Source of the DNA: an uncultured Actinomycetes bacterium
Lineage (GTDB): Bacteria; Actinomycetota; Thermoleophilia; UBA2241
NCBI GenBank assembly: GCA_963725665.1
Contig: CAVRZA010000002.1
Location: forward strand, 448,001-512,000
DNA length: 64,000 bases
Direction: 5' to 3'
Under the pieces are notes generated by a model. The model saw only the letters and a list, made by a program, of their open reading frames with translations, ran no database searches and was not told where the DNA came from. The stretch's first letter is position 1. Each line of letters opens with the position of its first letter. A program made the position numbers and the translations under genes. Below are positions 1-64,000 of this stretch, in pieces.

Positions 1-438
1 TACGCCGCCGCCAGGGCGCAGCTCGCGGCCGAGGTGATCCGGCCCTCGCTGGCGGCCGGCTGGGTCGTTCTCCTCGACCGCTACATCGACTCCTCGCTCG
101 CCTACCAGGGCTTCGGCCGCGGTCTCGGGCTCGAAGCCGTCGTCGCTGTGAACACGTTCGCCACGGGCGAGGAATCCGAGGGGCCGCTGTGGCCCGATGT
201 CACGCTGCTGCTCGACCTCGACCCTCTCGAGGCGGCGCGCCGCGAAGGAGGCTCGCCCGACCGCATCGAGCGTGAGGGGCTCGAGCTGCAGCGCCGCGTA
301 GCCGCGGGCTATCGCGAGGTCGCGTGCCGCTACCCGCAGCGGGTGCACCTGCTCGACGCGGCGCGGCCTGTCGCGGTGATCGCGGCCGACGCCCAGCGCT
401 TGGTCGTCGCACGTCTTGAGGAGAGCATCGGTGCTTGA
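1..438 (+). CDS. tmk: dTMP kinase (5'-truncated by window edge)
   Basis: YAAARAQL...DRYIDSSLAYQG and DRIERE motifs; frame open from base 1; upstream of holB. Confidence 0.93.
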   Translation, partial: YAAARAQLAAEVIRPSLAAGWVVLLDRYIDSSLAYQGFGRGLGLEAVVAVNTFATGEESEGPLWPDVTLLLDLDPLEAARREGGSPDRIEREGLELQRRVAAGYREVACRYPQRVHLLDAARPVAVIAADAQRLVVARLEESIGA

Positions 439-464
439 GTCGATCCGCCAGCGGTGGCGCGCCC

Positions 465-1580
465 GTGTTTGAGTCGATCCCCGGTCAGGAGCACGCCAAG
501 GCCTGCGTGGGTCGAGCGCTGGAGCGCGGCCTCGTGCACGCGTACCTGCTCGCTGGGGAGGAGGGGCTCGGCAAGACCGAGTTCGCGCGCGAGTTGGCAG
601 CCGCCGTCGTCGCCTCGTGCGGCGGCTGCGGCGCCTGCGACGAATGCTCACGCTTGCGCCGGGGGCTGCACCCCGACCTGCAGATCGTGGAGCGCGAAGG
701 CGAGGTCATCCGCATCGAGCAAGTGGCACGGCTGGTGGCCGAGCTGGCGCTCAAGCCGTTTGTCTCGGAGCGCCGCGTGTGGGTCATCCTCGAGGCCGAG
801 ACGCTCACCAACGAGGCGGCTAACAAGCTCCTCAAGAGCCTCGAAGAGCCGCCGGCGCACGTCTACTTCCTTCTCGTGAGCGACCAGCCCGAGCGCCTGC
901 TGCCGACCATCGCCTCGCGCTGCCAGACGATCGAGTTCCGGCCCGTGGCCGACGAGGCCGTCGCCGCGTTCCTGGGCGAGCGCTTCGGCCTCGCCGGGGG
1001 CGAGGCCGAAGCGCTCGCCCACCTTGCGCGCGGCTCCGTGGCCCGCGCCGAGCGCCTGGCGGCCGACGCGCGCGGGCCACACCGCCGCGCACACTACCTC
1101 AAGCTCGCCGCGGCGGTCGCGCTGGGCGAGCCCGACGCGGAGCGGCGCTTCACCGAGCAGGTGACGACCGACGAGAAGGCGGCCGCCGACGAGGTCGGCG
1201 CCGACCTCGCGGCGCGTCAGCAGGAGGTCGAGGCGGCCGTCTCCGACCCTAACGACCGGCAATGGCAGATCAGGCGCCTCGAGGAGCGGGCGCGCCGCGA
1301 CAAGGCGAGGCTAACGCGGCTGGCCGCGCTCGACGCGGTCGATCACCTGGTCTCGTGGCTGCGCGACCTGCTCGTCTTGGGACAGGGCGCCGCGGCAGCC
1401 GTCTGGAACAACGACCATCTCGCCGAGCTCGAGGAGTCGCACGTGGCCCGTCCCGAGGTCTACCTGCACATGCTCGACGTCGTCGGCGAGACACGCAAAG
1501 ACCTGTACCTGAACGTCGATCGCCGGCTCGCTCTGCAGGCGATGTTCTCTCGCTTCGAGGAGGTCTGGGAGAGTGCCTAA
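465..1580 (+). CDS. holB: DNA polymerase III delta' subunit
   Basis: HAYLLAGEEGLGKT, CGGCGACDEC Zn motif, HPD, AANKLLKSLEEPP, TIASRCQ; GTG at 465 preferred (TTG 435 alternative). Confidence 0.92.
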   Translation: MFESIPGQEHAKACVGRALERGLVHAYLLAGEEGLGKTEFARELAAAVVASCGGCGACDECSRLRRGLHPDLQIVEREGEVIRIEQVARLVAELALKPFVSERRVWVILEAETLTNEAANKLLKSLEEPPAHVYFLLVSDQPERLLPTIASRCQTIEFRPVADEAVAAFLGERFGLAGGEAEALAHLARGSVARAERLAADARGPHRRAHYLKLAAAVALGEPDAERRFTEQVTTDEKAAADEVGADLAARQQEVEAAVSDPNDRQWQIRRLEERARRDKARLTRLAALDAVDHLVSWLRDLLVLGQGAAAAVWNNDHLAELEESHVARPEVYLHMLDVVGETRKDLYLNVDRRLALQAMFSRFEEVWESA

Positions 1581-2382
1581 TATCGTGAGCGTCGTCTTCC
1601 GGGACGGCGGCAAGCTGTACCATTTCGACCCCCACCGTCTGGAGCTGGTCGCCGGCGACGCTGTCGTCGTCGAGACGGCGCGCGGGCTCGACTTCGGACG
1701 CGTGGTCAAGGACGTCGAGGAGGTCTCCGAGGCCGACCTGCCCGGCGGGCTCAAGCGCGTGGTGCGCAGGGCCACCGGCAACGACCTCGAGACGCTGGCG
1801 CACAACCGGGCCTACGAGGCCGAGGCTCTGGGCGTGTGCCGCGACCTCGTCGGCGAGCTCGGCCTCAACATGAAGCTGGTCTCGGCCGAGCTCGCCTTCG
1901 ACGGCAAGAAGATCCTCTTCTCGTTCGCCGCCGAGGAACGCATCGACTTCCGTGAGCTCGTCACGCAGCTCAACGAGCGGCTCAAGCGGCGCGTCGAGCT
2001 CAAGCAGGTCAGCGCCCGCGACGAGGCCCGCCTCGTGGGAGGCTACGGCAGCTGCGGGCGTCGCCTCTGCTGCTCGCTCTTCGCCGGCGACCAGGAGCCG
2101 GTCTCGATTCGTATGGCGAAAGACCAGGACCTGCCTCTGAACCCGAGCAAGATCTCGGGCCTCTGCGGGCGCCTCATGTGCTGTCTGAAGTACGAGCACG
2201 GGGTCTACGTGACCTTCAAGAAGCGCGCCCCGAAGAAGGGCACGACTATCGTCACTCCGGCCGGGGAAGGTAAGGTCGTCGACCTCGCCGCGTCGGCCGA
2301 CAGCGTGACCGTCGATCACGGCGAGGGGCGCGTGATCACCTACCGACTCTCTGAGCTCGAGCTCGCCAAGGAGGACACATGA
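1573..2382 (+). CDS. ricT: PSP1/RicT (YaaT) family Fe-S regulatory protein
   Basis: RIDFRELV, GSCGRRLCCS, MAKDQDLPLNPSKISGLCGRLMCCLKYE; tmk-holB-yaaT synteny. Confidence 0.92.
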   Translation: MPNIVSVVFRDGGKLYHFDPHRLELVAGDAVVVETARGLDFGRVVKDVEEVSEADLPGGLKRVVRRATGNDLETLAHNRAYEAEALGVCRDLVGELGLNMKLVSAELAFDGKKILFSFAAEERIDFRELVTQLNERLKRRVELKQVSARDEARLVGGYGSCGRRLCCSLFAGDQEPVSIRMAKDQDLPLNPSKISGLCGRLMCCLKYEHGVYVTFKKRAPKKGTTIVTPAGEGKVVDLAASADSVTVDHGEGRVITYRLSELELAKEDT

Positions 2383-2615
2383 GCCAGACGAAGCACGTCG
2401 TCCTGAACGTCCCCGCCGTCTCATGCATGCACTGCAAGAGCGCCATCGAGGGGGCCGTGCGGGACATCCAGGGCGTCGCCTCGGTGAACGTTGAAGTAGC
2501 GGAGAAGACCGTGTCGCTGGAGTACGACCCCGACCTGGTCGACCTCGAAGAGGTCAAGAACACCATCGAGGAAGAGGGCTACCCCGTCGTCGGCGAGCAC
2601 GTCTTCGGCATCTGA
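2379..2615 (+). CDS. copZ: Heavy-metal-associated (CopZ-like) copper chaperone
   Basis: 78 aa, VSCMHC metal-binding motif, EEEGY C-terminus. Confidence 0.88.
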   Translation: MSQTKHVVLNVPAVSCMHCKSAIEGAVRDIQGVASVNVEVAEKTVSLEYDPDLVDLEEVKNTIEEEGYPVVGEHVFGI

Positions 2616-2693
2616 ACGAACGTCTTCAGGGCCTGAGATGAAGCCTTTTGCCTCCCCACGAGCGGTCTGATACCATACCGCCTCACCTGCGGA

Positions 2694-2769
2694 GGGCCGT
2701 TAGCTTAGCTGGTAGAGCAGGGGACTCTTAATCCCAAGGTCGAAGGTTCGAATCCTTCACGGCCCACCA
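2694..2769 (+). tRNA. tRNA-Lys (anticodon CTT)
   Basis: 76 nt cloverleaf; anticodon loop CT-CTT-AA, GGTTCGAATCC T-arm, encoded CCA. Confidence 0.96.
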
Positions 2770-3192
2770 TTTCTTTGCAGGCATTTTCCACCTCCGGTGG
2801 CCGCCGAGAACCGGCTCTCTCGCCTCATTTGCCGCGTTTCTGCTACCTCGCGTCCGCATTCTTGCCCGCGATGAGCACCTGAGCAACTTCGGGTGAGAGA
2901 GACTCCACCTCTCCTCCATGCGAACGCAATCGTTGGCGCGAGCTTCAGGACCGGAACCATCCCGGTGTCACGATTGGACGTGCAGGGACGCATCGCCTTA
3001 GGCGAGGAGGCCTGGTGAGTCTCGCAAGGGCGCCTGGACCATCCTGCTGGCGGTGGGACCGTTCCAGGTGAGCTCACGGGCCGATCGCGGGGAAGAGGGC
3101 GCCGGCAGTGGCGCAGCCGCAACGTCAGAAGGTAAACGAATAGCCGACCGTGAAGATCACGTCGGAGCCCGACTGAGGATCGGCCCTCCTAT

Positions 3193-4056
3193 CTACTGGC
3201 GTTCCCGATGAGATTGCCGTTTCTCTCGCGCGTACGCTAGCAGACCCAGCCGGCTGAGCATGCTCCTCGCGACCTCCCTCGCGACCTCTTTCGAGGGCAC
3301 AGTGACCGACCTGTCAAATGCAGCCAGCATCCGACTGCTGACAGGGATCCGATACCCGAGTCCATCTTCTCTCGTGATAGTGCAGGGTGTGCATTTTCCA
3401 CAGGGTCTCATGTTGCTTCTCGGGGTGTGGCAGAACCACGTCATCGCCATGATCCGGCTCAGACCCTGCTTGTCCGCGATGACTCCCGCGTCCTTCTTGC
3501 TGAGATGAAGCAGCGGGAACGTGAAGTAGCGAAGAAGAGCGTACTCGTCCGTCGAGCTGAACGCTGGGTCGACGCGAGCGACTCTTTCGGGACCCTCGCC
3601 AGTCTCTAGGAGCATCTTCTTGACGATCTCGTGCGGGTTGGTGTCCTTCTCAGCGCACAGCTGAACGGAATCGAGGGCGTTTTGCTTGCAGAAGCGAGAC
3701 AGCCACTCATATTGGCTACCCAAGTAATGCTCGTTGAGGACGGCTCGGAAGGCTTCCGTTATCTCGGGATCAGGCGAGAGATCGGCTACTGCGAAATAGC
3801 GGCTAGGTCCCAGGAGATCTTGCGTTTGAGGGTAGTCTCTGAAGAGCCGCTCCTTGATGCGTTTCATCGTCAGAAGCTCGGCGCCGGTCGATCGGCGGTC
3901 CGCGTCGATCAGGTAGAAGGGGGTGACGCGGCACCCACCGACGATCAGTAGCTGCAGCAGCTGGAACGTGGACTCCCAGCCCCCCGTCCACAGCAGGCAT
4001 ACGCTGTCTCTGTCAAGCGGCGAGTCTGTGGTGAAAGGAATGCCGACGCTGGACAT
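3193..4056 (-). CDS. QueC-like PP-loop ATPase (7-cyano-7-deazaguanine synthase-like family)
   Basis: LLWTGGWESTF PP-loop variant; C-terminal TWFCH...PCGKCTPC Zn motif; ATG 4056 with GGGGAG RBS. Confidence 0.7.
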   Translation of the reverse strand: MSSVGIPFTTDSPLDRDSVCLLWTGGWESTFQLLQLLIVGGCRVTPFYLIDADRRSTGAELLTMKRIKERLFRDYPQTQDLLGPSRYFAVADLSPDPEITEAFRAVLNEHYLGSQYEWLSRFCKQNALDSVQLCAEKDTNPHEIVKKMLLETGEGPERVARVDPAFSSTDEYALLRYFTFPLLHLSKKDAGVIADKQGLSRIMAMTWFCHTPRSNMRPCGKCTPCTITREDGLGYRIPVSSRMLAAFDRSVTVPSKEVAREVARSMLSRLGLLAYAREKRQSHRERQ

Positions 4057-4204
4057 CCGCTCCCCCAGGTCCGTTACGAGCTTGAGGGCATGGTACCACC
4101 CTCTCGTGGGGATTGGACGCGAGGGCCGCGGCAGACTGCCAGCCAGGACCGTCCTCGAGGCGGAGACATCTGCGGGTGGGCTCGCGGGATTGACGTGCAG
4201 GGAT

Positions 4205-4277
4205 GGGTCCCTCCAGCAGGCGCCCGGCGACGTTCGAGCCGATGAATCCCCGCTCCCCCAGTGACCAGGACTCTCAA
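4205..4277 (-). pseudogene. N-terminal fragment of NAD-dependent epimerase/dehydratase
   Basis: TTG start with RBS; MRVLVTGGAG then, after one extra G, FIGSNVAGRLLEG; no continuation. Confidence 0.65.
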
Positions 4278-4533
4278 GGCTCCGTCCTCTCTTCGCCAGT
4301 GCCGCTGACCACGATACAGCAGACCGCCCTCGCCGTCCTTGACCCGGGGCGGGACTCATCTGCTACGAAGGGGGTGATGCAGGGGTCTACAGGCCGAGAC
4401 GATGCTCAGGCCGGCTATGTCTCGACCCAGTCTTCTGTCCCAGAGTGTGTTCGGAACAACGCTCAGACATGGCCCGAGGTCGAGCTTCGCAAATACGTTA
4501 GTACAGGTCACAACGTCTTCAGCGCTCTCCGCC

Positions 4534-4581
4534 GGACTCTGAATCCCAATGTCGAAGGTTCGAATCCTTCACGGCCCACCA
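4534..4581 (+). repeat. attR-like duplicate of tRNA-Lys 3' end
   Basis: 46/48 identity to 2722-2769. Confidence 0.9.
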
Positions 4582-5016
4582 CGAGGCCCCTCCCCACAGA
4601 CTCGCTGAAGGCTTCTCGACGTGCCGCCGCGGCAGCGCTCATGGGCCGGCGGTGAGGGCGCGTGTCTCGGGGTCGTAGAAGCGCCAACACGCGCTCCCGA
4701 AGACCCTCCGCACCCGTCCGCCTAGTGGTTCACGGTCACGCCCGCTATCCAATCGGGCTGCTGCATGACCCGTTCGGTCCGCGCGTCCCGACCCTTCCCG
4801 TGCACCCGGTCAGCTCCCGAGTTCCCCACTCGTCCTCCAAAGGGCTGCTAGACGAGGGAGCATCGCCGGTCGCTGGTGGGGGTTTCATCCGCGGCGCGGG
4901 GAAGCACCATAGAAGCCAGTAGTAGGCCTCTGTTGCGGGCCTCGACCGGTCATTGATAGGGTGTTCGTCAAGGCCTTGTCCGGCTCGTCACCTCGGCCGA
5001 GGAGCTAGGGATCCAA

Positions 5017-5811
5017 GTGGATGTGAGACGCGGTCGGCGCGAGATCAAGAGCGCGGTGCGCGAGTGGCGCAACATCCTGCCGAACGGTCGGGAGGACGCC
5101 ATCCGCGAGTTCCTCATCCTCTTCACGAGCTACATCGCCTACGACGTGGTGCGCTACCTCACCACGGGCCGTGAGTATACGGCCATGGCGAACGCGAACC
5201 ACATCATCGCCCTCGAGCGCTCGCTGAGCCTTTACCTCGAGCCCTGGATCCAGGCCAAGATCAGTCATGTCCACGCCCTGCTCCTGGTGCTGAACTGGTT
5301 CTACACTCAGGTGCACATCCCGGCCATCGTTGCGTTCCTGGCCTGGGTCTACCTGCGGCGCAACGACGCCTTCGCGTTCTTCCGCAACGCCTTCCTCCTG
5401 ATCAACGCGATCGCACTGAGTGTGTTTGCCTTGGTCCCCGTGGCACCGCCGCGGCTGCTTCCGAGCTCAGGCCTCGTCGACACCCTCTTCGTCTTCTCGC
5501 ACACCAACTACCAGTCGGGGGGTCTGCAGAGCATCACCAACCCCTTCGCGGCCTTGCCGAGCCTGCACTTCGGCTACGCCGTCTTCGTCTCCGTCGGTCT
5601 GCTGGTCCTGGTGCGCTCGCGCCCGGTGCGGATGGCGGCGCTGGTGTACCCGGTGGTCGTGCTCGTGTCCATCGTGGCCACCGGCAACCACTTCCTGATC
5701 GACGCGCTCGCCGGGGGTCTGGTCATCGCGATCGCCTACCTCTTCACCCTCTCCGGCACGAGCGAGCCCGAGGTCGCCACCGTGCGGTGGCGCGAGGGCG
5801 ATCGCGGCTGA
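5017..5811 (+). CDS. PAP2-superfamily membrane protein (AUR1/IPC-synthase-like)
   Basis: PVAPPRL, NPFAALPSLHFGY, ATGNHFLIDA motifs; several TM helices. Confidence 0.85.
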   Translation: MDVRRGRREIKSAVREWRNILPNGREDAIREFLILFTSYIAYDVVRYLTTGREYTAMANANHIIALERSLSLYLEPWIQAKISHVHALLLVLNWFYTQVHIPAIVAFLAWVYLRRNDAFAFFRNAFLLINAIALSVFALVPVAPPRLLPSSGLVDTLFVFSHTNYQSGGLQSITNPFAALPSLHFGYAVFVSVGLLVLVRSRPVRMAALVYPVVVLVSIVATGNHFLIDALAGGLVIAIAYLFTLSGTSEPEVATVRWREGDRG

Positions 5812-5871
5812 CGCGGTGCGAGGGATGCGCGCTGCGACGCGGCCGGTCCGAGCCGCCGGTTGGTCTAGGCC

Positions 5872-6483
5872 TTGACGACGCTCAAGGATCGCTACACCGC
5901 GATGGTCCGGCGTGCGGCGGCCCCGCTCGCGGAGCGGCTCGTGAACGGCCGCGTCACACCGAACATGCTCACCGTCTTCGGTCTCGTGCTGACGCTGGCC
6001 GCCGCCCCCTTCATCATCACCGGCCACACTGCGGTGGGCGCCGTGATCTTCCTCGTCGGCAGCCTCACCGACATGCTCGACGGCGCCGTCGCGCGGTTGG
6101 CCAAGCAAGTGACTGCGTTCGGTGCCTTTCTCGACTCGACCAGCGATAGGGTGGCCGAGGGCGTTGTGCTGGGGTCGATCGCCCTGCTCTACGCGAAAGA
6201 GGGCCACATCGGGCGCGTGGCCCTGGTCTTCGTCGTGATGATCGCGTCCTTTCTCGTCTCGTACACGCGCGCGCGAGCGGAGGCGCTCGGTCTGCAGTGC
6301 AAGGTCGGTCTCATGTCGCGGCCCGAGCGCGTCGTGCTGCTGGTCGTCGGCCTGCTCTTCGCGGGTTACCTCGTCCTCGATGTCGTGCTCGGTGTTATGG
6401 CGGTCCTGACCTCGTGGACGGTCGTCACGCGCATCCTTTACGTGCGCAAGCAGCTCGACTCGGACGTGGCGCCGCCCTCGTAG
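5872..6483 (+). CDS. pgsA: CDP-alcohol phosphatidyltransferase (probable phosphatidylinositol-phosphate synthase)
   Basis: TPNMLT, DMLDGAVAR...GAFLDSTSDR signature, SYTRARAE, RPER; adjacent to ino1. Confidence 0.85.
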   Translation: MTTLKDRYTAMVRRAAAPLAERLVNGRVTPNMLTVFGLVLTLAAAPFIITGHTAVGAVIFLVGSLTDMLDGAVARLAKQVTAFGAFLDSTSDRVAEGVVLGSIALLYAKEGHIGRVALVFVVMIASFLVSYTRARAEALGLQCKVGLMSRPERVVLLVVGLLFAGYLVLDVVLGVMAVLTSWTVVTRILYVRKQLDSDVAPPS

Positions 6484-6706
6484 GGGAACGCCGGGGCGGC
6501 CGTCCCAACTCAGGTCTGCGGCGCTCCGGTTCGCCGCGATTTTGCAGGGCTTTTTGCTGGTCTGAGCGTCCTCTCGCGCTGTGATATACTCTCCTCCACT
6601 TGCGCCGCCGATGGCGGCAGGCGGGGCCCGTCGTCCGAGGCGCCGCCGCGAAGGTGAAGCATCGGCCGCCGCGATCGGCTGTCGAAGGTCGGAGGGAGAG
6701 GAAGCC

Positions 6707-7861
6707 TTGGGCAACCCAGTCCGCGTCGCCATCATCGGTGTCGGCAATTGCGCCTCGTCGTTCGTGCAGGGGGTGGAGTTCTACCGGCACGCGGCACCGG
6801 CCGATTTTGTGCCCGGCCTGATGCACCCTGTTCTCGGCGACTACCACATCAGCGACATCGAGTTCGTCGCCGCGTTCGATATCGACAAGAACAAGGTCGG
6901 CAAGGACCTCGCCGAGGCGGTCTTCGCAAAGCCCAACAACACGGTGAAGTTCGCTGATGTGCCGGCGAAGGCCGTGACTGTCGAGCGCGGGATGACGCAC
7001 GACGGCCTCGGCAAGTATCTCTCGCGCATCATCGAGAAGGCGGCGGGACCGACGGCGGACATCGTGCGCATCCTCAAAGAGACCGAGACCGACGTCGTGG
7101 TCAGCTACCTGCCGGTGGGGAGCGAAGAGGCCACCAAGTGGTATGCGGAGCAGATTCTCACCGCCGGCTGCGCCATGGTGAACTGCATCCCGGTGTTCAT
7201 CGCCCGCGAGCCTTACTGGCAGAAGCGGTTCGCGCAAGCCGGCGTGCCCGTCATCGGCGACGACATCAAGAGCCAGGTGGGGGCTACCATCGTCCATCGC
7301 GTCCTCACCCGCCTCATGCGCGAGCGCGGTGTGCGCCTTGAGCGGACGAGCCAGCTCAACGTCGGTGGCAACACGGACTTCCTCAACATGCTTGAGCGCG
7401 AGCGTCTCGAGTCCAAGAAGATCTCCAAGACGAACGCCGTCACGAGCCAGCTCGACTACGACATGGGCCGCAAGAACGTCCACATCGGGCCGAGCGACTA
7501 CGTCGAGTGGCTCGAGGACCGCAAGTGGGCCTACATCCGCATGGAAGGTCGCACCTTCGGCGACGTGCCGCTGAACATCGAGCTCAAGCTCGAGGTCGTC
7601 GACTCTCCCAACTCGGCGGGCATCGTCATCGATGCCGTGCGCTGCGCGAAGATCGGCCTCGACCGCGGCCTGTCGGGCACGCTGGAGGGTCCAAGCTCAT
7701 ACTTCATGAAATCGCCCCCGGTGCAGCACCCCGACGACGTCGCGCGGCGCATGACCGAGGAGTTCATCGCCGGGGTCGACAACGCCGTCGTGAGCGGCGA
7801 CGGGGCGGGCAAGAAACCCTCGGGGCGCCGGGCGGCCGCGGCGAAGTCGCCGCGACCGTAA
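6707..7861 (+). CDS. ino1: myo-inositol-1-phosphate synthase
   Basis: [46 protein letters not shown]; TTG start after GGAGAGG. Confidence 0.96.
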
Positions 7862-7937
7862 CGCGGCCGCCCAGCGCGCGGGGCGCGGACTGTCTGACCG
7901 ACGGCGCGTGGCGATGCAACGTCCGCGCGAAGCTTAG

Positions 7938-9854
7938 TTGGCCGTGGAAGCAGCGAGCTACAGGATAGCGATGCTCACGCCCTACGCGTGGACCGTGCCG
8001 GGGGGCGTGAACAACCACATCGCGGCGCTCGCCGAGCGCTTCACCGCCCACGGCCACAGGGTCACTATCATCGCTCCCAGCGACGACAAGGCCGCGGTCA
8101 AGGCCGCTCGCGAGATGGTGCGGGCGGTGCTGCTCGGTGAGCGCGACACCCTGTTCACCGCCGACGAGCCCTACCCGCGTTATTTCTTCGCCGGCGGCAC
8201 CTTCTCGGTGCGCCACAACCGCTCCGTCAGCTATATCTCGCCGCCGGTCGATCTGCTCTCCAACGTCGACGTCGTGCTCGAGAACGAGGAGTTCGACGTT
8301 CTGCACATCCACGAGCCGTTCGTGCCCAGCCTCGGGTGGACGGCCATGAATCACGCCGAGTCGCCGATCGTGGCGACCTTCCACGCCAACTCCGAGCGCT
8401 TCTTCTGGTACTGGCTCGGCAAGCCGATCCTGAGCCGTGTCTTTCCCGTCTTCGACGCGGTCGTTGCGGTGTCGCCGGCGGCGCGCGACACGGCCGCGCG
8501 TTACTTTGAGGGCGACTATCGCGTCGTCCCCAACGGCATCGACTTGGGACGATTCCGACCTCCCGCCGAGCGCCGGCAGGGCACTCTGCGTGTGCTCTTC
8601 GTGGGGGGGGAATCGCGTCGCAAGGGTCTGGGGGTGCTGCTGCGGGCTTTGCGCTACATCGGTGAAGACATGCCGCCGTTCGAGCTCGAGGTGTGCGGGA
8701 GCGACGAGCACGAGGCGAGGTTCGGGCATCTCGTGCCCGAGCGCTTTCGCGGGCTGGTGCGCTTCCGCGGCCGCGTGCCCTACCACGAGCTGCCCGAGGT
8801 CTACGGCAGGGCGGACATCTTCTGCGCGCCCTCTTTGGGCAACGAGTCGTTCGGCATCGTCCTGCTCGAGGCCATGGCCACGCGGACGGCCGTGCTCGCC
8901 TCCGACATCGAAGGATACCGCGACGTCGTGACCGATGGGCGCGAGGGCCTCCTGGTGCCGCCCCGCAACCCGCGCGCCCTCGCCCGCGCCCTCGCGCACT
9001 TGCTCACCGACTCTTCGCTGCGCGAGGCGTGCGCCGCGTGCGGGCTCGAGACCGTCACGCGCTACAGCTGGGACATAGTCGCCGGTGAGATCATGCAGGT
9101 CTACCGTGACGTGATCCGGCGGCGACTCAAGCAGCGCTCGCGGCCGCGCCGGGCCGACCCCGAGCTCTTCGCCGACTTCCACGTTCACACCCACCACTCG
9201 CGCGACTGCGCGATGCAGGTCGACGAGCTGCTCGAGCGCGCGGCTGAGGTCGGTCTTGACGTGGTCGCCATCACCGACCACAACGAGGTCGCCGGCGGCT
9301 TCGAGGCGCTCCAGGTCGCGGACCGCTACGGCGTGCGCGTGATCGTCGGCGAGGAAGTCAGGACGCTGGAGGGCGAGGTGATCGGCCTGTTCCTCGAGGA
9401 GAGGATCCCTCCCGGGATGACCTTCGCCGAGACCATCGCGGAGATCAAAGGCCAGGGCGGCATCGTGTACGTCCCGCACCCGTTCGACCGACTTCATGCC
9501 GTGCCCGGGACGAGCTTGCTCAAGGCGAACCTCACCGACCTCGACGTCATCGAGGTCTTCAACTCGCGCATCGCTTACCCCGGTTTCAACGAGAAGGCGC
9601 TGCGCTTCTCGCAGCGTCATCGCTTGCCGGGCGCGGCCGGGAGCGACTCTCACGTGCTGCCTGGTCTCGGCACCGCTCTGACCGGCGTCGGCTCGTTCAG
9701 CGGACCGCAGGACTTCGTCGAGGCCCTCGGCGCGGGCCACATCCTGCGCCGCCCGAGAAGCCTCCTCTACCTCCAATCCCTGAAGCTCATCCAGACGAGC
9801 CTCGAGGGCGGCGGTCGGGCGGCGTCGCAGGCGGCCGGGCGCGGGACGCCGTAG
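7938..9854 (+). CDS. GT4 PimA-like mannosyltransferase fused to C-terminal PHP phosphoesterase
   Basis: PYAWTVPGGV, HIHEPFVPSL, ESFGIVLLEAMA; then DFHVHTHHS, ITDHN, HPFD, GSDSH in one uninterrupted frame. Confidence 0.85.
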   Translation: MAVEAASYRIAMLTPYAWTVPGGVNNHIAALAERFTAHGHRVTIIAPSDDKAAVKAAREMVRAVLLGERDTLFTADEPYPRYFFAGGTFSVRHNRSVSYISPPVDLLSNVDVVLENEEFDVLHIHEPFVPSLGWTAMNHAESPIVATFHANSERFFWYWLGKPILSRVFPVFDAVVAVSPAARDTAARYFEGDYRVVPNGIDLGRFRPPAERRQGTLRVLFVGGESRRKGLGVLLRALRYIGEDMPPFELEVCGSDEHEARFGHLVPERFRGLVRFRGRVPYHELPEVYGRADIFCAPSLGNESFGIVLLEAMATRTAVLASDIEGYRDVVTDGREGLLVPPRNPRALARALAHLLTDSSLREACAACGLETVTRYSWDIVAGEIMQVYRDVIRRRLKQRSRPRRADPELFADFHVHTHHSRDCAMQVDELLERAAEVGLDVVAITDHNEVAGGFEALQVADRYGVRVIVGEEVRTLEGEVIGLFLEERIPPGMTFAETIAEIKGQGGIVYVPHPFDRLHAVPGTSLLKANLTDLDVIEVFNSRIAYPGFNEKALRFSQRHRLPGAAGSDSHVLPGLGTALTGVGSFSGPQDFVEALGAGHILRRPRSLLYLQSLKLIQTSLEGGGRAASQAAGRGTP

Positions 9855-9899
9855 TCGCTCCAAGGCGGCAAGGGATTTGCCGCCGGTGGGCGAACCTAC

Positions 9900-10523
9900 T
9901 TGTCGGAGACGAAAGGCAGGTACGTGGCTCAACCCAACGAGATCTACGACAAGTACCTGACCCGTGCCATCTCGGAGATCAACGAGCTCACGGGGGAGAT
10001 GCTGCGCTGCCGCATGTGCGCGCACTCCAAGACGATGCCCGTGATCGGCTCCGGCCATCCCCTGGCCGACATCATGCTCCTCAAGTACCAGGCTCAGCCC
10101 AGCGAGTGCCACGAGGGGGTGGCGTTCTTCGGCCGGGCCGGCACCGCGGTGATGAAGAGCTGTCAGCGGCTCGCCATCGACCCCCTGCAGCTCTATGGGA
10201 CCAACGTCGTCAAGTGCGGCAGCGTGCACGAACAGGCCCGTGCCGTCTGTCTCGATTTCCTGCGCCGCGAGATCGGCATCGTGGGACCGAAGATCATCGT
10301 AGCCATGGGGGAGCAGGTGGTCGCCGCGCTGAACGAGCTCGCCCTGCCGATGGCCAAGCCCCTCGAGTACGACTCCGGCGAGATCGTCGAGATCACGCCG
10401 GGCACGGACGTGCTCTTCACGCCCGACATCGACGAGTCCCTCGACGAGCAGCGTCAGAAGGCGGGGTTCTGGCAGGCGTTCCGCCGCCTCGGCGAGTGGT
10501 ACGAGGCGATACCGCCGTACTGA
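9900..10523 (+). CDS. Uracil-DNA glycosylase family 4-like protein (divergent)
   Basis: CRMC, GVAFFGRAG, TNVVKC, CLDFLRREIGIVGPKIIVAMG; GEAPG motif not conserved. Confidence 0.7.
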   Translation: MSETKGRYVAQPNEIYDKYLTRAISEINELTGEMLRCRMCAHSKTMPVIGSGHPLADIMLLKYQAQPSECHEGVAFFGRAGTAVMKSCQRLAIDPLQLYGTNVVKCGSVHEQARAVCLDFLRREIGIVGPKIIVAMGEQVVAALNELALPMAKPLEYDSGEIVEITPGTDVLFTPDIDESLDEQRQKAGFWQAFRRLGEWYEAIPPY

Positions 10524-10525
10524 CC

Positions 10526-11254
10526 GTGGAAGGCGGCCCGCGACGCCTCGGCGCGGCCCTCGCCGGCGGCGCGGCCCTCGCTCTCTTCACTGCCTTCAGC
10601 AGTCTCGCGCCGGCGATCCATCCCCTGCGCCTCGACATCGTCGTGTCGCTGGCCGTCACGCTGTCACTGCTGGCCGTGTTCCTCTGCGGTCTTGCGCCGC
10701 TCAGGACGCTGGGGCACCGTCTCCTTCTCATCGCCCTCGTGGCCTTGGCGGCCGCTCTGGTTCTGACCTACGTGGATTGGCTGCCCGGCGCCAACGTCGC
10801 CAAGGCAGTGTTCGCGGCGAGCGTCGGGCTGTGGCTGGCGGCGCAGATCGAGAATCTGGCCGTCTTCGTCGTCGTCGCCGTGCTCGCGGCGCTCGTCGAC
10901 AGCTTCAGCGTTCTCACCGCCGCCGGACCGACGCATACCCTGCTCACGGAGCATCCGCACGTCGTGGGGTACTTCGCCGTGGCCATGGTGTGGTTCGGCT
11001 ACAGCTACCGTGACGCTTTCTCGGCCATCGGCACCAGCGATCTGATCTTCTTCAGCCTCTATCTCGGGGCGGTTCTGCAGTTCAAGCTGCGCGTGACGCT
11101 GACCGTCGTCGCCATGACGGCCTCATTCCTTCTGACTGTGGTGCTGGCGCTCTGGACGTGGGCGCTGCCCGCCCTACCGCTACTCTCGGCGGCGTTCTTG
11201 CTCGCCAACGCGGACCTGCTGTGGCGCCGGTGGGGGGAGCGCGCCCCGCAGTAG
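10526..11254 (+). CDS. Multi-pass membrane protein, presenilin/signal-peptide-peptidase-like
   Basis: Hydrophobic helices with LVDSFSV, IGTSDLIF and LPALPLL (YD/GxGD/PAL-like order). Confidence 0.6.
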   Translation: MEGGPRRLGAALAGGAALALFTAFSSLAPAIHPLRLDIVVSLAVTLSLLAVFLCGLAPLRTLGHRLLLIALVALAAALVLTYVDWLPGANVAKAVFAASVGLWLAAQIENLAVFVVVAVLAALVDSFSVLTAAGPTHTLLTEHPHVVGYFAVAMVWFGYSYRDAFSAIGTSDLIFFSLYLGAVLQFKLRVTLTVVAMTASFLLTVVLALWTWALPALPLLSAAFLLANADLLWRRWGERAPQ

Positions 11255-11277
11255 CCTCGGCCCGCCGGCCGCACCGG

Positions 11278-12696
11278 CTATTCGATCTCGAAGAGGGCCA
11301 CCGTCTCTATGTGGTGCGTCTGCGGGAACATGTCGACGGGCGCTACGCGTTTGAGACGGTAGCCGAGGGTCTTGAGTTGCGCGGCGTTCGCCGCCAGTGT
11401 GGTCGGGTTGCATGAGACGTAGACGATACGGGCGGCGCCGAGCAGCGCCATGCGCTCTACAGCCTTCTTGCTCATGCCGGCGCGGGGAGGATCGGTGAGG
11501 ACGACCTCAGGCCGACCTGCGGGGAGCGCGACCTGCCCCTGCGCGCCCGTGAAGGCGGGCAGGGGCAGGTCGCGCTCCCCGCCCTCGACCAGCGGCTTGA
11601 GCAGCTTGCGCACGTCACCGCCCGCGAAGGCCGCGTTCGCGACGCCGTTCAGGCGCGCGTTCTCCACGGCCGCCTGCACGGCCTCCTCCTGGATCTCGAG
11701 TCCATACACCCAGCCGGCATGGCGGGCGAGGAGCAGCGAGATCGCGCCGATGCCGCAGTAGAGGTCGAGGACGGTGGTGCCGGTGAGAGGCTGCGCCAGG
11801 CGCAGGGCCGTCTCGTAGAGCAGCGAGCACATGGCGCTGTTTGTCTGCAGAAAGCCGGTCGCCGGCACGCGCAGCGGCACGCCCGCGAGTTCTTCGTGAA
11901 GGTAGGGCGGTCCGCTGACCATGAACGGCCCGACACCGACGGCGGCGTCGGCGCGCGACTCGTTGACGGTCACGGCGAACGACGAGTACGGCTGCAGCTC
12001 GCCGACCCGCGCCGCCAGCTCCTCCTCCTGAGGGAAGCGCTCGCTGACGTAGAGGTTCAGCAGGAGGTCGTTGCCGGCGGACCCGGTGCGCACGACGAGG
12101 TGACGCAGCAGGCCTTCGTGCGTGAGCTGTGAGTACGGGGGGAGGCCGAGGGCGCGGCAGGCGGTGGCCACCGCCTGCCGCGCCCGGTTCACCTCAGGCG
12201 GCGCGAGCCAGCAGTCTTCGATCTCAATGATCTCGCGCCACGAGCCCCGCTTGTGCAGGCCCAGCAGCAGGCGGCCGCTCTCGTCGCTGCCGAAGGAGTA
12301 CTCCATCTTGTTGCGGTAGCGCCAGGGCCGCGCCATGCCACGTATTGGCTCCACCTCGAAGCCGCTGAGGCCGCCGATGTGCTCCAACGACTCGACGACC
12401 TGACGCTGCTTGAAGTCGAGCTGGGCGCCGTAGTCGAGTGTCTGCCACTCGCAGCCACCACAGCCGTCTTCGTGTCCGCACGCCGGCGGTACGCGCAGGG
12501 TGGACGGGGCGACGATCTCGAGCAGGCGCGCCTCGGCGTAGCTGCGCTTGCGTTTCACGACCTGAGCGCGCACGCGGTCGCCGGGCACGGCGCGGCGCAC
12601 GAAGACTACGAAGTCGTCGATGCGACCGACGCCCTGCCCGCCGTAGGCGAGGCCGTCGATGGCCAGCTCGATGATCTCTCCGGCGTGGGGCGGCAC
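11278..12696 (-). CDS. rlmD: 23S rRNA (uracil-C5)-methyltransferase with TRAM domain
   Basis: CGGCEWQ Fe-S, YRNKMEY, DLYCGIG, DPPRAG, YVSCNPTTLA, DMFPQTHHIE. Confidence 0.95.
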   Translation of the reverse strand: MPPHAGEIIELAIDGLAYGGQGVGRIDDFVVFVRRAVPGDRVRAQVVKRKRSYAEARLLEIVAPSTLRVPPACGHEDGCGGCEWQTLDYGAQLDFKQRQVVESLEHIGGLSGFEVEPIRGMARPWRYRNKMEYSFGSDESGRLLLGLHKRGSWREIIEIEDCWLAPPEVNRARQAVATACRALGLPPYSQLTHEGLLRHLVVRTGSAGNDLLLNLYVSERFPQEEELAARVGELQPYSSFAVTVNESRADAAVGVGPFMVSGPPYLHEELAGVPLRVPATGFLQTNSAMCSLLYETALRLAQPLTGTTVLDLYCGIGAISLLLARHAGWVYGLEIQEEAVQAAVENARLNGVANAAFAGGDVRKLLKPLVEGGERDLPLPAFTGAQGQVALPAGRPEVVLTDPPRAGMSKKAVERMALLGAARIVYVSCNPTTLAANAAQLKTLGYRLKRVAPVDMFPQTHHIETVALFEIE

Positions 12697-12858
12697 GTCG
12701 GGGAGTGTACCCTGCGACGGCCCGTGAGGCGCTACGCGATTGTCACCCTACATTGCCGGATGCAGGTCCCGCCGGCGGGAACGGAGTCTGGTAGAGTGCG
12801 GGCGCCTTCCGGCGCAGAGGGAGGGAGGCGGCACTGACCGGCGGACGAAGGAGACCCC

Positions 12859-14358
12859 TTGACCGACCTCGACCTCGAGTCCTACCGACGCCGCGCCGAA
12901 GAGTTCGTCGGCGAGCTCGACAAGGAACACTACCTGCACTACGCCGGCCTCAATCCCGAGGCCAACTTCGCCGCCGTCTACGACCGCTACCCGGAGCTCT
13001 TCACGGCCGAGGCAGTGAAGGAGCTCGACCGCCTCTACGCCGTCAGCGAGGGCGACGAGAAGAAGCGTCTCGCTTACCTTCTCGAGCTCACCGTGGCCGG
13101 CTTCTTCGGCGCCGAGACCAAGGAGCTGAGCGACGAGATCGCCAATACCGAGGCGCAGGCCAAGGTCGAGATCGACGGGGAGTCGGTGCCCTACCGCTAC
13201 TCGAGCGTCGTACAGGCCAACGAGGCCGATCGAGAGCGGCGCCTGCGCATCCACACGGCGCGGCTCGACGTGGTCGCGGACGCCTTCAACCCCTTGTACG
13301 ACGACCTCTGGCGCCGCTCACACGCGTTGGCTCAGGATCTCGGCTACGACGACTATGAGTCGCTCTTCTCGGAGATCAAAGGCATCGACTACGGGCTTCT
13401 GCGTGGCCAGACCGACGCGCTGCTGCAGGACACCGAGGGCGTCTACCAGCGCTCGCTCGACAGGCTGGTCGAAGCCAAGATGGGTCTCACGCTCAAAGAG
13501 CTCCACGTCGCCGACCTGCCGTATCTCATGCGCGCCCCCGAGTACGACGCGGTCTTCGCCGCCGACCGTCTCGTGCCCACCTTCTCCAATCTGCTTGCCG
13601 ACATGGGTATCGACCTCGCGGCGCAGACGAACGTGCACCTCGACGCCGAGCCGCGCGAGCTCAAGACGCCGCGCGCCTTCTGCGCGCCCGTGCGCGTGCC
13701 CGGCGAGATCTACCTTGTCGTGATGCCCAAGGGCGGCCAGGACGACTTCCAGGCGCTGCTGCACGAGGGCGGACACACGGAGCACTTCGCCCACGCGCGG
13801 CCGGAGCTCGCCTTCGAGTACCGGCATCTCGGCGACATGGCCGTCACCGAGGGCTACGCCTTCATCATGGACCACCTCGTCCTGAACCCGCGTTGGCTGG
13901 AGCGCTACCTCGACTTCGTCGACTCCTCCGAGTTCATCACGTTCGCCACCGTCGTCGATCTCTTCTTCCTGCGCCGCTACTGCGGCAAGCTCGCCTACGA
14001 GACCGAGCTGCACAAGGAGACCGGCAGCCTAGACGGCATGGCCAGGGTCTACGGCGAGCGTCTCTCAGAGGCGCTGCTGATCGACGTGCCGCCCGAGAGC
14101 TACCTGGTCGACGTGGATCCCGGCTTCTACGCCGGCGACTATCTGCGCGCGTGGATGTTCGAGGGTGCTTTCCGCATGATGCTGCAGGACCGCTACGGCA
14201 TGGAGTGGTTCCGCGACCCCGCCGGCTGCGCCTGGCTGAAGGGGCTCTGGTCGAAGGGAGCCGAGTTCGGCGCCGAGCGGCTGACGCTGATGTGCGGGGG
14301 CGGAAAGCTCGACTTCCATCCCTTGCAGCACCTCATCGAGCGCAATCTGGGGCGCTGA
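12859..14358 (+). CDS. Putative zinc metallopeptidase (M3/M32-like)
   Basis: KTPRAFCAP, HEGGH (HExxH), downstream AVTEGYA; TTG with AAGGAG RBS. Confidence 0.65.
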   Translation: MTDLDLESYRRRAEEFVGELDKEHYLHYAGLNPEANFAAVYDRYPELFTAEAVKELDRLYAVSEGDEKKRLAYLLELTVAGFFGAETKELSDEIANTEAQAKVEIDGESVPYRYSSVVQANEADRERRLRIHTARLDVVADAFNPLYDDLWRRSHALAQDLGYDDYESLFSEIKGIDYGLLRGQTDALLQDTEGVYQRSLDRLVEAKMGLTLKELHVADLPYLMRAPEYDAVFAADRLVPTFSNLLADMGIDLAAQTNVHLDAEPRELKTPRAFCAPVRVPGEIYLVVMPKGGQDDFQALLHEGGHTEHFAHARPELAFEYRHLGDMAVTEGYAFIMDHLVLNPRWLERYLDFVDSSEFITFATVVDLFFLRRYCGKLAYETELHKETGSLDGMARVYGERLSEALLIDVPPESYLVDVDPGFYAGDYLRAWMFEGAFRMMLQDRYGMEWFRDPAGCAWLKGLWSKGAEFGAERLTLMCGGGKLDFHPLQHLIERNLGR

Positions 14359-14389
14359 GACGCGCCCCTTGACGGCGCCGCCCGAGCCT

Positions 14390-14785
14390 TCAGTCGTTCA
14401 GCATCCGCACTACGAGGCGCCGCCGGCGCGGACCGTCGAACTCGGCGAAGAAGATACCCTGCCAGGTGCCCAGGGCGAGGCTGCCGCCTTCGACGGGCAC
14501 GACGACGCTCGAGCCGACGAGGCTCGCCTTCACGTGCGCGTCGGCGTTGCCCTCCCGATGGCTGAAGGGCAGGTCGGCAGGCACGAGCCGTTCGAGGGCG
14601 GTCTGCATGTCGCGACACACCGACGGGTCGGCGTTCTCGTTGATGGTCACGCCCGCCGTCGTGTGAGGTACGTAGACGAGCACGGCGCCACGGCGCACCC
14701 CGCTCGCCGCGACCTCGCGCGCGACCTGTCCGGTCACGTCGACGAACTGCACCCGCTCGTGCGTCTCGATGTGCAGCACGACCAT
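14390..14785 (-). CDS. yjbQ: YjbQ/UPF0047 family protein
   Basis: VPHTTAGVTINENADPSV, HREGNADAHVKASL, LGTWQGIFFAEFDGPR. Confidence 0.93.
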   Translation of the reverse strand: MVVLHIETHERVQFVDVTGQVAREVAASGVRRGAVLVYVPHTTAGVTINENADPSVCRDMQTALERLVPADLPFSHREGNADAHVKASLVGSSVVVPVEGGSLALGTWQGIFFAEFDGPRRRRLVVRMLND

Positions 14786-14793
14786 CTCGCCTC

Positions 14794-15445
14794 CTAGAAG
14801 AGCCCGAAGCGGCGCTTCCTGCCGCTCTCGCGCACGCCGGGGCTGACTGTGCCGAGCTTGAGCGCCGTCACGACGTCCGCCGTGGACTTCACGATACCGG
14901 GGATCTCGGTGTAGCAGGCCATGATGTCCGCGGGGCGGTGCGCGTCGCTCCCGCCCGTGGTCGGCAGATCGAGCTCGCCAGGCGATGCGTCGGGCCTCGC
15001 TGACGTAGCGGCGGTCGAGCCAGGCGCCGTTGTAGAGCTCGACGGCGTCGACCACGGGCGCGACCGTCTGGTCGAGCGATTTGTAGTAGGCGGCGAGGCT
15101 GCGTCCGCCGCCGCCCGCCGGATGCACCCAGACCACGGCGGCGTGGGGCGGGATCTCCTGCGGGCGGGGCAGGTCCTGCACGGCGCGCAGACCGGACAGG
15201 TATCCGAGGTCGGGGCTGAAGATCACGTAGTCACCGAACATCGTCGAGATCTCGACACCGTGGATGAGGACCACGCCGATGTCGGCCAGGGGCCCTTCGA
15301 GCTCGCGGTTGTCGTCGATGTTGCCGTGGTTCGTCAGGGCGATCGACTCGAGGCCCAGATCGCGGCAGCGCGCGACGAAGTCCTGGAGCGAGGTGACGGA
15401 GCAGCTGGAGGCCGGGTAGGTGTGCGTGTGCAGGTCGATCTTCAC
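14794..15445 (-). CDS. PHP-domain phosphoesterase (one frameshift near 14980)
   Basis: DLHTHT, LTNHG, VHP; the GGSDAH motif follows in the shifted frame to TAG at 14794. Confidence 0.8.
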
Positions 15446-15588
15446 GGCCACGAGTATACACGCTGCCCCCGCGGTCGCCGGGCGTGTCCGAGGCGAGGCG
15501 CCGGCCATCCGGCGCCGCGCCTCGGACACCCCTGGCGTCGCCTTAAGGCAAAGGGGGAGAAGCGCCGATAAGAGAGCCGGAGGCTCTC

Positions 15589-16596
15589 GTGCAAGGTACA
15601 CTCGACACCTTTAGCGTCGCAGAGGTCTTGCAGATGCTCAGCAAGGCCCGGCGTTCGGGCACGCTGCACATCGAGTGCCCGGAGCGTCTGATCGACATCC
15701 ACTTCGTGCACGGCCACATCGCCGAGGCGCGCGATTCGACGCGCGTGTTCACCGACACGGTGCTGGGCAGCCAGCTTCTCAAGCGCTCGTTCGTGAACGA
15801 GGCGCAGCTCAGCGAGGCCCTGGAGGAGCAGGAGCACAAGCCGAAGCCGCTGGGCACGATCCTGGTCGAGAAGGGCTTCTTGCAGGAGCGTGAGCTGCGA
15901 GAGGTGCTGTCGCGCCAGGTGGCCAACACGCTCGTTGCCGCTAAGGCGGCCGGGAGCGGTACGTTCATGTTCGTCGCCGAAGCGACCCGCAAGCCCGTCG
16001 ACTGCATCACCGTCGACACGCACGCCGTGCTCATGGAGATCTCGTCGGTGGGCGGCGACTACCTGCTCGCCTTCGAGGTCCTCGGGCAGGCCAACACCGT
16101 CCTCATGCGCAACCACGACTACGAGACCCTTCCGCGGCACTCGATAACGATGGGGCGCGACGAGTTCTACGTCCTCGCTCAGGTCGACGACCGCCGGACG
16201 GTCACCGAGATCGCCAAGTCGGTCATGCTCGAAGAGATCACCGTGGTCAGCGTTCTCGGCAAGCTGTGCGAGGCGGGAGTGCTGCTGGCCAAGGCCGAGA
16301 AGCAGACCCGCGCCGAGGACGACGCCGAGCTGCGCGCCCATCGCGACAGCGTGTGGGCCGAGGTCAACCAGATCTTCGACGGTCTTGGTTTCGGCGAAGC
16401 CGATGAGGCGCCGGCCAAGGGGCGCGCGACGCTGCGGGCGGAGGTCACCCCTGAGGGCGTGGGCGACGCCGGCGCGCGCGGGGCACCGGACGGCGCCGGC
16501 GGGGACGCCGACGGGGCGTTCCTCGAAGGTCTGGTCGGGGAGGACGCCGCCGGGCTTCTGAGGGAGCAGCTCGACTGGGCCGACCCCAAGACCTGA
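15589..16596 (+). CDS. DUF4388-domain protein
   Basis: QGTLDTFSVAEVLQML...SGTL N-terminus, LGTILVEKG repeat, C-terminal winged-helix-like segment. Confidence 0.75.
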   Translation: MQGTLDTFSVAEVLQMLSKARRSGTLHIECPERLIDIHFVHGHIAEARDSTRVFTDTVLGSQLLKRSFVNEAQLSEALEEQEHKPKPLGTILVEKGFLQERELREVLSRQVANTLVAAKAAGSGTFMFVAEATRKPVDCITVDTHAVLMEISSVGGDYLLAFEVLGQANTVLMRNHDYETLPRHSITMGRDEFYVLAQVDDRRTVTEIAKSVMLEEITVVSVLGKLCEAGVLLAKAEKQTRAEDDAELRAHRDSVWAEVNQIFDGLGFGEADEAPAKGRATLRAEVTPEGVGDAGARGAPDGAGGDADGAFLEGLVGEDAAGLLREQLDWADPKT

Positions 16597-16623
16597 TCCC
16601 CGGGCGAATACGGGCCAAGCACG

Positions 16624-16669
16624 TGTGACGGCGCCGGCGGCCTCCGCGGAGGCCGCCGGCGCCGTCACA
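16624..16669. terminator. Perfect 46-bp palindrome between convergent genes (bidirectional terminator-like)
   Basis: tgtgacggcgccggcggcctccg followed directly by its reverse complement. Confidence 0.75.
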
Positions 16670-16693
16670 ATCTCCCTTGTGGTCGGCCTCCCG

Positions 16694-18082
16694 TTACGAG
16701 GTCACGTCGCGCACGAGGTCTTCGAAGGCGCCGACGTAGCGATCGATGTCCTGGTCGGTGTGCTGGATGGAGAGCGTCCACTCCTCTTCGCGACCAGGAG
16801 CGATGATCACCCCGCGGTTGATGTTGTAGAGCCACGCCAGGGCGACTAGCTCGTGGTCCTGGTACTTGATGAACGACTCGTAGTCCGTGATCTTCCCGCT
16901 GGCGAAGTTGATGCAGCCCTTCGAGCGGATGCCGACCGCGTAGGAGGGGAAGTCGTACTTCGCCGCGATGGCGTCGCACTCGGTGATGAGTCGCTCGTTG
17001 AGATGATCGAGCCAGGCGTAGGCCTCGGGTGTCATGACCTCCTCCAGGCTGGCGCGGGCGGCGGCCATCGAGAGCGGGTTGCCGCTGTAGGTGCCCACCT
17101 GGAAGACGGTGCCGTCCTCGACGACCGACATGACTTCGTCACTGCCACCGATGCCTCCCGAGGGGAGACCGGCCGCGAGAGCCTTGGCCAGCGTCACCAT
17201 GTCGGGCACGACGCCGAAGCGCTCGACGGCACCGCCGGGGGCGGTGCAGATGCCGGTCTTGACCTCGTCGAAGATGAGCACGATGCCGTGCTTCTTGGTG
17301 ATCTCGCGCACGGCTTCGAGGTAGCCGGGCTCAGGGAGCACGACGCCGAGGTTCATCATGGCCGCCTCCATGATGACGCAGGCCGGCTTGCGGCCTTCGG
17401 CGATGAGCCTCTCGATGCGCGCCTCCATCATCGGGGCGTCGTTGAAGGGCACCGGGATGATCATGTCGACGACGGCCTGGGGGATGCCGCCCCCGTAGGG
17501 CAGCGAGGCGTAGTCGTCGCGCGGGCCGATCGTGCCGTAATCGACGGCGCCGATCGAGACCATCGCGTAGTCGTGGTGACCGTGGTAGGAGCCGAAGATC
17601 TTCATCACGGTGTCGCGGCCGGTGTAGGCACGGGCGACGCGCATGGCGTCCATCGTGGCCTCGGAGCCCGAGTTCACGAAGCGCCACTTCGGCAGCTTGA
17701 AGTCCTTGGCCAGTCGCTCGGCGACGATGATGGAGTCCTCAGTCGGCAGCGCGAACTGCGAGCCGAGCTCGATGCGCTTCTGAACCGCCTCGACGATGGC
17801 CGGGTGCGCGTGGCCCTGGACCATGCAGCCGAAGCCATTGTGAAAGTCGCTGATCTCCTGGCCGTCGACACTGTAGATCTTCGAGCCCTTGCCATGGGTG
17901 AAGTAGATGGGGTACGGGTCGCGCGCCTGATAGGTCGAGGCGACTCCCATGGGCATGGACTTCTTGGCTCTCTGGTAGATCTCGTAGGATCTCGGGGTCG
18001 ACTCCTCGAGGCGCTTCTCCTCGCGTTCCATGAGGTCCTGGATGCGTTTGCGCTCGATGCGGACGGGTGCGGTTGATGCCAT
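16694..18082 (-). CDS. Class III PLP aminotransferase (GSA-aminomutase-like)
   Basis: NSGSEATM, YHGHHD, LIFDEVKTG, LAKALAAG, GTYSGNP. Confidence 0.9.
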   Translation of the reverse strand: MASTAPVRIERKRIQDLMEREEKRLEESTPRSYEIYQRAKKSMPMGVASTYQARDPYPIYFTHGKGSKIYSVDGQEISDFHNGFGCMVQGHAHPAIVEAVQKRIELGSQFALPTEDSIIVAERLAKDFKLPKWRFVNSGSEATMDAMRVARAYTGRDTVMKIFGSYHGHHDYAMVSIGAVDYGTIGPRDDYASLPYGGGIPQAVVDMIIPVPFNDAPMMEARIERLIAEGRKPACVIMEAAMMNLGVVLPEPGYLEAVREITKKHGIVLIFDEVKTGICTAPGGAVERFGVVPDMVTLAKALAAGLPSGGIGGSDEVMSVVEDGTVFQVGTYSGNPLSMAAARASLEEVMTPEAYAWLDHLNERLITECDAIAAKYDFPSYAVGIRSKGCINFASGKITDYESFIKYQDHELVALAWLYNINRGVIIAPGREEEWTLSIQHTDQDIDRYVGAFEDLVRDVTS

Positions 18083-18422
18083 GCTCGGTTCACTCCTTCT
18101 GCGTAACGACCTGCTCGATGAGTTGCCGCCAGTCTCTAGGGCCGGTTATCACCCCTTCGGTCGCGCTTGCGCGGCGGGTGCAGGAGGGGGGCGTGAAGGC
18201 GTAGGTCCTGCGACCCCGGCTCATGCCCGCTCGCCAGCATCGTTCGCTAGAGCCGGCGACGGGACGGTGCGTTTGGCGGTCCTATTCTATACGTTCTGAG
18301 GCGGTCGACAAGCGTGATATGCTTCCGAATCGGCAAAGGAGCGACGGCACAGGGATGAGTTTCGTCAGTCCTCGCGACTATGGTTGCCGAATCGGCGAAT
18401 CATCATGCCTGCCGGTATCTCC

Positions 18423-19763
18423 TCATACGGCCACAGCCGCGACGGCCGCCATGGCCTCGTGCGCCGCCGCCAGTGTGCGCTCCACGTCTTCGTCGGTGTG
18501 CACGATCGATGCGAACCAGCGCTCGAAGGGCCCCGGGTGGAAATAGACGCCACGGTCGAGCATCTCGGTCTGGAAGGCCGTGAAACGGGCCGTGTCGAGG
18601 ACCGCGCGCATGGTGCGCGAGTTGTCGATGACGGGATCGTCGGGGGCGTCGTCACGCAAGAAGAGGATCTGCCACAGCGGGCCGAGGCCGAGCACCTTGG
18701 CGCGCACGCCGTGCTCGTCGGCGGCTCGCTGCAGCCCCGCCGACACACGGTTGCCGACCTCGTGAAGGCGTGAGAAGAAGGTGTCCTCGTTGGCGATCAT
18801 CTCGCTCAGGACGACGTTGCTGGCCGCCAGGTTCACCGGCATGGCCGTGTAGGTGCCGCCGTGCATCACCTCGTTCGAGGCCTCGAGTCGCATCACCTCG
18901 CGCGTGCCGCCGAACGCCGCCACGGGAAAGCCGCCGCCGATCGCCTTTGAGTAGCAGGAGATGTCGGGCAGAACGCCGTAGTAGCCCTGGGCGCCGCCGA
19001 GCGCCAGACGGAAGCCCGTCATCACCTCGTCGAAGACGAGCAGGATGCCGTTCTCCGCGGTGATGCGGCGCAAGAAATGCAGCCACTCCGGGTCGACGGG
19101 CAGGATGCCCGAGTTGCACATCTGCGGTTCGCAGAGCACCGCGGCCAGTTCGCCCTTGTGCTTGGCGATGAGGGCCTCGAAGTACTCGGGGCGGTTCCAC
19201 GAGGCGATCACCAGGGTGTCGCCGATCGCCTCCGGGCACCCCAGTGTGAGCGTCGGCTCCGGTTCAGACTCTGGGCCCGCGTTGGCGTGTGCGCCGGAGT
19301 AGCTCACGAAGTGCTCGTCGGACCAGCCGTGGTAGTGCCCCTCGAACTTGACGATCTTGTCCTTGCCCGTGTAGGCGCGCGCGAGGCGCATCGCCGCCAG
19401 CGTCGCCTCGGTACCGGACATGGCGAAGCGGATCATGTCGACGCTGGGGGCCGCCTTCACGATCTTCTCGCCCACCTCGGCGTCGAGTTCGTGGGGGAAC
19501 GTGTACATGCTGCCGCGCTCCTGGAGCTGCTCCACGACCGCGGCGACGATCTTCGGGTGCCGGTGCCCCATGATGAGAGGACCGTAGCCGATACACCAGT
19601 CGATGTACTCGTTGCCGTCGACGTCGAAGATGTGCGAGCCCTCGCCGCGAGCCATGCAGAACCCCGGCCCCTCGGCCAGACGGGCGTAGCTCGACTCACC
19701 TCCGGCGATGGACTGCTCGATGCGCGCGAACAGGGCGTCGGATGCTGTGTGCTGACGAGGCAC
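18423..19763 (-). CDS. Class III PLP aminotransferase (GSA-aminomutase-like), second paralog
   Basis: SGTEAT, KFEGHYHGWSD, FDEVMTGFR, SKAIGGGFP; GTG start with AAGGAGG. Confidence 0.9.
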   Translation of the reverse strand: MPRQHTASDALFARIEQSIAGGESSYARLAEGPGFCMARGEGSHIFDVDGNEYIDWCIGYGPLIMGHRHPKIVAAVVEQLQERGSMYTFPHELDAEVGEKIVKAAPSVDMIRFAMSGTEATLAAMRLARAYTGKDKIVKFEGHYHGWSDEHFVSYSGAHANAGPESEPEPTLTLGCPEAIGDTLVIASWNRPEYFEALIAKHKGELAAVLCEPQMCNSGILPVDPEWLHFLRRITAENGILLVFDEVMTGFRLALGGAQGYYGVLPDISCYSKAIGGGFPVAAFGGTREVMRLEASNEVMHGGTYTAMPVNLAASNVVLSEMIANEDTFFSRLHEVGNRVSAGLQRAADEHGVRAKVLGLGPLWQILFLRDDAPDDPVIDNSRTMRAVLDTARFTAFQTEMLDRGVYFHPGPFERWFASIVHTDEDVERTLAAAHEAMAAVAAVAV

Positions 19764-19876
19764 TGAAACCCCCTCCTTGCTGCCGCGGGGCGGCGGCCTT
19801 GGGACGCGCCTTCGTCCCCCGCGTTCGCTGTGGCTTGCGTCCATCCTATACGGACGCTCTCGAGGCAGGCAAAGAG

Positions 19877-19914
19877 AGCGAGGGGCGGCTCCCTGGCGGG
19901 AGCCGCCCCTCGCT
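19877..19914 (-). terminator. Intrinsic terminator after cytochrome c gene
   Basis: 17-bp stem agcgaggggcggctccc/gggagccgcccctcgct, pyrimidine tail on minus strand. Confidence 0.7.
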
Positions 19915-19962
19915 TGTTCTCGCTCTCCTGAGCGGAGTGCTCAGGCGTTCAGCAGAAGGGTC

Positions 19963-22518
19963 CTACTTCGCCGTCACCGTGACGACCCCGCTCATGCCCT
20001 GCATGACGGTGGGACCGGCGGCCTTGACGGCGCGCAGCTTGTAGGTGCCCTTCTTGGTCGTGAAGGCGTAGTCGAACCTGCTCCTCGAGTTGACCCCCAC
20101 GCCGCTCTTGAACGTCTTCCAGACGCCGTTCACCTGGCGCTGGATCGTCACAGGACCGGCAGTCGGGCCTACGGTGCCGTTGAGGGTCACCTTCGTCCCC
20201 GCGGTCACGGACCGCTTGGAGGCCGATAGAGTCACCCGGTAGGCGACGTTGACTGTCGCGCTGGCGCCGAAGGTCGGCGCGTAGTTGGCGTCGCCCACGA
20301 ACAGGATTCTGTAGGTCGTGTTCCTGTTGGGCTGGACTCCGGTGTAGCTGTAGTTGGAACCGCTGAGGGTGGCAAAGCTCCCCGGTGTCCCATTGATGTA
20401 CAGCCGCACCTCATCGCCGGCCATGAGCGCAGGGCCACCAGTCGGGATGGTTACGCTACCGGAGAGGGTAAGGGTCTTGCCGTAAGTGACCGTGGCAGCA
20501 CTGGACGTGATGGTCACGCCCGCGACCGGCACCCTGAAGGCGTCGGCCTGCTCCATGGCCTTGTTGATGACGGCCACGCCGTACTGCCAGTTGTGGACGC
20601 CCAGCTGCCTTCCTGGGCCACGAGCTCCATGTTGGTCCAGGCCTTGCCGAAGTCGGAGTTGGCGACGTCGGGGTCGGCCAGGGCGTTCTGGACGGCGGAC
20701 ATCGCCGGCGGGCCGGCGGTGTCTGTGAAGCCCATCTGGCGGGCCTTGGCATCGAGCGTGGCCGTGACCTCATCGACCATCGTCGTCCGTCCACTCCTGA
20801 CGCTGGTCGATGATCTGCTGCATGGCCTCCGTCTTGGCCGGGTTATCGCCGTTCGTGCCCTCGTGGCACGTCGAGCAGGCCGAGTACGGCATATGACGGG
20901 TCGTCGGCATGCTGCTGAAGGTGACGGTCCCGCCATTGGAGGCTGCAAGACCCGACGCCGGATTCGTGTAGGTGAAGCTGCTTGCGGAGACGATCGCCGT
21001 CACCGCGAAGGTGCCGTTGTAGCCGGCAACGGGTACGCCGGCGATGGTCACGTTCAGGCCTACGGCGGCCGCGGTCCAGTTGAGCGGGGTGCGCGTGGTG
21101 ATGGTGACCGTGGTGCCCGCCGTCTCCTCCTCCACCTCGACGATCTCGGCCGAGCCGCTGATGTTGATCGCGGTGGTGGTGTCCATCGCCTGTTCCGGCA
21201 TGATCGGCGTGAAGACGTGGTTGGCGGCGACGCTCGCGTCGCCACTGCCGGTTATGGCGGTCGGTACCATGTGGCACTGCACGCAGAAGCCCGTGTGCAG
21301 AGCCGGCATCTTCGGCACGTCGATGGCGCCGATGCCGTCCATGAACTCCTTGGTCGGATGGTTGATCTCGGCGCCGGGCGCGAAGGTGGTCTCACCCTCG
21401 GCGAGCTCGCCGTTGTGGCAGCTGCCGCAGAGCGTCGCCCGCGTCAGGACCTCGTTGGTGCCGGGATTCCGCTCGATGAGCTGCGCGTTGCGCTCGCTGG
21501 CATCTCCTTCGTGCTCACCGCCCCAGACCGAGTTCGATACGCCCCTCTTGTGCGGGTCGTGGCAGGCCACGCAGCTGTCGCCGTACTTGATCTCGTCCTT
21601 GGTGACCACGTTGTTGTTGCTGTCGTGCGCCGGCTGGTTCGGGTCGGGGTTGACGATCAGCTTCGGGCCCGACAGGCCGCCGGCGACCAGGATGCGCTGG
21701 TCGGCCGACATGCAGTGCCCGCAGAAGTTGACCTTCTCGTTGGCCGAGACGGCGGTGTCGGGGACGAACGTGTTCAGCACGGCCCACGAGTTGAAGTGCG
21801 TGATGGGCAGCGGGGTGCCCTCGGGCACCGGTAGCGCGCCGCTGTACCAGCCCTGGGCCATCTCGTCGTACTGGACGGCGCCGGTATCGTGGACGTTCAG
21901 GGTATAAGGGGTGTTCGGCCAGCGTTGTAGCTGGCTGCCGACATTGATGACGCTAGCCAGCGGTGTCGTGAACGGATCGTAGCCGGGCCAGAAACGCAGG
22001 GTGGTCGGGGTCGGGGTGCCCGGATCGGCCGGGTTGTAGACGGGGTACGTCGCCATGGCCTGGCTGCGTTGGTCGTGGCACTGCCCGCACACGTCGGGGT
22101 TGGCGAACTGCCCGTAGTCGAGCGGGTTGGAGGTCGCTGGGGGCGGGTTCCAGCTGGCGACCCCCTTGTGCGTGGTGACCGCGTTGTAGTGGCAAGCGGA
22201 GCAGCCGACGAACGCCTCGGTGGGGTTGTCGCCCACGCCTGTCGCTAGGTCCCACGCGATGGGCTGTGCAGGGTCGAAGTTCCCCGAATGGCAGCCCGCG
22301 CAGGTCGCCCGGTTGGACTGCTCCGTGTTGTTCGCCACCGAGGCGTGGGCTGTCTGGGCCCAGTCGGAGATAGGCGGCGCCGAGGCACCGTGGCAAGCCT
22401 CGCATGTGGTCACCGGCGTGAAGCCATCCAAGGCCAACGGTCGATAGCCGGCGAACGCTGCCGGCACGACTATCAGGGCCACCAGGGCGACGACGGCGAA
22501 GATGGTGAGCCGCTTCAA
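19963..22518 (-). CDS. Secreted multiheme cytochrome c with C-terminal Ig-like beta domains (frameshifts near 20785 and 20600)
   Basis: Signal peptide; 8 CxxCH plus one CxxCM; ELVAQEGSWGVHNWQY reconstructable across three frames; in-frame ATG at 22569 is an alternative start. Confidence 0.85.
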
Positions 22519-23000
22519 CGGCGTCACCTCCCTTCTCTTTCTAGTGTTTCGAGGACTATCCGCACTCATGTCAGTGTCACCTCCTCTCTTCACGGCGGAA
22601 GAGAAGTCGTGGCGAGGACCCTCGGAACGGGCCCTCGACCCCGTGAGCAGACGTGCAGGGGAGCCGTTCCCAAGAACGGGTTCGGCCGCACCCGATGCGG
22701 CTCTCTGGGAGTGTGATCGATGAGAAAGGACGTGAGAGCTGCGGCTGCGCCGCGTTCCCGGCGATGAAGCGTACAAGCTGGCCCCCCAGTCCCTGTGGCT
22801 CGCGCCGGACCATGGCTCCGTGGATTCCGGCGAGAGAGGTATACCTGAATTCGAGCGCTGGGGCAATAAGAACCTCCGTTGTACACCGAGGCGCTTGAAA
22901 CCGGGACCGACTGCGTCTTCGCCTCCCGGTCGCAGCAGGGGACGGCGGTCAGGTGGGAGAACTCGAGGTCTCCGTCATGGCCCCGTCGCCCTGTGCGTGC

Positions 23001-24152
23001 CTAGGGCAACGAGTCCGGTCCCTCCAGGGGCTGGTCGGCCGTCTTGCGCTGCCAGCCCTCGAACGAGACGCGCGACGAGAAGAAGCTGACGGACTCCTTG
23101 ACCATCGGGATGAGCGGGATCGCCAGGAAGGCTCCGGTGAGCCCGTGGATCTGACCACCGGCGAGAATGACGAAGATGACCAGAAGCGGGTGCACCCTGA
23201 AGCGGCTGCCCATGATGAGAGGGGCGAGGATGTGTCCTTCCACCTGCTGGATGAGCAGGAAAGCGACGATCACCCACAGCGCCGCCAGCGGCGAGTGGAA
23301 GAGAGCCACGATCGTCGGCGGGACGGCCGCCATGACCGGCCCGACGTAGGGGATCACCTCCATGAGGGCGGTCCACGCACCGAAGAAGACGGCGTACTTC
23401 GACCCCGACGGGAACACGCCCGTGACCCCGAGCAGCCACATGGCCAGGCCGGCGCTCAGGCCGAGCGCTGCCGAGAGCAGCACCTGGGCCTTCACGTAGT
23501 TGATGACGGCGCTCTGCACGACCGCCACGAACTCCTCCCCGTCCGCCTGCGATCGCGTGGGGAAATGGGTCGTGATGAAGCGCACGATGCGTTTCGCGTC
23601 GAGCAGCATGTAGATCGAAACGACGACGATGATGATGGTGATGGCGATCCCCCGCACCAGCGACACACCCAGGTCGACGAGGCTCCGTGACGCGGCCGGC
23701 AGGCTTTGCGACAGGCTCTGCGCGATCCTGGCGGCCTCGGCGTTCACGTCGATGTTGAGTCGCACGCGATCGGCCAGTCGCTGCAGGTTGTCGATGCTGC
23801 CGCGCGCTCCCTCCACCAGACCGGGGAGGGTGTTCAGGAGGTTCTCGAGCTGGCGCAGCGCCGGCGGCACGACGAGCACGCCGATGAGGACGATGACCGC
23901 GACGAAGGCCAGGTAGACGAGAAAGACCCCGAACGGGCGTGGGATGCGCACCCGCTGCAGCACGCGGACGATGGGATTGAGGACCAGGGCGATGAGCATC
24001 GCCGTGAGGAAGACGAAGATCGCCTCGCCGACCAGGCCGATCGTGAACCAGGCCACGAGCAGCAGTACGGGGAGCGTACCGAGCTGGACCCAGCGAGGGA
24101 TCTCGATGTGACCCTTCGAGGCTTCCTTGTCTGCTTGCACGCGTTCTCCCAC
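23001..24152 (-). CDS. AI-2E family transporter
   Basis: IPYVGP, QQVEGHILAPLIMG, LAIP motifs; multiple TM helices. Confidence 0.9.
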   Translation of the reverse strand: MGERVQADKEASKGHIEIPRWVQLGTLPVLLLVAWFTIGLVGEAIFVFLTAMLIALVLNPIVRVLQRVRIPRPFGVFLVYLAFVAVIVLIGVLVVPPALRQLENLLNTLPGLVEGARGSIDNLQRLADRVRLNIDVNAEAARIAQSLSQSLPAASRSLVDLGVSLVRGIAITIIIVVVSIYMLLDAKRIVRFITTHFPTRSQADGEEFVAVVQSAVINYVKAQVLLSAALGLSAGLAMWLLGVTGVFPSGSKYAVFFGAWTALMEVIPYVGPVMAAVPPTIVALFHSPLAALWVIVAFLLIQQVEGHILAPLIMGSRFRVHPLLVIFVILAGGQIHGLTGAFLAIPLIPMVKESVSFFSSRVSFEGWQRKTADQPLEGPDSLP

Positions 24153-24283
24153 GGGTCGGTGGCTCGAAAACGATTATATCCGGCGCCCCTGCAGGCCGTT
24201 CTCGCTCCTGAGTCGCGGGCGAGAAAGACGCAGATGGACCCGAGCGACCGGCCGGCGTTTCGGATGCGGCGCCTTCGGGGACG

Positions 24284-24316
24284 AAGTTGACACTGATATG
24301 ACTCAACTTTTATGAT
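24284..24316 (+). promoter_or_regulatory. dnaK sigma-A-type promoter overlapped by HAIR-like (HspR) inverted repeat
   Basis: TTGACA(24287)-N18-TATGAT(24311); AAGTTGA...ACTCAACTT inverted repeat, spacing 1 nt longer than canonical CTTGAGT-N7-ACTCAAG. Confidence 0.7.
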
Positions 24317-24349
24317 CAATACGCACTCAGTCTCCAAGGAGGAACACGA

Positions 24350-26257
<1,908 letters not shown>

Positions 26258-26438
26258 CCGCGGCTCGAGACCTCGGACAACGACGAGCAGAGGCAGTCCC
26301 CGCTCGACACGTGCGACGGACCACCCGCGGATGGCGGGGTGCCCGTCGCGACCTAGGACCACGTGACGCGACCCGTGCGTTCGCCCGGCGGGGAGCGCTG
26401 GGAGACCACCGGATACGGGCGAAACGAAGGAGGCAGAG

Positions 26439-26897
26439 ATGGCTATCATCAGATGGGATCCGTTTCGCGAGATGACGAACGTTCAGGACCCGTTCGACCG
26501 CCTCTGGCGGGGCATGCTCGAGGGACGTCGCGGTCAGGAGAGCTGGCTGCCGGCCGTCGACGTGTTCGACACCAAGGACGCCGTCGTGCTCAAGGCGGAG
26601 CTCGCCGGCATGAACCCTGACGACATCGAGATCGAGGTCGACGACAACGTGCTCACCATCAAGGGCGAGCGCAAGTTCGAGGAGAGGGTCGACGAGGAGC
26701 GCTACTACCGCGTGGAGCGCCGCTACGGGTCCTTTTCGCGCAGCCTCGCCCTGCCGCAGGGCGTCAGGGCCGACGACATCCAGGCAGACTACGAGGACGG
26801 CGTCCTCGAGGTACGCGTGCCCAAGGCCGAGGAGGAGAAGCCCAAGAAGATCTCCGTCAAGGCCGGGCAGAAGACGGTCGAGGCCAAGAAGGCCTGA
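26439..26897 (+). CDS. Hsp20/alpha-crystallin small heat-shock protein
   Basis: RWDPF, ERRYGSFSRSLALP, YEDGVLEV. Confidence 0.95.
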   Translation: MAIIRWDPFREMTNVQDPFDRLWRGMLEGRRGQESWLPAVDVFDTKDAVVLKAELAGMNPDDIEIEVDDNVLTIKGERKFEERVDEERYYRVERRYGSFSRSLALPQGVRADDIQADYEDGVLEVRVPKAEEEKPKKISVKAGQKTVEAKKA

Positions 26898-27030
26898 CGC
26901 CGTCGGCGCGGTCGCGACGTTGGGGTCGCGACCGCTCGCGGGGCTCGCGTGCGCGAGCCCCGCGCGAGCGGTCGCTGCCGAGCAGAGCGACGGCGGGCGT
27001 ACGGCAACGACGACGACGGGAAACCGGAGC

Positions 27031-27801
27031 ATGATGACCGACAGAGGAAAGCAGAGAGACGACGCGAGCGGCGGCGACGGTAAGCGGCGCCGTGTGCGCG
27101 TGACCGTCGGCCGCGACGGGACCGGCGAGCCGGCGAGCGACGACTCCGCCGCGGGCGCGGACGAACGCGCTCGCGGCGAGACCGACGAAGTCGGCGGCCG
27201 TCCTCGTGGCGAGACCGACGACGCCGCCGCCGGTCCGGCCACGGTCGCCGGCGAGCGATCCCGAAGCGAGTCTGACGAAGCGGCCGCTGGCCCAGCGGGT
27301 GCGGGCGAGGATGTCTCCGACGAGGTCGAGGCGCTGGTGGCCGAGGCGTGTATCGCGGAGCTCGCCAAGGCCGAGGCGGAGCGCGACGCCTACCTCGACC
27401 AATTGCTGCGGCTGAAGGCCGAGTTCGACAACTACCGCAAACGTCTGCAGCGCGATGGCGAGGCCCTGCGCCTGCGTGCGGCCGAAGGCCTCGTCGAGTC
27501 GCTCCTGCCGGTGGTCGACAACATGGAGCGCGCCCTCGAGGCTGCGGGCAAGCACGAAGAGAGCAAGCTGGTCGAGGGCGTGGAGCTGGTGAGCGAGCAG
27601 CTGCGTTCGGTGCTGGCGAGTCAGGGACTCGAAGAGGTGCCGGCCGAGCCGGGCGTACCGTTCGATCCCACCGTGCACGAGGCCGTGCTGGCGCAGGAGT
27701 CGGCGGAGCATCCCGAGGGCACCATCGCCGCCGTGCTCGAGAAGGGCTACCTGCTGCACGGCCGGCTTCTGCGGCCGGTGAAAGTGATCGTTGCCCGCTA
27801 G
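27031..27801 (+). CDS. grpE: Nucleotide exchange factor GrpE (long acidic N-terminus)
   Basis: [28 protein letters not shown]. Confidence 0.95.
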
Positions 27802-27814
27802 GCGGACGAGAGGT

Positions 27815-28957
27815 ATGGCCGACGATTTCTACAAGGTCTTGGGGGTCGACAAGAAAGCCTCGCAGGACGAGATCAAGAAGGCTTTCCGCAAGCTGGCGCG
27901 TCAGTATCACCCCGACCGCAACCCGGGCGACAAGGCGTCCGAGGAGAAGTTCAAGGAGGTCAACCAGGCCTACGAGACGCTCTCCGACGCCGAGAAGCGC
28001 AAGCAGTACGACGAGCTCAGCCGTCTGGGCGCCTTCGGGCCGGGCGGCGGGTTCCGCCCGGGTCAGGGCGGCTTTCGCGGGTTCGACCCGAGCATGTTCG
28101 GGCAGGGCGGCTACCAGCAGTTCGACATGGGCGACCTGTTCTCGAACCTCTTCGGCGGCGCGGCCGCGGGCGCCAGAGGCGCCCGCGGCCGCGCCGCCCG
28201 ACCCGAGCGCGGCGCCGACCTGCAGGCCGACGTGACGATCTCGTTCGACGATTCCCTGCGCGGCGTCGAGGCCCGCGTGCCCGTGACCAAGCCCGACGTG
28301 TGCCAGACGTGTCACGGATCGGGGGCGAAGCCCGGTACCACGCCGAAGATCTGCCCGCAGTGCCAGGGGCGCGGGGTGCTCTCCGAGAACCAGGGGTTCT
28401 TCGCCCTCTCGCAGCCGTGCCCTCGTTGTGGCGGCAACGGTACCGTGATCGAGTCGGCCTGTCCCACCTGCGGTGGGTCCGGTATGGTCGAGCAGACGAG
28501 GCGCTACACCGTGAAGGTCCCCCCCGGCGTCAAGGAGGGCACGCGCATCAAGCTCAAGGGCAAGGGCGAGGCCGGGACGCGCGGCGGCCCGGCGGGCGAC
28601 CTGTACGTCGTCACGCACGTCGAGTCCAGCACGCTCTTCGAGCGCTCGGGCGCCGATCTCGTGCTCGAGGTGCCAGTGACCTTCACCGAGGCCACGCTCG
28701 GCGCGACGGTGCACATCCCGACACCGGGTGGTGGGCGCGTGGCGCTCAAGGTCCCGCCGGGGACGACCGACGGCCGCACTCTCAGGGTGCGCGGCAAGGG
28801 CGCGCCGAGGCTCAGCGGTGGCGGCCACGGCGACCTGCTGGCGCGCGTGCGCGTGGTCGTGCCGGCGAAGCTGAGCAAAGAAGAGCGTGAGTTGGTAGAG
28901 AAGCTGGGCAAGAGTCAGTCCGACCCGCGCCGAGCGCTCTTCGGCGAGGGCTTCTAG
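27815..28957 (+). CDS. dnaJ: Chaperone DnaJ
   Basis: HPD J-domain, G/F region, four CxxCxGxG repeats. Confidence 0.97.
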
Positions 28958-29010
28958 TGAGCGCCGCCGACACGAGAGGGTCGTGATCGCCTGCGGCGGG
29001 GGCTGAAGCG

Positions 29011-29427
29011 ATGGTGCAGGAGAAACGAGACAGACCGCTGTTCATGATCTCGGTCGCGGCCGGGCTGGCGGCGATGCACCCGCAGACGCTGCGCATGTAC
29101 GAGCGTCGCGGACTCCTGCGTCCGCAGCGGTCGGCCAAGAACACGCGCCTCTACTCCGAGCGCGACGTCGAACGCTTGCGGCGCATCCAGGAGCTCACCG
29201 AGATGGGCATGAACCTCGCCGGCGTCGAGCGCGTCCTCGCGCTCGAACAGCAGCTCGAGACGCTTCACCGGCAGGCCGAGAACCTGCGGCGGCAGCTCGA
29301 GGAGGCGGCCGATCGCCTGCGCGCTGAGGTGCGCAGGGCGGATGCCGCCCATCGCTTCGAGCTGGTGCCGGTGAGGCCGAGCGCGACCGCCATCATCGCC
29401 ACGGGACGCCGCCGGCGGGGCAGCTGA
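29011..29427 (+). CDS. hspR: MerR-family heat-shock repressor HspR
   Basis: ISVAAGLAAMHPQTLRMYERRGLL, MNLAGV; follows dnaJ. Confidence 0.92.
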   Translation: MVQEKRDRPLFMISVAAGLAAMHPQTLRMYERRGLLRPQRSAKNTRLYSERDVERLRRIQELTEMGMNLAGVERVLALEQQLETLHRQAENLRRQLEEAADRLRAEVRRADAAHRFELVPVRPSATAIIATGRRRRGS

Positions 29428-29490
29428 CGAGGCATCAGCGCGGCGACGCCGCGTGCAGGGCCGCGAAACGAGAAGAGAGAACACGAGGGC

Positions 29491-31902
<2,412 letters not shown>

Positions 31903-32044
31903 CGCCGTATCGCCTGAGGCTCGGTCGACGACGGCGAGCCACCCGCGGCTCCGCCGACGCGTTCGTCTACCGTAGCCGGCGGCTTCAACGTCGGGACTTC
32001 TGCGCCTCGTTGCGCCCTGCAGGCAGCGCTCCTATAGTGGCGGC

Positions 32045-32260
32045 ATGGGCCGGTTAGGGACGATTCGCACGCTGGTCGTGGGCACCGCCCTCGGCGTGAC
32101 AAGCGCCGTGCTCGCCCCTCGCCTGAAGCGCTCTGCTGGGGGCGACGGCGACCGCGCCTCGCGCGAGATGACGCGGCGACGGCGCGCCTCGCGCGCCGTC
32201 GCCGCGTTCTCGGGTACGCCCTGCGCTGCCGAGAGACGGCCTGAGCGGTCCGAGGACTGA
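32045..32260 (+). CDS. Small hypothetical protein (probably leaderless)
   Basis: TATAGT 6 nt before ATG; hydrophobic N-terminus. Confidence 0.5.
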   Translation: MGRLGTIRTLVVGTALGVTSAVLAPRLKRSAGGDGDRASREMTRRRRASRAVAAFSGTPCAAERRPERSED

Positions 32261-32369
32261 ACCACCCTTCGCACTTCCGGGCCGGAAGGCGTTCTGCTCA
32301 TATGGCTATAGTCGCGGCGGGTTGCGTCCGATAACTGCCTGCGAGGGATCCATCCTCGAGGAGGACGGT

Positions 32370-32714
32370 ATGATCCGACAGGAAGCCAAGGAAGACGAGC
32401 GGATGGGGGTCGACACCGGCTTCGAGCTGCTCGAGCTAGTCGTCTACGTGAGGGACCTGAAGATCGTCGGCCGCGCACACTTCGGCGCGAGTGGCAGGCA
32501 CGCCTCGCGGCGCGCCTCGGACCTCATCCGCTCGTACCCCGACAAGCGTCTCACGCTCTCGGACGTGCGGGTCTACAGGAAGGGCTCGGCCGACCTGTAC
32601 GACGCCGCGCCCTTCATGATCGTAAACCTGGACGCCGTCGACCTCATCTACTCTCGCGAGCCCAACGCCGGGCGCGTCACGGAGGACGTCCTCGAGGCGG
32701 AGGAGGAGGCGTAG
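32370..32714 (+). CDS. Conserved-looking hypothetical protein
   Basis: GAGGAGG RBS, GC3-rich codons. Confidence 0.65.
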   Translation: MIRQEAKEDERMGVDTGFELLELVVYVRDLKIVGRAHFGASGRHASRRASDLIRSYPDKRLTLSDVRVYRKGSADLYDAAPFMIVNLDAVDLIYSREPNAGRVTEDVLEAEEEA

Positions 32715-32764
32715 CCCCTCACTTCGCAGTCGACCTGCTGCTGCCCACGGCCCGCTTCGCTTTC

Positions 32765-33412
32765 GTGGTAGAAGGCGAGCGGGTCGACGTGCTGCCCGAG
32801 CACCGCTCTCCCGAAGGGTTCCTCGCCTACCAGGAGCTCAGGCGGGCCCACGGAATCGTCGGGATGACCACCTTCCCCAACAGCGTCCTTCTGCGCGGCG
32901 CCTCGACCATCCTCGTCGATCCCGGCCTGCACTTGCAGAACGAGCCCGTCGTGCGCGCCCTCGCCGCCCTCGGCGTGATCCCGGCCGACATCGATCTCAT
33001 CGCCCTGACCCACGCGCATCTCGACCACGCCGGCGCGTGCGTCGACGTCGCGCGACCCGTCGCCGTGCACGAGCTCGAGCTGCGCGATCCCCACTGGGCG
33101 ACGGTGCGCGGCATTCTCGAGGGGAGGCACCTGCACCTGCTCGAGGGGGAAGAGGGGGAGCTCGCCCCCGGCGTGACGTGGGTGCGCACCCCCGGGCATT
33201 CGCACGGCAGCGTCTGCTACCGCGTCGAGACCGATGAGGGACTCGTCGTTCTGGCGGGGGACACCATCGGGCCGCTCAAGGCGTACTTCGACGAGATGCG
33301 CCTGCCCGAAGGCTGGGAGGACGGCGAGGAGCTGCTGCAAGCCTGGGCCATGATTCGGTCGTGGCGGCCGGCGCGCGTCATCGCCGGTCATCTGCCGCCC
33401 TTCTCCTTCTAG
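32765..33412 (+). CDS. Metallo-beta-lactamase fold hydrolase
   Basis: THAHLDHAG, TPGHSHG, AGD, terminal GH; start uncertain. Confidence 0.85.
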   Translation: MVEGERVDVLPEHRSPEGFLAYQELRRAHGIVGMTTFPNSVLLRGASTILVDPGLHLQNEPVVRALAALGVIPADIDLIALTHAHLDHAGACVDVARPVAVHELELRDPHWATVRGILEGRHLHLLEGEEGELAPGVTWVRTPGHSHGSVCYRVETDEGLVVLAGDTIGPLKAYFDEMRLPEGWEDGEELLQAWAMIRSWRPARVIAGHLPPFSF

Positions 33413-34623
33413 ATCGTCTCGCCGCCGGCGTCGTCCGCGCCGGCCGCCTCTCCCCGGCGCGCATCGTCGTCGCGGCCCGACTGTTCCATCTCCCGCTCGC
33501 TGGCCAAGCTCGCGCGCTCCACCTCCTGCAAGCTCAGGTGCGAGATGCTGAGAAAGACGAAGCCAAGGCTCACGCCCACGACCGTCTGCATGCCCTGCAG
33601 ACCGATCGCGTAGGCGAGCGCTTCCTCGCCGCCCACCCCGAACAGCGCCAGGGCGCCGACGGCGGCCGCCTGGAAGGTGCCCCAGTTGCCCGGCGTGATC
33701 GGCACGAGGCCGATGATGTTGGTGGCGATCATCACCAGGGCCGCCGCGCCGAGGCTCGCCGGGCTCACATGGAAGGCGAGCATGACCATGTAGTAGATGA
33801 GGAGCTGCACGATCCAGGTGGCGACTTGCGCGGTGAACTCGAGGATGGCAGCCCCGGGCTTGCCCATGATGCGCTGGCTCTCGCCCAGGGCCGCCAGGTG
33901 CCCGAGAGCCTGGAAGCGCAGGCGGTCGCGCAGTCGCGGCAGTGACGGGGCGTGCAGGCGAGGCACGTGCCAGTGCGTAGCGCGCGAGTGTGCGTGCAGG
34001 GTGGGGATGCGCAGCCGGTGGCCCGCGACGGTGAACTCGACGTGCTGCTGATCGGCGACGCTCTTCTTGCGCCAACGCTCGTAGAGCACGAGAGCGACGA
34101 TGATGGCTCCTACGGCGATGCCCCCGACGATCAGTGTCGTGCGCGCCCACGCCGGCGCGCTCACCCCGATGAGGAGCAGGGCGGCGAGGCCGACGATGGC
34201 AGCCACAGCGAAGAGACGCTCGCCGAGGATGGTGCCGAAGATGGTCGCCACGGGCATGAAGACGCCGCGGCGGCGCAGCGATACCTGCAACGCGTAGGCG
34301 CGCGCGACCTCGCCCAGCCGGGCGGGCACGAGCCAATTGACCATGAGGCCGATGCTCGTGGCCGAGAACGTTTCCATGACGCGCGCACGGGCCGCGCCGA
34401 GAGCATCGAAAACGATCTTCAGGTTGATGCCTTTGAGGAAGATGGCGAACAGGTCGACGGCCGCGGCGGCGAGCAACCAGCGGATGTCGACGTGCAGGAA
34501 GGAGTCCGCGATCGCCGCGGGGTCGGTCTTCCACACGAGCACCGAGAGGAGGACGGCGAGGAACAGGACTTTCGTCCACCAGTGGCGGTTCCAGAAGGAG
34601 ACCGCGCGGGACCAGAAGCTCAT
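33409..34623 (-). CDS. Lysylphosphatidylglycerol synthase TM / flippase-like (UPF0104) protein
   Basis: PARLGEVAR, ERLF, PITPGNWGTF; multiple TM helices. Confidence 0.85.
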   Translation of the reverse strand: MSFWSRAVSFWNRHWWTKVLFLAVLLSVLVWKTDPAAIADSFLHVDIRWLLAAAAVDLFAIFLKGINLKIVFDALGAARARVMETFSATSIGLMVNWLVPARLGEVARAYALQVSLRRRGVFMPVATIFGTILGERLFAVAAIVGLAALLLIGVSAPAWARTTLIVGGIAVGAIIVALVLYERWRKKSVADQQHVEFTVAGHRLRIPTLHAHSRATHWHVPRLHAPSLPRLRDRLRFQALGHLAALGESQRIMGKPGAAILEFTAQVATWIVQLLIYYMVMLAFHVSPASLGAAALVMIATNIIGLVPITPGNWGTFQAAAVGALALFGVGGEEALAYAIGLQGMQTVVGVSLGFVFLSISHLSLQEVERASLASEREMEQSGRDDDARRGEAAGADDAGGETI

Positions 34624-34720
34624 GGGCTAACGCATACACCACCTCCGTGCGCATGGCAAATGCCTGCGGCGGCGCATGCTAGACTAGCCTGTCGCCGCCG
34701 TCCGTCGTGGGAGTGCCTGC

Positions 34721-35083
34721 TTGCCCATCTACGAGTATCGCTGTGAGGCCTGCGGCCATACGTTCGAGGTCATGCAAAAGTTCACCGACCCCGCCGTCGA
34801 GACGTGCGAGGAGTGCGGTGGTGAGGTGGTCAGGGTCTTCCATCCGGTCGCCATCCACTTCCGCGGCTCCGGCTTCTACACGACCGATTACGGGCGCTCA
34901 TCCAAGGCCGCCAGAGCCGGCCGCGACGAAGGCGACGGCAAGGCAGCCTCTGAGGGCAAGGAGGCCAAGGCGGGCAAGGAGAGCGACCAGAAGAGCGATA
35001 CAGAGGGCGGCGCCAGCGCGAAAGATACGGGCGGCGCCGGCGCCGCGGCCAAGACTGGCACGGGTCAGGCGGCCGGTCGTTGA
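34721..35083 (+). CDS. FmdB-family zinc-ribbon protein
   Basis: MPIYEYRCEACG...CEECGG...FRGSGFYTTDY. Confidence 0.92.
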   Translation: MPIYEYRCEACGHTFEVMQKFTDPAVETCEECGGEVVRVFHPVAIHFRGSGFYTTDYGRSSKAARAGRDEGDGKAASEGKEAKAGKESDQKSDTEGGASAKDTGGAGAAAKTGTGQAAGR

Positions 35084-35098
35084 GCGCCGGGAGGGGGT

Positions 35099-36481
35099 AT
35101 GAGGGCGCCTGACGAATCGACTCCGGGCGGCCTTGCGGAGCCGGATCAAGGGGCCGGCGATGGCGAGCGGCAGGCCGCCGAGGAGATTGCGCGGCGCGCG
35201 AAGGCGAACCTCAAGAGCCTCGTCAGCGACGACTCCTCGCAGCTTCCCTCGCTGGGCGTCATCGCCGACGCCATCCGCCTCGAGCTCGAGGCCTCCCGCC
35301 AGGTAGCCATCCTGTATGTGAAGCTCAAGCGCTACGGCCGTCTCGAGCGCATCTTCGGCTGGGGCATCATCGGCGAGATCCTGACCGCGATCGCGCGCAA
35401 CCTGCGCGAGATGGTCGGTAGCACTCTTCGCGCCCTCGACGTGCTCGCCGACTTCACGCTGTCCGACAACGCCTTCGTGGTCGTTCTCTCGCCCCCGCGG
35501 AGCGGCAAGCCCATCGACGCCGAGGACCTCCTGATGGTCAGGCGGCGCGTGTACGAGCGCCTGCAGGGCACGCTCATGAACGACCTGGCCGCCGGCGTGT
35601 ACGACCGGGTGCATCCTTTCGTCGGCGCGGCCATCATCCACGCCGACGACGCGCTCACGTTCGAGCAGAACCTGCAACGAGGGGTCGCCCTGGCGATGGA
35701 GGCCGCCGAGAGCGACGCGGTGCGCTATGACGCGGAACTCGAGGCCACGCTGGCCGAACTTCTGGCGAACGAAGATATCGAGCCGCTCTTCCAGCCCATC
35801 GTGGATGTGCGCCGCAAGGGCGTGATCGCCTATCACGCCACGAGCCGCGGCCCCTTCTACTCGCCGTTGCGGCTTCCCGACGTGCTCAACGATGTCGCCC
35901 GTCGTTCGCCCCTGCTTGGGACGTACGGAGTGGCGGCGCGCGAGGCCGCCGTCGCGAAGGCCGTCGGCCTCATGCCCGAGGAGCTCCTCTTCGTGGGCTG
36001 CGCGGCGAGCGAGCTGCCCAACGCGGGCATCGTCGCGTTGAGCGAGTTCTACTCGCTCAACACGGCGCTGGTGCCACAGCACGTCGTCTTCGAGATGCCG
36101 GTCGGCGACCTCACGGCCAACCCCGCATCGACCCTGCGTACTCTGGGCCAGCTACGCGAGACGGGTTTCCAGCTCTGCTTCGCCGATCTGGGTGGGGAGC
36201 TCACGGTGCTCGAACTGGTGGCGCAAGCCCAGCCCGATTTCGTGAGCCTCGACCCCCTGCTCGTGGCCGGCTTGCCCGGCGACCCGACGCTCGTCGACAC
36301 GACCGCCCTGCTGGCGCGCTTCGCGGCGCGTCTCGGCGTCCAGCTAGTGGCGCCCGACGTGACCGCGGTCGAGCAGCTCGACGCCCTGCGTCGCGTCGGC
36401 GTCGAGCTCGTGCGCGGCGACCTCGTCGCGCGTCCCGACACGCGGCTGCCCAAGGTGTCGCTCTCGAGACTGGGACTGTAG
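35099..36481 (+). CDS. Degenerate GGDEF-EAL protein
   Basis: FQPIVD..YHATSRG (EAL->HAT), ADLGG in place of DDFG; upstream GGDEF-like segment lacking signature. Confidence 0.75.
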   Translation: MRAPDESTPGGLAEPDQGAGDGERQAAEEIARRAKANLKSLVSDDSSQLPSLGVIADAIRLELEASRQVAILYVKLKRYGRLERIFGWGIIGEILTAIARNLREMVGSTLRALDVLADFTLSDNAFVVVLSPPRSGKPIDAEDLLMVRRRVYERLQGTLMNDLAAGVYDRVHPFVGAAIIHADDALTFEQNLQRGVALAMEAAESDAVRYDAELEATLAELLANEDIEPLFQPIVDVRRKGVIAYHATSRGPFYSPLRLPDVLNDVARRSPLLGTYGVAAREAAVAKAVGLMPEELLFVGCAASELPNAGIVALSEFYSLNTALVPQHVVFEMPVGDLTANPASTLRTLGQLRETGFQLCFADLGGELTVLELVAQAQPDFVSLDPLLVAGLPGDPTLVDTTALLARFAARLGVQLVAPDVTAVEQLDALRRVGVELVRGDLVARPDTRLPKVSLSRLGL

Positions 36482-36494
36482 CGGCCAGGCGCCT

Positions 36495-37421
36495 TCAGGC
36501 CGTGAGCGTCGCTCTCGGCCTTTCATGTAAGGTCTTCGTCTTCGGCGCCGGCGTGGTCTCGGAGGCCGCCGTGACGCGGTTACGCCCGCGCCGCTTCGAT
36601 TCGTAGAGGGCCTGGTCGGCGCGCGCGACGAGCTCTCGCTCGTCGCGCGCGCCGACCGGATAGCCGGCTACGCCGGCGCTGCCGGCGGCGAAAACGACCC
36701 TGCCGTCGCCCAGCGACACGCCGGTCCCCTCGATGGCGCGCCGCACGCGCTCGGCGAGCTCGAAGCCCTCACGCTCGCCGCCCCTGATGAGGAGGGCGAA
36801 CTCCTCGCCGCCGTAGCGCGCGGCCATGTCCGCCTCGCGAACATGGCCGAGCAGCGTCGCGCCGACTCGGCGCAGAAGCTCGTTGCCCACCTGGTGCCCG
36901 TAGCGGTCGTTGAAGCGTTTGAAGTGGTCGAGGTCGACCATGATCAGGCAGAGCTCGCCGCCGTAGCGCTCTGCCTTGCGCACCTCGTTGCGCAAGTAGT
37001 CGACGAAGGTGCCGTACGTGTAGAGACCCGTAAGGCGGTCGGTGAGCGACGTCGCGGCGAGCTCGTCGTGGCGCACGCGATGACGGCGCTGCAGACGAGC
37101 GAGGGCCAGACCGGCCGCGGCATACAGAGCGCAGGCGACGAGCGCCTCGACGGCCGCGGGTCCCGTCCAGGCGTCGCCCTCTCGACCCGCGAAGGCCGAA
37201 GCCAGCACGAGACCCGCGCAGAGTGAGGCGACTATGGCTCCGGCCTCGACGAAGAAGACGGCCCCGAGCAGCACGGGCAGGAGGAACAGGGGAAAGAGGG
37301 GGGGGCCGGCCGCCAGCACCGAGACCGCGCTGATGAGCAGGACGGATGCCAGAGCGACCGCCCGGCGGGCGGCGAAACGGCGTCCCGCGGCATCGCGGTG
37401 GACTCGGCTCGCTCTCGTCAA
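36495..37421 (-). CDS. Membrane-anchored diguanylate cyclase
   Basis: TM helices, DRLTGL, DLDHFKRFNDRYGH, RYGGEEF with RxxD I-site. Confidence 0.92.
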   Translation of the reverse strand: MTRASRVHRDAAGRRFAARRAVALASVLLISAVSVLAAGPPLFPLFLLPVLLGAVFFVEAGAIVASLCAGLVLASAFAGREGDAWTGPAAVEALVACALYAAAGLALARLQRRHRVRHDELAATSLTDRLTGLYTYGTFVDYLRNEVRKAERYGGELCLIMVDLDHFKRFNDRYGHQVGNELLRRVGATLLGHVREADMAARYGGEEFALLIRGGEREGFELAERVRRAIEGTGVSLGDGRVVFAAGSAGVAGYPVGARDERELVARADQALYESKRRGRNRVTAASETTPAPKTKTLHERPRATLTA

Positions 37422-37545
37422 CCGATTCGCTCCGGCCTCCTCGATCGCCCTTTCTACGGGCGCTGGCCGACTCCTTCTCGGCGTGCCGGGCGGTGATTAC
37501 AGATCTGGCGACGCTCCTGACGACCGCTACGGTAGAATCGTGGAC

Positions 37546-38334
37546 ATGCCGACCATCCTCCTGACCAACGACGACGGCATCTCATCGCCGGCTCTCCTCT
37601 CTCTGCGTCGCGTCCTCCAGCCTCTGGGCACCGTCATCACCATCGCCCCCGACCGCAACTACAGCGCCGTCGCGCGCGGCATCACGATCGACCGCGCGCT
37701 GCACATCGATCCGCTCACCTTGGGCGAGGCCGGCTACTACGGCAACGCCGTCAACGGCACGCCGGTCGACTGCGTGCGCGTCGCTATGCTGGGATTCTTC
37801 GGGCCGCGCCCCGACTTCATCGTCTCGGGGGTGAACACCGGCGCCAACCTGGGCGACGACGTCACCTATTCGGGCACCGTCGCGGCGGCTCTCGAAGGCG
37901 TGCTGCTCGGTCTACCGGCGGCGGCCGTGTCGGTCGCCTCGCGCGAGCCGCACTACGTCGACGAGACGGCTGGAGTCGTGGTTCCTCTCGTCAGACGTGC
38001 GCTCGATGAGGGTCTGCCGCCGCGCACGCTCATCAACATCAACATCCCGGAGCTGCCCCTCGCCGCGATCAAGGGCATCAGACTGACCCACCTGGGACGG
38101 GCGAGCTTCCACGACCGGCTGGTCGTCGAGAGCGAGGACGGCTCGCACAACACCTACAGCATGAAGAGCATCAAGAACGGCGACGCCGACCACGAGGCCG
38201 GCAGCGACTTCGAGGCGGTGCGCAACGGGTACGTGTCGCTCACGCCGCTGCGCTTCGACCTCAGCAGCGAGCCTGGAGAGAGGGCGCTGCGCGACTGGGA
38301 CCTCGCCGGCCTGTTCGCCGAGACGGGCGGCTAG
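37546..38334 (+). CDS. surE: 5'/3'-nucleotidase SurE
   Basis: ILLTNDDGI, GTPVDCV, SGVNTGANLGDDVTYSGTV; TAGAAT 7 nt upstream (leaderless-like). Confidence 0.96.
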   Translation: MPTILLTNDDGISSPALLSLRRVLQPLGTVITIAPDRNYSAVARGITIDRALHIDPLTLGEAGYYGNAVNGTPVDCVRVAMLGFFGPRPDFIVSGVNTGANLGDDVTYSGTVAAALEGVLLGLPAAAVSVASREPHYVDETAGVVVPLVRRALDEGLPPRTLININIPELPLAAIKGIRLTHLGRASFHDRLVVESEDGSHNTYSMKSIKNGDADHEAGSDFEAVRNGYVSLTPLRFDLSSEPGERALRDWDLAGLFAETGG

Positions 38335-38339
38335 GAACA

Positions 38340-41181
<2,842 letters not shown>

Positions 41182-41232
41182 GGGTCGGCGTGACCATCGA
41201 GCCGCGCCCGAGCCGGTGGGCCCCGCGGACGG

Positions 41233-41268
41233 TTAATCGTAGTTAAGCCGCTCTTAACACGCGCTTAA
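41233..41268 (+). promoter_or_regulatory. Four helically phased TTAA repeats (candidate response-regulator binding site)
   Basis: TTAA at 41233, 41243, 41254, 41265 in a GC-rich background; CAGAAT -10-like element at 41280. Confidence 0.5.
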
Positions 41269-41289
41269 CGAAGAACGGACAGAATGCGG

Positions 41290-41391
41290 ACCGTGGCTCC
41301 TTTCGCTGTTGAAGCGAGTGACCCCCCTACCTAAGGGCGCACCCCAAGCCCTGAAGTGACAGGCCCCGTTCCCGGCGGGGTCTGTTTTTTT
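41290..41391 (+). ncRNA. Candidate ~100-nt small RNA
   Basis: Promoter-like elements, no convincing ORF, CTCCTTT and C-rich segments, ends in hairpin plus T7. Confidence 0.35.
41359..41391 (+). terminator. Rho-independent terminator
   Basis: acaggccccgtt-ccc-ggcggggtctgt followed by T run. Confidence 0.85.
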
Positions 41392-41476
41392 CGTGTCGGC
41401 TGTTCTGCAGCCTCGGCGAGTCGCCCTCACCGCGCACTGTTCACCGCCTCCGTGGCTGTCGATAGACTAGGAGGAG

Positions 41477-41552
41477 GCCGGCGTAGCTCAGTTGGCAGAG
41501 CAGCTGTCTTGTAAACAGCAGGTCGACGGTTCGATTCCGCCCGCCGGCTCCA
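41477..41552 (+). tRNA. tRNA-Thr (anticodon TGT)
   Basis: 76 nt; anticodon stem gctgt/acagc with loop CT-TGT-AA; CCA end; one A-C mismatch in T-stem. Confidence 0.94.
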
Positions 41553-41749
41553 CAGAATCCCTGCAAGCCGCATTACATCGAGTCGGCCTTGCTGCCGACG
41601 TAGTGGTGACCCGTCGAACGGAAACGGACCTTTCGTCTCGATAGTCCTCCTGCCGGGGACATATCGGACACCGGCCGGTTCCGGCCGGGGTGTCCAGGGG
41701 CGATGTTGTTCGGTGGCCCTTGGCGAACGTTCCACCAGGAGGTACCAGA

Positions 41750-42472
41750 ATGTCACGCACAGCATTGGTGTTCCCGGTCTTGCCGGGCAAGGACGCGAGG
41801 GATATCGCCAACGAGATGAAATCCCGTCCGCGCGAGTACGAGGAGTCTCGCAGGAGGCTCGGGATCACCATGGAGAGGGCGTACCTGCAGCACACCCCCA
41901 TGGGGGACTTCGTCACCGCCTACCACGAGGCCGAAGGCGACGTGCTGGAGAAGTTCGGCAAGCTGGCGTCGTCCGATCTCGACATCGACCGCTACTTCGT
42001 GAAGGCCGCCAAGGAGATCCACGGCGTCGACCTCACGCAGCCGATGCCTGGTCCCCAGCCGGAGACGATAGCTGCATGGTTCGACTCGACGGCCAAGGGC
42101 CGGGGCCGGGGTATGGCCCTCTGCGCCCCGCTCGCCCCAGGCGAGACCGAGAGGGCAAGGGCCTTCGCCGCCGACGCCTACCACCGCGACGAGTTCGCGG
42201 CGTCACGCCGCAGGCTCAACGTGAACGGGGAACTGCTCACACTCCAGTCGACGCCGCATGGCGACCTCGTCGGCATCTACATCGAGGGCGACGATCCCGC
42301 GAAGGGCAACGCCGGCTTCGCCGCATCCCAGGACCCCTTCGACCTGTGGTTCAAAGAACAACTGACGAAGATCTTTCCTCCGTCGGTCGACTTCTCCAAG
42401 CCCGTCGAGGGCGTTGAGGAGATCTTCGACTCGACCAAGGTCGCCGATCTGAGCTTGGGCAAGGCGGCCTGA
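41750..42472 (+). CDS. Hypothetical protein with two internally repeated domains
   Basis: AGGAGG RBS; EYEESRRRLG..LQHTPMGD..YHEAE repeated as EFAASRRRLN..LQSTPHGD..YIEGD. Confidence 0.75.
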   Translation: MSRTALVFPVLPGKDARDIANEMKSRPREYEESRRRLGITMERAYLQHTPMGDFVTAYHEAEGDVLEKFGKLASSDLDIDRYFVKAAKEIHGVDLTQPMPGPQPETIAAWFDSTAKGRGRGMALCAPLAPGETERARAFAADAYHRDEFAASRRRLNVNGELLTLQSTPHGDLVGIYIEGDDPAKGNAGFAASQDPFDLWFKEQLTKIFPPSVDFSKPVEGVEEIFDSTKVADLSLGKAA

Positions 42473-42587
42473 GGCAGCTACACGCAGACGACTGAGGAGG
42501 CCCAGGCCGCGAGCCGGGCGATGCGACGAGCCCGGGGACGCCCAGGGCGCTCAGAAGCCTCAAGGGCAGTCGAAGAGAGCCTAGTCG

Positions 42588-42624
42588 GCGGCGCCGGCGG
42601 CGGCTTGGCCGCCGCCGGCGCCGC
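42588..42624. terminator. GC hairpin
   Basis: gcggcgccggcggcggc-ttg-gccgccgccggcgccgc. Confidence 0.6.
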
Positions 42625-42629
42625 TCACG

Positions 42630-42875
42630 TCAGGCCTGGAACGGACTGTCGTCCTTGGCCTCGCTGAACAGCCGTTTGTTCGTCGCGCGCAGGTCGTGCT
42701 CGCGGGAGTGGCCGCCGTGCTTCCTGCCTTGCAGGCGATCGAGAGCGGCCACCCGTTCTCCGAGCTGCAGCAGCCCGTCCTCGTCAGTGTCGATCCCCGT
42801 CACAGCCTTGTAGAGCTCGCTGAGGATGGTGTCGTCGCCAGTCAGGTCATCGTCGAAGAAGTTGAGCAGCGACTC
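42630..42875 (-). pseudogene. Fragment resembling an aldehyde:ferredoxin oxidoreductase C-terminal domain
   Basis: SELYKAVTGIDTDEDGLLQLGERVAALDRL...SREHD; no start codon or N-terminal part. Confidence 0.55.
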
Positions 42876-43251
42876 GCGTCGACCGTCAGGTGGCCGGAGG
42901 AGAGGACCGTTACTGTGAGACCCCGGTCGTTGGCGGTCGCTCCCTTTCCGTGGATGACGTTGATGCGCCAGCGTCCATCGACGTCCCCTGGGCCATCCGG
43001 CCTGTGTCGACTACGGTGATGCACGTAGACCGTGCGGTCAAAGGCTCGCAGGATGGCAGGAGAGGTGACTGAGGGCGGACTGTCCACCGTACACTCGCAA
43101 GCGCGCGCGACGAAGGCGACCGAACGACGGACGCCGACTCGTTCGTCGCTTCGGTCGCCGCGGAGAAGATCGACGCGGGACTGCGGGCGGCACTCGCAGG
43201 ATAGGGCATCCCGGCGGCGGCGCCGACACCATGTGGACTGCAGTCCAGGGG

Positions 43252-44194
43252 TCATGGGCTCCGAATGACCGACCGGATGAACGTCCGCACGTGCGCGTTG
43301 AACTCCTGGGCGCCTCCACGTTCGCCGAGTGACCCACGCCCTCAATGACCACAAGCTGCGACGAGGGGATCCGTTGATTGAGTTCGTTGGCGACCTTCAG
43401 CGGCGATCGCTGATCGAGTTCTCCGTACAGCAGGAGCGTGGGAACCTCGATCCGGGGAAGGACGTCTCGGAGGTCCGCCTCCGCCATCGAGTGCGCCATC
43501 GCCCGGTATCCGCCGGGCTTCCGGCTGCCCGTGTTGTCCGCCCACATGACTGTCAGCTCTTCAAGCAGACCCGAGGGGGCACCGGCGCTGAGCACCCCGG
43601 GGAATGCCTCGAGCACCTCCTCGAGTGGCAGGTCGGCGGCAGCGAGGACGCCCTCAAGGCGTGCCGCAGTCTCTTCGGGGGAGAGGGAGCCCGCCCATCC
43701 TGCATAGGCCGAGGCCAGGATGAGCGATGCGGGCACATGCGGATGCCGCCGGTACAGCTCGAGCGCCACGGAGCTTCCCCAGGAGAGGCCAAGGACGTGC
43801 GGGCGTTCGATCCCTGTGGCACTGACACGACGCAGCGTCGCCGCCGGTACAGCTCAAGCGCCACGGAGCTTCCCCAGGAAAGGCCGAGGACGTGTGGGCG
43901 TTCGATCCCTGTGGCGCGGAGCCACGACGCCAGCGCGTCCGCATACTCGGGCATACGCCAACTCTCCGGCACATCGGAGGAGCGGCCGCAGCCGGGTGCG
44001 TCCCAGGCCAGCACGGTGAACTCGTCCGCGAGGCCGTCTACCTGCCGGCGCCACGAGCGGCTGTCCTCCATGCCGCCATGGAGCAGGACGAGCGGCGGGC
44101 CGTCGCCGGCCTGCGTGTAGGCGATCCGCAGGTCGCCGAGTTGCAGCTCTCTCAATGCCTGTGCCTCCGCGCTGGACTCATGGATTGTTCCCAA
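43252..44194 (-). pseudogene. alpha/beta hydrolase disrupted by internal duplication and a frameshift
   Basis: LLHGG, WDAPGCGRS, GLSWG nucleophile motif, GELD, GHSAN; 76-bp duplication shifts the frame; further shift near 43305. Confidence 0.75.
43745..43915. repeat. 76-bp direct repeat (43745-43820 and 43840-43915)
   Basis: 4 mismatches, all synonymous in the hydrolase frame. Confidence 0.9.
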
Positions 44195-44530
44195 GCTGAT
44201 GCTCGGTCCCGACGTTCATGCTGAGCACCGCCTCCCGATTCGCAGCTCGTTGCCAACAAGCCCATCAGGATCAGTGATGAAACGCCCCGTTCGCAAGTTC
44301 CTTCCCATAGCAGCGCCGCATGTCTTGTGTGATCCGCGGCCAGCGGCCTTCGTCCACCTTGCGGTGCGTAACGCAGCCGGTTCCCAGTGTCCGGGCGCCC
44401 TCGCACAGGTCCTTGACCTTCTCTCACTTGCAGCCACGGACTCTGACGCGCATCATGGCGCGAACACAGACGAACGCGAGCAGTCTGAGATGCGCCGGGC
44501 AGCGTCGCTCGGCGGCAGGAAGGGAGTGCC

Positions 44531-45655
44531 ATGATCATAGGCGTGCCGAGGGAGATCAAGGATGGCGAGTACCGCGTCGCCGTCACGCCGACCGGGGTGC
44601 GCGAGTTGATCCGCGCCGGTCACAACGTGATCGTCGAAGCCGGCGCCGGCCTGGGCTCGGGGTTCTGGGACGACGCGTACACCAAGGCCGGCGCCACGAT
44701 CGGGTTGCGCGACCAGGCCTGGGAGAAGGCCGACATGGTCATCAAGGTGAAGGAGCCCCAGCCGGTCGAATGGCCCAAGCTCAAGCCCGGGCAGATCCTC
44801 TTCACCTACCTGCATCTGGCGGCGTCCTACGAGAAGGACGTCGCTGAGGCGATGATAAAGGCCGACATCCGCGCCATCGCCTACGAGACCGTCGCAACGC
44901 CCAAAGGGCATCCGCTGCTGGCGCCGATGAGCAGGGTCGCGGGGCGGCTGGCAATCCAGGCCGGCGCGACCGCCCTGCAGAAGAACAACGGCGGCTCGGG
45001 TGTGCTCCTCGGCGGCATCCCCGGCGTGCCCCCGGCGAAGGTGGTCATCATCGGCGGCGGCACCGTGGGGGTCAACGCGGCGAAGATGGCCATCGGCGCG
45101 CGCGCGCGCGTCGTCCTCCTGGAGAAGGACGCCGACCGCCTAGGCTACGTCGACGACATCTTCGGCGGCCGCGCAGAGACGATGCTCTCCAACGAAGCCA
45201 CGGTCGAGGAGGCTCTTGAGGGCGCCGATCTGGTCGTCGGCGCAGTCCTTCTCCCTGGCGGCGCCCCGGCGCCACATCTCGTCAAACGGTCCATGCTGAA
45301 GAACATGAGGCCCGGCTCGGTGCTCGTCGACGTCGCCATCGACCAGGGAGGTTGCTTCGAGACCTCGAGACCGACCACGCACAGCGATCCCACGTACGTC
45401 GTCGACGGCGTGGTGCACTACTGCGTGACCAACATGGCCGCCTCGGTGGCGCGCACGTCGACGCTGGCCCTCACCGGCGTGACCCTGCCATACGCCGTGC
45501 ACATCGCCTCGAGGGGCTTCGAGGAGGCGGTGAAGGACGACCCCGCGCTCCGCCCGGGCGTCAACGTCTACCGCGGCAATCTCACCATCGAGTCGGTGGC
45601 GCAGGCCCACGGGCTCTCCTACACCCCCCTGTCCGAGGTGATGGCGCTCGCGTAG
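44531..45655 (+). CDS. ald: Alanine dehydrogenase
   Basis: IGVPREIKDGEYRVA, KVKEP, FTYLHLA, DVAIDQGGCFETSRPTTH, HYCVTNM. Confidence 0.96.
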   Translation: MIIGVPREIKDGEYRVAVTPTGVRELIRAGHNVIVEAGAGLGSGFWDDAYTKAGATIGLRDQAWEKADMVIKVKEPQPVEWPKLKPGQILFTYLHLAASYEKDVAEAMIKADIRAIAYETVATPKGHPLLAPMSRVAGRLAIQAGATALQKNNGGSGVLLGGIPGVPPAKVVIIGGGTVGVNAAKMAIGARARVVLLEKDADRLGYVDDIFGGRAETMLSNEATVEEALEGADLVVGAVLLPGGAPAPHLVKRSMLKNMRPGSVLVDVAIDQGGCFETSRPTTHSDPTYVVDGVVHYCVTNMAASVARTSTLALTGVTLPYAVHIASRGFEEAVKDDPALRPGVNVYRGNLTIESVAQAHGLSYTPLSEVMALA

Positions 45656-45929
45656 GAGGAGGGTGGTCGCGCCGCGTCATCCACGTCGGCCACCTTCGCA
45701 CGTACGACGGGGGCCGCCGGCGACGTTAGTCGCCGGCGACCCCCGTCCACTGACGCCCGGCTCTGTTCTTCGCGGTGTACAGGATCGTCGGCGGGGCAGT
45801 AGTATCCTCCTGCTCCAGCCCCCGAGAGAACGCCGCGGTTCGCTTCGCTCACGGTGGCGTGGGAGGCTCCATCCTTAGGTGGTCGCGGTGTCGCGACGAT
45901 CCCGGAGGGCAGCAACGGAGGTGATCCCC

Positions 45930-47315
45930 GTGGAGGCCAGGATCCCGACCCGCATGGGCGACGGCTCGCTGGTCGAGATGACACGCAGCGAGCTGAAAGC
46001 CGACCTCGAGGCGGGCACGCAGATCGCCGCCAAGAGAGCCAAGGTCCCCGAGCTCGCGCAGGACGAGCTCGACCACCTGCTCGACATCTACGCCTCGCCG
46101 GCACGCTTCACGGCCGTCGACATCGGCGACGAGGTCGTGATGACCAACGACGGCACCGGCAGCAAGCACATCGGTAACCGGGTGTCCGACCTGCAAGCCT
46201 ACGAGGCGCTGCTCGGCATCGACATCGTCGAGCTCTGGCAGATCGACTACTCCTACAAGGCGGTCAAGACCAACGTCGCCCACGAGGGGCAGTCGATGAA
46301 GATCGCCCAGATGCTCTGCACCAACCCCGTGCAGTACGGCGCCATGCCCGACCTGGGACGCTACTCCAAGCCCGACGGACCCATCGACAACTGGTCGGAG
46401 CTCCTGCCGCAGGGGAAGATCGACGAGGCGAGGGCGGCTCAGGAAGCGGCCGAGGGGATGCTCGTCGGCGACATCATGTTCGTTGCCGACCACATGGTCG
46501 AGGCGGGGACCGACGGCATCGACATGGACACGACTGGCGCCGCCGGCGACGCCGACTTCCGGGCCGCGCTCACCGCCTGCCGCAAGCTGCGCGAGAAGTA
46601 CCCCTGGCTGGGCATCGAGATCGGCATGGCGGCCGAGTTCGTGCTCGGCATGCACGGCAAGTTGACCTTCGACGGCGAGACCTTGGCCGGCATGTGGCCC
46701 AAGGACCAGGTGCGCATGGTCCAGCGGGCGGGGGCGAGCATCTACGGCCCCGCCGTCAACATCAACACCGGCAAGTCGACGGCTTGGAACATCGCCCGCG
46801 CCATCACCCTGATCAAGCCCGCCATGGAGGTCGCCGAGATCCCCGTGCACGTCAACGTGGGTATGGGCGTCGGCGGTGTGCCGACCTGCGTCTATCCACC
46901 CGCCGACGCCACCTCGCGGGCGTCGAAGGCCTTCGTCGACATCCTCAAGATCGACGGCTACTAGGTGGGTACGGGCGACCCCCTCGGCATGGAGTCTGCC
47001 CACACGCAGGCTTCGGGCATGGGCGGGATGCGAGCGGCCGGAGATCTGGTCGCACGCATGCAGATGACCCGGAGGATGCGTCTAGAGGAGGCCAAGCGGT
47101 ACGTGGCCGACAAGCTCGGTGTCACCCCGCGTGACCTCTCCGATCCGGTGGCGATGGAGACCGTCAGGCTTGAGAAGGGGCTGGGCACGTTGGCCTTCAC
47201 CTCGTCGGTGCACCCCGACGAGCCGGGCATGATCGAGGCCAAGTTCAACATCGCCGAGCTGCTCGACATCCCCATCAACTGCGTCGAGCGCTTCAAGGCA
47301 CGCGCGCACCTCTAG
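45930..47315 (+). CDS. mtbB: Dimethylamine:corrinoid methyltransferase MtbB-family, paralog 1, in-frame TAG (46962-46964) read as pyrrolysine
   Basis: TRMGDG, DYSYKAVK, YGAMPDLG, DTTGAAGDADF, EFVLGMHG, GMGVGGVP, KIDGY-TAG-VGTGDPLGM..ASGMGGMRAAGDLVARM; GGAGGTGA RBS; 461 aa with read-through. Confidence 0.9.
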
Positions 47316-47375
47316 ACAGGAGAGTAGCGAGCGCGATCTGACCCCCCGTGGGGGATCTCGCCGCCGCCGCCGCTT

Positions 47376-48056
47376 CTATCCCGCGGCTCCCGGCATCCCC
47401 TCGTACCGCACCACCCGGTCGGGCTTGCCGCAGAATGTGAAGCTGTTGTTCATGTGGTCGCGTTCGTCGAGCCCGATGCGCCGGAACACGTCCGCCCAGT
47501 TCTCGAAGTCTCCGTACTTCGTCACCACCTCGCCGACGACCGGCTGCTCTTCCCATTCCGGGTGATCGCGGACCATCTGCGCGTACGTGTGCTCGGCGTG
47601 GTCCTCGAGCTCGGCGTTGAGCAGGAAGCCCCTGCGTGTGTCGAGCATCGCCATCGCCCAGGTCAACAGGGCGTACGAGCGGGCCATCAACCGCGGGAGC
47701 GGCGGGGATAGATACCACGGTTCCTTGGCGCCGTCCTGGCGCATCTTCTCTTCGATGACGAGCAGGTGCCGGTACTCGTTGTCCTCAGCCTCCCGCGCCC
47801 AAGCAAGGATCGCGGGAGCCTTGCCCACGAGCTCCTCGTCCCGATAGCGCTGCACGCTCGGGTACTGGCGGTTCTGCCACGCCTTGTACGGTACACCGGC
47901 CAGCGTCTCCACCAGCCTGGCCTTGGCGAGCGTCGCTTCGCTTCCCACCATCAGATCCATGCTCGAAAAGAAGAACCGCGCCAGGGCTGAGTACGGATAC
48001 CGCGGCCGTTCCAGTGAAGCCTGCTGTTCCTTCCTCAGATCGACAGTCATGGCCAT
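47376..48056 (-). CDS. Alternative-oxidase-like diiron protein
   Basis: ETLAGVP, DNEYRHL, EDHAEHTY, DERDH match the four AOX/PTOX iron-ligand segments. Confidence 0.72.
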   Translation of the reverse strand: MAMTVDLRKEQQASLERPRYPYSALARFFFSSMDLMVGSEATLAKARLVETLAGVPYKAWQNRQYPSVQRYRDEELVGKAPAILAWAREAEDNEYRHLLVIEEKMRQDGAKEPWYLSPPLPRLMARSYALLTWAMAMLDTRRGFLLNAELEDHAEHTYAQMVRDHPEWEEQPVVGEVVTKYGDFENWADVFRRIGLDERDHMNNSFTFCGKPDRVVRYEGMPGAAG

Positions 48057-48312
48057 CTCCTCTCGGCAGGAAGGCGGGAGACCCGCTTGTTCGGACAGCG
48101 CCACTTCTCGCGCAGAGCATAGCGTGATGACCGGCGGTCTGTCTCGTTGGAGTATCGTCGCAGGCCGCGCGGGGGCGCCGGCGGCGCCGCCTCGAGATCC
48201 TTCCGCGGTGACCCTGTCGGTGTATGTCCTCTGAGTATTGATGCGCCTCGCCCTTGTCCTATGTGCTTCTCGACGGCTAGAATGCGGCACTCGCGGGTTT
48301 GTCGAAAGGAGA

Positions 48313-49352
48313 ATGATGCGTTCGATTCCTAAGGTACTCTTTGTCGTTGTACTTGTGGCGGCGGTCGCCGCCGTCGGTCTCGCCGCCGGGTGCGGCAGTC
48401 GAGGCAACGTCCAGCAGTGCCTCGCCCAGCGCCGCCGCCAGCGTAGACAAGACCCAGGCGTTCAAGATCGGCATCAGCCAGTTCGTGACCCATCCGGCGC
48501 TCGATGCGACCGTCGAAGGCTTCAAGACCGCTCTGGCGGATGCCGGTTTCACCAACATCACCTACGACCTGCAGAACGCCCAGGCCGACATGCCGACCAC
48601 CTCGACGCATCGCGCAGAAGTTCGCCGGCGAGGGACCTCGATCTGATCCTCGGCGTCGCGACGCCGAGCTCGCAGGCGCTGGCCAAGGCCATCACGACGA
48701 CGCCCATCGTCTTCTCGGCGGTCACCGACCCGGTCGGCGCGGGGCTCGTCACGGACCCCGGCGCTCCCGACGCCAACGTGACCGGCGTCAGCGACATGCA
48801 GCCGGTGGAGCCGATCCTCGACCTCGTCAAGCAGCTCAAGCCCGACGCCAAGGCGGTCGGCGCCATCTACAACGCCGGCGAGTCGAACTCGGTCTTCCTC
48901 GTGAATGCCGAGAAGAAGTACGCGCCCTCGCTGGGTCTCGAGATCGTCGATGCCACCGCCGGCACGTCGGCTGAGGTGCAGGCCGCCGCCCAGTCGCTCA
49001 TCGGACGCGTCGATGCCATCACGGTCATCGGCGACAACATCGCCGTGACTCGGCGCTCGAGTCGATCGTCAAGGTCTGCAACGAGAACGACATCCTGCTG
49101 CTCGCCGGCGACCCCGACAGCGTCAAGCGTGGTGCCGCGGCGGGCTACGGTTTCGACTACACGACCGTGGGCAAGGAGGCTGGTATGGTGGCCGCGCAGA
49201 TCCTCAGCGGCACGCCGGTCGCGGACGTCCCGGTGGTGTTCGTCAAGGACAAGCCTGAGAACCTGCAGCTCTCGGTCAACGAGAAGGCAGCCAAGGCCCA
49301 GGGGGTCACCCTCCCCGCCGACCTGATCAGCCAGGCCGTCAACAAGTTCTGA
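48313..49352 (+). CDS. ABC substrate-binding lipoprotein (TrpX-like aromatic amino acid family), about 4 frameshifts
   Basis: LAAGC lipobox; IGISQFVTHPALD, ATPSSQA, FSAVTDPVGAGLV, TGVSD, YNAGESNS spread over different frames. Confidence 0.8.
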
Positions 49353-49454
49353 TCGACCGCGGCCCTCGCATGACATGAGGGCCGCGGACGAGGTAGTGTG
49401 CCGAGAGCCGGGGTCGTCACGACCCCGGCTCTCGGCGATCAGGAGACGGCATCC

Positions 49455-50357
49455 TTGGAGACCATCCTCACCAGCGCGCTCGGACAGGGGCTGCTGTACT
49501 GCTTCATGGTGCTGGGCGTCTTCATCACGTTCCGTGTGCTCGACTTCCCCGACCTCACGGTCGACGGGAGCTTGCCGCTCGGCGCGGCCGTCTCCGCGGC
49601 TCTCATCGTGAACGGACAGCCGCCGTGGCTGGCGACGCTCATAGGCGTCAGCGCCGGGGTGTGTGCCGGGCTCGCGACCGGCGGCCTGCACATCCTTCTC
49701 AAGTCGGGTGAGAGCGACAGCAACAACTACGGTCCCAAGCTGCTTGCCGGCATCCTCACGATGACGGCGCTCTACACGGTGAACCTGCGTGTGATGGGCC
49801 GCAGCAACACCCCCCTGCTGGGGATCGATACGGTCTTCGAGAAGCTCGCCGGAGTCCTCGCGACTCCGATCACGCCCTGGGTCCTGGTCGCGGTGCTGGC
49901 GGTGCTCATGGTCGCCGTGAAGTACCTGATCGACTGGTTCTTGCACACCGAGTTCGGTCTGTGCATGCAGGCGACCGGCGACAACGAGCAGATGATCCGC
50001 GCCACGGGCACGAACACCGACCTGATGCGTGTCATCGGCCTGGGTGTGGCCAACGGCCTGGTCGCGCTCAGCGGTGCTCTGGTCGCCCAGCAGCAGGGCT
50101 TCGCCGACGTCGGCATGGGCATCGGTACCATCGTCGCCGGCCTCGCCGGCGTGATCATCGGCGAGGTCCTCTTCGGCGCCAGGAGCATCAGTTGGGTGCT
50201 CTTCAGCGTGGTCGGCGGGTCCATCGTCTACCGGCTGCTGATCGCCGTCAGCCTGCGCTTCGGCATCGCGCCCACCGACCTGAAGCTGCTCACCGCCGTC
50301 CTCGTCGTCGCGGCGCTGTCGATCCCGACGGTGCGCAGCAAGGTGGTGCGCGTGTGA
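49455..50357 (+). CDS. ABC transporter permease
   Basis: FPDLTVDGSLPLG, LLAGILTM, GFADVGMGIGTIV. Confidence 0.92.
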   Translation: METILTSALGQGLLYCFMVLGVFITFRVLDFPDLTVDGSLPLGAAVSAALIVNGQPPWLATLIGVSAGVCAGLATGGLHILLKSGESDSNNYGPKLLAGILTMTALYTVNLRVMGRSNTPLLGIDTVFEKLAGVLATPITPWVLVAVLAVLMVAVKYLIDWFLHTEFGLCMQATGDNEQMIRATGTNTDLMRVIGLGVANGLVALSGALVAQQQGFADVGMGIGTIVAGLAGVIIGEVLFGARSISWVLFSVVGGSIVYRLLIAVSLRFGIAPTDLKLLTAVLVVAALSIPTVRSKVVRV

Positions 50358-51163
50358 GCGCCCCCGCCACACTCACGCTGCGCGGCGCGCGCAAGGTGTT
50401 CTTCCCCGGCACCGTCAATGAGGTGGAAGCGCTCGCCGGGATCGACCTCGACGTGCCCGCGGGTCAGTTCGTGAGCATCATCGGCTCCAACGGGTCGGGC
50501 AAGTCGACCCTGCTCAACGCTATCGCCGGCACCTTCCGCCTCACTTCCGGGAGGGTCCTGCTGGACGAAAGGGACGTGTCACGGCAGCCTGAACACGTTC
50601 GCAGCCGGTCGATCGGGAGGGTGTTCCAGGACCCGCGCGCCGGTACGGCGCCGTCCATGACGATCGAGGAGAACATCGCCATCTCACTCCTGCGCTCGCG
50701 GCGCAGCGGGCTGCGGCGGGGCGTGACGAACTCCCGGCGGGCGGTCATGAGGAAGCAGTTGACGCCGTTGCACATGGGCCTCGAGCAGCGGCTGGGAGCG
50801 CAGGTGCTCAAGCTGTCTGGCGGGCAGCGGCAGGCCCTGTCGCTGCTCATGGCGACGATCGCCGAGCCCAGCCTGTTGTTGCTCGACGAGCACACGGCGG
50901 CTCTCGACCCCAAGGTGGCGGCGACGATCATGGACCTCACGGAGGCCATCGTCGTCGAGCGCGGCCTGACGACGCTCATGGTCACGCACAACATGGACCT
51001 CGCGCTGCGCTACGGCGACCGGCTGATGATGATGCACGCCGGGCGCGTCGTGCTCGACATCGACCGCGCTCAGAAGGAGATCCTGACGGTAGCTGACCTC
51101 GTCGCCAAGTTCCACGACGTCGCCGGCGAGGCGCTCGCCGTCGACCGTCTCCTGCTCGACTGA
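50354..51163 (+). CDS. ABC transporter ATP-binding protein
   Basis: GSNGSGKST, VFQDP, LSGGQRQ, LLLDEHTAALDP. Confidence 0.94.
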   Translation: MSAPATLTLRGARKVFFPGTVNEVEALAGIDLDVPAGQFVSIIGSNGSGKSTLLNAIAGTFRLTSGRVLLDERDVSRQPEHVRSRSIGRVFQDPRAGTAPSMTIEENIAISLLRSRRSGLRRGVTNSRRAVMRKQLTPLHMGLEQRLGAQVLKLSGGQRQALSLLMATIAEPSLLLLDEHTAALDPKVAATIMDLTEAIVVERGLTTLMVTHNMDLALRYGDRLMMMHAGRVVLDIDRAQKEILTVADLVAKFHDVAGEALAVDRLLLD

Positions 51164-51247
51164 TACCCGCCCTGGTGATCTCGTTGCTCGTGCCTGCGCG
51201 GCCGCGTGAGGAGCCCTTCGCGCGGCCGGCCGGGACGTCCGGCCGAG

Positions 51248-52743
51248 TCAGCTCCGGAGCTCGCGATCGGCGGCTTCGAGGATCGCTGTCGAGCTCTCTC
51301 GCCTTGTCGTCGGCGAGCGGCTCCGGCCGGTAGCGCTGCAGGATCTCGATGCCGCGCTCGCGCGCGACCTCGAGAGGATCCCGGTAGCGGCCCGTCGACT
51401 CCAGTTCGTGCGCCAGGCCGCGCATCATCGCCGCCGGCATGTGGGCGCGCGTGTGACGGTGTCGCCAGGTAGTGCCCGCCCGGCCCGACGTCATCGACGA
51501 CCTCCAGCGCGAGCTCGTCATCGTCGACGGGGATGTCGAGCACCCCGAAGCGCACGCGATGGTAGAGCTCGTCGTCGAGGACCATCTTCTCGGGACTGAA
51601 GAGGGTGTAGGTCTTGGAGAGGCCGATGGCCGTGAACGTCTCGGCCCTGTCGAGCGCCGCGAAGGTGAGCGGGTGGAGCTCTTCCATGGTCGACTGCCAG
51701 GAGTCGGTGGCCACGGCGTCGGTACCGCCGTAGCCGGCCATCGTCGGCAGCCCCACGTGGTGCATCAACTCGGTGGGGAGGAAGAACCCTCGGCTGTCGA
51801 GCGGGAAGCTCACCGTCGCACCGGTGCGCGGGTCGGCGTACACCTGGAAGATGGCGCCCAGGACCGGTGCTCCGGGGTGGGCGAGCTGGAGGACGACGGC
51901 GCCGGCGACGACCTCGGCGAGGCCGAGAGCGTAGGCCCCGGCCTTCGTCGCCGGCGCCGTCGTGCCCAGCGTAGGCATGCTCACGAAGCACACCGGCACG
52001 CCGGCTTCGGCGAAGACCAGCGCCGCCTCGATGCCGTCGCGGTCGAGGACCAGGGGCGAGACGGTGCCGATGAGATTCGACAACACCGGCTTGGCGCGCA
52101 ACGCCTCGCGGCCGCCGGCGACGACCTCGGCCATGGCGACCGCGTGCCGCGCGTGCCGCTTGCCCTGCACCATGCCCTGAAGATGCTTGACCGTGTTGTT
52201 CCAGCCGGCGTCGAGCTCGTGGAGCTGAGCGGTCTGCCCGCAGTCACCGGCGCCGACTGTCGGCCACCAGAAGCAGATCGAGCCGAGGTAGTCCTGCATG
52301 CGCGTGACCTCGGCGACGTCTGCCTTGGTCGAGAGGCGGCGCTCGCCGGTCATCCAGTCGATGACCTCGATGCCGCAGCCGTCGGTCGTGCCGTAGGAGT
52401 AGCCGCTCGCCAGGTCGAGGTCGCAGGAACCGTCGCGCGAGCCGAACCAGAACGAGCGCGGCGCTGTGGCCAGCGCGCGTGAGACGAGCTCGGCCGGCAG
52501 CCTCGCCGTCTCACGCGCGCCGTCGACCACGGCGCCGCGCTCGGCGAGCAGGCGCAGCGTGTCGGGCGAGAGAACCTTCACGCCGGTCCTCTCGAGAATA
52601 TCGAAGGCCGCCGTCGCCAGACGATCGAGCTGTTGCGGTGTGTGCATGCTCAAGGCGAAATCGCTGCGCAGCGGCGCCAGCGGCTGGCGGCGCATATCTT
52701 CTTGCGCTCCTTGCACCACGTCTTGTGACTCTGGCTGTGTCAT
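51248..52743 (-). CDS. MttB-superfamily (trimethylamine methyltransferase-like) non-pyrrolysine member; frameshifts near 51465 and 51288
   Basis: ILERTGV, LATAP, VSPL, LGTTAPAT, GLPTMAGYGGTDA, SPEKMVLDDE, VGPGGHYL; no TAG in the region where MttB carries Pyl. Confidence 0.85.
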
Positions 52744-53170
52744 CCGCTCGGGCTCCCTGCTGTCGGTGCGTCGCACCACGCCGCGAAGGAGTCTAGCATC
52801 TCGGCGAACGAGTCGGTCAGCCAAGACCGCGTGCCTGTTCGGGAGGTCGGGTGGTTCATCGCGATCCGCTTCGTCGCGCGGTCCTTGTCCCGGCGACTCC
52901 GAGCGCGACCTCGGCGTTCGCTTGTCTTCGGTGAGCCAGCCAGGCAATACTTGCGCGGATGCGACGAGCGCTCCCCGGATGCGAGCCCGAGCACTGGTTA
53001 GACTGAGGTACGGCAGTCCGGGAACAGAGCCGGGCGATGATTGCAGTGCGATGACGCATCCGTCTTAATGAAGAGGATGGGGCAGAGGCTGTGCCGGCCT
53101 GGACCGGCACCGACGCGAGTGGTACGGGTCCCGGCTCGAAAGGGCCGGGCCACCAAGGGGGTGGCAGTAG

Positions 53171-54379
53171 ATGCACGACGACCGTGACGTCGGCCTGGGG
53201 CCGGCCGAGCAAGCAGAGCGCCTGGCGCAAGAGGTATGCGAGGGGCGGCTCAGCCGACGTGAGTTCATCACACGTGCCGCGGCGCTGGGCCTGGGAGTGT
53301 CGGCCATCGGGACTCTCCTGGCTGCTTGCGGTACGACCTCGAACTCCAGCGCGACCGCCAGCGCGTCGCCGGCGGCGATGGACACGACGCTCCCTAAGAA
53401 GCTCTACATCTACAACTGGAGCGACTACTCCTCGCAGCAGGTCTACGACGACTTCAAGAAGCAGTACGGCATCACGGTCGTGGAGAGCTTCTACGACGGC
53501 AACGAGACCCTGAACACCAAGCTGAGGGCCGGCGCCGGCGGCTACGACGTGGTGTTCCCGACCGACAAGTGGGTGAGCATCAACGCCAAAAGTGGCCTCA
53601 TCCAGCCGCTGAACATGAGCCTGATCCCCAACTTCGCCAAGTACGTCACCCAGCCGCTCTTCAAGGCGCCGCCGTTCGACGACCCTGCCAAGCAGGGCGG
53701 CAAGAAGTACTCGGTGCCCTACATGTTCGGCACGACCGGCATCGGCATCCGGCGCGACAAGGTGCCGAGCGTCGACTCCCTCGACTCCTGGGCCATCATG
53801 TGGGACGCGGCGTGGAAGCGGGACATCTCAATGCTTGACGAGCCTGTCGAGTGCGTCAACGCTGCCCTCATGTACCTGGGGTATCCGGCCAACTCGACCG
53901 ACCAGAGCCAGATCGACGCCGCCATCAACAAGCTCATCGAGCAGAAGCCCCTGGTGGTGCAGTACACCTCGACCGTCGACAAGCGCGAGATGATCCAGGG
54001 CGTGCCGCTGGTGCACTGCTGGGACGGCGACGCGGCGGCGGCCATGAAGGACATCGGACAGGCGAAGCTGCGCTACATGCTGCCCAAGGAAGGATTCATG
54101 CTGTGGATGGACGGCATCGCCATCCCCGCGACGGCGCCCAGCCCCTACGCCGCGCACCTCTTCCTCAACTTCATCCTCGATCCGGTGAACGCCGGGGCGG
54201 CGGCCACCTACATCGGTTATCAGCCGGCCGTCGAGGCGGCCATGCAGTACATCACCGACCCCGTGCAGAAGGCGATGCGGCCGACGCCCGAGCTCCTCGA
54301 CAAGGGCCAGCTGCCCAAGGACCTGGGCGCCTTCGAGCAGATGTACCAGGACGCCTGGGCCAAGGTGAAGAGCTCCTGA
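53171..54379 (+). CDS. PotD/PotF-type polyamine ABC binding protein, Tat lipoprotein
   Basis: SRREF twin-arginine, LLAAC lipobox, YNWSDY, GYDVVFP, PYMFGTTGI, WDGD, PKEG. Confidence 0.9.
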   Translation: MHDDRDVGLGPAEQAERLAQEVCEGRLSRREFITRAAALGLGVSAIGTLLAACGTTSNSSATASASPAAMDTTLPKKLYIYNWSDYSSQQVYDDFKKQYGITVVESFYDGNETLNTKLRAGAGGYDVVFPTDKWVSINAKSGLIQPLNMSLIPNFAKYVTQPLFKAPPFDDPAKQGGKKYSVPYMFGTTGIGIRRDKVPSVDSLDSWAIMWDAAWKRDISMLDEPVECVNAALMYLGYPANSTDQSQIDAAINKLIEQKPLVVQYTSTVDKREMIQGVPLVHCWDGDAAAAMKDIGQAKLRYMLPKEGFMLWMDGIAIPATAPSPYAAHLFLNFILDPVNAGAAATYIGYQPAVEAAMQYITDPVQKAMRPTPELLDKGQLPKDLGAFEQMYQDAWAKVKSS

Positions 54380-54553
54380 ACCGAGATCGGCGCCAGGGGT
54401 GAGAGCGTGGGGCGGCGCCGGCCGCTGCGGGCGAGTGAGTCTCGCCCGCAGCGGCCGGCGCCGCCCCCTTTGGTAGCATTGCAGAGCCCGGGTCGCCGGC
54501 TGGCCCAGGCGCCCGGCGAGCGACAATCGCGACCTCGAGGGGGTGGTTGCACG

Positions 54554-55951
54554 GTGGAACCGACGATCCCGACACGCATGGGCGACGGCTCCTTCGCCCA
54601 TCTGACGCGCAGCGAGATCGAAGCCGAGCTCGAAGCGGGCACCCAGGCCGCGGTCAAGCGCGCCAAAGTGCCGCCGCTGACACAGGATGAGCTCAACCAC
54701 CTGCTTGACATCTACGCGTCCCCAGCCCGCTTCACGGGGGTCGATGTGGGCGACGAGGTGGTCCTGAGTTGCGACGGCACCGGCATGAAGACGCACGCCA
54801 CGCGCACCCAGGACCTGCAGGCCTACGAGCAGTGGATGGGTGCCGACCTGCTGGAGCTCTGCGTGGGCGACTACTCGCTCAAGGTGGTGCGCACGATCAT
54901 GCCCTATGAGGCCCAGGTCATGCATGACGCGCTGCTCGCCACCGTGGCTCCGCTGCAGTACGGCGTCATGCCCAACCTGGGCCTCTACTCCAAGCCCGAC
55001 GGCCCCTGCGAGAACTGGTCCACGCTGCTCCCCGAAGCACGCATCGCCGAGGCGCGCGCCGCCGAGGAGGAAGCGGCCGCGATGGCGACCGACGACATGG
55101 TGCGCCTCGCCGAATCGCAGGTCGAGGCCGGCGCCGACGCCATCGACTGGGACACGACGGCTGCCTCGGGCGACCCCGAGTTCTACGCCACGCTCAAGGC
55201 GACCGAGATCATCCGCAAGCGCTACCCGGACTTCGGCGTGCAGCTCGGCATGGCCGCCGAGTTCGTCCTCGGCATGCACGGCGAGCTGACCTACGACGGG
55301 GTGCGCCTGGCTGGCCTCTGGCCGCGCGAGCAACTGCTCGTGGCGCAGAAGGCGGGGGTGACGATGTTCGGCCCCGTGGTCAACGTCAACACCGGCAAGA
55401 GCGCCGCCTGGAACGTGGCCCGCGCCTGCACGCTGGTGAAGCCCTGCATGGACGTGGCCGAGATCCCCGTGCACATGAACGCCGGCATGGGCGTCGGCGG
55501 CGTGCCCATGTTCGTACACCCGCCGGGCGATGCCGTCTGCCGCGCCGCCAAGGCCTTCGTCGACGTCCTGCGCTTGGACGGCTTGTAGGTAGGCTCGGGC
55601 GATCCCCACGGGATGCACAACGCCCACGCTCAGGCTGCGGGCATGGGCGGTATGCGAGCCGGCGGAGACCTGGTGGCTCGGATGCAGATGACCCGCGGCA
55701 TGAGACTCAAGGAGGCAAAGGCCTACGTGGCCGAGAAGCTGGGTGTGACGCCCTTCGACCTCTCCGACCCCGTCGTCATGACGGAGGTGCGCAGCGAGCT
55801 GGGCTTCGGGCGTATCCACTCCTACGCCATCAGCCAGCCCTGGCAGGCCAACATGATCGAGGCCAAGTTCAACATCGCCCGTGTGCTCGACATCCCCATC
55901 AACTGTGTCGAGCAGTTCAAGCGGCGCACGAGCCAGGAGGTGCAGACGTGA
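54554..55951 (+). CDS. mtbB: MtbB-family methyltransferase paralog 2, in-frame TAG (55586-55588) read as pyrrolysine
   Basis: Same motifs as paralog 1; RLDGL-TAG-VGSGDPHGM..AAGMGGMRAGGDLVARM; 465 aa with read-through. Confidence 0.9.
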
Positions 55952-57361
55952 GCACGGCGGGCGAGAACAGGATCCCCACTCGCATGGGCGACGGCGGGCT
56001 CGTCGAGCTGACGCGCAGCGAGCTGCGGGCGGAGATCGAGGAGGGAACGCAGGCGGCGGCCAAACGGGCAAAGGTACCGCCGCTGACCGAGGATGAGCTG
56101 GCGCACCTGCTCGACATCTTCGCCTCAGCGGCGGCCTTCGTATCGGTCGAGCAGGGGGACCAGCTCATCCTCTCCTGCGACGGTACCGGCAGCCAGATCG
56201 CCAGCTCCCGTCTCGAGGACCTGCGCGAGTGGGAGGCGACCCTGGGCTCGGACTTGGTCGAGCTCTACCACGTCGACTACTCCTACAAGGCGATCAAGAC
56301 GATCCGCCACGTCGAGCAGCAGGCAATGCGCAACGTGCAGCTGCTGCTCACCGTGCCCGTGCAGTACGGGGCGATGCCCAACCTCGGGCTCTACTCATGG
56401 CCCGACGGCCCCGTCCCGAACTGGTCCGAGCTCATGCCTCAGGGCAGGATCGAGGAGGCGCGCGCGGCGCAGGAGGAGGCCGTCGAGATGGCGGTCGAGG
56501 ACATGGTCTTCGTCGGCGAGGGCATGTGGGAAGCCGGCGCCGACGGGATCGACTTCGATACCGCCGGCGCCGCCGGCGACGCCGACTTCCTGGCCACGCT
56601 GCGCGCCGTGGAGGAGCTGCGCCGCCGCTGTCCCGACATCGGCATAGAGCTCGGCATGGCCGCCGAGTTCGTGCTCGGCATGCACGGCGAGCTGAGCTAC
56701 GACGGCGTCCGCCTCGCCGGCCTGTGGCCCAAGGACCAAGCCAGGCTGGCGGCCAAAGCCGGGGCGACCATGTTCGGCCCCGCCATCAACGTCAACACCG
56801 GCAAGACCGTCGCCTGGAACACGGCGCGTGCCCTGACGATCGTCAAGCCCTGCTGTCAGGAGTCGACCATCCCCGTGCACATGAACGTCGGGATGGGCGT
56901 CGGCGGGGTGCCGATGACCCCGTTCCCGCCCGCCGACGCCGTCTCGCGCGTGGCCACGGCCTGCCGTGAGGTCGGCCGCCTCGACGGGTTGTAGGTGGGC
57001 ATCGGCGACGCTGTGGGCATGCACAGCGCGCACGTGCACGCCGCGGGCATGGGCGGTATGAGGGCTGCCGGAGACCTGGTGGCCCGCATGCAAATGACTC
57101 GCGGCATGCGCCTGACGGAGGCGAAGGGGCACGTGGCAGGCTAAGCTCGGCGTCGGCGTGCGCGATCTCTCCGATCCCTACATCATGACCGACCTGCGCG
57201 GCGAGCTCGGCCTGGGCAGGGTGCCCGAGCACGACACCTTCCGCGTCGACGAGCCGGCGGCCATCGAGGCCAAGTTCCATATCGCCGAGCTGCTCGACGT
57301 GCCGGTCAACTCGGTCGCGCGCTTCAAGGAGCGCACGGCGGAGGGCTGGAGGCGCGCCTAG
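55948..57361 (+). CDS. mtbB: MtbB-family methyltransferase paralog 3, in-frame TAG (56992-56994); extra-base frameshift near 57139
   Basis: RLDGL-TAG-VGIGDAVGM..AAGMGGMRAAGDLVARM; homologous C-terminus (KLGV..DLSDP..IEAKFHIAELLDVPVNSV) continues in the +1 frame; GTGA-coupled to paralog 2. Confidence 0.85.
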
Positions 57362-57570
57362 GGAAGGGGGCCGGGCGGGGCCGAGACCATCTTCTGCCCG
57401 CTCTTGGCCGCCGTTTACGTTGCCGCAGCCGCCTTTTGGCTGTACCATGCGAAATGCCGGAGCTTGTGAACCGAGGCTCAAAACACCCGGCAGAGCGCGG
57501 GCGGACGCGGTGTCCGGCGGCGCCGGCAAGACGAGAACCCATCCAGACGAGAAAGTAGGCTCTCAGGATC

Positions 57571-58122
57571 ATGCTCACCGTCATCGACGACGCCGCGATC
57601 GACGAGACCCTGGCGGCGATCAAGGAGGAGTCGGGGGAGGACCCGCGGCTCTGCTACCAGTGCGGTAAGTGCAGCGCGGGCTGCCCCGTGCACGCCTGGT
57701 TCGACCTGCCGCCGAACAAGGTGCTGCACCTGCTTCAGTTGGGGCGCTTCGAGGAGGTCCTCACCTCGCGCACGGCGCAGCTCTGCGCCTCGTGCTACGC
57801 GTGCAGCATGCGCTGCCCCAAGGAGATCGACATCGGCCGCCTCATCGACACCGCGCGCAACATCTGCCACAAGCGCGGCCTCGTGCCCGTCGACGGCCGC
57901 GCGAAGACCTTCCACCGTACTTTCCTCAAGAACGTCCGCCGTCACGGGCGGCTCAACGAGCTCGAATTGGCGGCCTTCCACAACCTCGCACAGGGCAAGC
58001 CCTTCAGCGACGCCGACATCGCCCCGAAGCTGTTCTTCAAGGGCAAGCTACACATCGGGCTCGGCGGCCGCGCCGATGGCGAGATAGGGCGCATCTTCGA
58101 GAAGACGGTGGGCAGGCTATGA
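57571..58122 (+). CDS. hdrC: Heterodisulfide reductase subunit C-like ferredoxin
   Basis: CYQCGKCSAGCP and CASCYACSMRCP; HGRLNE. Confidence 0.9.
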   Translation: MLTVIDDAAIDETLAAIKEESGEDPRLCYQCGKCSAGCPVHAWFDLPPNKVLHLLQLGRFEEVLTSRTAQLCASCYACSMRCPKEIDIGRLIDTARNICHKRGLVPVDGRAKTFHRTFLKNVRRHGRLNELELAAFHNLAQGKPFSDADIAPKLFFKGKLHIGLGGRADGEIGRIFEKTVGRL

Positions 58123-59039
58123 GCCCGGAGGAAGCAGTGCTGACGCGCGACGACGAGGCGACACCCGCCGTCACGCAGCGTACCTGGGCCTACTACCCCG
58201 GCTGCTCGCTGGAATCGTCGTCGCGGGATTTCGATCTCTCCTCGCGTGCGGTCCTGACCGCCCTTGGCGCGGACCTCGTCGAGCTGGAGGGATGGGCGTG
58301 CTGCGGCGGCTCCTCCGCGCACCAGGTCGACCATACCCTGGGCGTGGCCCTGCCGGCGCGCAATCTGCGGCTGGCTGAGGAGCTTGGGCTCGACGTCGTC
58401 ATGCCGTGCCCCGCCTGCTCGGCGCGGCATCTCGCCGCCAACTTCGAGCTGGGCGATCCCGTGCGAGCCGAGCGCATCAACGTCGTTCTCGACAAGCCGG
58501 CCGCCGGCAGTTCGCGCGTGTTGAACATCCTCGAGGCGCTCGACGAGGCCACGCGCGAGCTTCCCGCAGGTGTCTTGCGCACCCGCGTCGATCTCAAGGT
58601 GGTGCCCTACTACGGCTGCCTGCTCACCCGGCCGTGCGCTGGGGTCAGCTACGACGATCCCGAAGATCCGGTCACCATGGACCGTCTGGCCGAGATGGTT
58701 GGCGCGACGGTGTTGCCCTGGAGCTTCAAGACCGAGTGCTGCGGCGCCTCGCTCTCGTTCTTCGAGAAGGACGCCGTGCTCGTGAACTCCGCCAAGCTGC
58801 TCGACATGGCCGCGCAGGCGGGCGCTCAAGCCATCGTCACGGCCTGCCCCTTGTGCCACCAGAACCTCGACTTGCGCCAGGCGCAGCTCGAGAAGCGCGA
58901 GGGCAAGAAGTTCGGCATGCCCGTCTACTACGTGACCGAGCTGCTGGGCCTCGCGCTCGGCTTGACGCCCCAGGAGCTCGGCATCGACCTGCACGCCGTC
59001 GAGGCCGTCGAGCCGCTGCGCGGCGCGCTCGCCGTCTGA
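58119..59039 (+). CDS. hdrB: Heterodisulfide reductase subunit B-like (CCG domains)
   Basis: YYPGCSL, WACCG, YYGCLL, KTECCG, ACPLCHQNLD. Confidence 0.92.
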   Translation: MSPEEAVLTRDDEATPAVTQRTWAYYPGCSLESSSRDFDLSSRAVLTALGADLVELEGWACCGGSSAHQVDHTLGVALPARNLRLAEELGLDVVMPCPACSARHLAANFELGDPVRAERINVVLDKPAAGSSRVLNILEALDEATRELPAGVLRTRVDLKVVPYYGCLLTRPCAGVSYDDPEDPVTMDRLAEMVGATVLPWSFKTECCGASLSFFEKDAVLVNSAKLLDMAAQAGAQAIVTACPLCHQNLDLRQAQLEKREGKKFGMPVYYVTELLGLALGLTPQELGIDLHAVEAVEPLRGALAV

Positions 59040-59070
59040 CGCAGGGCCCGGCCCTCAAAGCCTGATCGAT

Positions 59071-59115
59071 GACGGGCGGGGCGCCCCATCCGTGGGATGG
59101 GGCGCCCCGCCCGTC
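59071..59115. terminator. Bidirectional hairpin between hdrB and fbaB
   Basis: 21-bp stem gacgggcggggcgccccatcc/ggatggggcgccccgcccgtc. Confidence 0.75.
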
Positions 59116-59176
59116 GTTTCTTGCGCGCCGCCCCGTCGTGTTCGACGGCAGCGGCCGCGCCGGCCTTATGCGAACC

Positions 59177-60103
59177 TTACTTCGCCGCCGCGGCGTAGAT
59201 GTCCATGACGTCGGTCAGCAGCTTGACCGCCTCGTCGTGCGGGCGCTGGAACGAGTTGCGGCCCATGATGGTGCCGAAGCCGCCGCCCGCGGCGATCTGG
59301 CGGTTCGTCTCGAGGACGTTCTCGGTGCTCGCCGCCTCGCCGCCGGAGAAGATCACGATGCGCCTCCCCTCGAAGGCCGCCTGCACGACGTAGCGCACAC
59401 GGTCGGCCAGGGTGTCGGTCGTCACGCCCGACTTCTCGAGGGCCTCACCCGACTTGGCCTGCTCGACGTGAGCCGTCGGAGGCTTCACCTTGATGATGTG
59501 AGCGCCGAGCTGCGCGGCGATGTGCGCCGCATAGGCGGCCACGTCGATCGCGGTCTCGCCCTCCTTCGAGAGCCCCGAGCCGCGTGGGTACGACCAGATG
59601 ACGACCACGAGGCCGGCCTGTTTGGCCTCGTAGGCCATCTCGCGGATCTCCTCGTACATCGTGTTGCGCTCGGCCGAGCCGGGGTAGATGGTGAAGCCGA
59701 TCGCCGCGCAGCCCAGGCGGAGCGCGTCGTCGACCGAGGCGGTCACGGCCGGCATCGGGTCGCCGCTCGAGTAGAGAAGGTCGGAGTTGTTGGCCTTGAG
59801 GATCAGCGGCATCTGCCCGGCGTACTCGCGCGCCCCAGCCTCGATGGCTCCCAGCGGCGCCGCGTGGGCGTTGCAGCCGGCGTCGATGGCGAGCTGAAAG
59901 TGGTAGCGGGGATCGTAGCCGGCCGGGTTCGGCGCGAAGCTACGCGCGGGGCCATGCTCGAAGCCCTGGTCCACCGGCAGCATCACCATCTTGCCGGTGC
60001 CGGAGAGGCGCCCGTGCATGAGCATGCGGTAGAGGTTGGCGAGCGTGCCCGGGTTGTCCGAGCCGTACCAGGAGAGGATCTCGCGCACCCTGTCGGTCGT
60101 CAT
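59177..60103 (-). CDS. fbaB: Class I (DhnA/FbaB-type) fructose-bisphosphate aldolase
   Basis: LPVDQGFEHGP, WSYPRG, GAHIIKVK, IMGRNSFQR. Confidence 0.93.
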   Translation of the reverse strand: MTTDRVREILSWYGSDNPGTLANLYRMLMHGRLSGTGKMVMLPVDQGFEHGPARSFAPNPAGYDPRYHFQLAIDAGCNAHAAPLGAIEAGAREYAGQMPLILKANNSDLLYSSGDPMPAVTASVDDALRLGCAAIGFTIYPGSAERNTMYEEIREMAYEAKQAGLVVVIWSYPRGSGLSKEGETAIDVAAYAAHIAAQLGAHIIKVKPPTAHVEQAKSGEALEKSGVTTDTLADRVRYVVQAAFEGRRIVIFSGGEAASTENVLETNRQIAAGGGFGTIMGRNSFQRPHDEAVKLLTDVMDIYAAAAK

Positions 60104-60487
60104 CGTATCGGTCCTTTCGTCGCTGCCTGTATGTAGGTCGATCGGCCGTCGCCGGTGCCTCGTTCTCGGCGGAGCTGTCGACGGGGCCTAACATCTTCGC
60201 TACCCGCATCGGGTGCGGCCGAATCGAGGCTGGCGCGGGCGGGGCCGACGCGGTCCGCGTCGGCCCCAATTGTATCCGATTCATGCCGCGGCTCGCCGCT
60301 GGTGGCCGCTATCGTCAGAGTCCCGCCCGGGGCGCCCGGGCAGCGGCGCCTCGCGCGGACGACCCCGCCGCGCGGCGGCGCTGGCGCGCTGGTCTGCCTT
60401 CGCCAGCGTCTGCCGTTGACGGGCGAAGCCTCCTGTGGAAACGTGCTCCGTGGTAGCGAGGTGCCCAGGTCGCGGCCGGGAGGGAGC

Positions 60488-61151
60488 GTGGAGACCTCAC
60501 ACGTGGCTGCCGAGAACCGTCTGCTTGAGGATGTCCTTCGGGACGGACCGGGCGCTGTCGTGCTCGAGGCCGGCTGCGGCCGCACCACGAGGCTCGGCGG
60601 GTATCGCCACCGCATCGCCCGGCTGGTGGGAGTCGACCTCGACACCGACGCGGGGCGCGCGAACGAGGCGCTCGACGAGTTCGTGGTGGCGGACCTGTGC
60701 CGGCCACTGCCGTTCACCGACGGCTCCTTCGATCTCGTGTACGCCAACTTCGTCGTCGAGCACCTCGTGGCGCCGGTGGAGGCTTTCCGCGAGTGGCGTC
60801 GTGTGCTGCGTCCCGACGGCAACTTGATCCTGCTCACCAGCAACCTGGCCAACCCGGCCGTGTGGGTCGCCGTCCGTGCTCCGCGGCGCCTGCGCACGGC
60901 CGTGAAGCGGCGCGGCGCGGGCGCCGCGGAGCACGACGTCATCCCGCCCGTGCACCGCGCCAATACGCCGTCGCGTCTGGAGACTCAGCTGGCGACGGCG
61001 GGGTTCGTCCTCGAGCGTGTCGAGTACGTCGCGACGCTGCACCGTTACGCCGAGCGCTGGCCGCGCCTGCGGCGCCTCGCCGTAGCGGCCGAGAGCAGGC
61101 TGGCGAGAGCAGCGACGCGCGACCATCGTCGCTCTCTACCGCGCCTTCTGA
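60488..61151 (+). CDS. Class I SAM-dependent methyltransferase (probable frameshift near 61110)
   Basis: VLEAGCG, GVDLD, LPFTDGSFDLV, RRVLRPDG. Confidence 0.75.
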
Positions 61152-61167
61152 GACGTGTCTCTCGGCG

Positions 61168-62544
61168 CTACTGCCCGAGGAGTCTGTCGATGAGCGCGGC
61201 GCGGCGGGCGGGCCGACCGATGCCGCTCTCGACCCGGTCCGCGTGCGCCATCAGCTTGAAGGCGCCGTTGATGCCCAGCCAGCGCAGCGGTTCCCGCTCC
61301 CAGTTGGGCGACCTGTGGCCGACCCAGGGAAGCGTGGTGATGTCGGACTCCCGTCCGGTGATCAGGTCGGCGAGCGTCCTGCCTGAGAGGTTCGCGGTGG
61401 CCACGCCGTCGCCGGCGTAGCCGCCCGCCCAGGCGAAGTTGCGCTCACGCTCGTAGCCCACGGTGGAGAAGAGGTCGCGCGGCCAGCCCAGCGGGCCGCC
61501 CCATGAGTGCGTGATGCGCGCTGCGCCGATGGCGGGGAAGAGAAGCCGCAGCGTGCGCTCGTGGCTGTCGATCACTCCGGGCACGCGGTCGTAGGCGTCA
61601 TCTATGCGGGAGTTGTAGTGGTAGGGCGCGCCGCGGCCGCCCATGGCGATGCGGTCGTCGTGCGTGCGCGAGAGGTAGATCAGCAGATGCCGCCCGTCGT
61701 TGAAGCACTCGCGGCCCTCCCAGCCGATCTCGTCCCAGACCTCCTTGGGCAGCGGCTCGGTGCAGATCATGAGCGAGTAGATGGGGGCGAGGGTGTCGTG
61801 TTGGCCGGGCAGCTGAACGGTGTAGGCCTCGGTGGCGCGCACGACGACCTCGGCCTTGACGCGGCCGAGCGGTGTGCTGGCGATGCCGCCCTCGATCGAC
61901 GTCACGGGCGTCTGCTCGTAGACCGTCACGCCGAGCTTCTCCACCGTCTCCGCCAGGCCGCGGGCGAGGCGCGCCGGCTGAACGCAGGCGCAGTGCGGAC
62001 TGTAGCGGCCGCCGAGGCAGCCCGTGACGTCGAGCCGACGGCGCGCCTCGACCGCGTCGAGCCACACCCAGTCGGGCTCGCCGAAGCCCCACGACGTGTA
62101 GTACTCCTGCTCTTCCCGTAGGGGCTGCAGTTGGGCCGGGGTGATGGCCAGGTTCAAGACGCCGCCCTTGTGGAACTGGGCATCGATGCCCTCCTCGGCG
62201 CACGCCCGTCCGACCTCGTCGACGGTGTCGAACATCGTCCGCTGCATGCGGATGGCCTCGCCGCGGCTGCTCGCCGCAGCGAGCTTCTCGAGAGAGGCCG
62301 CGAAGTAGGCCGAGCACCAGCCACCGTTGCGTCCCGAGGCGCCGTAGCCGGCGATCTCCCTCTCGAGGACGACGATGCGCAGCTTGGGGTCGGCTTTGGC
62401 GAGGTAGTAGGCGGCCCAGAGCCCTGTGTAGCCGGCTCCGACGATGCAGACGTCGGCGTCGACGTCGCCGGGGAGGCTCGGCCGTGGGCTCAGCTCCCCG
62501 GGTACATCGTCGAGCCAGAAGCTGGTTGTGCGGTAGTCTCTCAT
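61168..62544 (-). CDS. FAD-dependent amine oxidoreductase (PuuB/DadA family)
   Basis: GAGYTGLW, GASGRNGG, QPARLARGL, WGGPLG, GGYAGDGV. Confidence 0.9.
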   Translation of the reverse strand: MRDYRTTSFWLDDVPGELSPRPSLPGDVDADVCIVGAGYTGLWAAYYLAKADPKLRIVVLEREIAGYGASGRNGGWCSAYFAASLEKLAAASSRGEAIRMQRTMFDTVDEVGRACAEEGIDAQFHKGGVLNLAITPAQLQPLREEQEYYTSWGFGEPDWVWLDAVEARRRLDVTGCLGGRYSPHCACVQPARLARGLAETVEKLGVTVYEQTPVTSIEGGIASTPLGRVKAEVVVRATEAYTVQLPGQHDTLAPIYSLMICTEPLPKEVWDEIGWEGRECFNDGRHLLIYLSRTHDDRIAMGGRGAPYHYNSRIDDAYDRVPGVIDSHERTLRLLFPAIGAARITHSWGGPLGWPRDLFSTVGYERERNFAWAGGYAGDGVATANLSGRTLADLITGRESDITTLPWVGHRSPNWEREPLRWLGINGAFKLMAHADRVESGIGRPARRAALIDRLLGQ

Positions 62545-62613
62545 GACGGGTACTCCCGGGTCGGGACTCATCGCTTCCGGGGAGCATCCTATCACTGTAA
62601 GAGGAGGGAGCGG

Positions 62614-63346
62614 GTGATCGGCCGAGCCTGGCCGCGGACGGTGTGGGAGCTCGAGGATGAGCAGCGCGCGCTGGCCGTCGCGGCGGCGCGCGTTGCGCGC
62701 TGGCGTCCGGCCGACCTCGCCGCGGTGCGTGTGGCGGCCGTCTTCGCCACGTACCCGACGGGTCGCCCCGGCCCGGGTGAGGCGGGCGAGCCTGCCTGGG
62801 TTGGGGCGGCCCTCGTGCGCGCCGGCGCCCCGCACGAGGTGCTTGCCGAGGCCGCGCTGCGCGGCGAGACCGGCGCGCCCTACGTCGCGGGCCTGCTGGC
62901 GCTGCGCTGCGGGGCGCTCCTCGAGCGCGCCGTGGGCGCGCTCGAGGAGCGCCCCGACCTGCTTCTCGTCGACGCTACGGCCCGCGACCACCCGCGGCGC
63001 GCCGGTCTCGCCCTCCACCTGGGAGCCGTGCTCGATCTGCCGAGCCTCGGTGTCACCAACCGTCCTCTGCTGGCCGCCTGCGAGGAGCCGGGGCCGGAGC
63101 GCGGCGAGTCAGGCCTCCTCGTGCTCGACGGCGAGACGGTCGGCTGCTGCCTGCGCATGCGGGAGGGGTTCGAACCCTCTCGTCGTGCACCCCGGCTGGC
63201 GGGTCGACCTCGAGACCGCCTGCGCCCTCGTCCTGCTGCTGACACGCCGTCGCCGCACGCCGGAGCCGCTGCGCCGCGCGCGCACTCTGGCGCGCGTCCT
63301 GCGCGCGCGCGACGAGGGCCGCTACCCCGGAGAAGGCGTAGAGTAG
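62614..63346 (+). CDS. nfi: Endonuclease V-like protein (frameshift near 63178)
   Basis: PYVAGLLALR, LVDATARDHPRRAGLALHLG, PEPLRRA. Confidence 0.75.
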
Positions 63347-63350
63347 GCGC

Positions 63351-64000
63351 ATGCCGGCCGCAGCAGACGTGCCCGATTCGCCTTCCTCGACTGGCCGCGA
63401 CCACGGTGGAGCCGACTGGGGCGAGCCTGAGGCCATTCGGTCCGCCGCGGACCGCTTCCCCAAGATCGAGCTGCACGTGCACCTCGAGGGCAGCGTGCGT
63501 CCCGCCACGCTCCTAGAGATCGCGCGGCGCAACGGCGAGAGCCTACCGGCCGACAGCGTCGAGGGTCTGCGCGAGCTCTTCACGTTCACGGGCTTCGAGC
63601 ACTTCATCCAGGTCTGGATCGTGACCACCTTCGTTCTGCAGCGGGCGCGCGACTTCCGCCAGATCACCGTCGACTACGCCGCCGAGGCCGCGGCACAGGG
63701 CTGTGTCTACATCGAAGGCATCTTCTCGCCGGCGGAACCGGTCGTCCGCGGCGTCTCGTGGGAGGAGATCTTCGAGGGCTACTGCGACGGCATCCAGGAG
63801 GCGCGCGAGCGCCACGGTGTCGAGATGCGCCTCACGCCCGACATCACGCGGGTCTTCGACCCGGAGCTCGGCGAGGAGACGGCGCAGCACGCCGTCGCCT
63901 ACCGAGAGCGGGGCGTTGTCGGCATAGGGCTCGGCGGGCCCGAAGACCCGCCGGAGCCGTTCGCGAGCGCCTTCGCCGTCGCACACGAGGGAGGTCTCGG
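63351..64000 (+). CDS. add: Adenosine deaminase (3'-truncated by window edge)
   Basis: PKIELHVHLEGS, YIEGIFSP, VVGIGLGGPE; frame open to window end. Confidence 0.9.
   Translation, partial: MPAAADVPDSPSSTGRDHGGADWGEPEAIRSAADRFPKIELHVHLEGSVRPATLLEIARRNGESLPADSVEGLRELFTFTGFEHFIQVWIVTTFVLQRARDFRQITVDYAAEAAAQGCVYIEGIFSPAEPVVRGVSWEEIFEGYCDGIQEARERHGVEMRLTPDITRVFDPELGEETAQHAVAYRERGVVGIGLGGPEDPPEPFASAFAVAHEGGL

Follow-up and report, generated by a model that had tools for sequence, protein, structure and literature searches.

Three mtbB-family genes with an in-frame UAG at the pyrrolysine site in an uncultured actinobacterium

The DNA analysed here (the window) is a stretch of 64,000 nt extending from position 448,001 to 512,000 of the forward strand of contig CAVRZA010000002.1 (C2) in assembly GCA_963725665.1, a bin of 12 contigs from a metagenome, for which contamination is estimated at 5.04 %. 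It contains three genes of the MtbB family, each with a TAG codon in frame, and these are listed together with the neighbouring genes in Table 1. The N-terminal ORFs of genes 1, 2 and 3 score 403.6, 389.1 and 423.6 bits, respectively, with PF09505 (Dimeth_Pyl; cut-off 25) and, on their own, span the profile from position 4 to 352 or 353 of 463, such that all three end at a common position. With the curated equivalog model TIGR02368 (cut-off 369.1), genes 1 and 2 score 431 and 430 bits, and gene 3 is matched in two parts, the first 398 aa scoring 408.4 bits and the last 74 aa scoring 25.6 bits. Orthologues of gene 1 sharing 82–87 % identity are found in MAGs titled Thermoleophilia, and those of gene 2 share about 80–83 %. 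Genes 1 and 3 themselves terminate in TAG, a feature of two of the three window genes that was overlooked in an earlier, preliminary description of this DNA.

Table 1. Features of the mtbB region (positions are those of the window)
Feature	Position	Strand	Details
mtbB gene 1	45930-47315	+	461 codons plus TAG terminator (47313-47315); translated with TAG=O
In-frame UAG, gene 1	46962-46964	+	residue 345; proposed pyrrolysine codon; context DGY-TAG-VGTGD
PYLIS_2 match (RF02509), gene 1	46962-47061	+	68.7 bits, model 1-100
ABC transporter: BMP-family binding protein, permease, ATPase	48238-51163	+	PF04392, PF02653, PF00005
MttB-family gene without in-frame TAG (non-Pyl type)	51070-52947	-	PF06253 181.4 bits, profile 24-428/500
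PotD/PotF-like solute-binding protein	53171-54379	+	PF13416; just upstream of gene 2
mtbB gene 2	54554-55951	+	465 codons, TGA stop
In-frame UAG, gene 2	55586-55588	+	residue 345; context DGL-TAG-VGSGD
PYLIS_2 match, gene 2	55586-55685	+	71.8 bits
mtbB gene 3	55948-57361	+	GTG start overlaps gene 2 TGA; TAG end 57359-57361; two frames in assembly
In-frame UAG, gene 3	56992-56994	+	residue 349; context DGL-TAG-VGIGD
PYLIS_2 match, gene 3	56992-57091	+	60.7 bits
Surplus base shifting gene 3 frame	57139-57142	+	contigs from independent runs

The preliminary description had placed the TAGs at 46962, 55586 and 56992 at a single homologous codon corresponding to the pyrrolysine (Pyl) site of MtbB, and our analysis agrees on both points. 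Each TAG is in frame within a PF09505 gene that passes the TIGR02368 cut-off, and each coincides with the UAG that forms positions 1–3 of the Rfam model PYLIS_2 (RF02509, 'Pyrrolysine insertion sequence mtbB'; gathering score 36), the three matches starting exactly on the TAG. Equivalence with the Pyl site of Methanosarcina barkeri MtbB, which we take to be residue 356, is drawn from the curated models of Rfam, NCBIfam and Pfam. The further claim that about 115 conserved codons follow each TAG holds for genes 1 and 2 (116 and 120 codons, both genes being intact) and fails for gene 3, in which only 49 are in frame.

In gene 3, those 49 codons are ended by a TAA at 57142–57144, and the last 74 conserved codons are in the +1 frame (57137–57361), a frameshift that is absent from the preliminary description. 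Relatives have a single reading frame through this site. Contigs from four of four independent runs include one base fewer, at 57139 (X1 and X2), 57141 (X4) or 57142 (X3); hence, the window has one extra base here and the frameshift is probably an assembly error. Record 7 of X1 has 2 other differences across 175 bases. None of the runs listed as containing the stretch was an RNA run. The C-terminal part of gene 3 is intact only if the surplus base is such an error, as the contigs of all four runs support.

Exactly one TAG is present in each of the 8 MtbB genes of this genome. In each of the 80 related loci, one or more MtbB genes have TAG as the homologous codon, and a sense codon was found at that position in none of the 87 instances (87 TAG), while the MtbB matches listed across 40 genomes of the family have one TAG in 150 of 150 cases. 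Independent nonsense mutations or sequencing errors, dismissed in the preliminary description on the strength of three genes, are thus also at odds with the larger set (8/8 genes and 87/87 instances), and a chance origin of the shared TAG is excluded. Substitutions after the TAG favour the third codon position in eight of the ten gene 1 orthologues whose alignment is free of gaps; in one of them (L020), the part before the TAG has 28, 27 and 92 substitutions at codon positions one, two and three, and the part after it has 13, 11 and 44. The region 3′ of the TAG is under purifying selection and, because of this third-position bias, we conclude that it is translated. These observations bear directly on whether the TAGs could instead be genuine stops in split or decaying genes, of which only N-terminal products of approximately 344 aa are made. 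Gene calling with table 11 does yield such truncated products, as do nearly all of the database entries listed, and TAG does function as a terminator in this genome, which includes RF1. Nonetheless, given the same codon in all 87 instances from 80 loci, the 116 downstream codons in frame with third-position-biased substitutions, and the full Pyl machinery described below, we regard true stops as very improbable. The 120 database relatives listed are mostly 336–349 aa long and 119 of them cover no more than 74 % of the query, bearing out the expectation that standard annotation splits or shortens such genes.

Decoding of UAG as Pyl, with an expanded methyltransferase family, had been proposed in the preliminary description, together with a search for the pyl genes, and the complete set was found. 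The scores exceed the cut-offs for pylSc (TIGR02367; 314.6 bits, cut-off 178.15), pylSn (TIGR03912; 119.9, cut-off 51.15), pylB (448.3, cut-off 348.2), pylC (338.7, cut-off 248.3) and pylD (211.6, cut-off 150.05), and ARAGORN detects a tRNA-Pyl(cta) at c[343702,343774] of contig C6 with a CUA anticodon on a 6-bp stem and with a variable loop that is short. The pylB, pylC and pylD genes are contiguous with pylT on C6, and pylSc/pylSn lie approximately 47 kb away. In-frame TAGs are found in 8 MtbB, 6 MttB and 1 MtmB genes, the MtbB genes being spread over contigs C1, C2, C3 and C4.

As the Pyl genes are on C6 and the window is on C2, the linkage between them rests on binning and on the pattern seen across the family. 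That C6 derives from a different organism is hardly credible, though the assembly is a 12-contig metagenome bin with some estimated contamination: the G+C contents are alike (C2 0.684, C6 0.680), TAG-bearing MtbB genes are on four contigs, a Pyl-type corrinoid gene is located between pylSc and pylSn, and PylSc and MtbB are present in 73 of 79 sampled genomes and 38 of 40 genomes, respectively, of the window's own family, PylSc thus being a lineage trait. PylSc is also present in five of five named relatives, and the related locus L067, in a record titled 'isolate bog_752', has both PylSc and an MtbB gene with TAG. The placement of the DNA as actinobacterium-like was also borne out, the records of the nearest relatives being titled Thermoleophilia, Actinomycetes or Actinomycetota for 76 of the 80 related loci. 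The host is a soil or peat actinobacterium, uncultured and anaerobic, and most probably belongs to the class Thermoleophilia.

TAG is the terminator of 928 of 2452 rough ORF-genes (~38 % of likely genes). Coding periodicity is lost 3′ of these TAGs just as it is 3′ of TGA and TAA, the GC1/GC2/GC3 values changing from 0.71/0.50/0.89 in the coding part to 0.69/0.69/0.71 past the TAG, and the RF1 gene prfA is present (489.9 bits, above its cut-off). Hence, UAG has two meanings in this organism, stop and, very probably, Pyl, and genome-wide reassignment is absent. A code in which every TAG is sense has recently been described for some archaea (Kivenson et al. 2025, cited in the available part of PMC13695967) and about 15 genes here do include an in-frame TAG, but the number of genes ending in TAG, the collapse of the codon-position pattern and the retention of prfA make such a code barely conceivable for this genome.

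Since UAG is a common terminator read by RF1, insertion of Pyl would compete with termination. Efficient suppression would extend many proteins, given that two of the three window genes and 38 % of likely genes end in UAG. With UAG ranking second among the terminators and also serving as a sense codon in approximately 15 genes, an mRNA hairpin 72–92 nt past the UAG (the 3′ stem of PYLIS_2, with two covarying wobble positions) may favour Pyl insertion over termination at the mtbB UAG, though we consider this doubtful. Over 100 sequences, 60.5 % of cells are paired in helix 1 and 90.8 % in helix 2; helix 2 includes one covarying wobble pair with only 4–5 independent switches (sign test, p ~0.125), and in the gene 1 copy most of the 5′ stem is unpaired. 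A large share of the PYLIS_2 score can stem from conserved coding sequence. If the suggestion were true, no Pyl recoding signal in bacteria would have gained support before this 3′ hairpin.

On the evidence of the sequences, the three genes very probably encode Pyl-dependent methylamine:corrinoid methyltransferases of the MtbB family in which the single UAG is read as Pyl. That Pyl is actually inserted, that dimethylamine or some similar amine is the substrate, and where the methyl group goes are inferences. Pyl would be made by PylB, PylC and PylD and charged onto tRNA-Pyl(CUA) by a split PylRS (PylSc + PylSn), and this tRNA would read the in-frame UAG of each mtbB mRNA to give a full-length protein of about 461–470 aa. 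By analogy with the family, the Pyl side chain would bind the methylamine and offer the methyl group to a small corrinoid protein at its Co(I). A RamA-type activase would hold the corrinoid in the reduced state, and a methyltransferase of the MtaA/MtbA type would hand the methyl group on, probably toward the acetyl-CoA synthase pathway. The corrinoid protein would be encoded elsewhere in the genome, away from the window. The genome includes 27 B12-binding matches (of which one adjoins a classical MtbB paralogue and another separates pylSc from pylSn), two RACo_C_ter matches, an MtaA/MtbA-like URO-D gene adjoining a corrinoid gene and a CdhC/AcsB match.

Whether dimethylamine is the substrate is less clear. 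The window MtbB genes and a further gene at C2:512550 form a diverged clade sharing 49–51 % identity with the four classical MtbB paralogues of the genome, and the window genes score about 130 bits lower with TIGR02368 than L001 (561), the sole classical paralogue scored. No B12-binding match corresponding to a corrinoid gene (mtbC) was found in the window or beside C2:512550, whereas the classical MtbB gene at C3:259391 adjoins one. For these reasons, dimethylamine may not be the substrate, and the enzymes, with UAG still read as Pyl, may act on another methylated amine imported by the ABC transporter or the binding proteins encoded nearby. When the three transporter proteins were compared with the 80 related loci using tblastn, the BMP-family transporter was found directly 3′ of gene 1 orthologues in 11 loci. 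A binding protein 53–57 % identical to that at 53171–54379, which scores 183 bits with the PotD model (under its cut-off), directly precedes an MtbB gene, in this case of another clade, in 5 of the 80. Set against this, all three genes are above the curated cut-off for dimethylamine methyltransferases, they retain the Pyl codon together with the conserved sequence around it, and uptake systems are needed for small amines too. We therefore consider a different amine possible, if unlikely. The MttB-family gene between the transporter and binding protein genes scores 235.9 bits with TIGR02369, under the cut-off of 525, and leaves the C-terminal part of the PF06253 profile unmatched (24–428 of 500).

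This analysis adds a well-documented case of a natural code with 22 amino acids, from an actinobacterial family of high G+C content that is common in peat, soil and sediment; a single genome encodes all of the machinery and about 15 Pyl genes. As standard annotation truncates Pyl genes, methylamine use by these bacteria will be underestimated when methane-relevant carbon flow is studied. The genome also presents a puzzle, as more than one-third of genes end in UAG and RF1 is kept, yet Pyl must be inserted efficiently where it is needed.

M. barkeri has three copies of mtbB, and MtbB1-3 are reportedly (Paul et al. in 2000) its dimethylamine:corrinoid methyltransferases. The window genes resemble M. 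barkeri MtbB1-3, as cited in the available part of PMC2933860, in belonging to the same family (TIGR02368, above the curated cut-off, and PF09505), in having one in-frame UAG at a conserved position and in the presence of several isozyme genes per genome. Compared through the family models, the 100 bases after the UAG here match PYLIS_2. The host differs in being a bacterium and a non-methanogen with 68 % G+C, in having 8 MtbB copies in two clades, with no mtbC-type corrinoid gene adjacent to the window copies, and in its frequent use of TAG as a terminator; the methyl acceptor is presumably other than coenzyme M.

Bacteria with a split PylS include Desulfitobacterium hafniense, Acetohalobium arabaticum, Bilophila and the Olavius delta-1 symbiont, and characterised Pyl bacteria mostly use MttB. 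In the available portions of the papers on bacterial split-PylS systems, including that of the Olavius symbiont (PMC9630628, PMC1976440), these systems are like that described here in having separate pylSn and pylSc genes, pylBCD and pylT, in using UAG as a stop elsewhere, and in having large MttB-type families mostly without Pyl. They differ from it in phylum, here Actinomycetota, in the arrangement of the genes, pylSc/pylSn being approximately 47 kb from pylBCD-pylT rather than in one cluster, and in the emphasis here on MtbB, with 8 genes.

The preliminary description, which knew of no characterised MtbB triplet in this lineage, overestimated the novelty of the finding. In the text available of a 2023 peat study, Actinobacteriota MAGs from Stordalen Mire (genera Bog-752 and RBG-16-64-13) express Pyl-encoding mttB and mtbB, Pyl being inferred from gene truncation and expression (PMC10805028), and a 2022 survey, likewise available in part, lists PylRS in two Actinobacteria (PMC9630628). 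Pyl in Actinobacteriota is thus already known, and the window genes are a further example that reveals nothing new about Pyl as such. The phenomenon and the broad group are the same as in the Stordalen Mire MAGs (PMC10805028, in the part available), and the pyl genes, TAG usage and copy numbers are added here. Extensive use of Pyl and a large number of Pyl genes are shared with the archaeal 'Pyl code' (Kivenson et al. 2025, as cited in the part of PMC13695967 available), in which all TAG codons specify Pyl, but the actinobacterial genome retains RF1, and TAG still terminates ~38 % of its likely genes.

On translation, the in-frame TAG codons described at 46962, 55586 and 56992 agreed in both position and context with three genes of the MtbB family (Dimeth_Pyl), genes 1 to 3 in the table. 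Their N-terminal ORFs (translation table 11) each cover the PF09505 profile from position 4 to 352/353 of 463, so that all three end at one and the same point of the profile. With the TAG read through, the products of genes 1–3 score 431, 430 and 408 bits, respectively, against TIGR02368 (dimethylamine:corrinoid methyltransferase equivalog, cut-off 369.1). The Rfam model PYLIS_2 ('Pyrrolysine insertion sequence mtbB', RF02509, gathering score 36) matches at 46962–47061 (68.7 bits), 55586–55685 (71.8 bits) and 56992–57091 (60.7 bits), and in the printed alignment its positions 1–3, UAG, lie on the TAG of the window. The proposed identity of the TAG with the pyrrolysine (Pyl) position of MtbB agrees with these curated Rfam, NCBIfam and Pfam models, which were used in place of a Methanosarcina MtbB sequence; the Pyl residue of M. 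barkeri MtbB we take to be number 356. A PDB search returned no sequence relative, and no record title among the best 80 related loci names a methanogen. The amber position is kept within each methyltransferase class, according to one review (PMC2933860).

Features of the window and, on contig C6 of the same genome, the pyl genes
Feature	Location	Strand	Remarks
mtbB gene 1	45930–47315	+	TAG 46962–46964 (codon 345); DGY-TAG-VGTGD
mtbB gene 2	54554–55951	+	TAG 55586–55588 (codon 345); DGL-TAG-VGSGD
mtbB gene 3	from 55948	+	GTG start overlapping gene 2 TGA; TAG 56992–56994 (codon 349); DGL-TAG-VGIGD
3′ hairpin, +73 to +92 after TAG	47034–47053, 55658–55677, 57064–57083		codons for AAGDLVA
alpha/beta hydrolase	43041–44194		frame-split
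BMP-family ABC transporter	48238–51163		directly after gene 1 orthologues in 11 related loci
BMP-family binding protein	48238–49323		frame-split
non-Pyl MttB-family gene	51070–52947	-	genes of this kind come after MtbB in several loci
PotD-like binding protein	53171–54379		before gene 2; in 5 loci a similar one lies ahead of MtbB
endonuclease V	62131–63513		frame-split
pylSc	C6 296347–297081	+	314.6 bits
pylSn	C6 298938–299198	-	119.9 bits
pylB	C6 345979–347001	-	448.3 bits
pylC	C6 344775–345908	-	338.7 bits
pylD	C6 343844–344635	-	211.6 bits
tRNA-Pyl(cta)	C6 343702–343774	-	

All eight MtbB genes of the genome contain exactly one TAG, and among the 87 MtbB copies in the best 80 related loci the homologous codon is TAG in 87 and a sense codon in none, bearing out the earlier argument that these codons go beyond chance. 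Standard annotation does, as had been expected, cut such genes: 119 of the 120 database relatives listed cover no more than 74 % of the query, and most of these are 336–349 aa long, a length to be expected if gene callers cut at the TAG. The sole full-length relative among the 120 listed, P0084 (468 aa), has Q at the TAG site; it could be a variant without Pyl, or its gene may have been called under another code. Ten orthologues of gene 1 were compared, two of which were excluded for indels, and in the eight that aligned without gaps the bias of substitutions towards the third codon position is the same after the TAG as before it (in the related locus L020, 13, 11 and 44 substitutions at codon positions 1, 2 and 3 after the TAG, and 28, 27 and 92 before it). 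Third-position bias downstream of the TAG implies a translated frame, and this pattern indicates that the sequence after the TAG is translated.

A conserved C-terminal part follows each TAG, as stated in the preliminary description, but a single open frame does not hold for gene 3, where a TAA at 57142–57144 closes the reading 49 codons past the TAG and the final 74 conserved codons are to be read in the +1 frame (57137–57361). Logan contigs from four DNA runs (X1–X4) belonging to two studies were aligned over 55500–57450, and one base is missing from the contigs of every run, at 57139 (X1, X2), 57141 (X4) or 57142 (X3); the closest contig, record 7 of X1, has two further differences in 175 bases. 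Among the runs listed for the stretch, none is of RNA. A frameshift of this kind might mark an ancient pseudogene; an assembly indel was preferred to this reading, which was rejected, the run contigs being without the surplus base. Because all four runs agree in this, and related MtbB genes run in a single frame through the frameshift point, in the organism itself gene 3 is most probably intact. The genes for the alpha/beta hydrolase, BMP-family binding protein, MttB-like protein and endonuclease V are also frame-split or have a profile match that lacks its end, and the split genes of the window are consistent with a long-read assembly containing single-base indel errors.

The PYLIS_2 structure was counted over 100 segments downstream of UAG. 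Its 5′ helix is paired in just 60.5 % of cells, and the 5′ stem is not kept in these mtbB genes. The 3′ hairpin is paired in 90.8 % of cells, most of it being fixed because the invariant peptide AAGDLVA is encoded there. At the wobble positions of the hairpin (+75/+90), pairing was found in 90 of the 100 sequences, compared with 47.3±4.2 in shuffles; mapped on a tree built from the protein parts upstream of the TAG, the switches reduce to 4–5 independent ones, of which ~4 are compensatory and none is opposite (sign test, p~0.125). The wobble covariation is suggestive of a PYLIS element but does not establish one.

The genome (3.73 Mb in 12 contigs; completeness 97.5 %, contamination 5 %) was searched for pylS, pylB, pylC, pylD and tRNA-Pyl(CUA), named beforehand as the genes to look for, and all were found on C6 (the window lies on C2). 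The protein matches all exceed the curated cut-offs, and the tRNA shows the features typical of tRNA-Pyl, namely a long anticodon stem and a tiny variable loop. Between pylSc and pylSn lies a gene for a Pyl-type corrinoid protein (TIGR02370, 223 bits); the two pylS genes flank this gene and a radical SAM gene (C6:296212–299291) and are ~47 kb away from pylBCD-pylT. One in-frame TAG was also found in 6 of the 31 MttB-family and 1 of the 6 MtmB-family matches, so that with the eight MtbB genes there are about 15 Pyl genes in this genome. The finding of three Pyl-type mtbB genes is correct and well supported. A tRNA-Sec(tca) is predicted at C11:550041–550138, and for this reason the 21st amino acid may be in use in this organism alongside the 22nd.

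UAG decoding in this genome is ambiguous and the stop meaning is kept. Of 2452 rough ORFs chosen for their coding-like composition, TAG is the final codon of 928 (38 %), TGA of 1384 and TAA of 140, and past the terminal TAGs GC1/GC2/GC3 falls from 0.71/0.50/0.89 to 0.69/0.69/0.71, the same collapse being seen past TGA and TAA. A prfA (RF1) gene is present (489.9 bits). A code in which every TAG is Pyl is very unlikely given the TAG ends, the loss of periodicity and prfA. In gene 1 (47313–47315) and gene 3 (57359–57361) TAG doubles as internal Pyl codon and the gene's own terminator, and two classical MtbB paralogues likewise terminate in TAG.

The three window copies form a diverged clade with a fourth MtbB gene, which lies ~550 bases beyond the window end (C2:512550–513908) and has one in-frame TAG; identity is 62 % within the clade and 49–51 % to the four classical paralogues outside it. 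In 12 loci examined, ten of them with gene 2 orthologues, no gene 3 orthologue was found within 3 kb, the best match being 68–71 %, and gene 3 looks like a lineage-specific tandem copy. Gene 1 is separated from the ABC transporter, which in related genomes directly follows its orthologues, by a 343 aa ORF (47379–48407, minus strand) of coding-like composition with no Pfam or NCBIfam match. Directly after gene 3 is a pair of HdrC-like (4Fe-4S dicluster) and HdrB-like (CCG domain) genes (57571–59036, plus strand); no such pair was found beside MtbB in the best 80 related loci. A large multihaem cytochrome c gene (20773–22866, minus strand; Cytochrome_C7, paired CXXCH, MtrC/MtrF-like domains) is unusual for an actinobacterium. 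No corrinoid gene was found within the 64 kb window, where the neighbours of mtbB are uptake genes; elsewhere in the genome there are 27 B12-binding matches, two RamA-type activases, an MtaA/MtbA-like gene adjoining a corrinoid gene, and acetyl-CoA synthase. Judged from the families, amine uptake would be followed by transfer of a methyl group, with the help of Pyl, to a corrinoid protein, from which it would be passed on towards the acetyl-CoA pathway.

Of the best 80 loci, 76 have Thermoleophilia, Actinomycetes or Actinomycetota in the record title; among the other four, the title is delta-proteobacterial in two, alpha-proteobacterial in one and Dehalococcoidales in one. Gene 1 orthologues share up to 87 % identity, and PylSc was found in all five named relatives tested. 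Across 401 sampled genomes of the class, PylSc (E≤1e-30) was present in 73 of the 79 that belong to the same family, in 9 of the 61 from a second family and in none of 260 from the others. MtbB was found in 38 of 40 family genomes that are at least 90 % complete (E≤1e-100; 1 to 11 matches each), and the 150 matches listed from these 40 genomes have one TAG each. Pyl-type MtbB is a property of a whole uncultured family, in which eight copies are typical.

Among the best 80 loci is one whose record bears the title 'isolate bog_752'; this record contains PylSc as well as MtbB with TAG. The PylRS listed by Guo et al. 2022 (PMC9630628) include those of two Actinobacteria. The papers found that mention pyrrolysine together with Thermoleophilia, Actinobacteriota or Actinomycetota offered nothing more specific, though these lineages may be named in the supplements of PMC10805028 and PMC9630628, and no paper was found that combines Thermoleophilia, methylamine and corrinoid. 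The Pyl-type MtbB described here is a further example of a phenomenon already known and not the first of its kind. Whereas the pyl genes of Desulfitobacterium form a single cluster, here pylSc and pylSn lie apart from pylBCD-pylT. An all-TAG Pyl code was recently reported for some archaea (as cited in PMC13695967); there every TAG is sense, whereas in this genome TAG also terminates genes.
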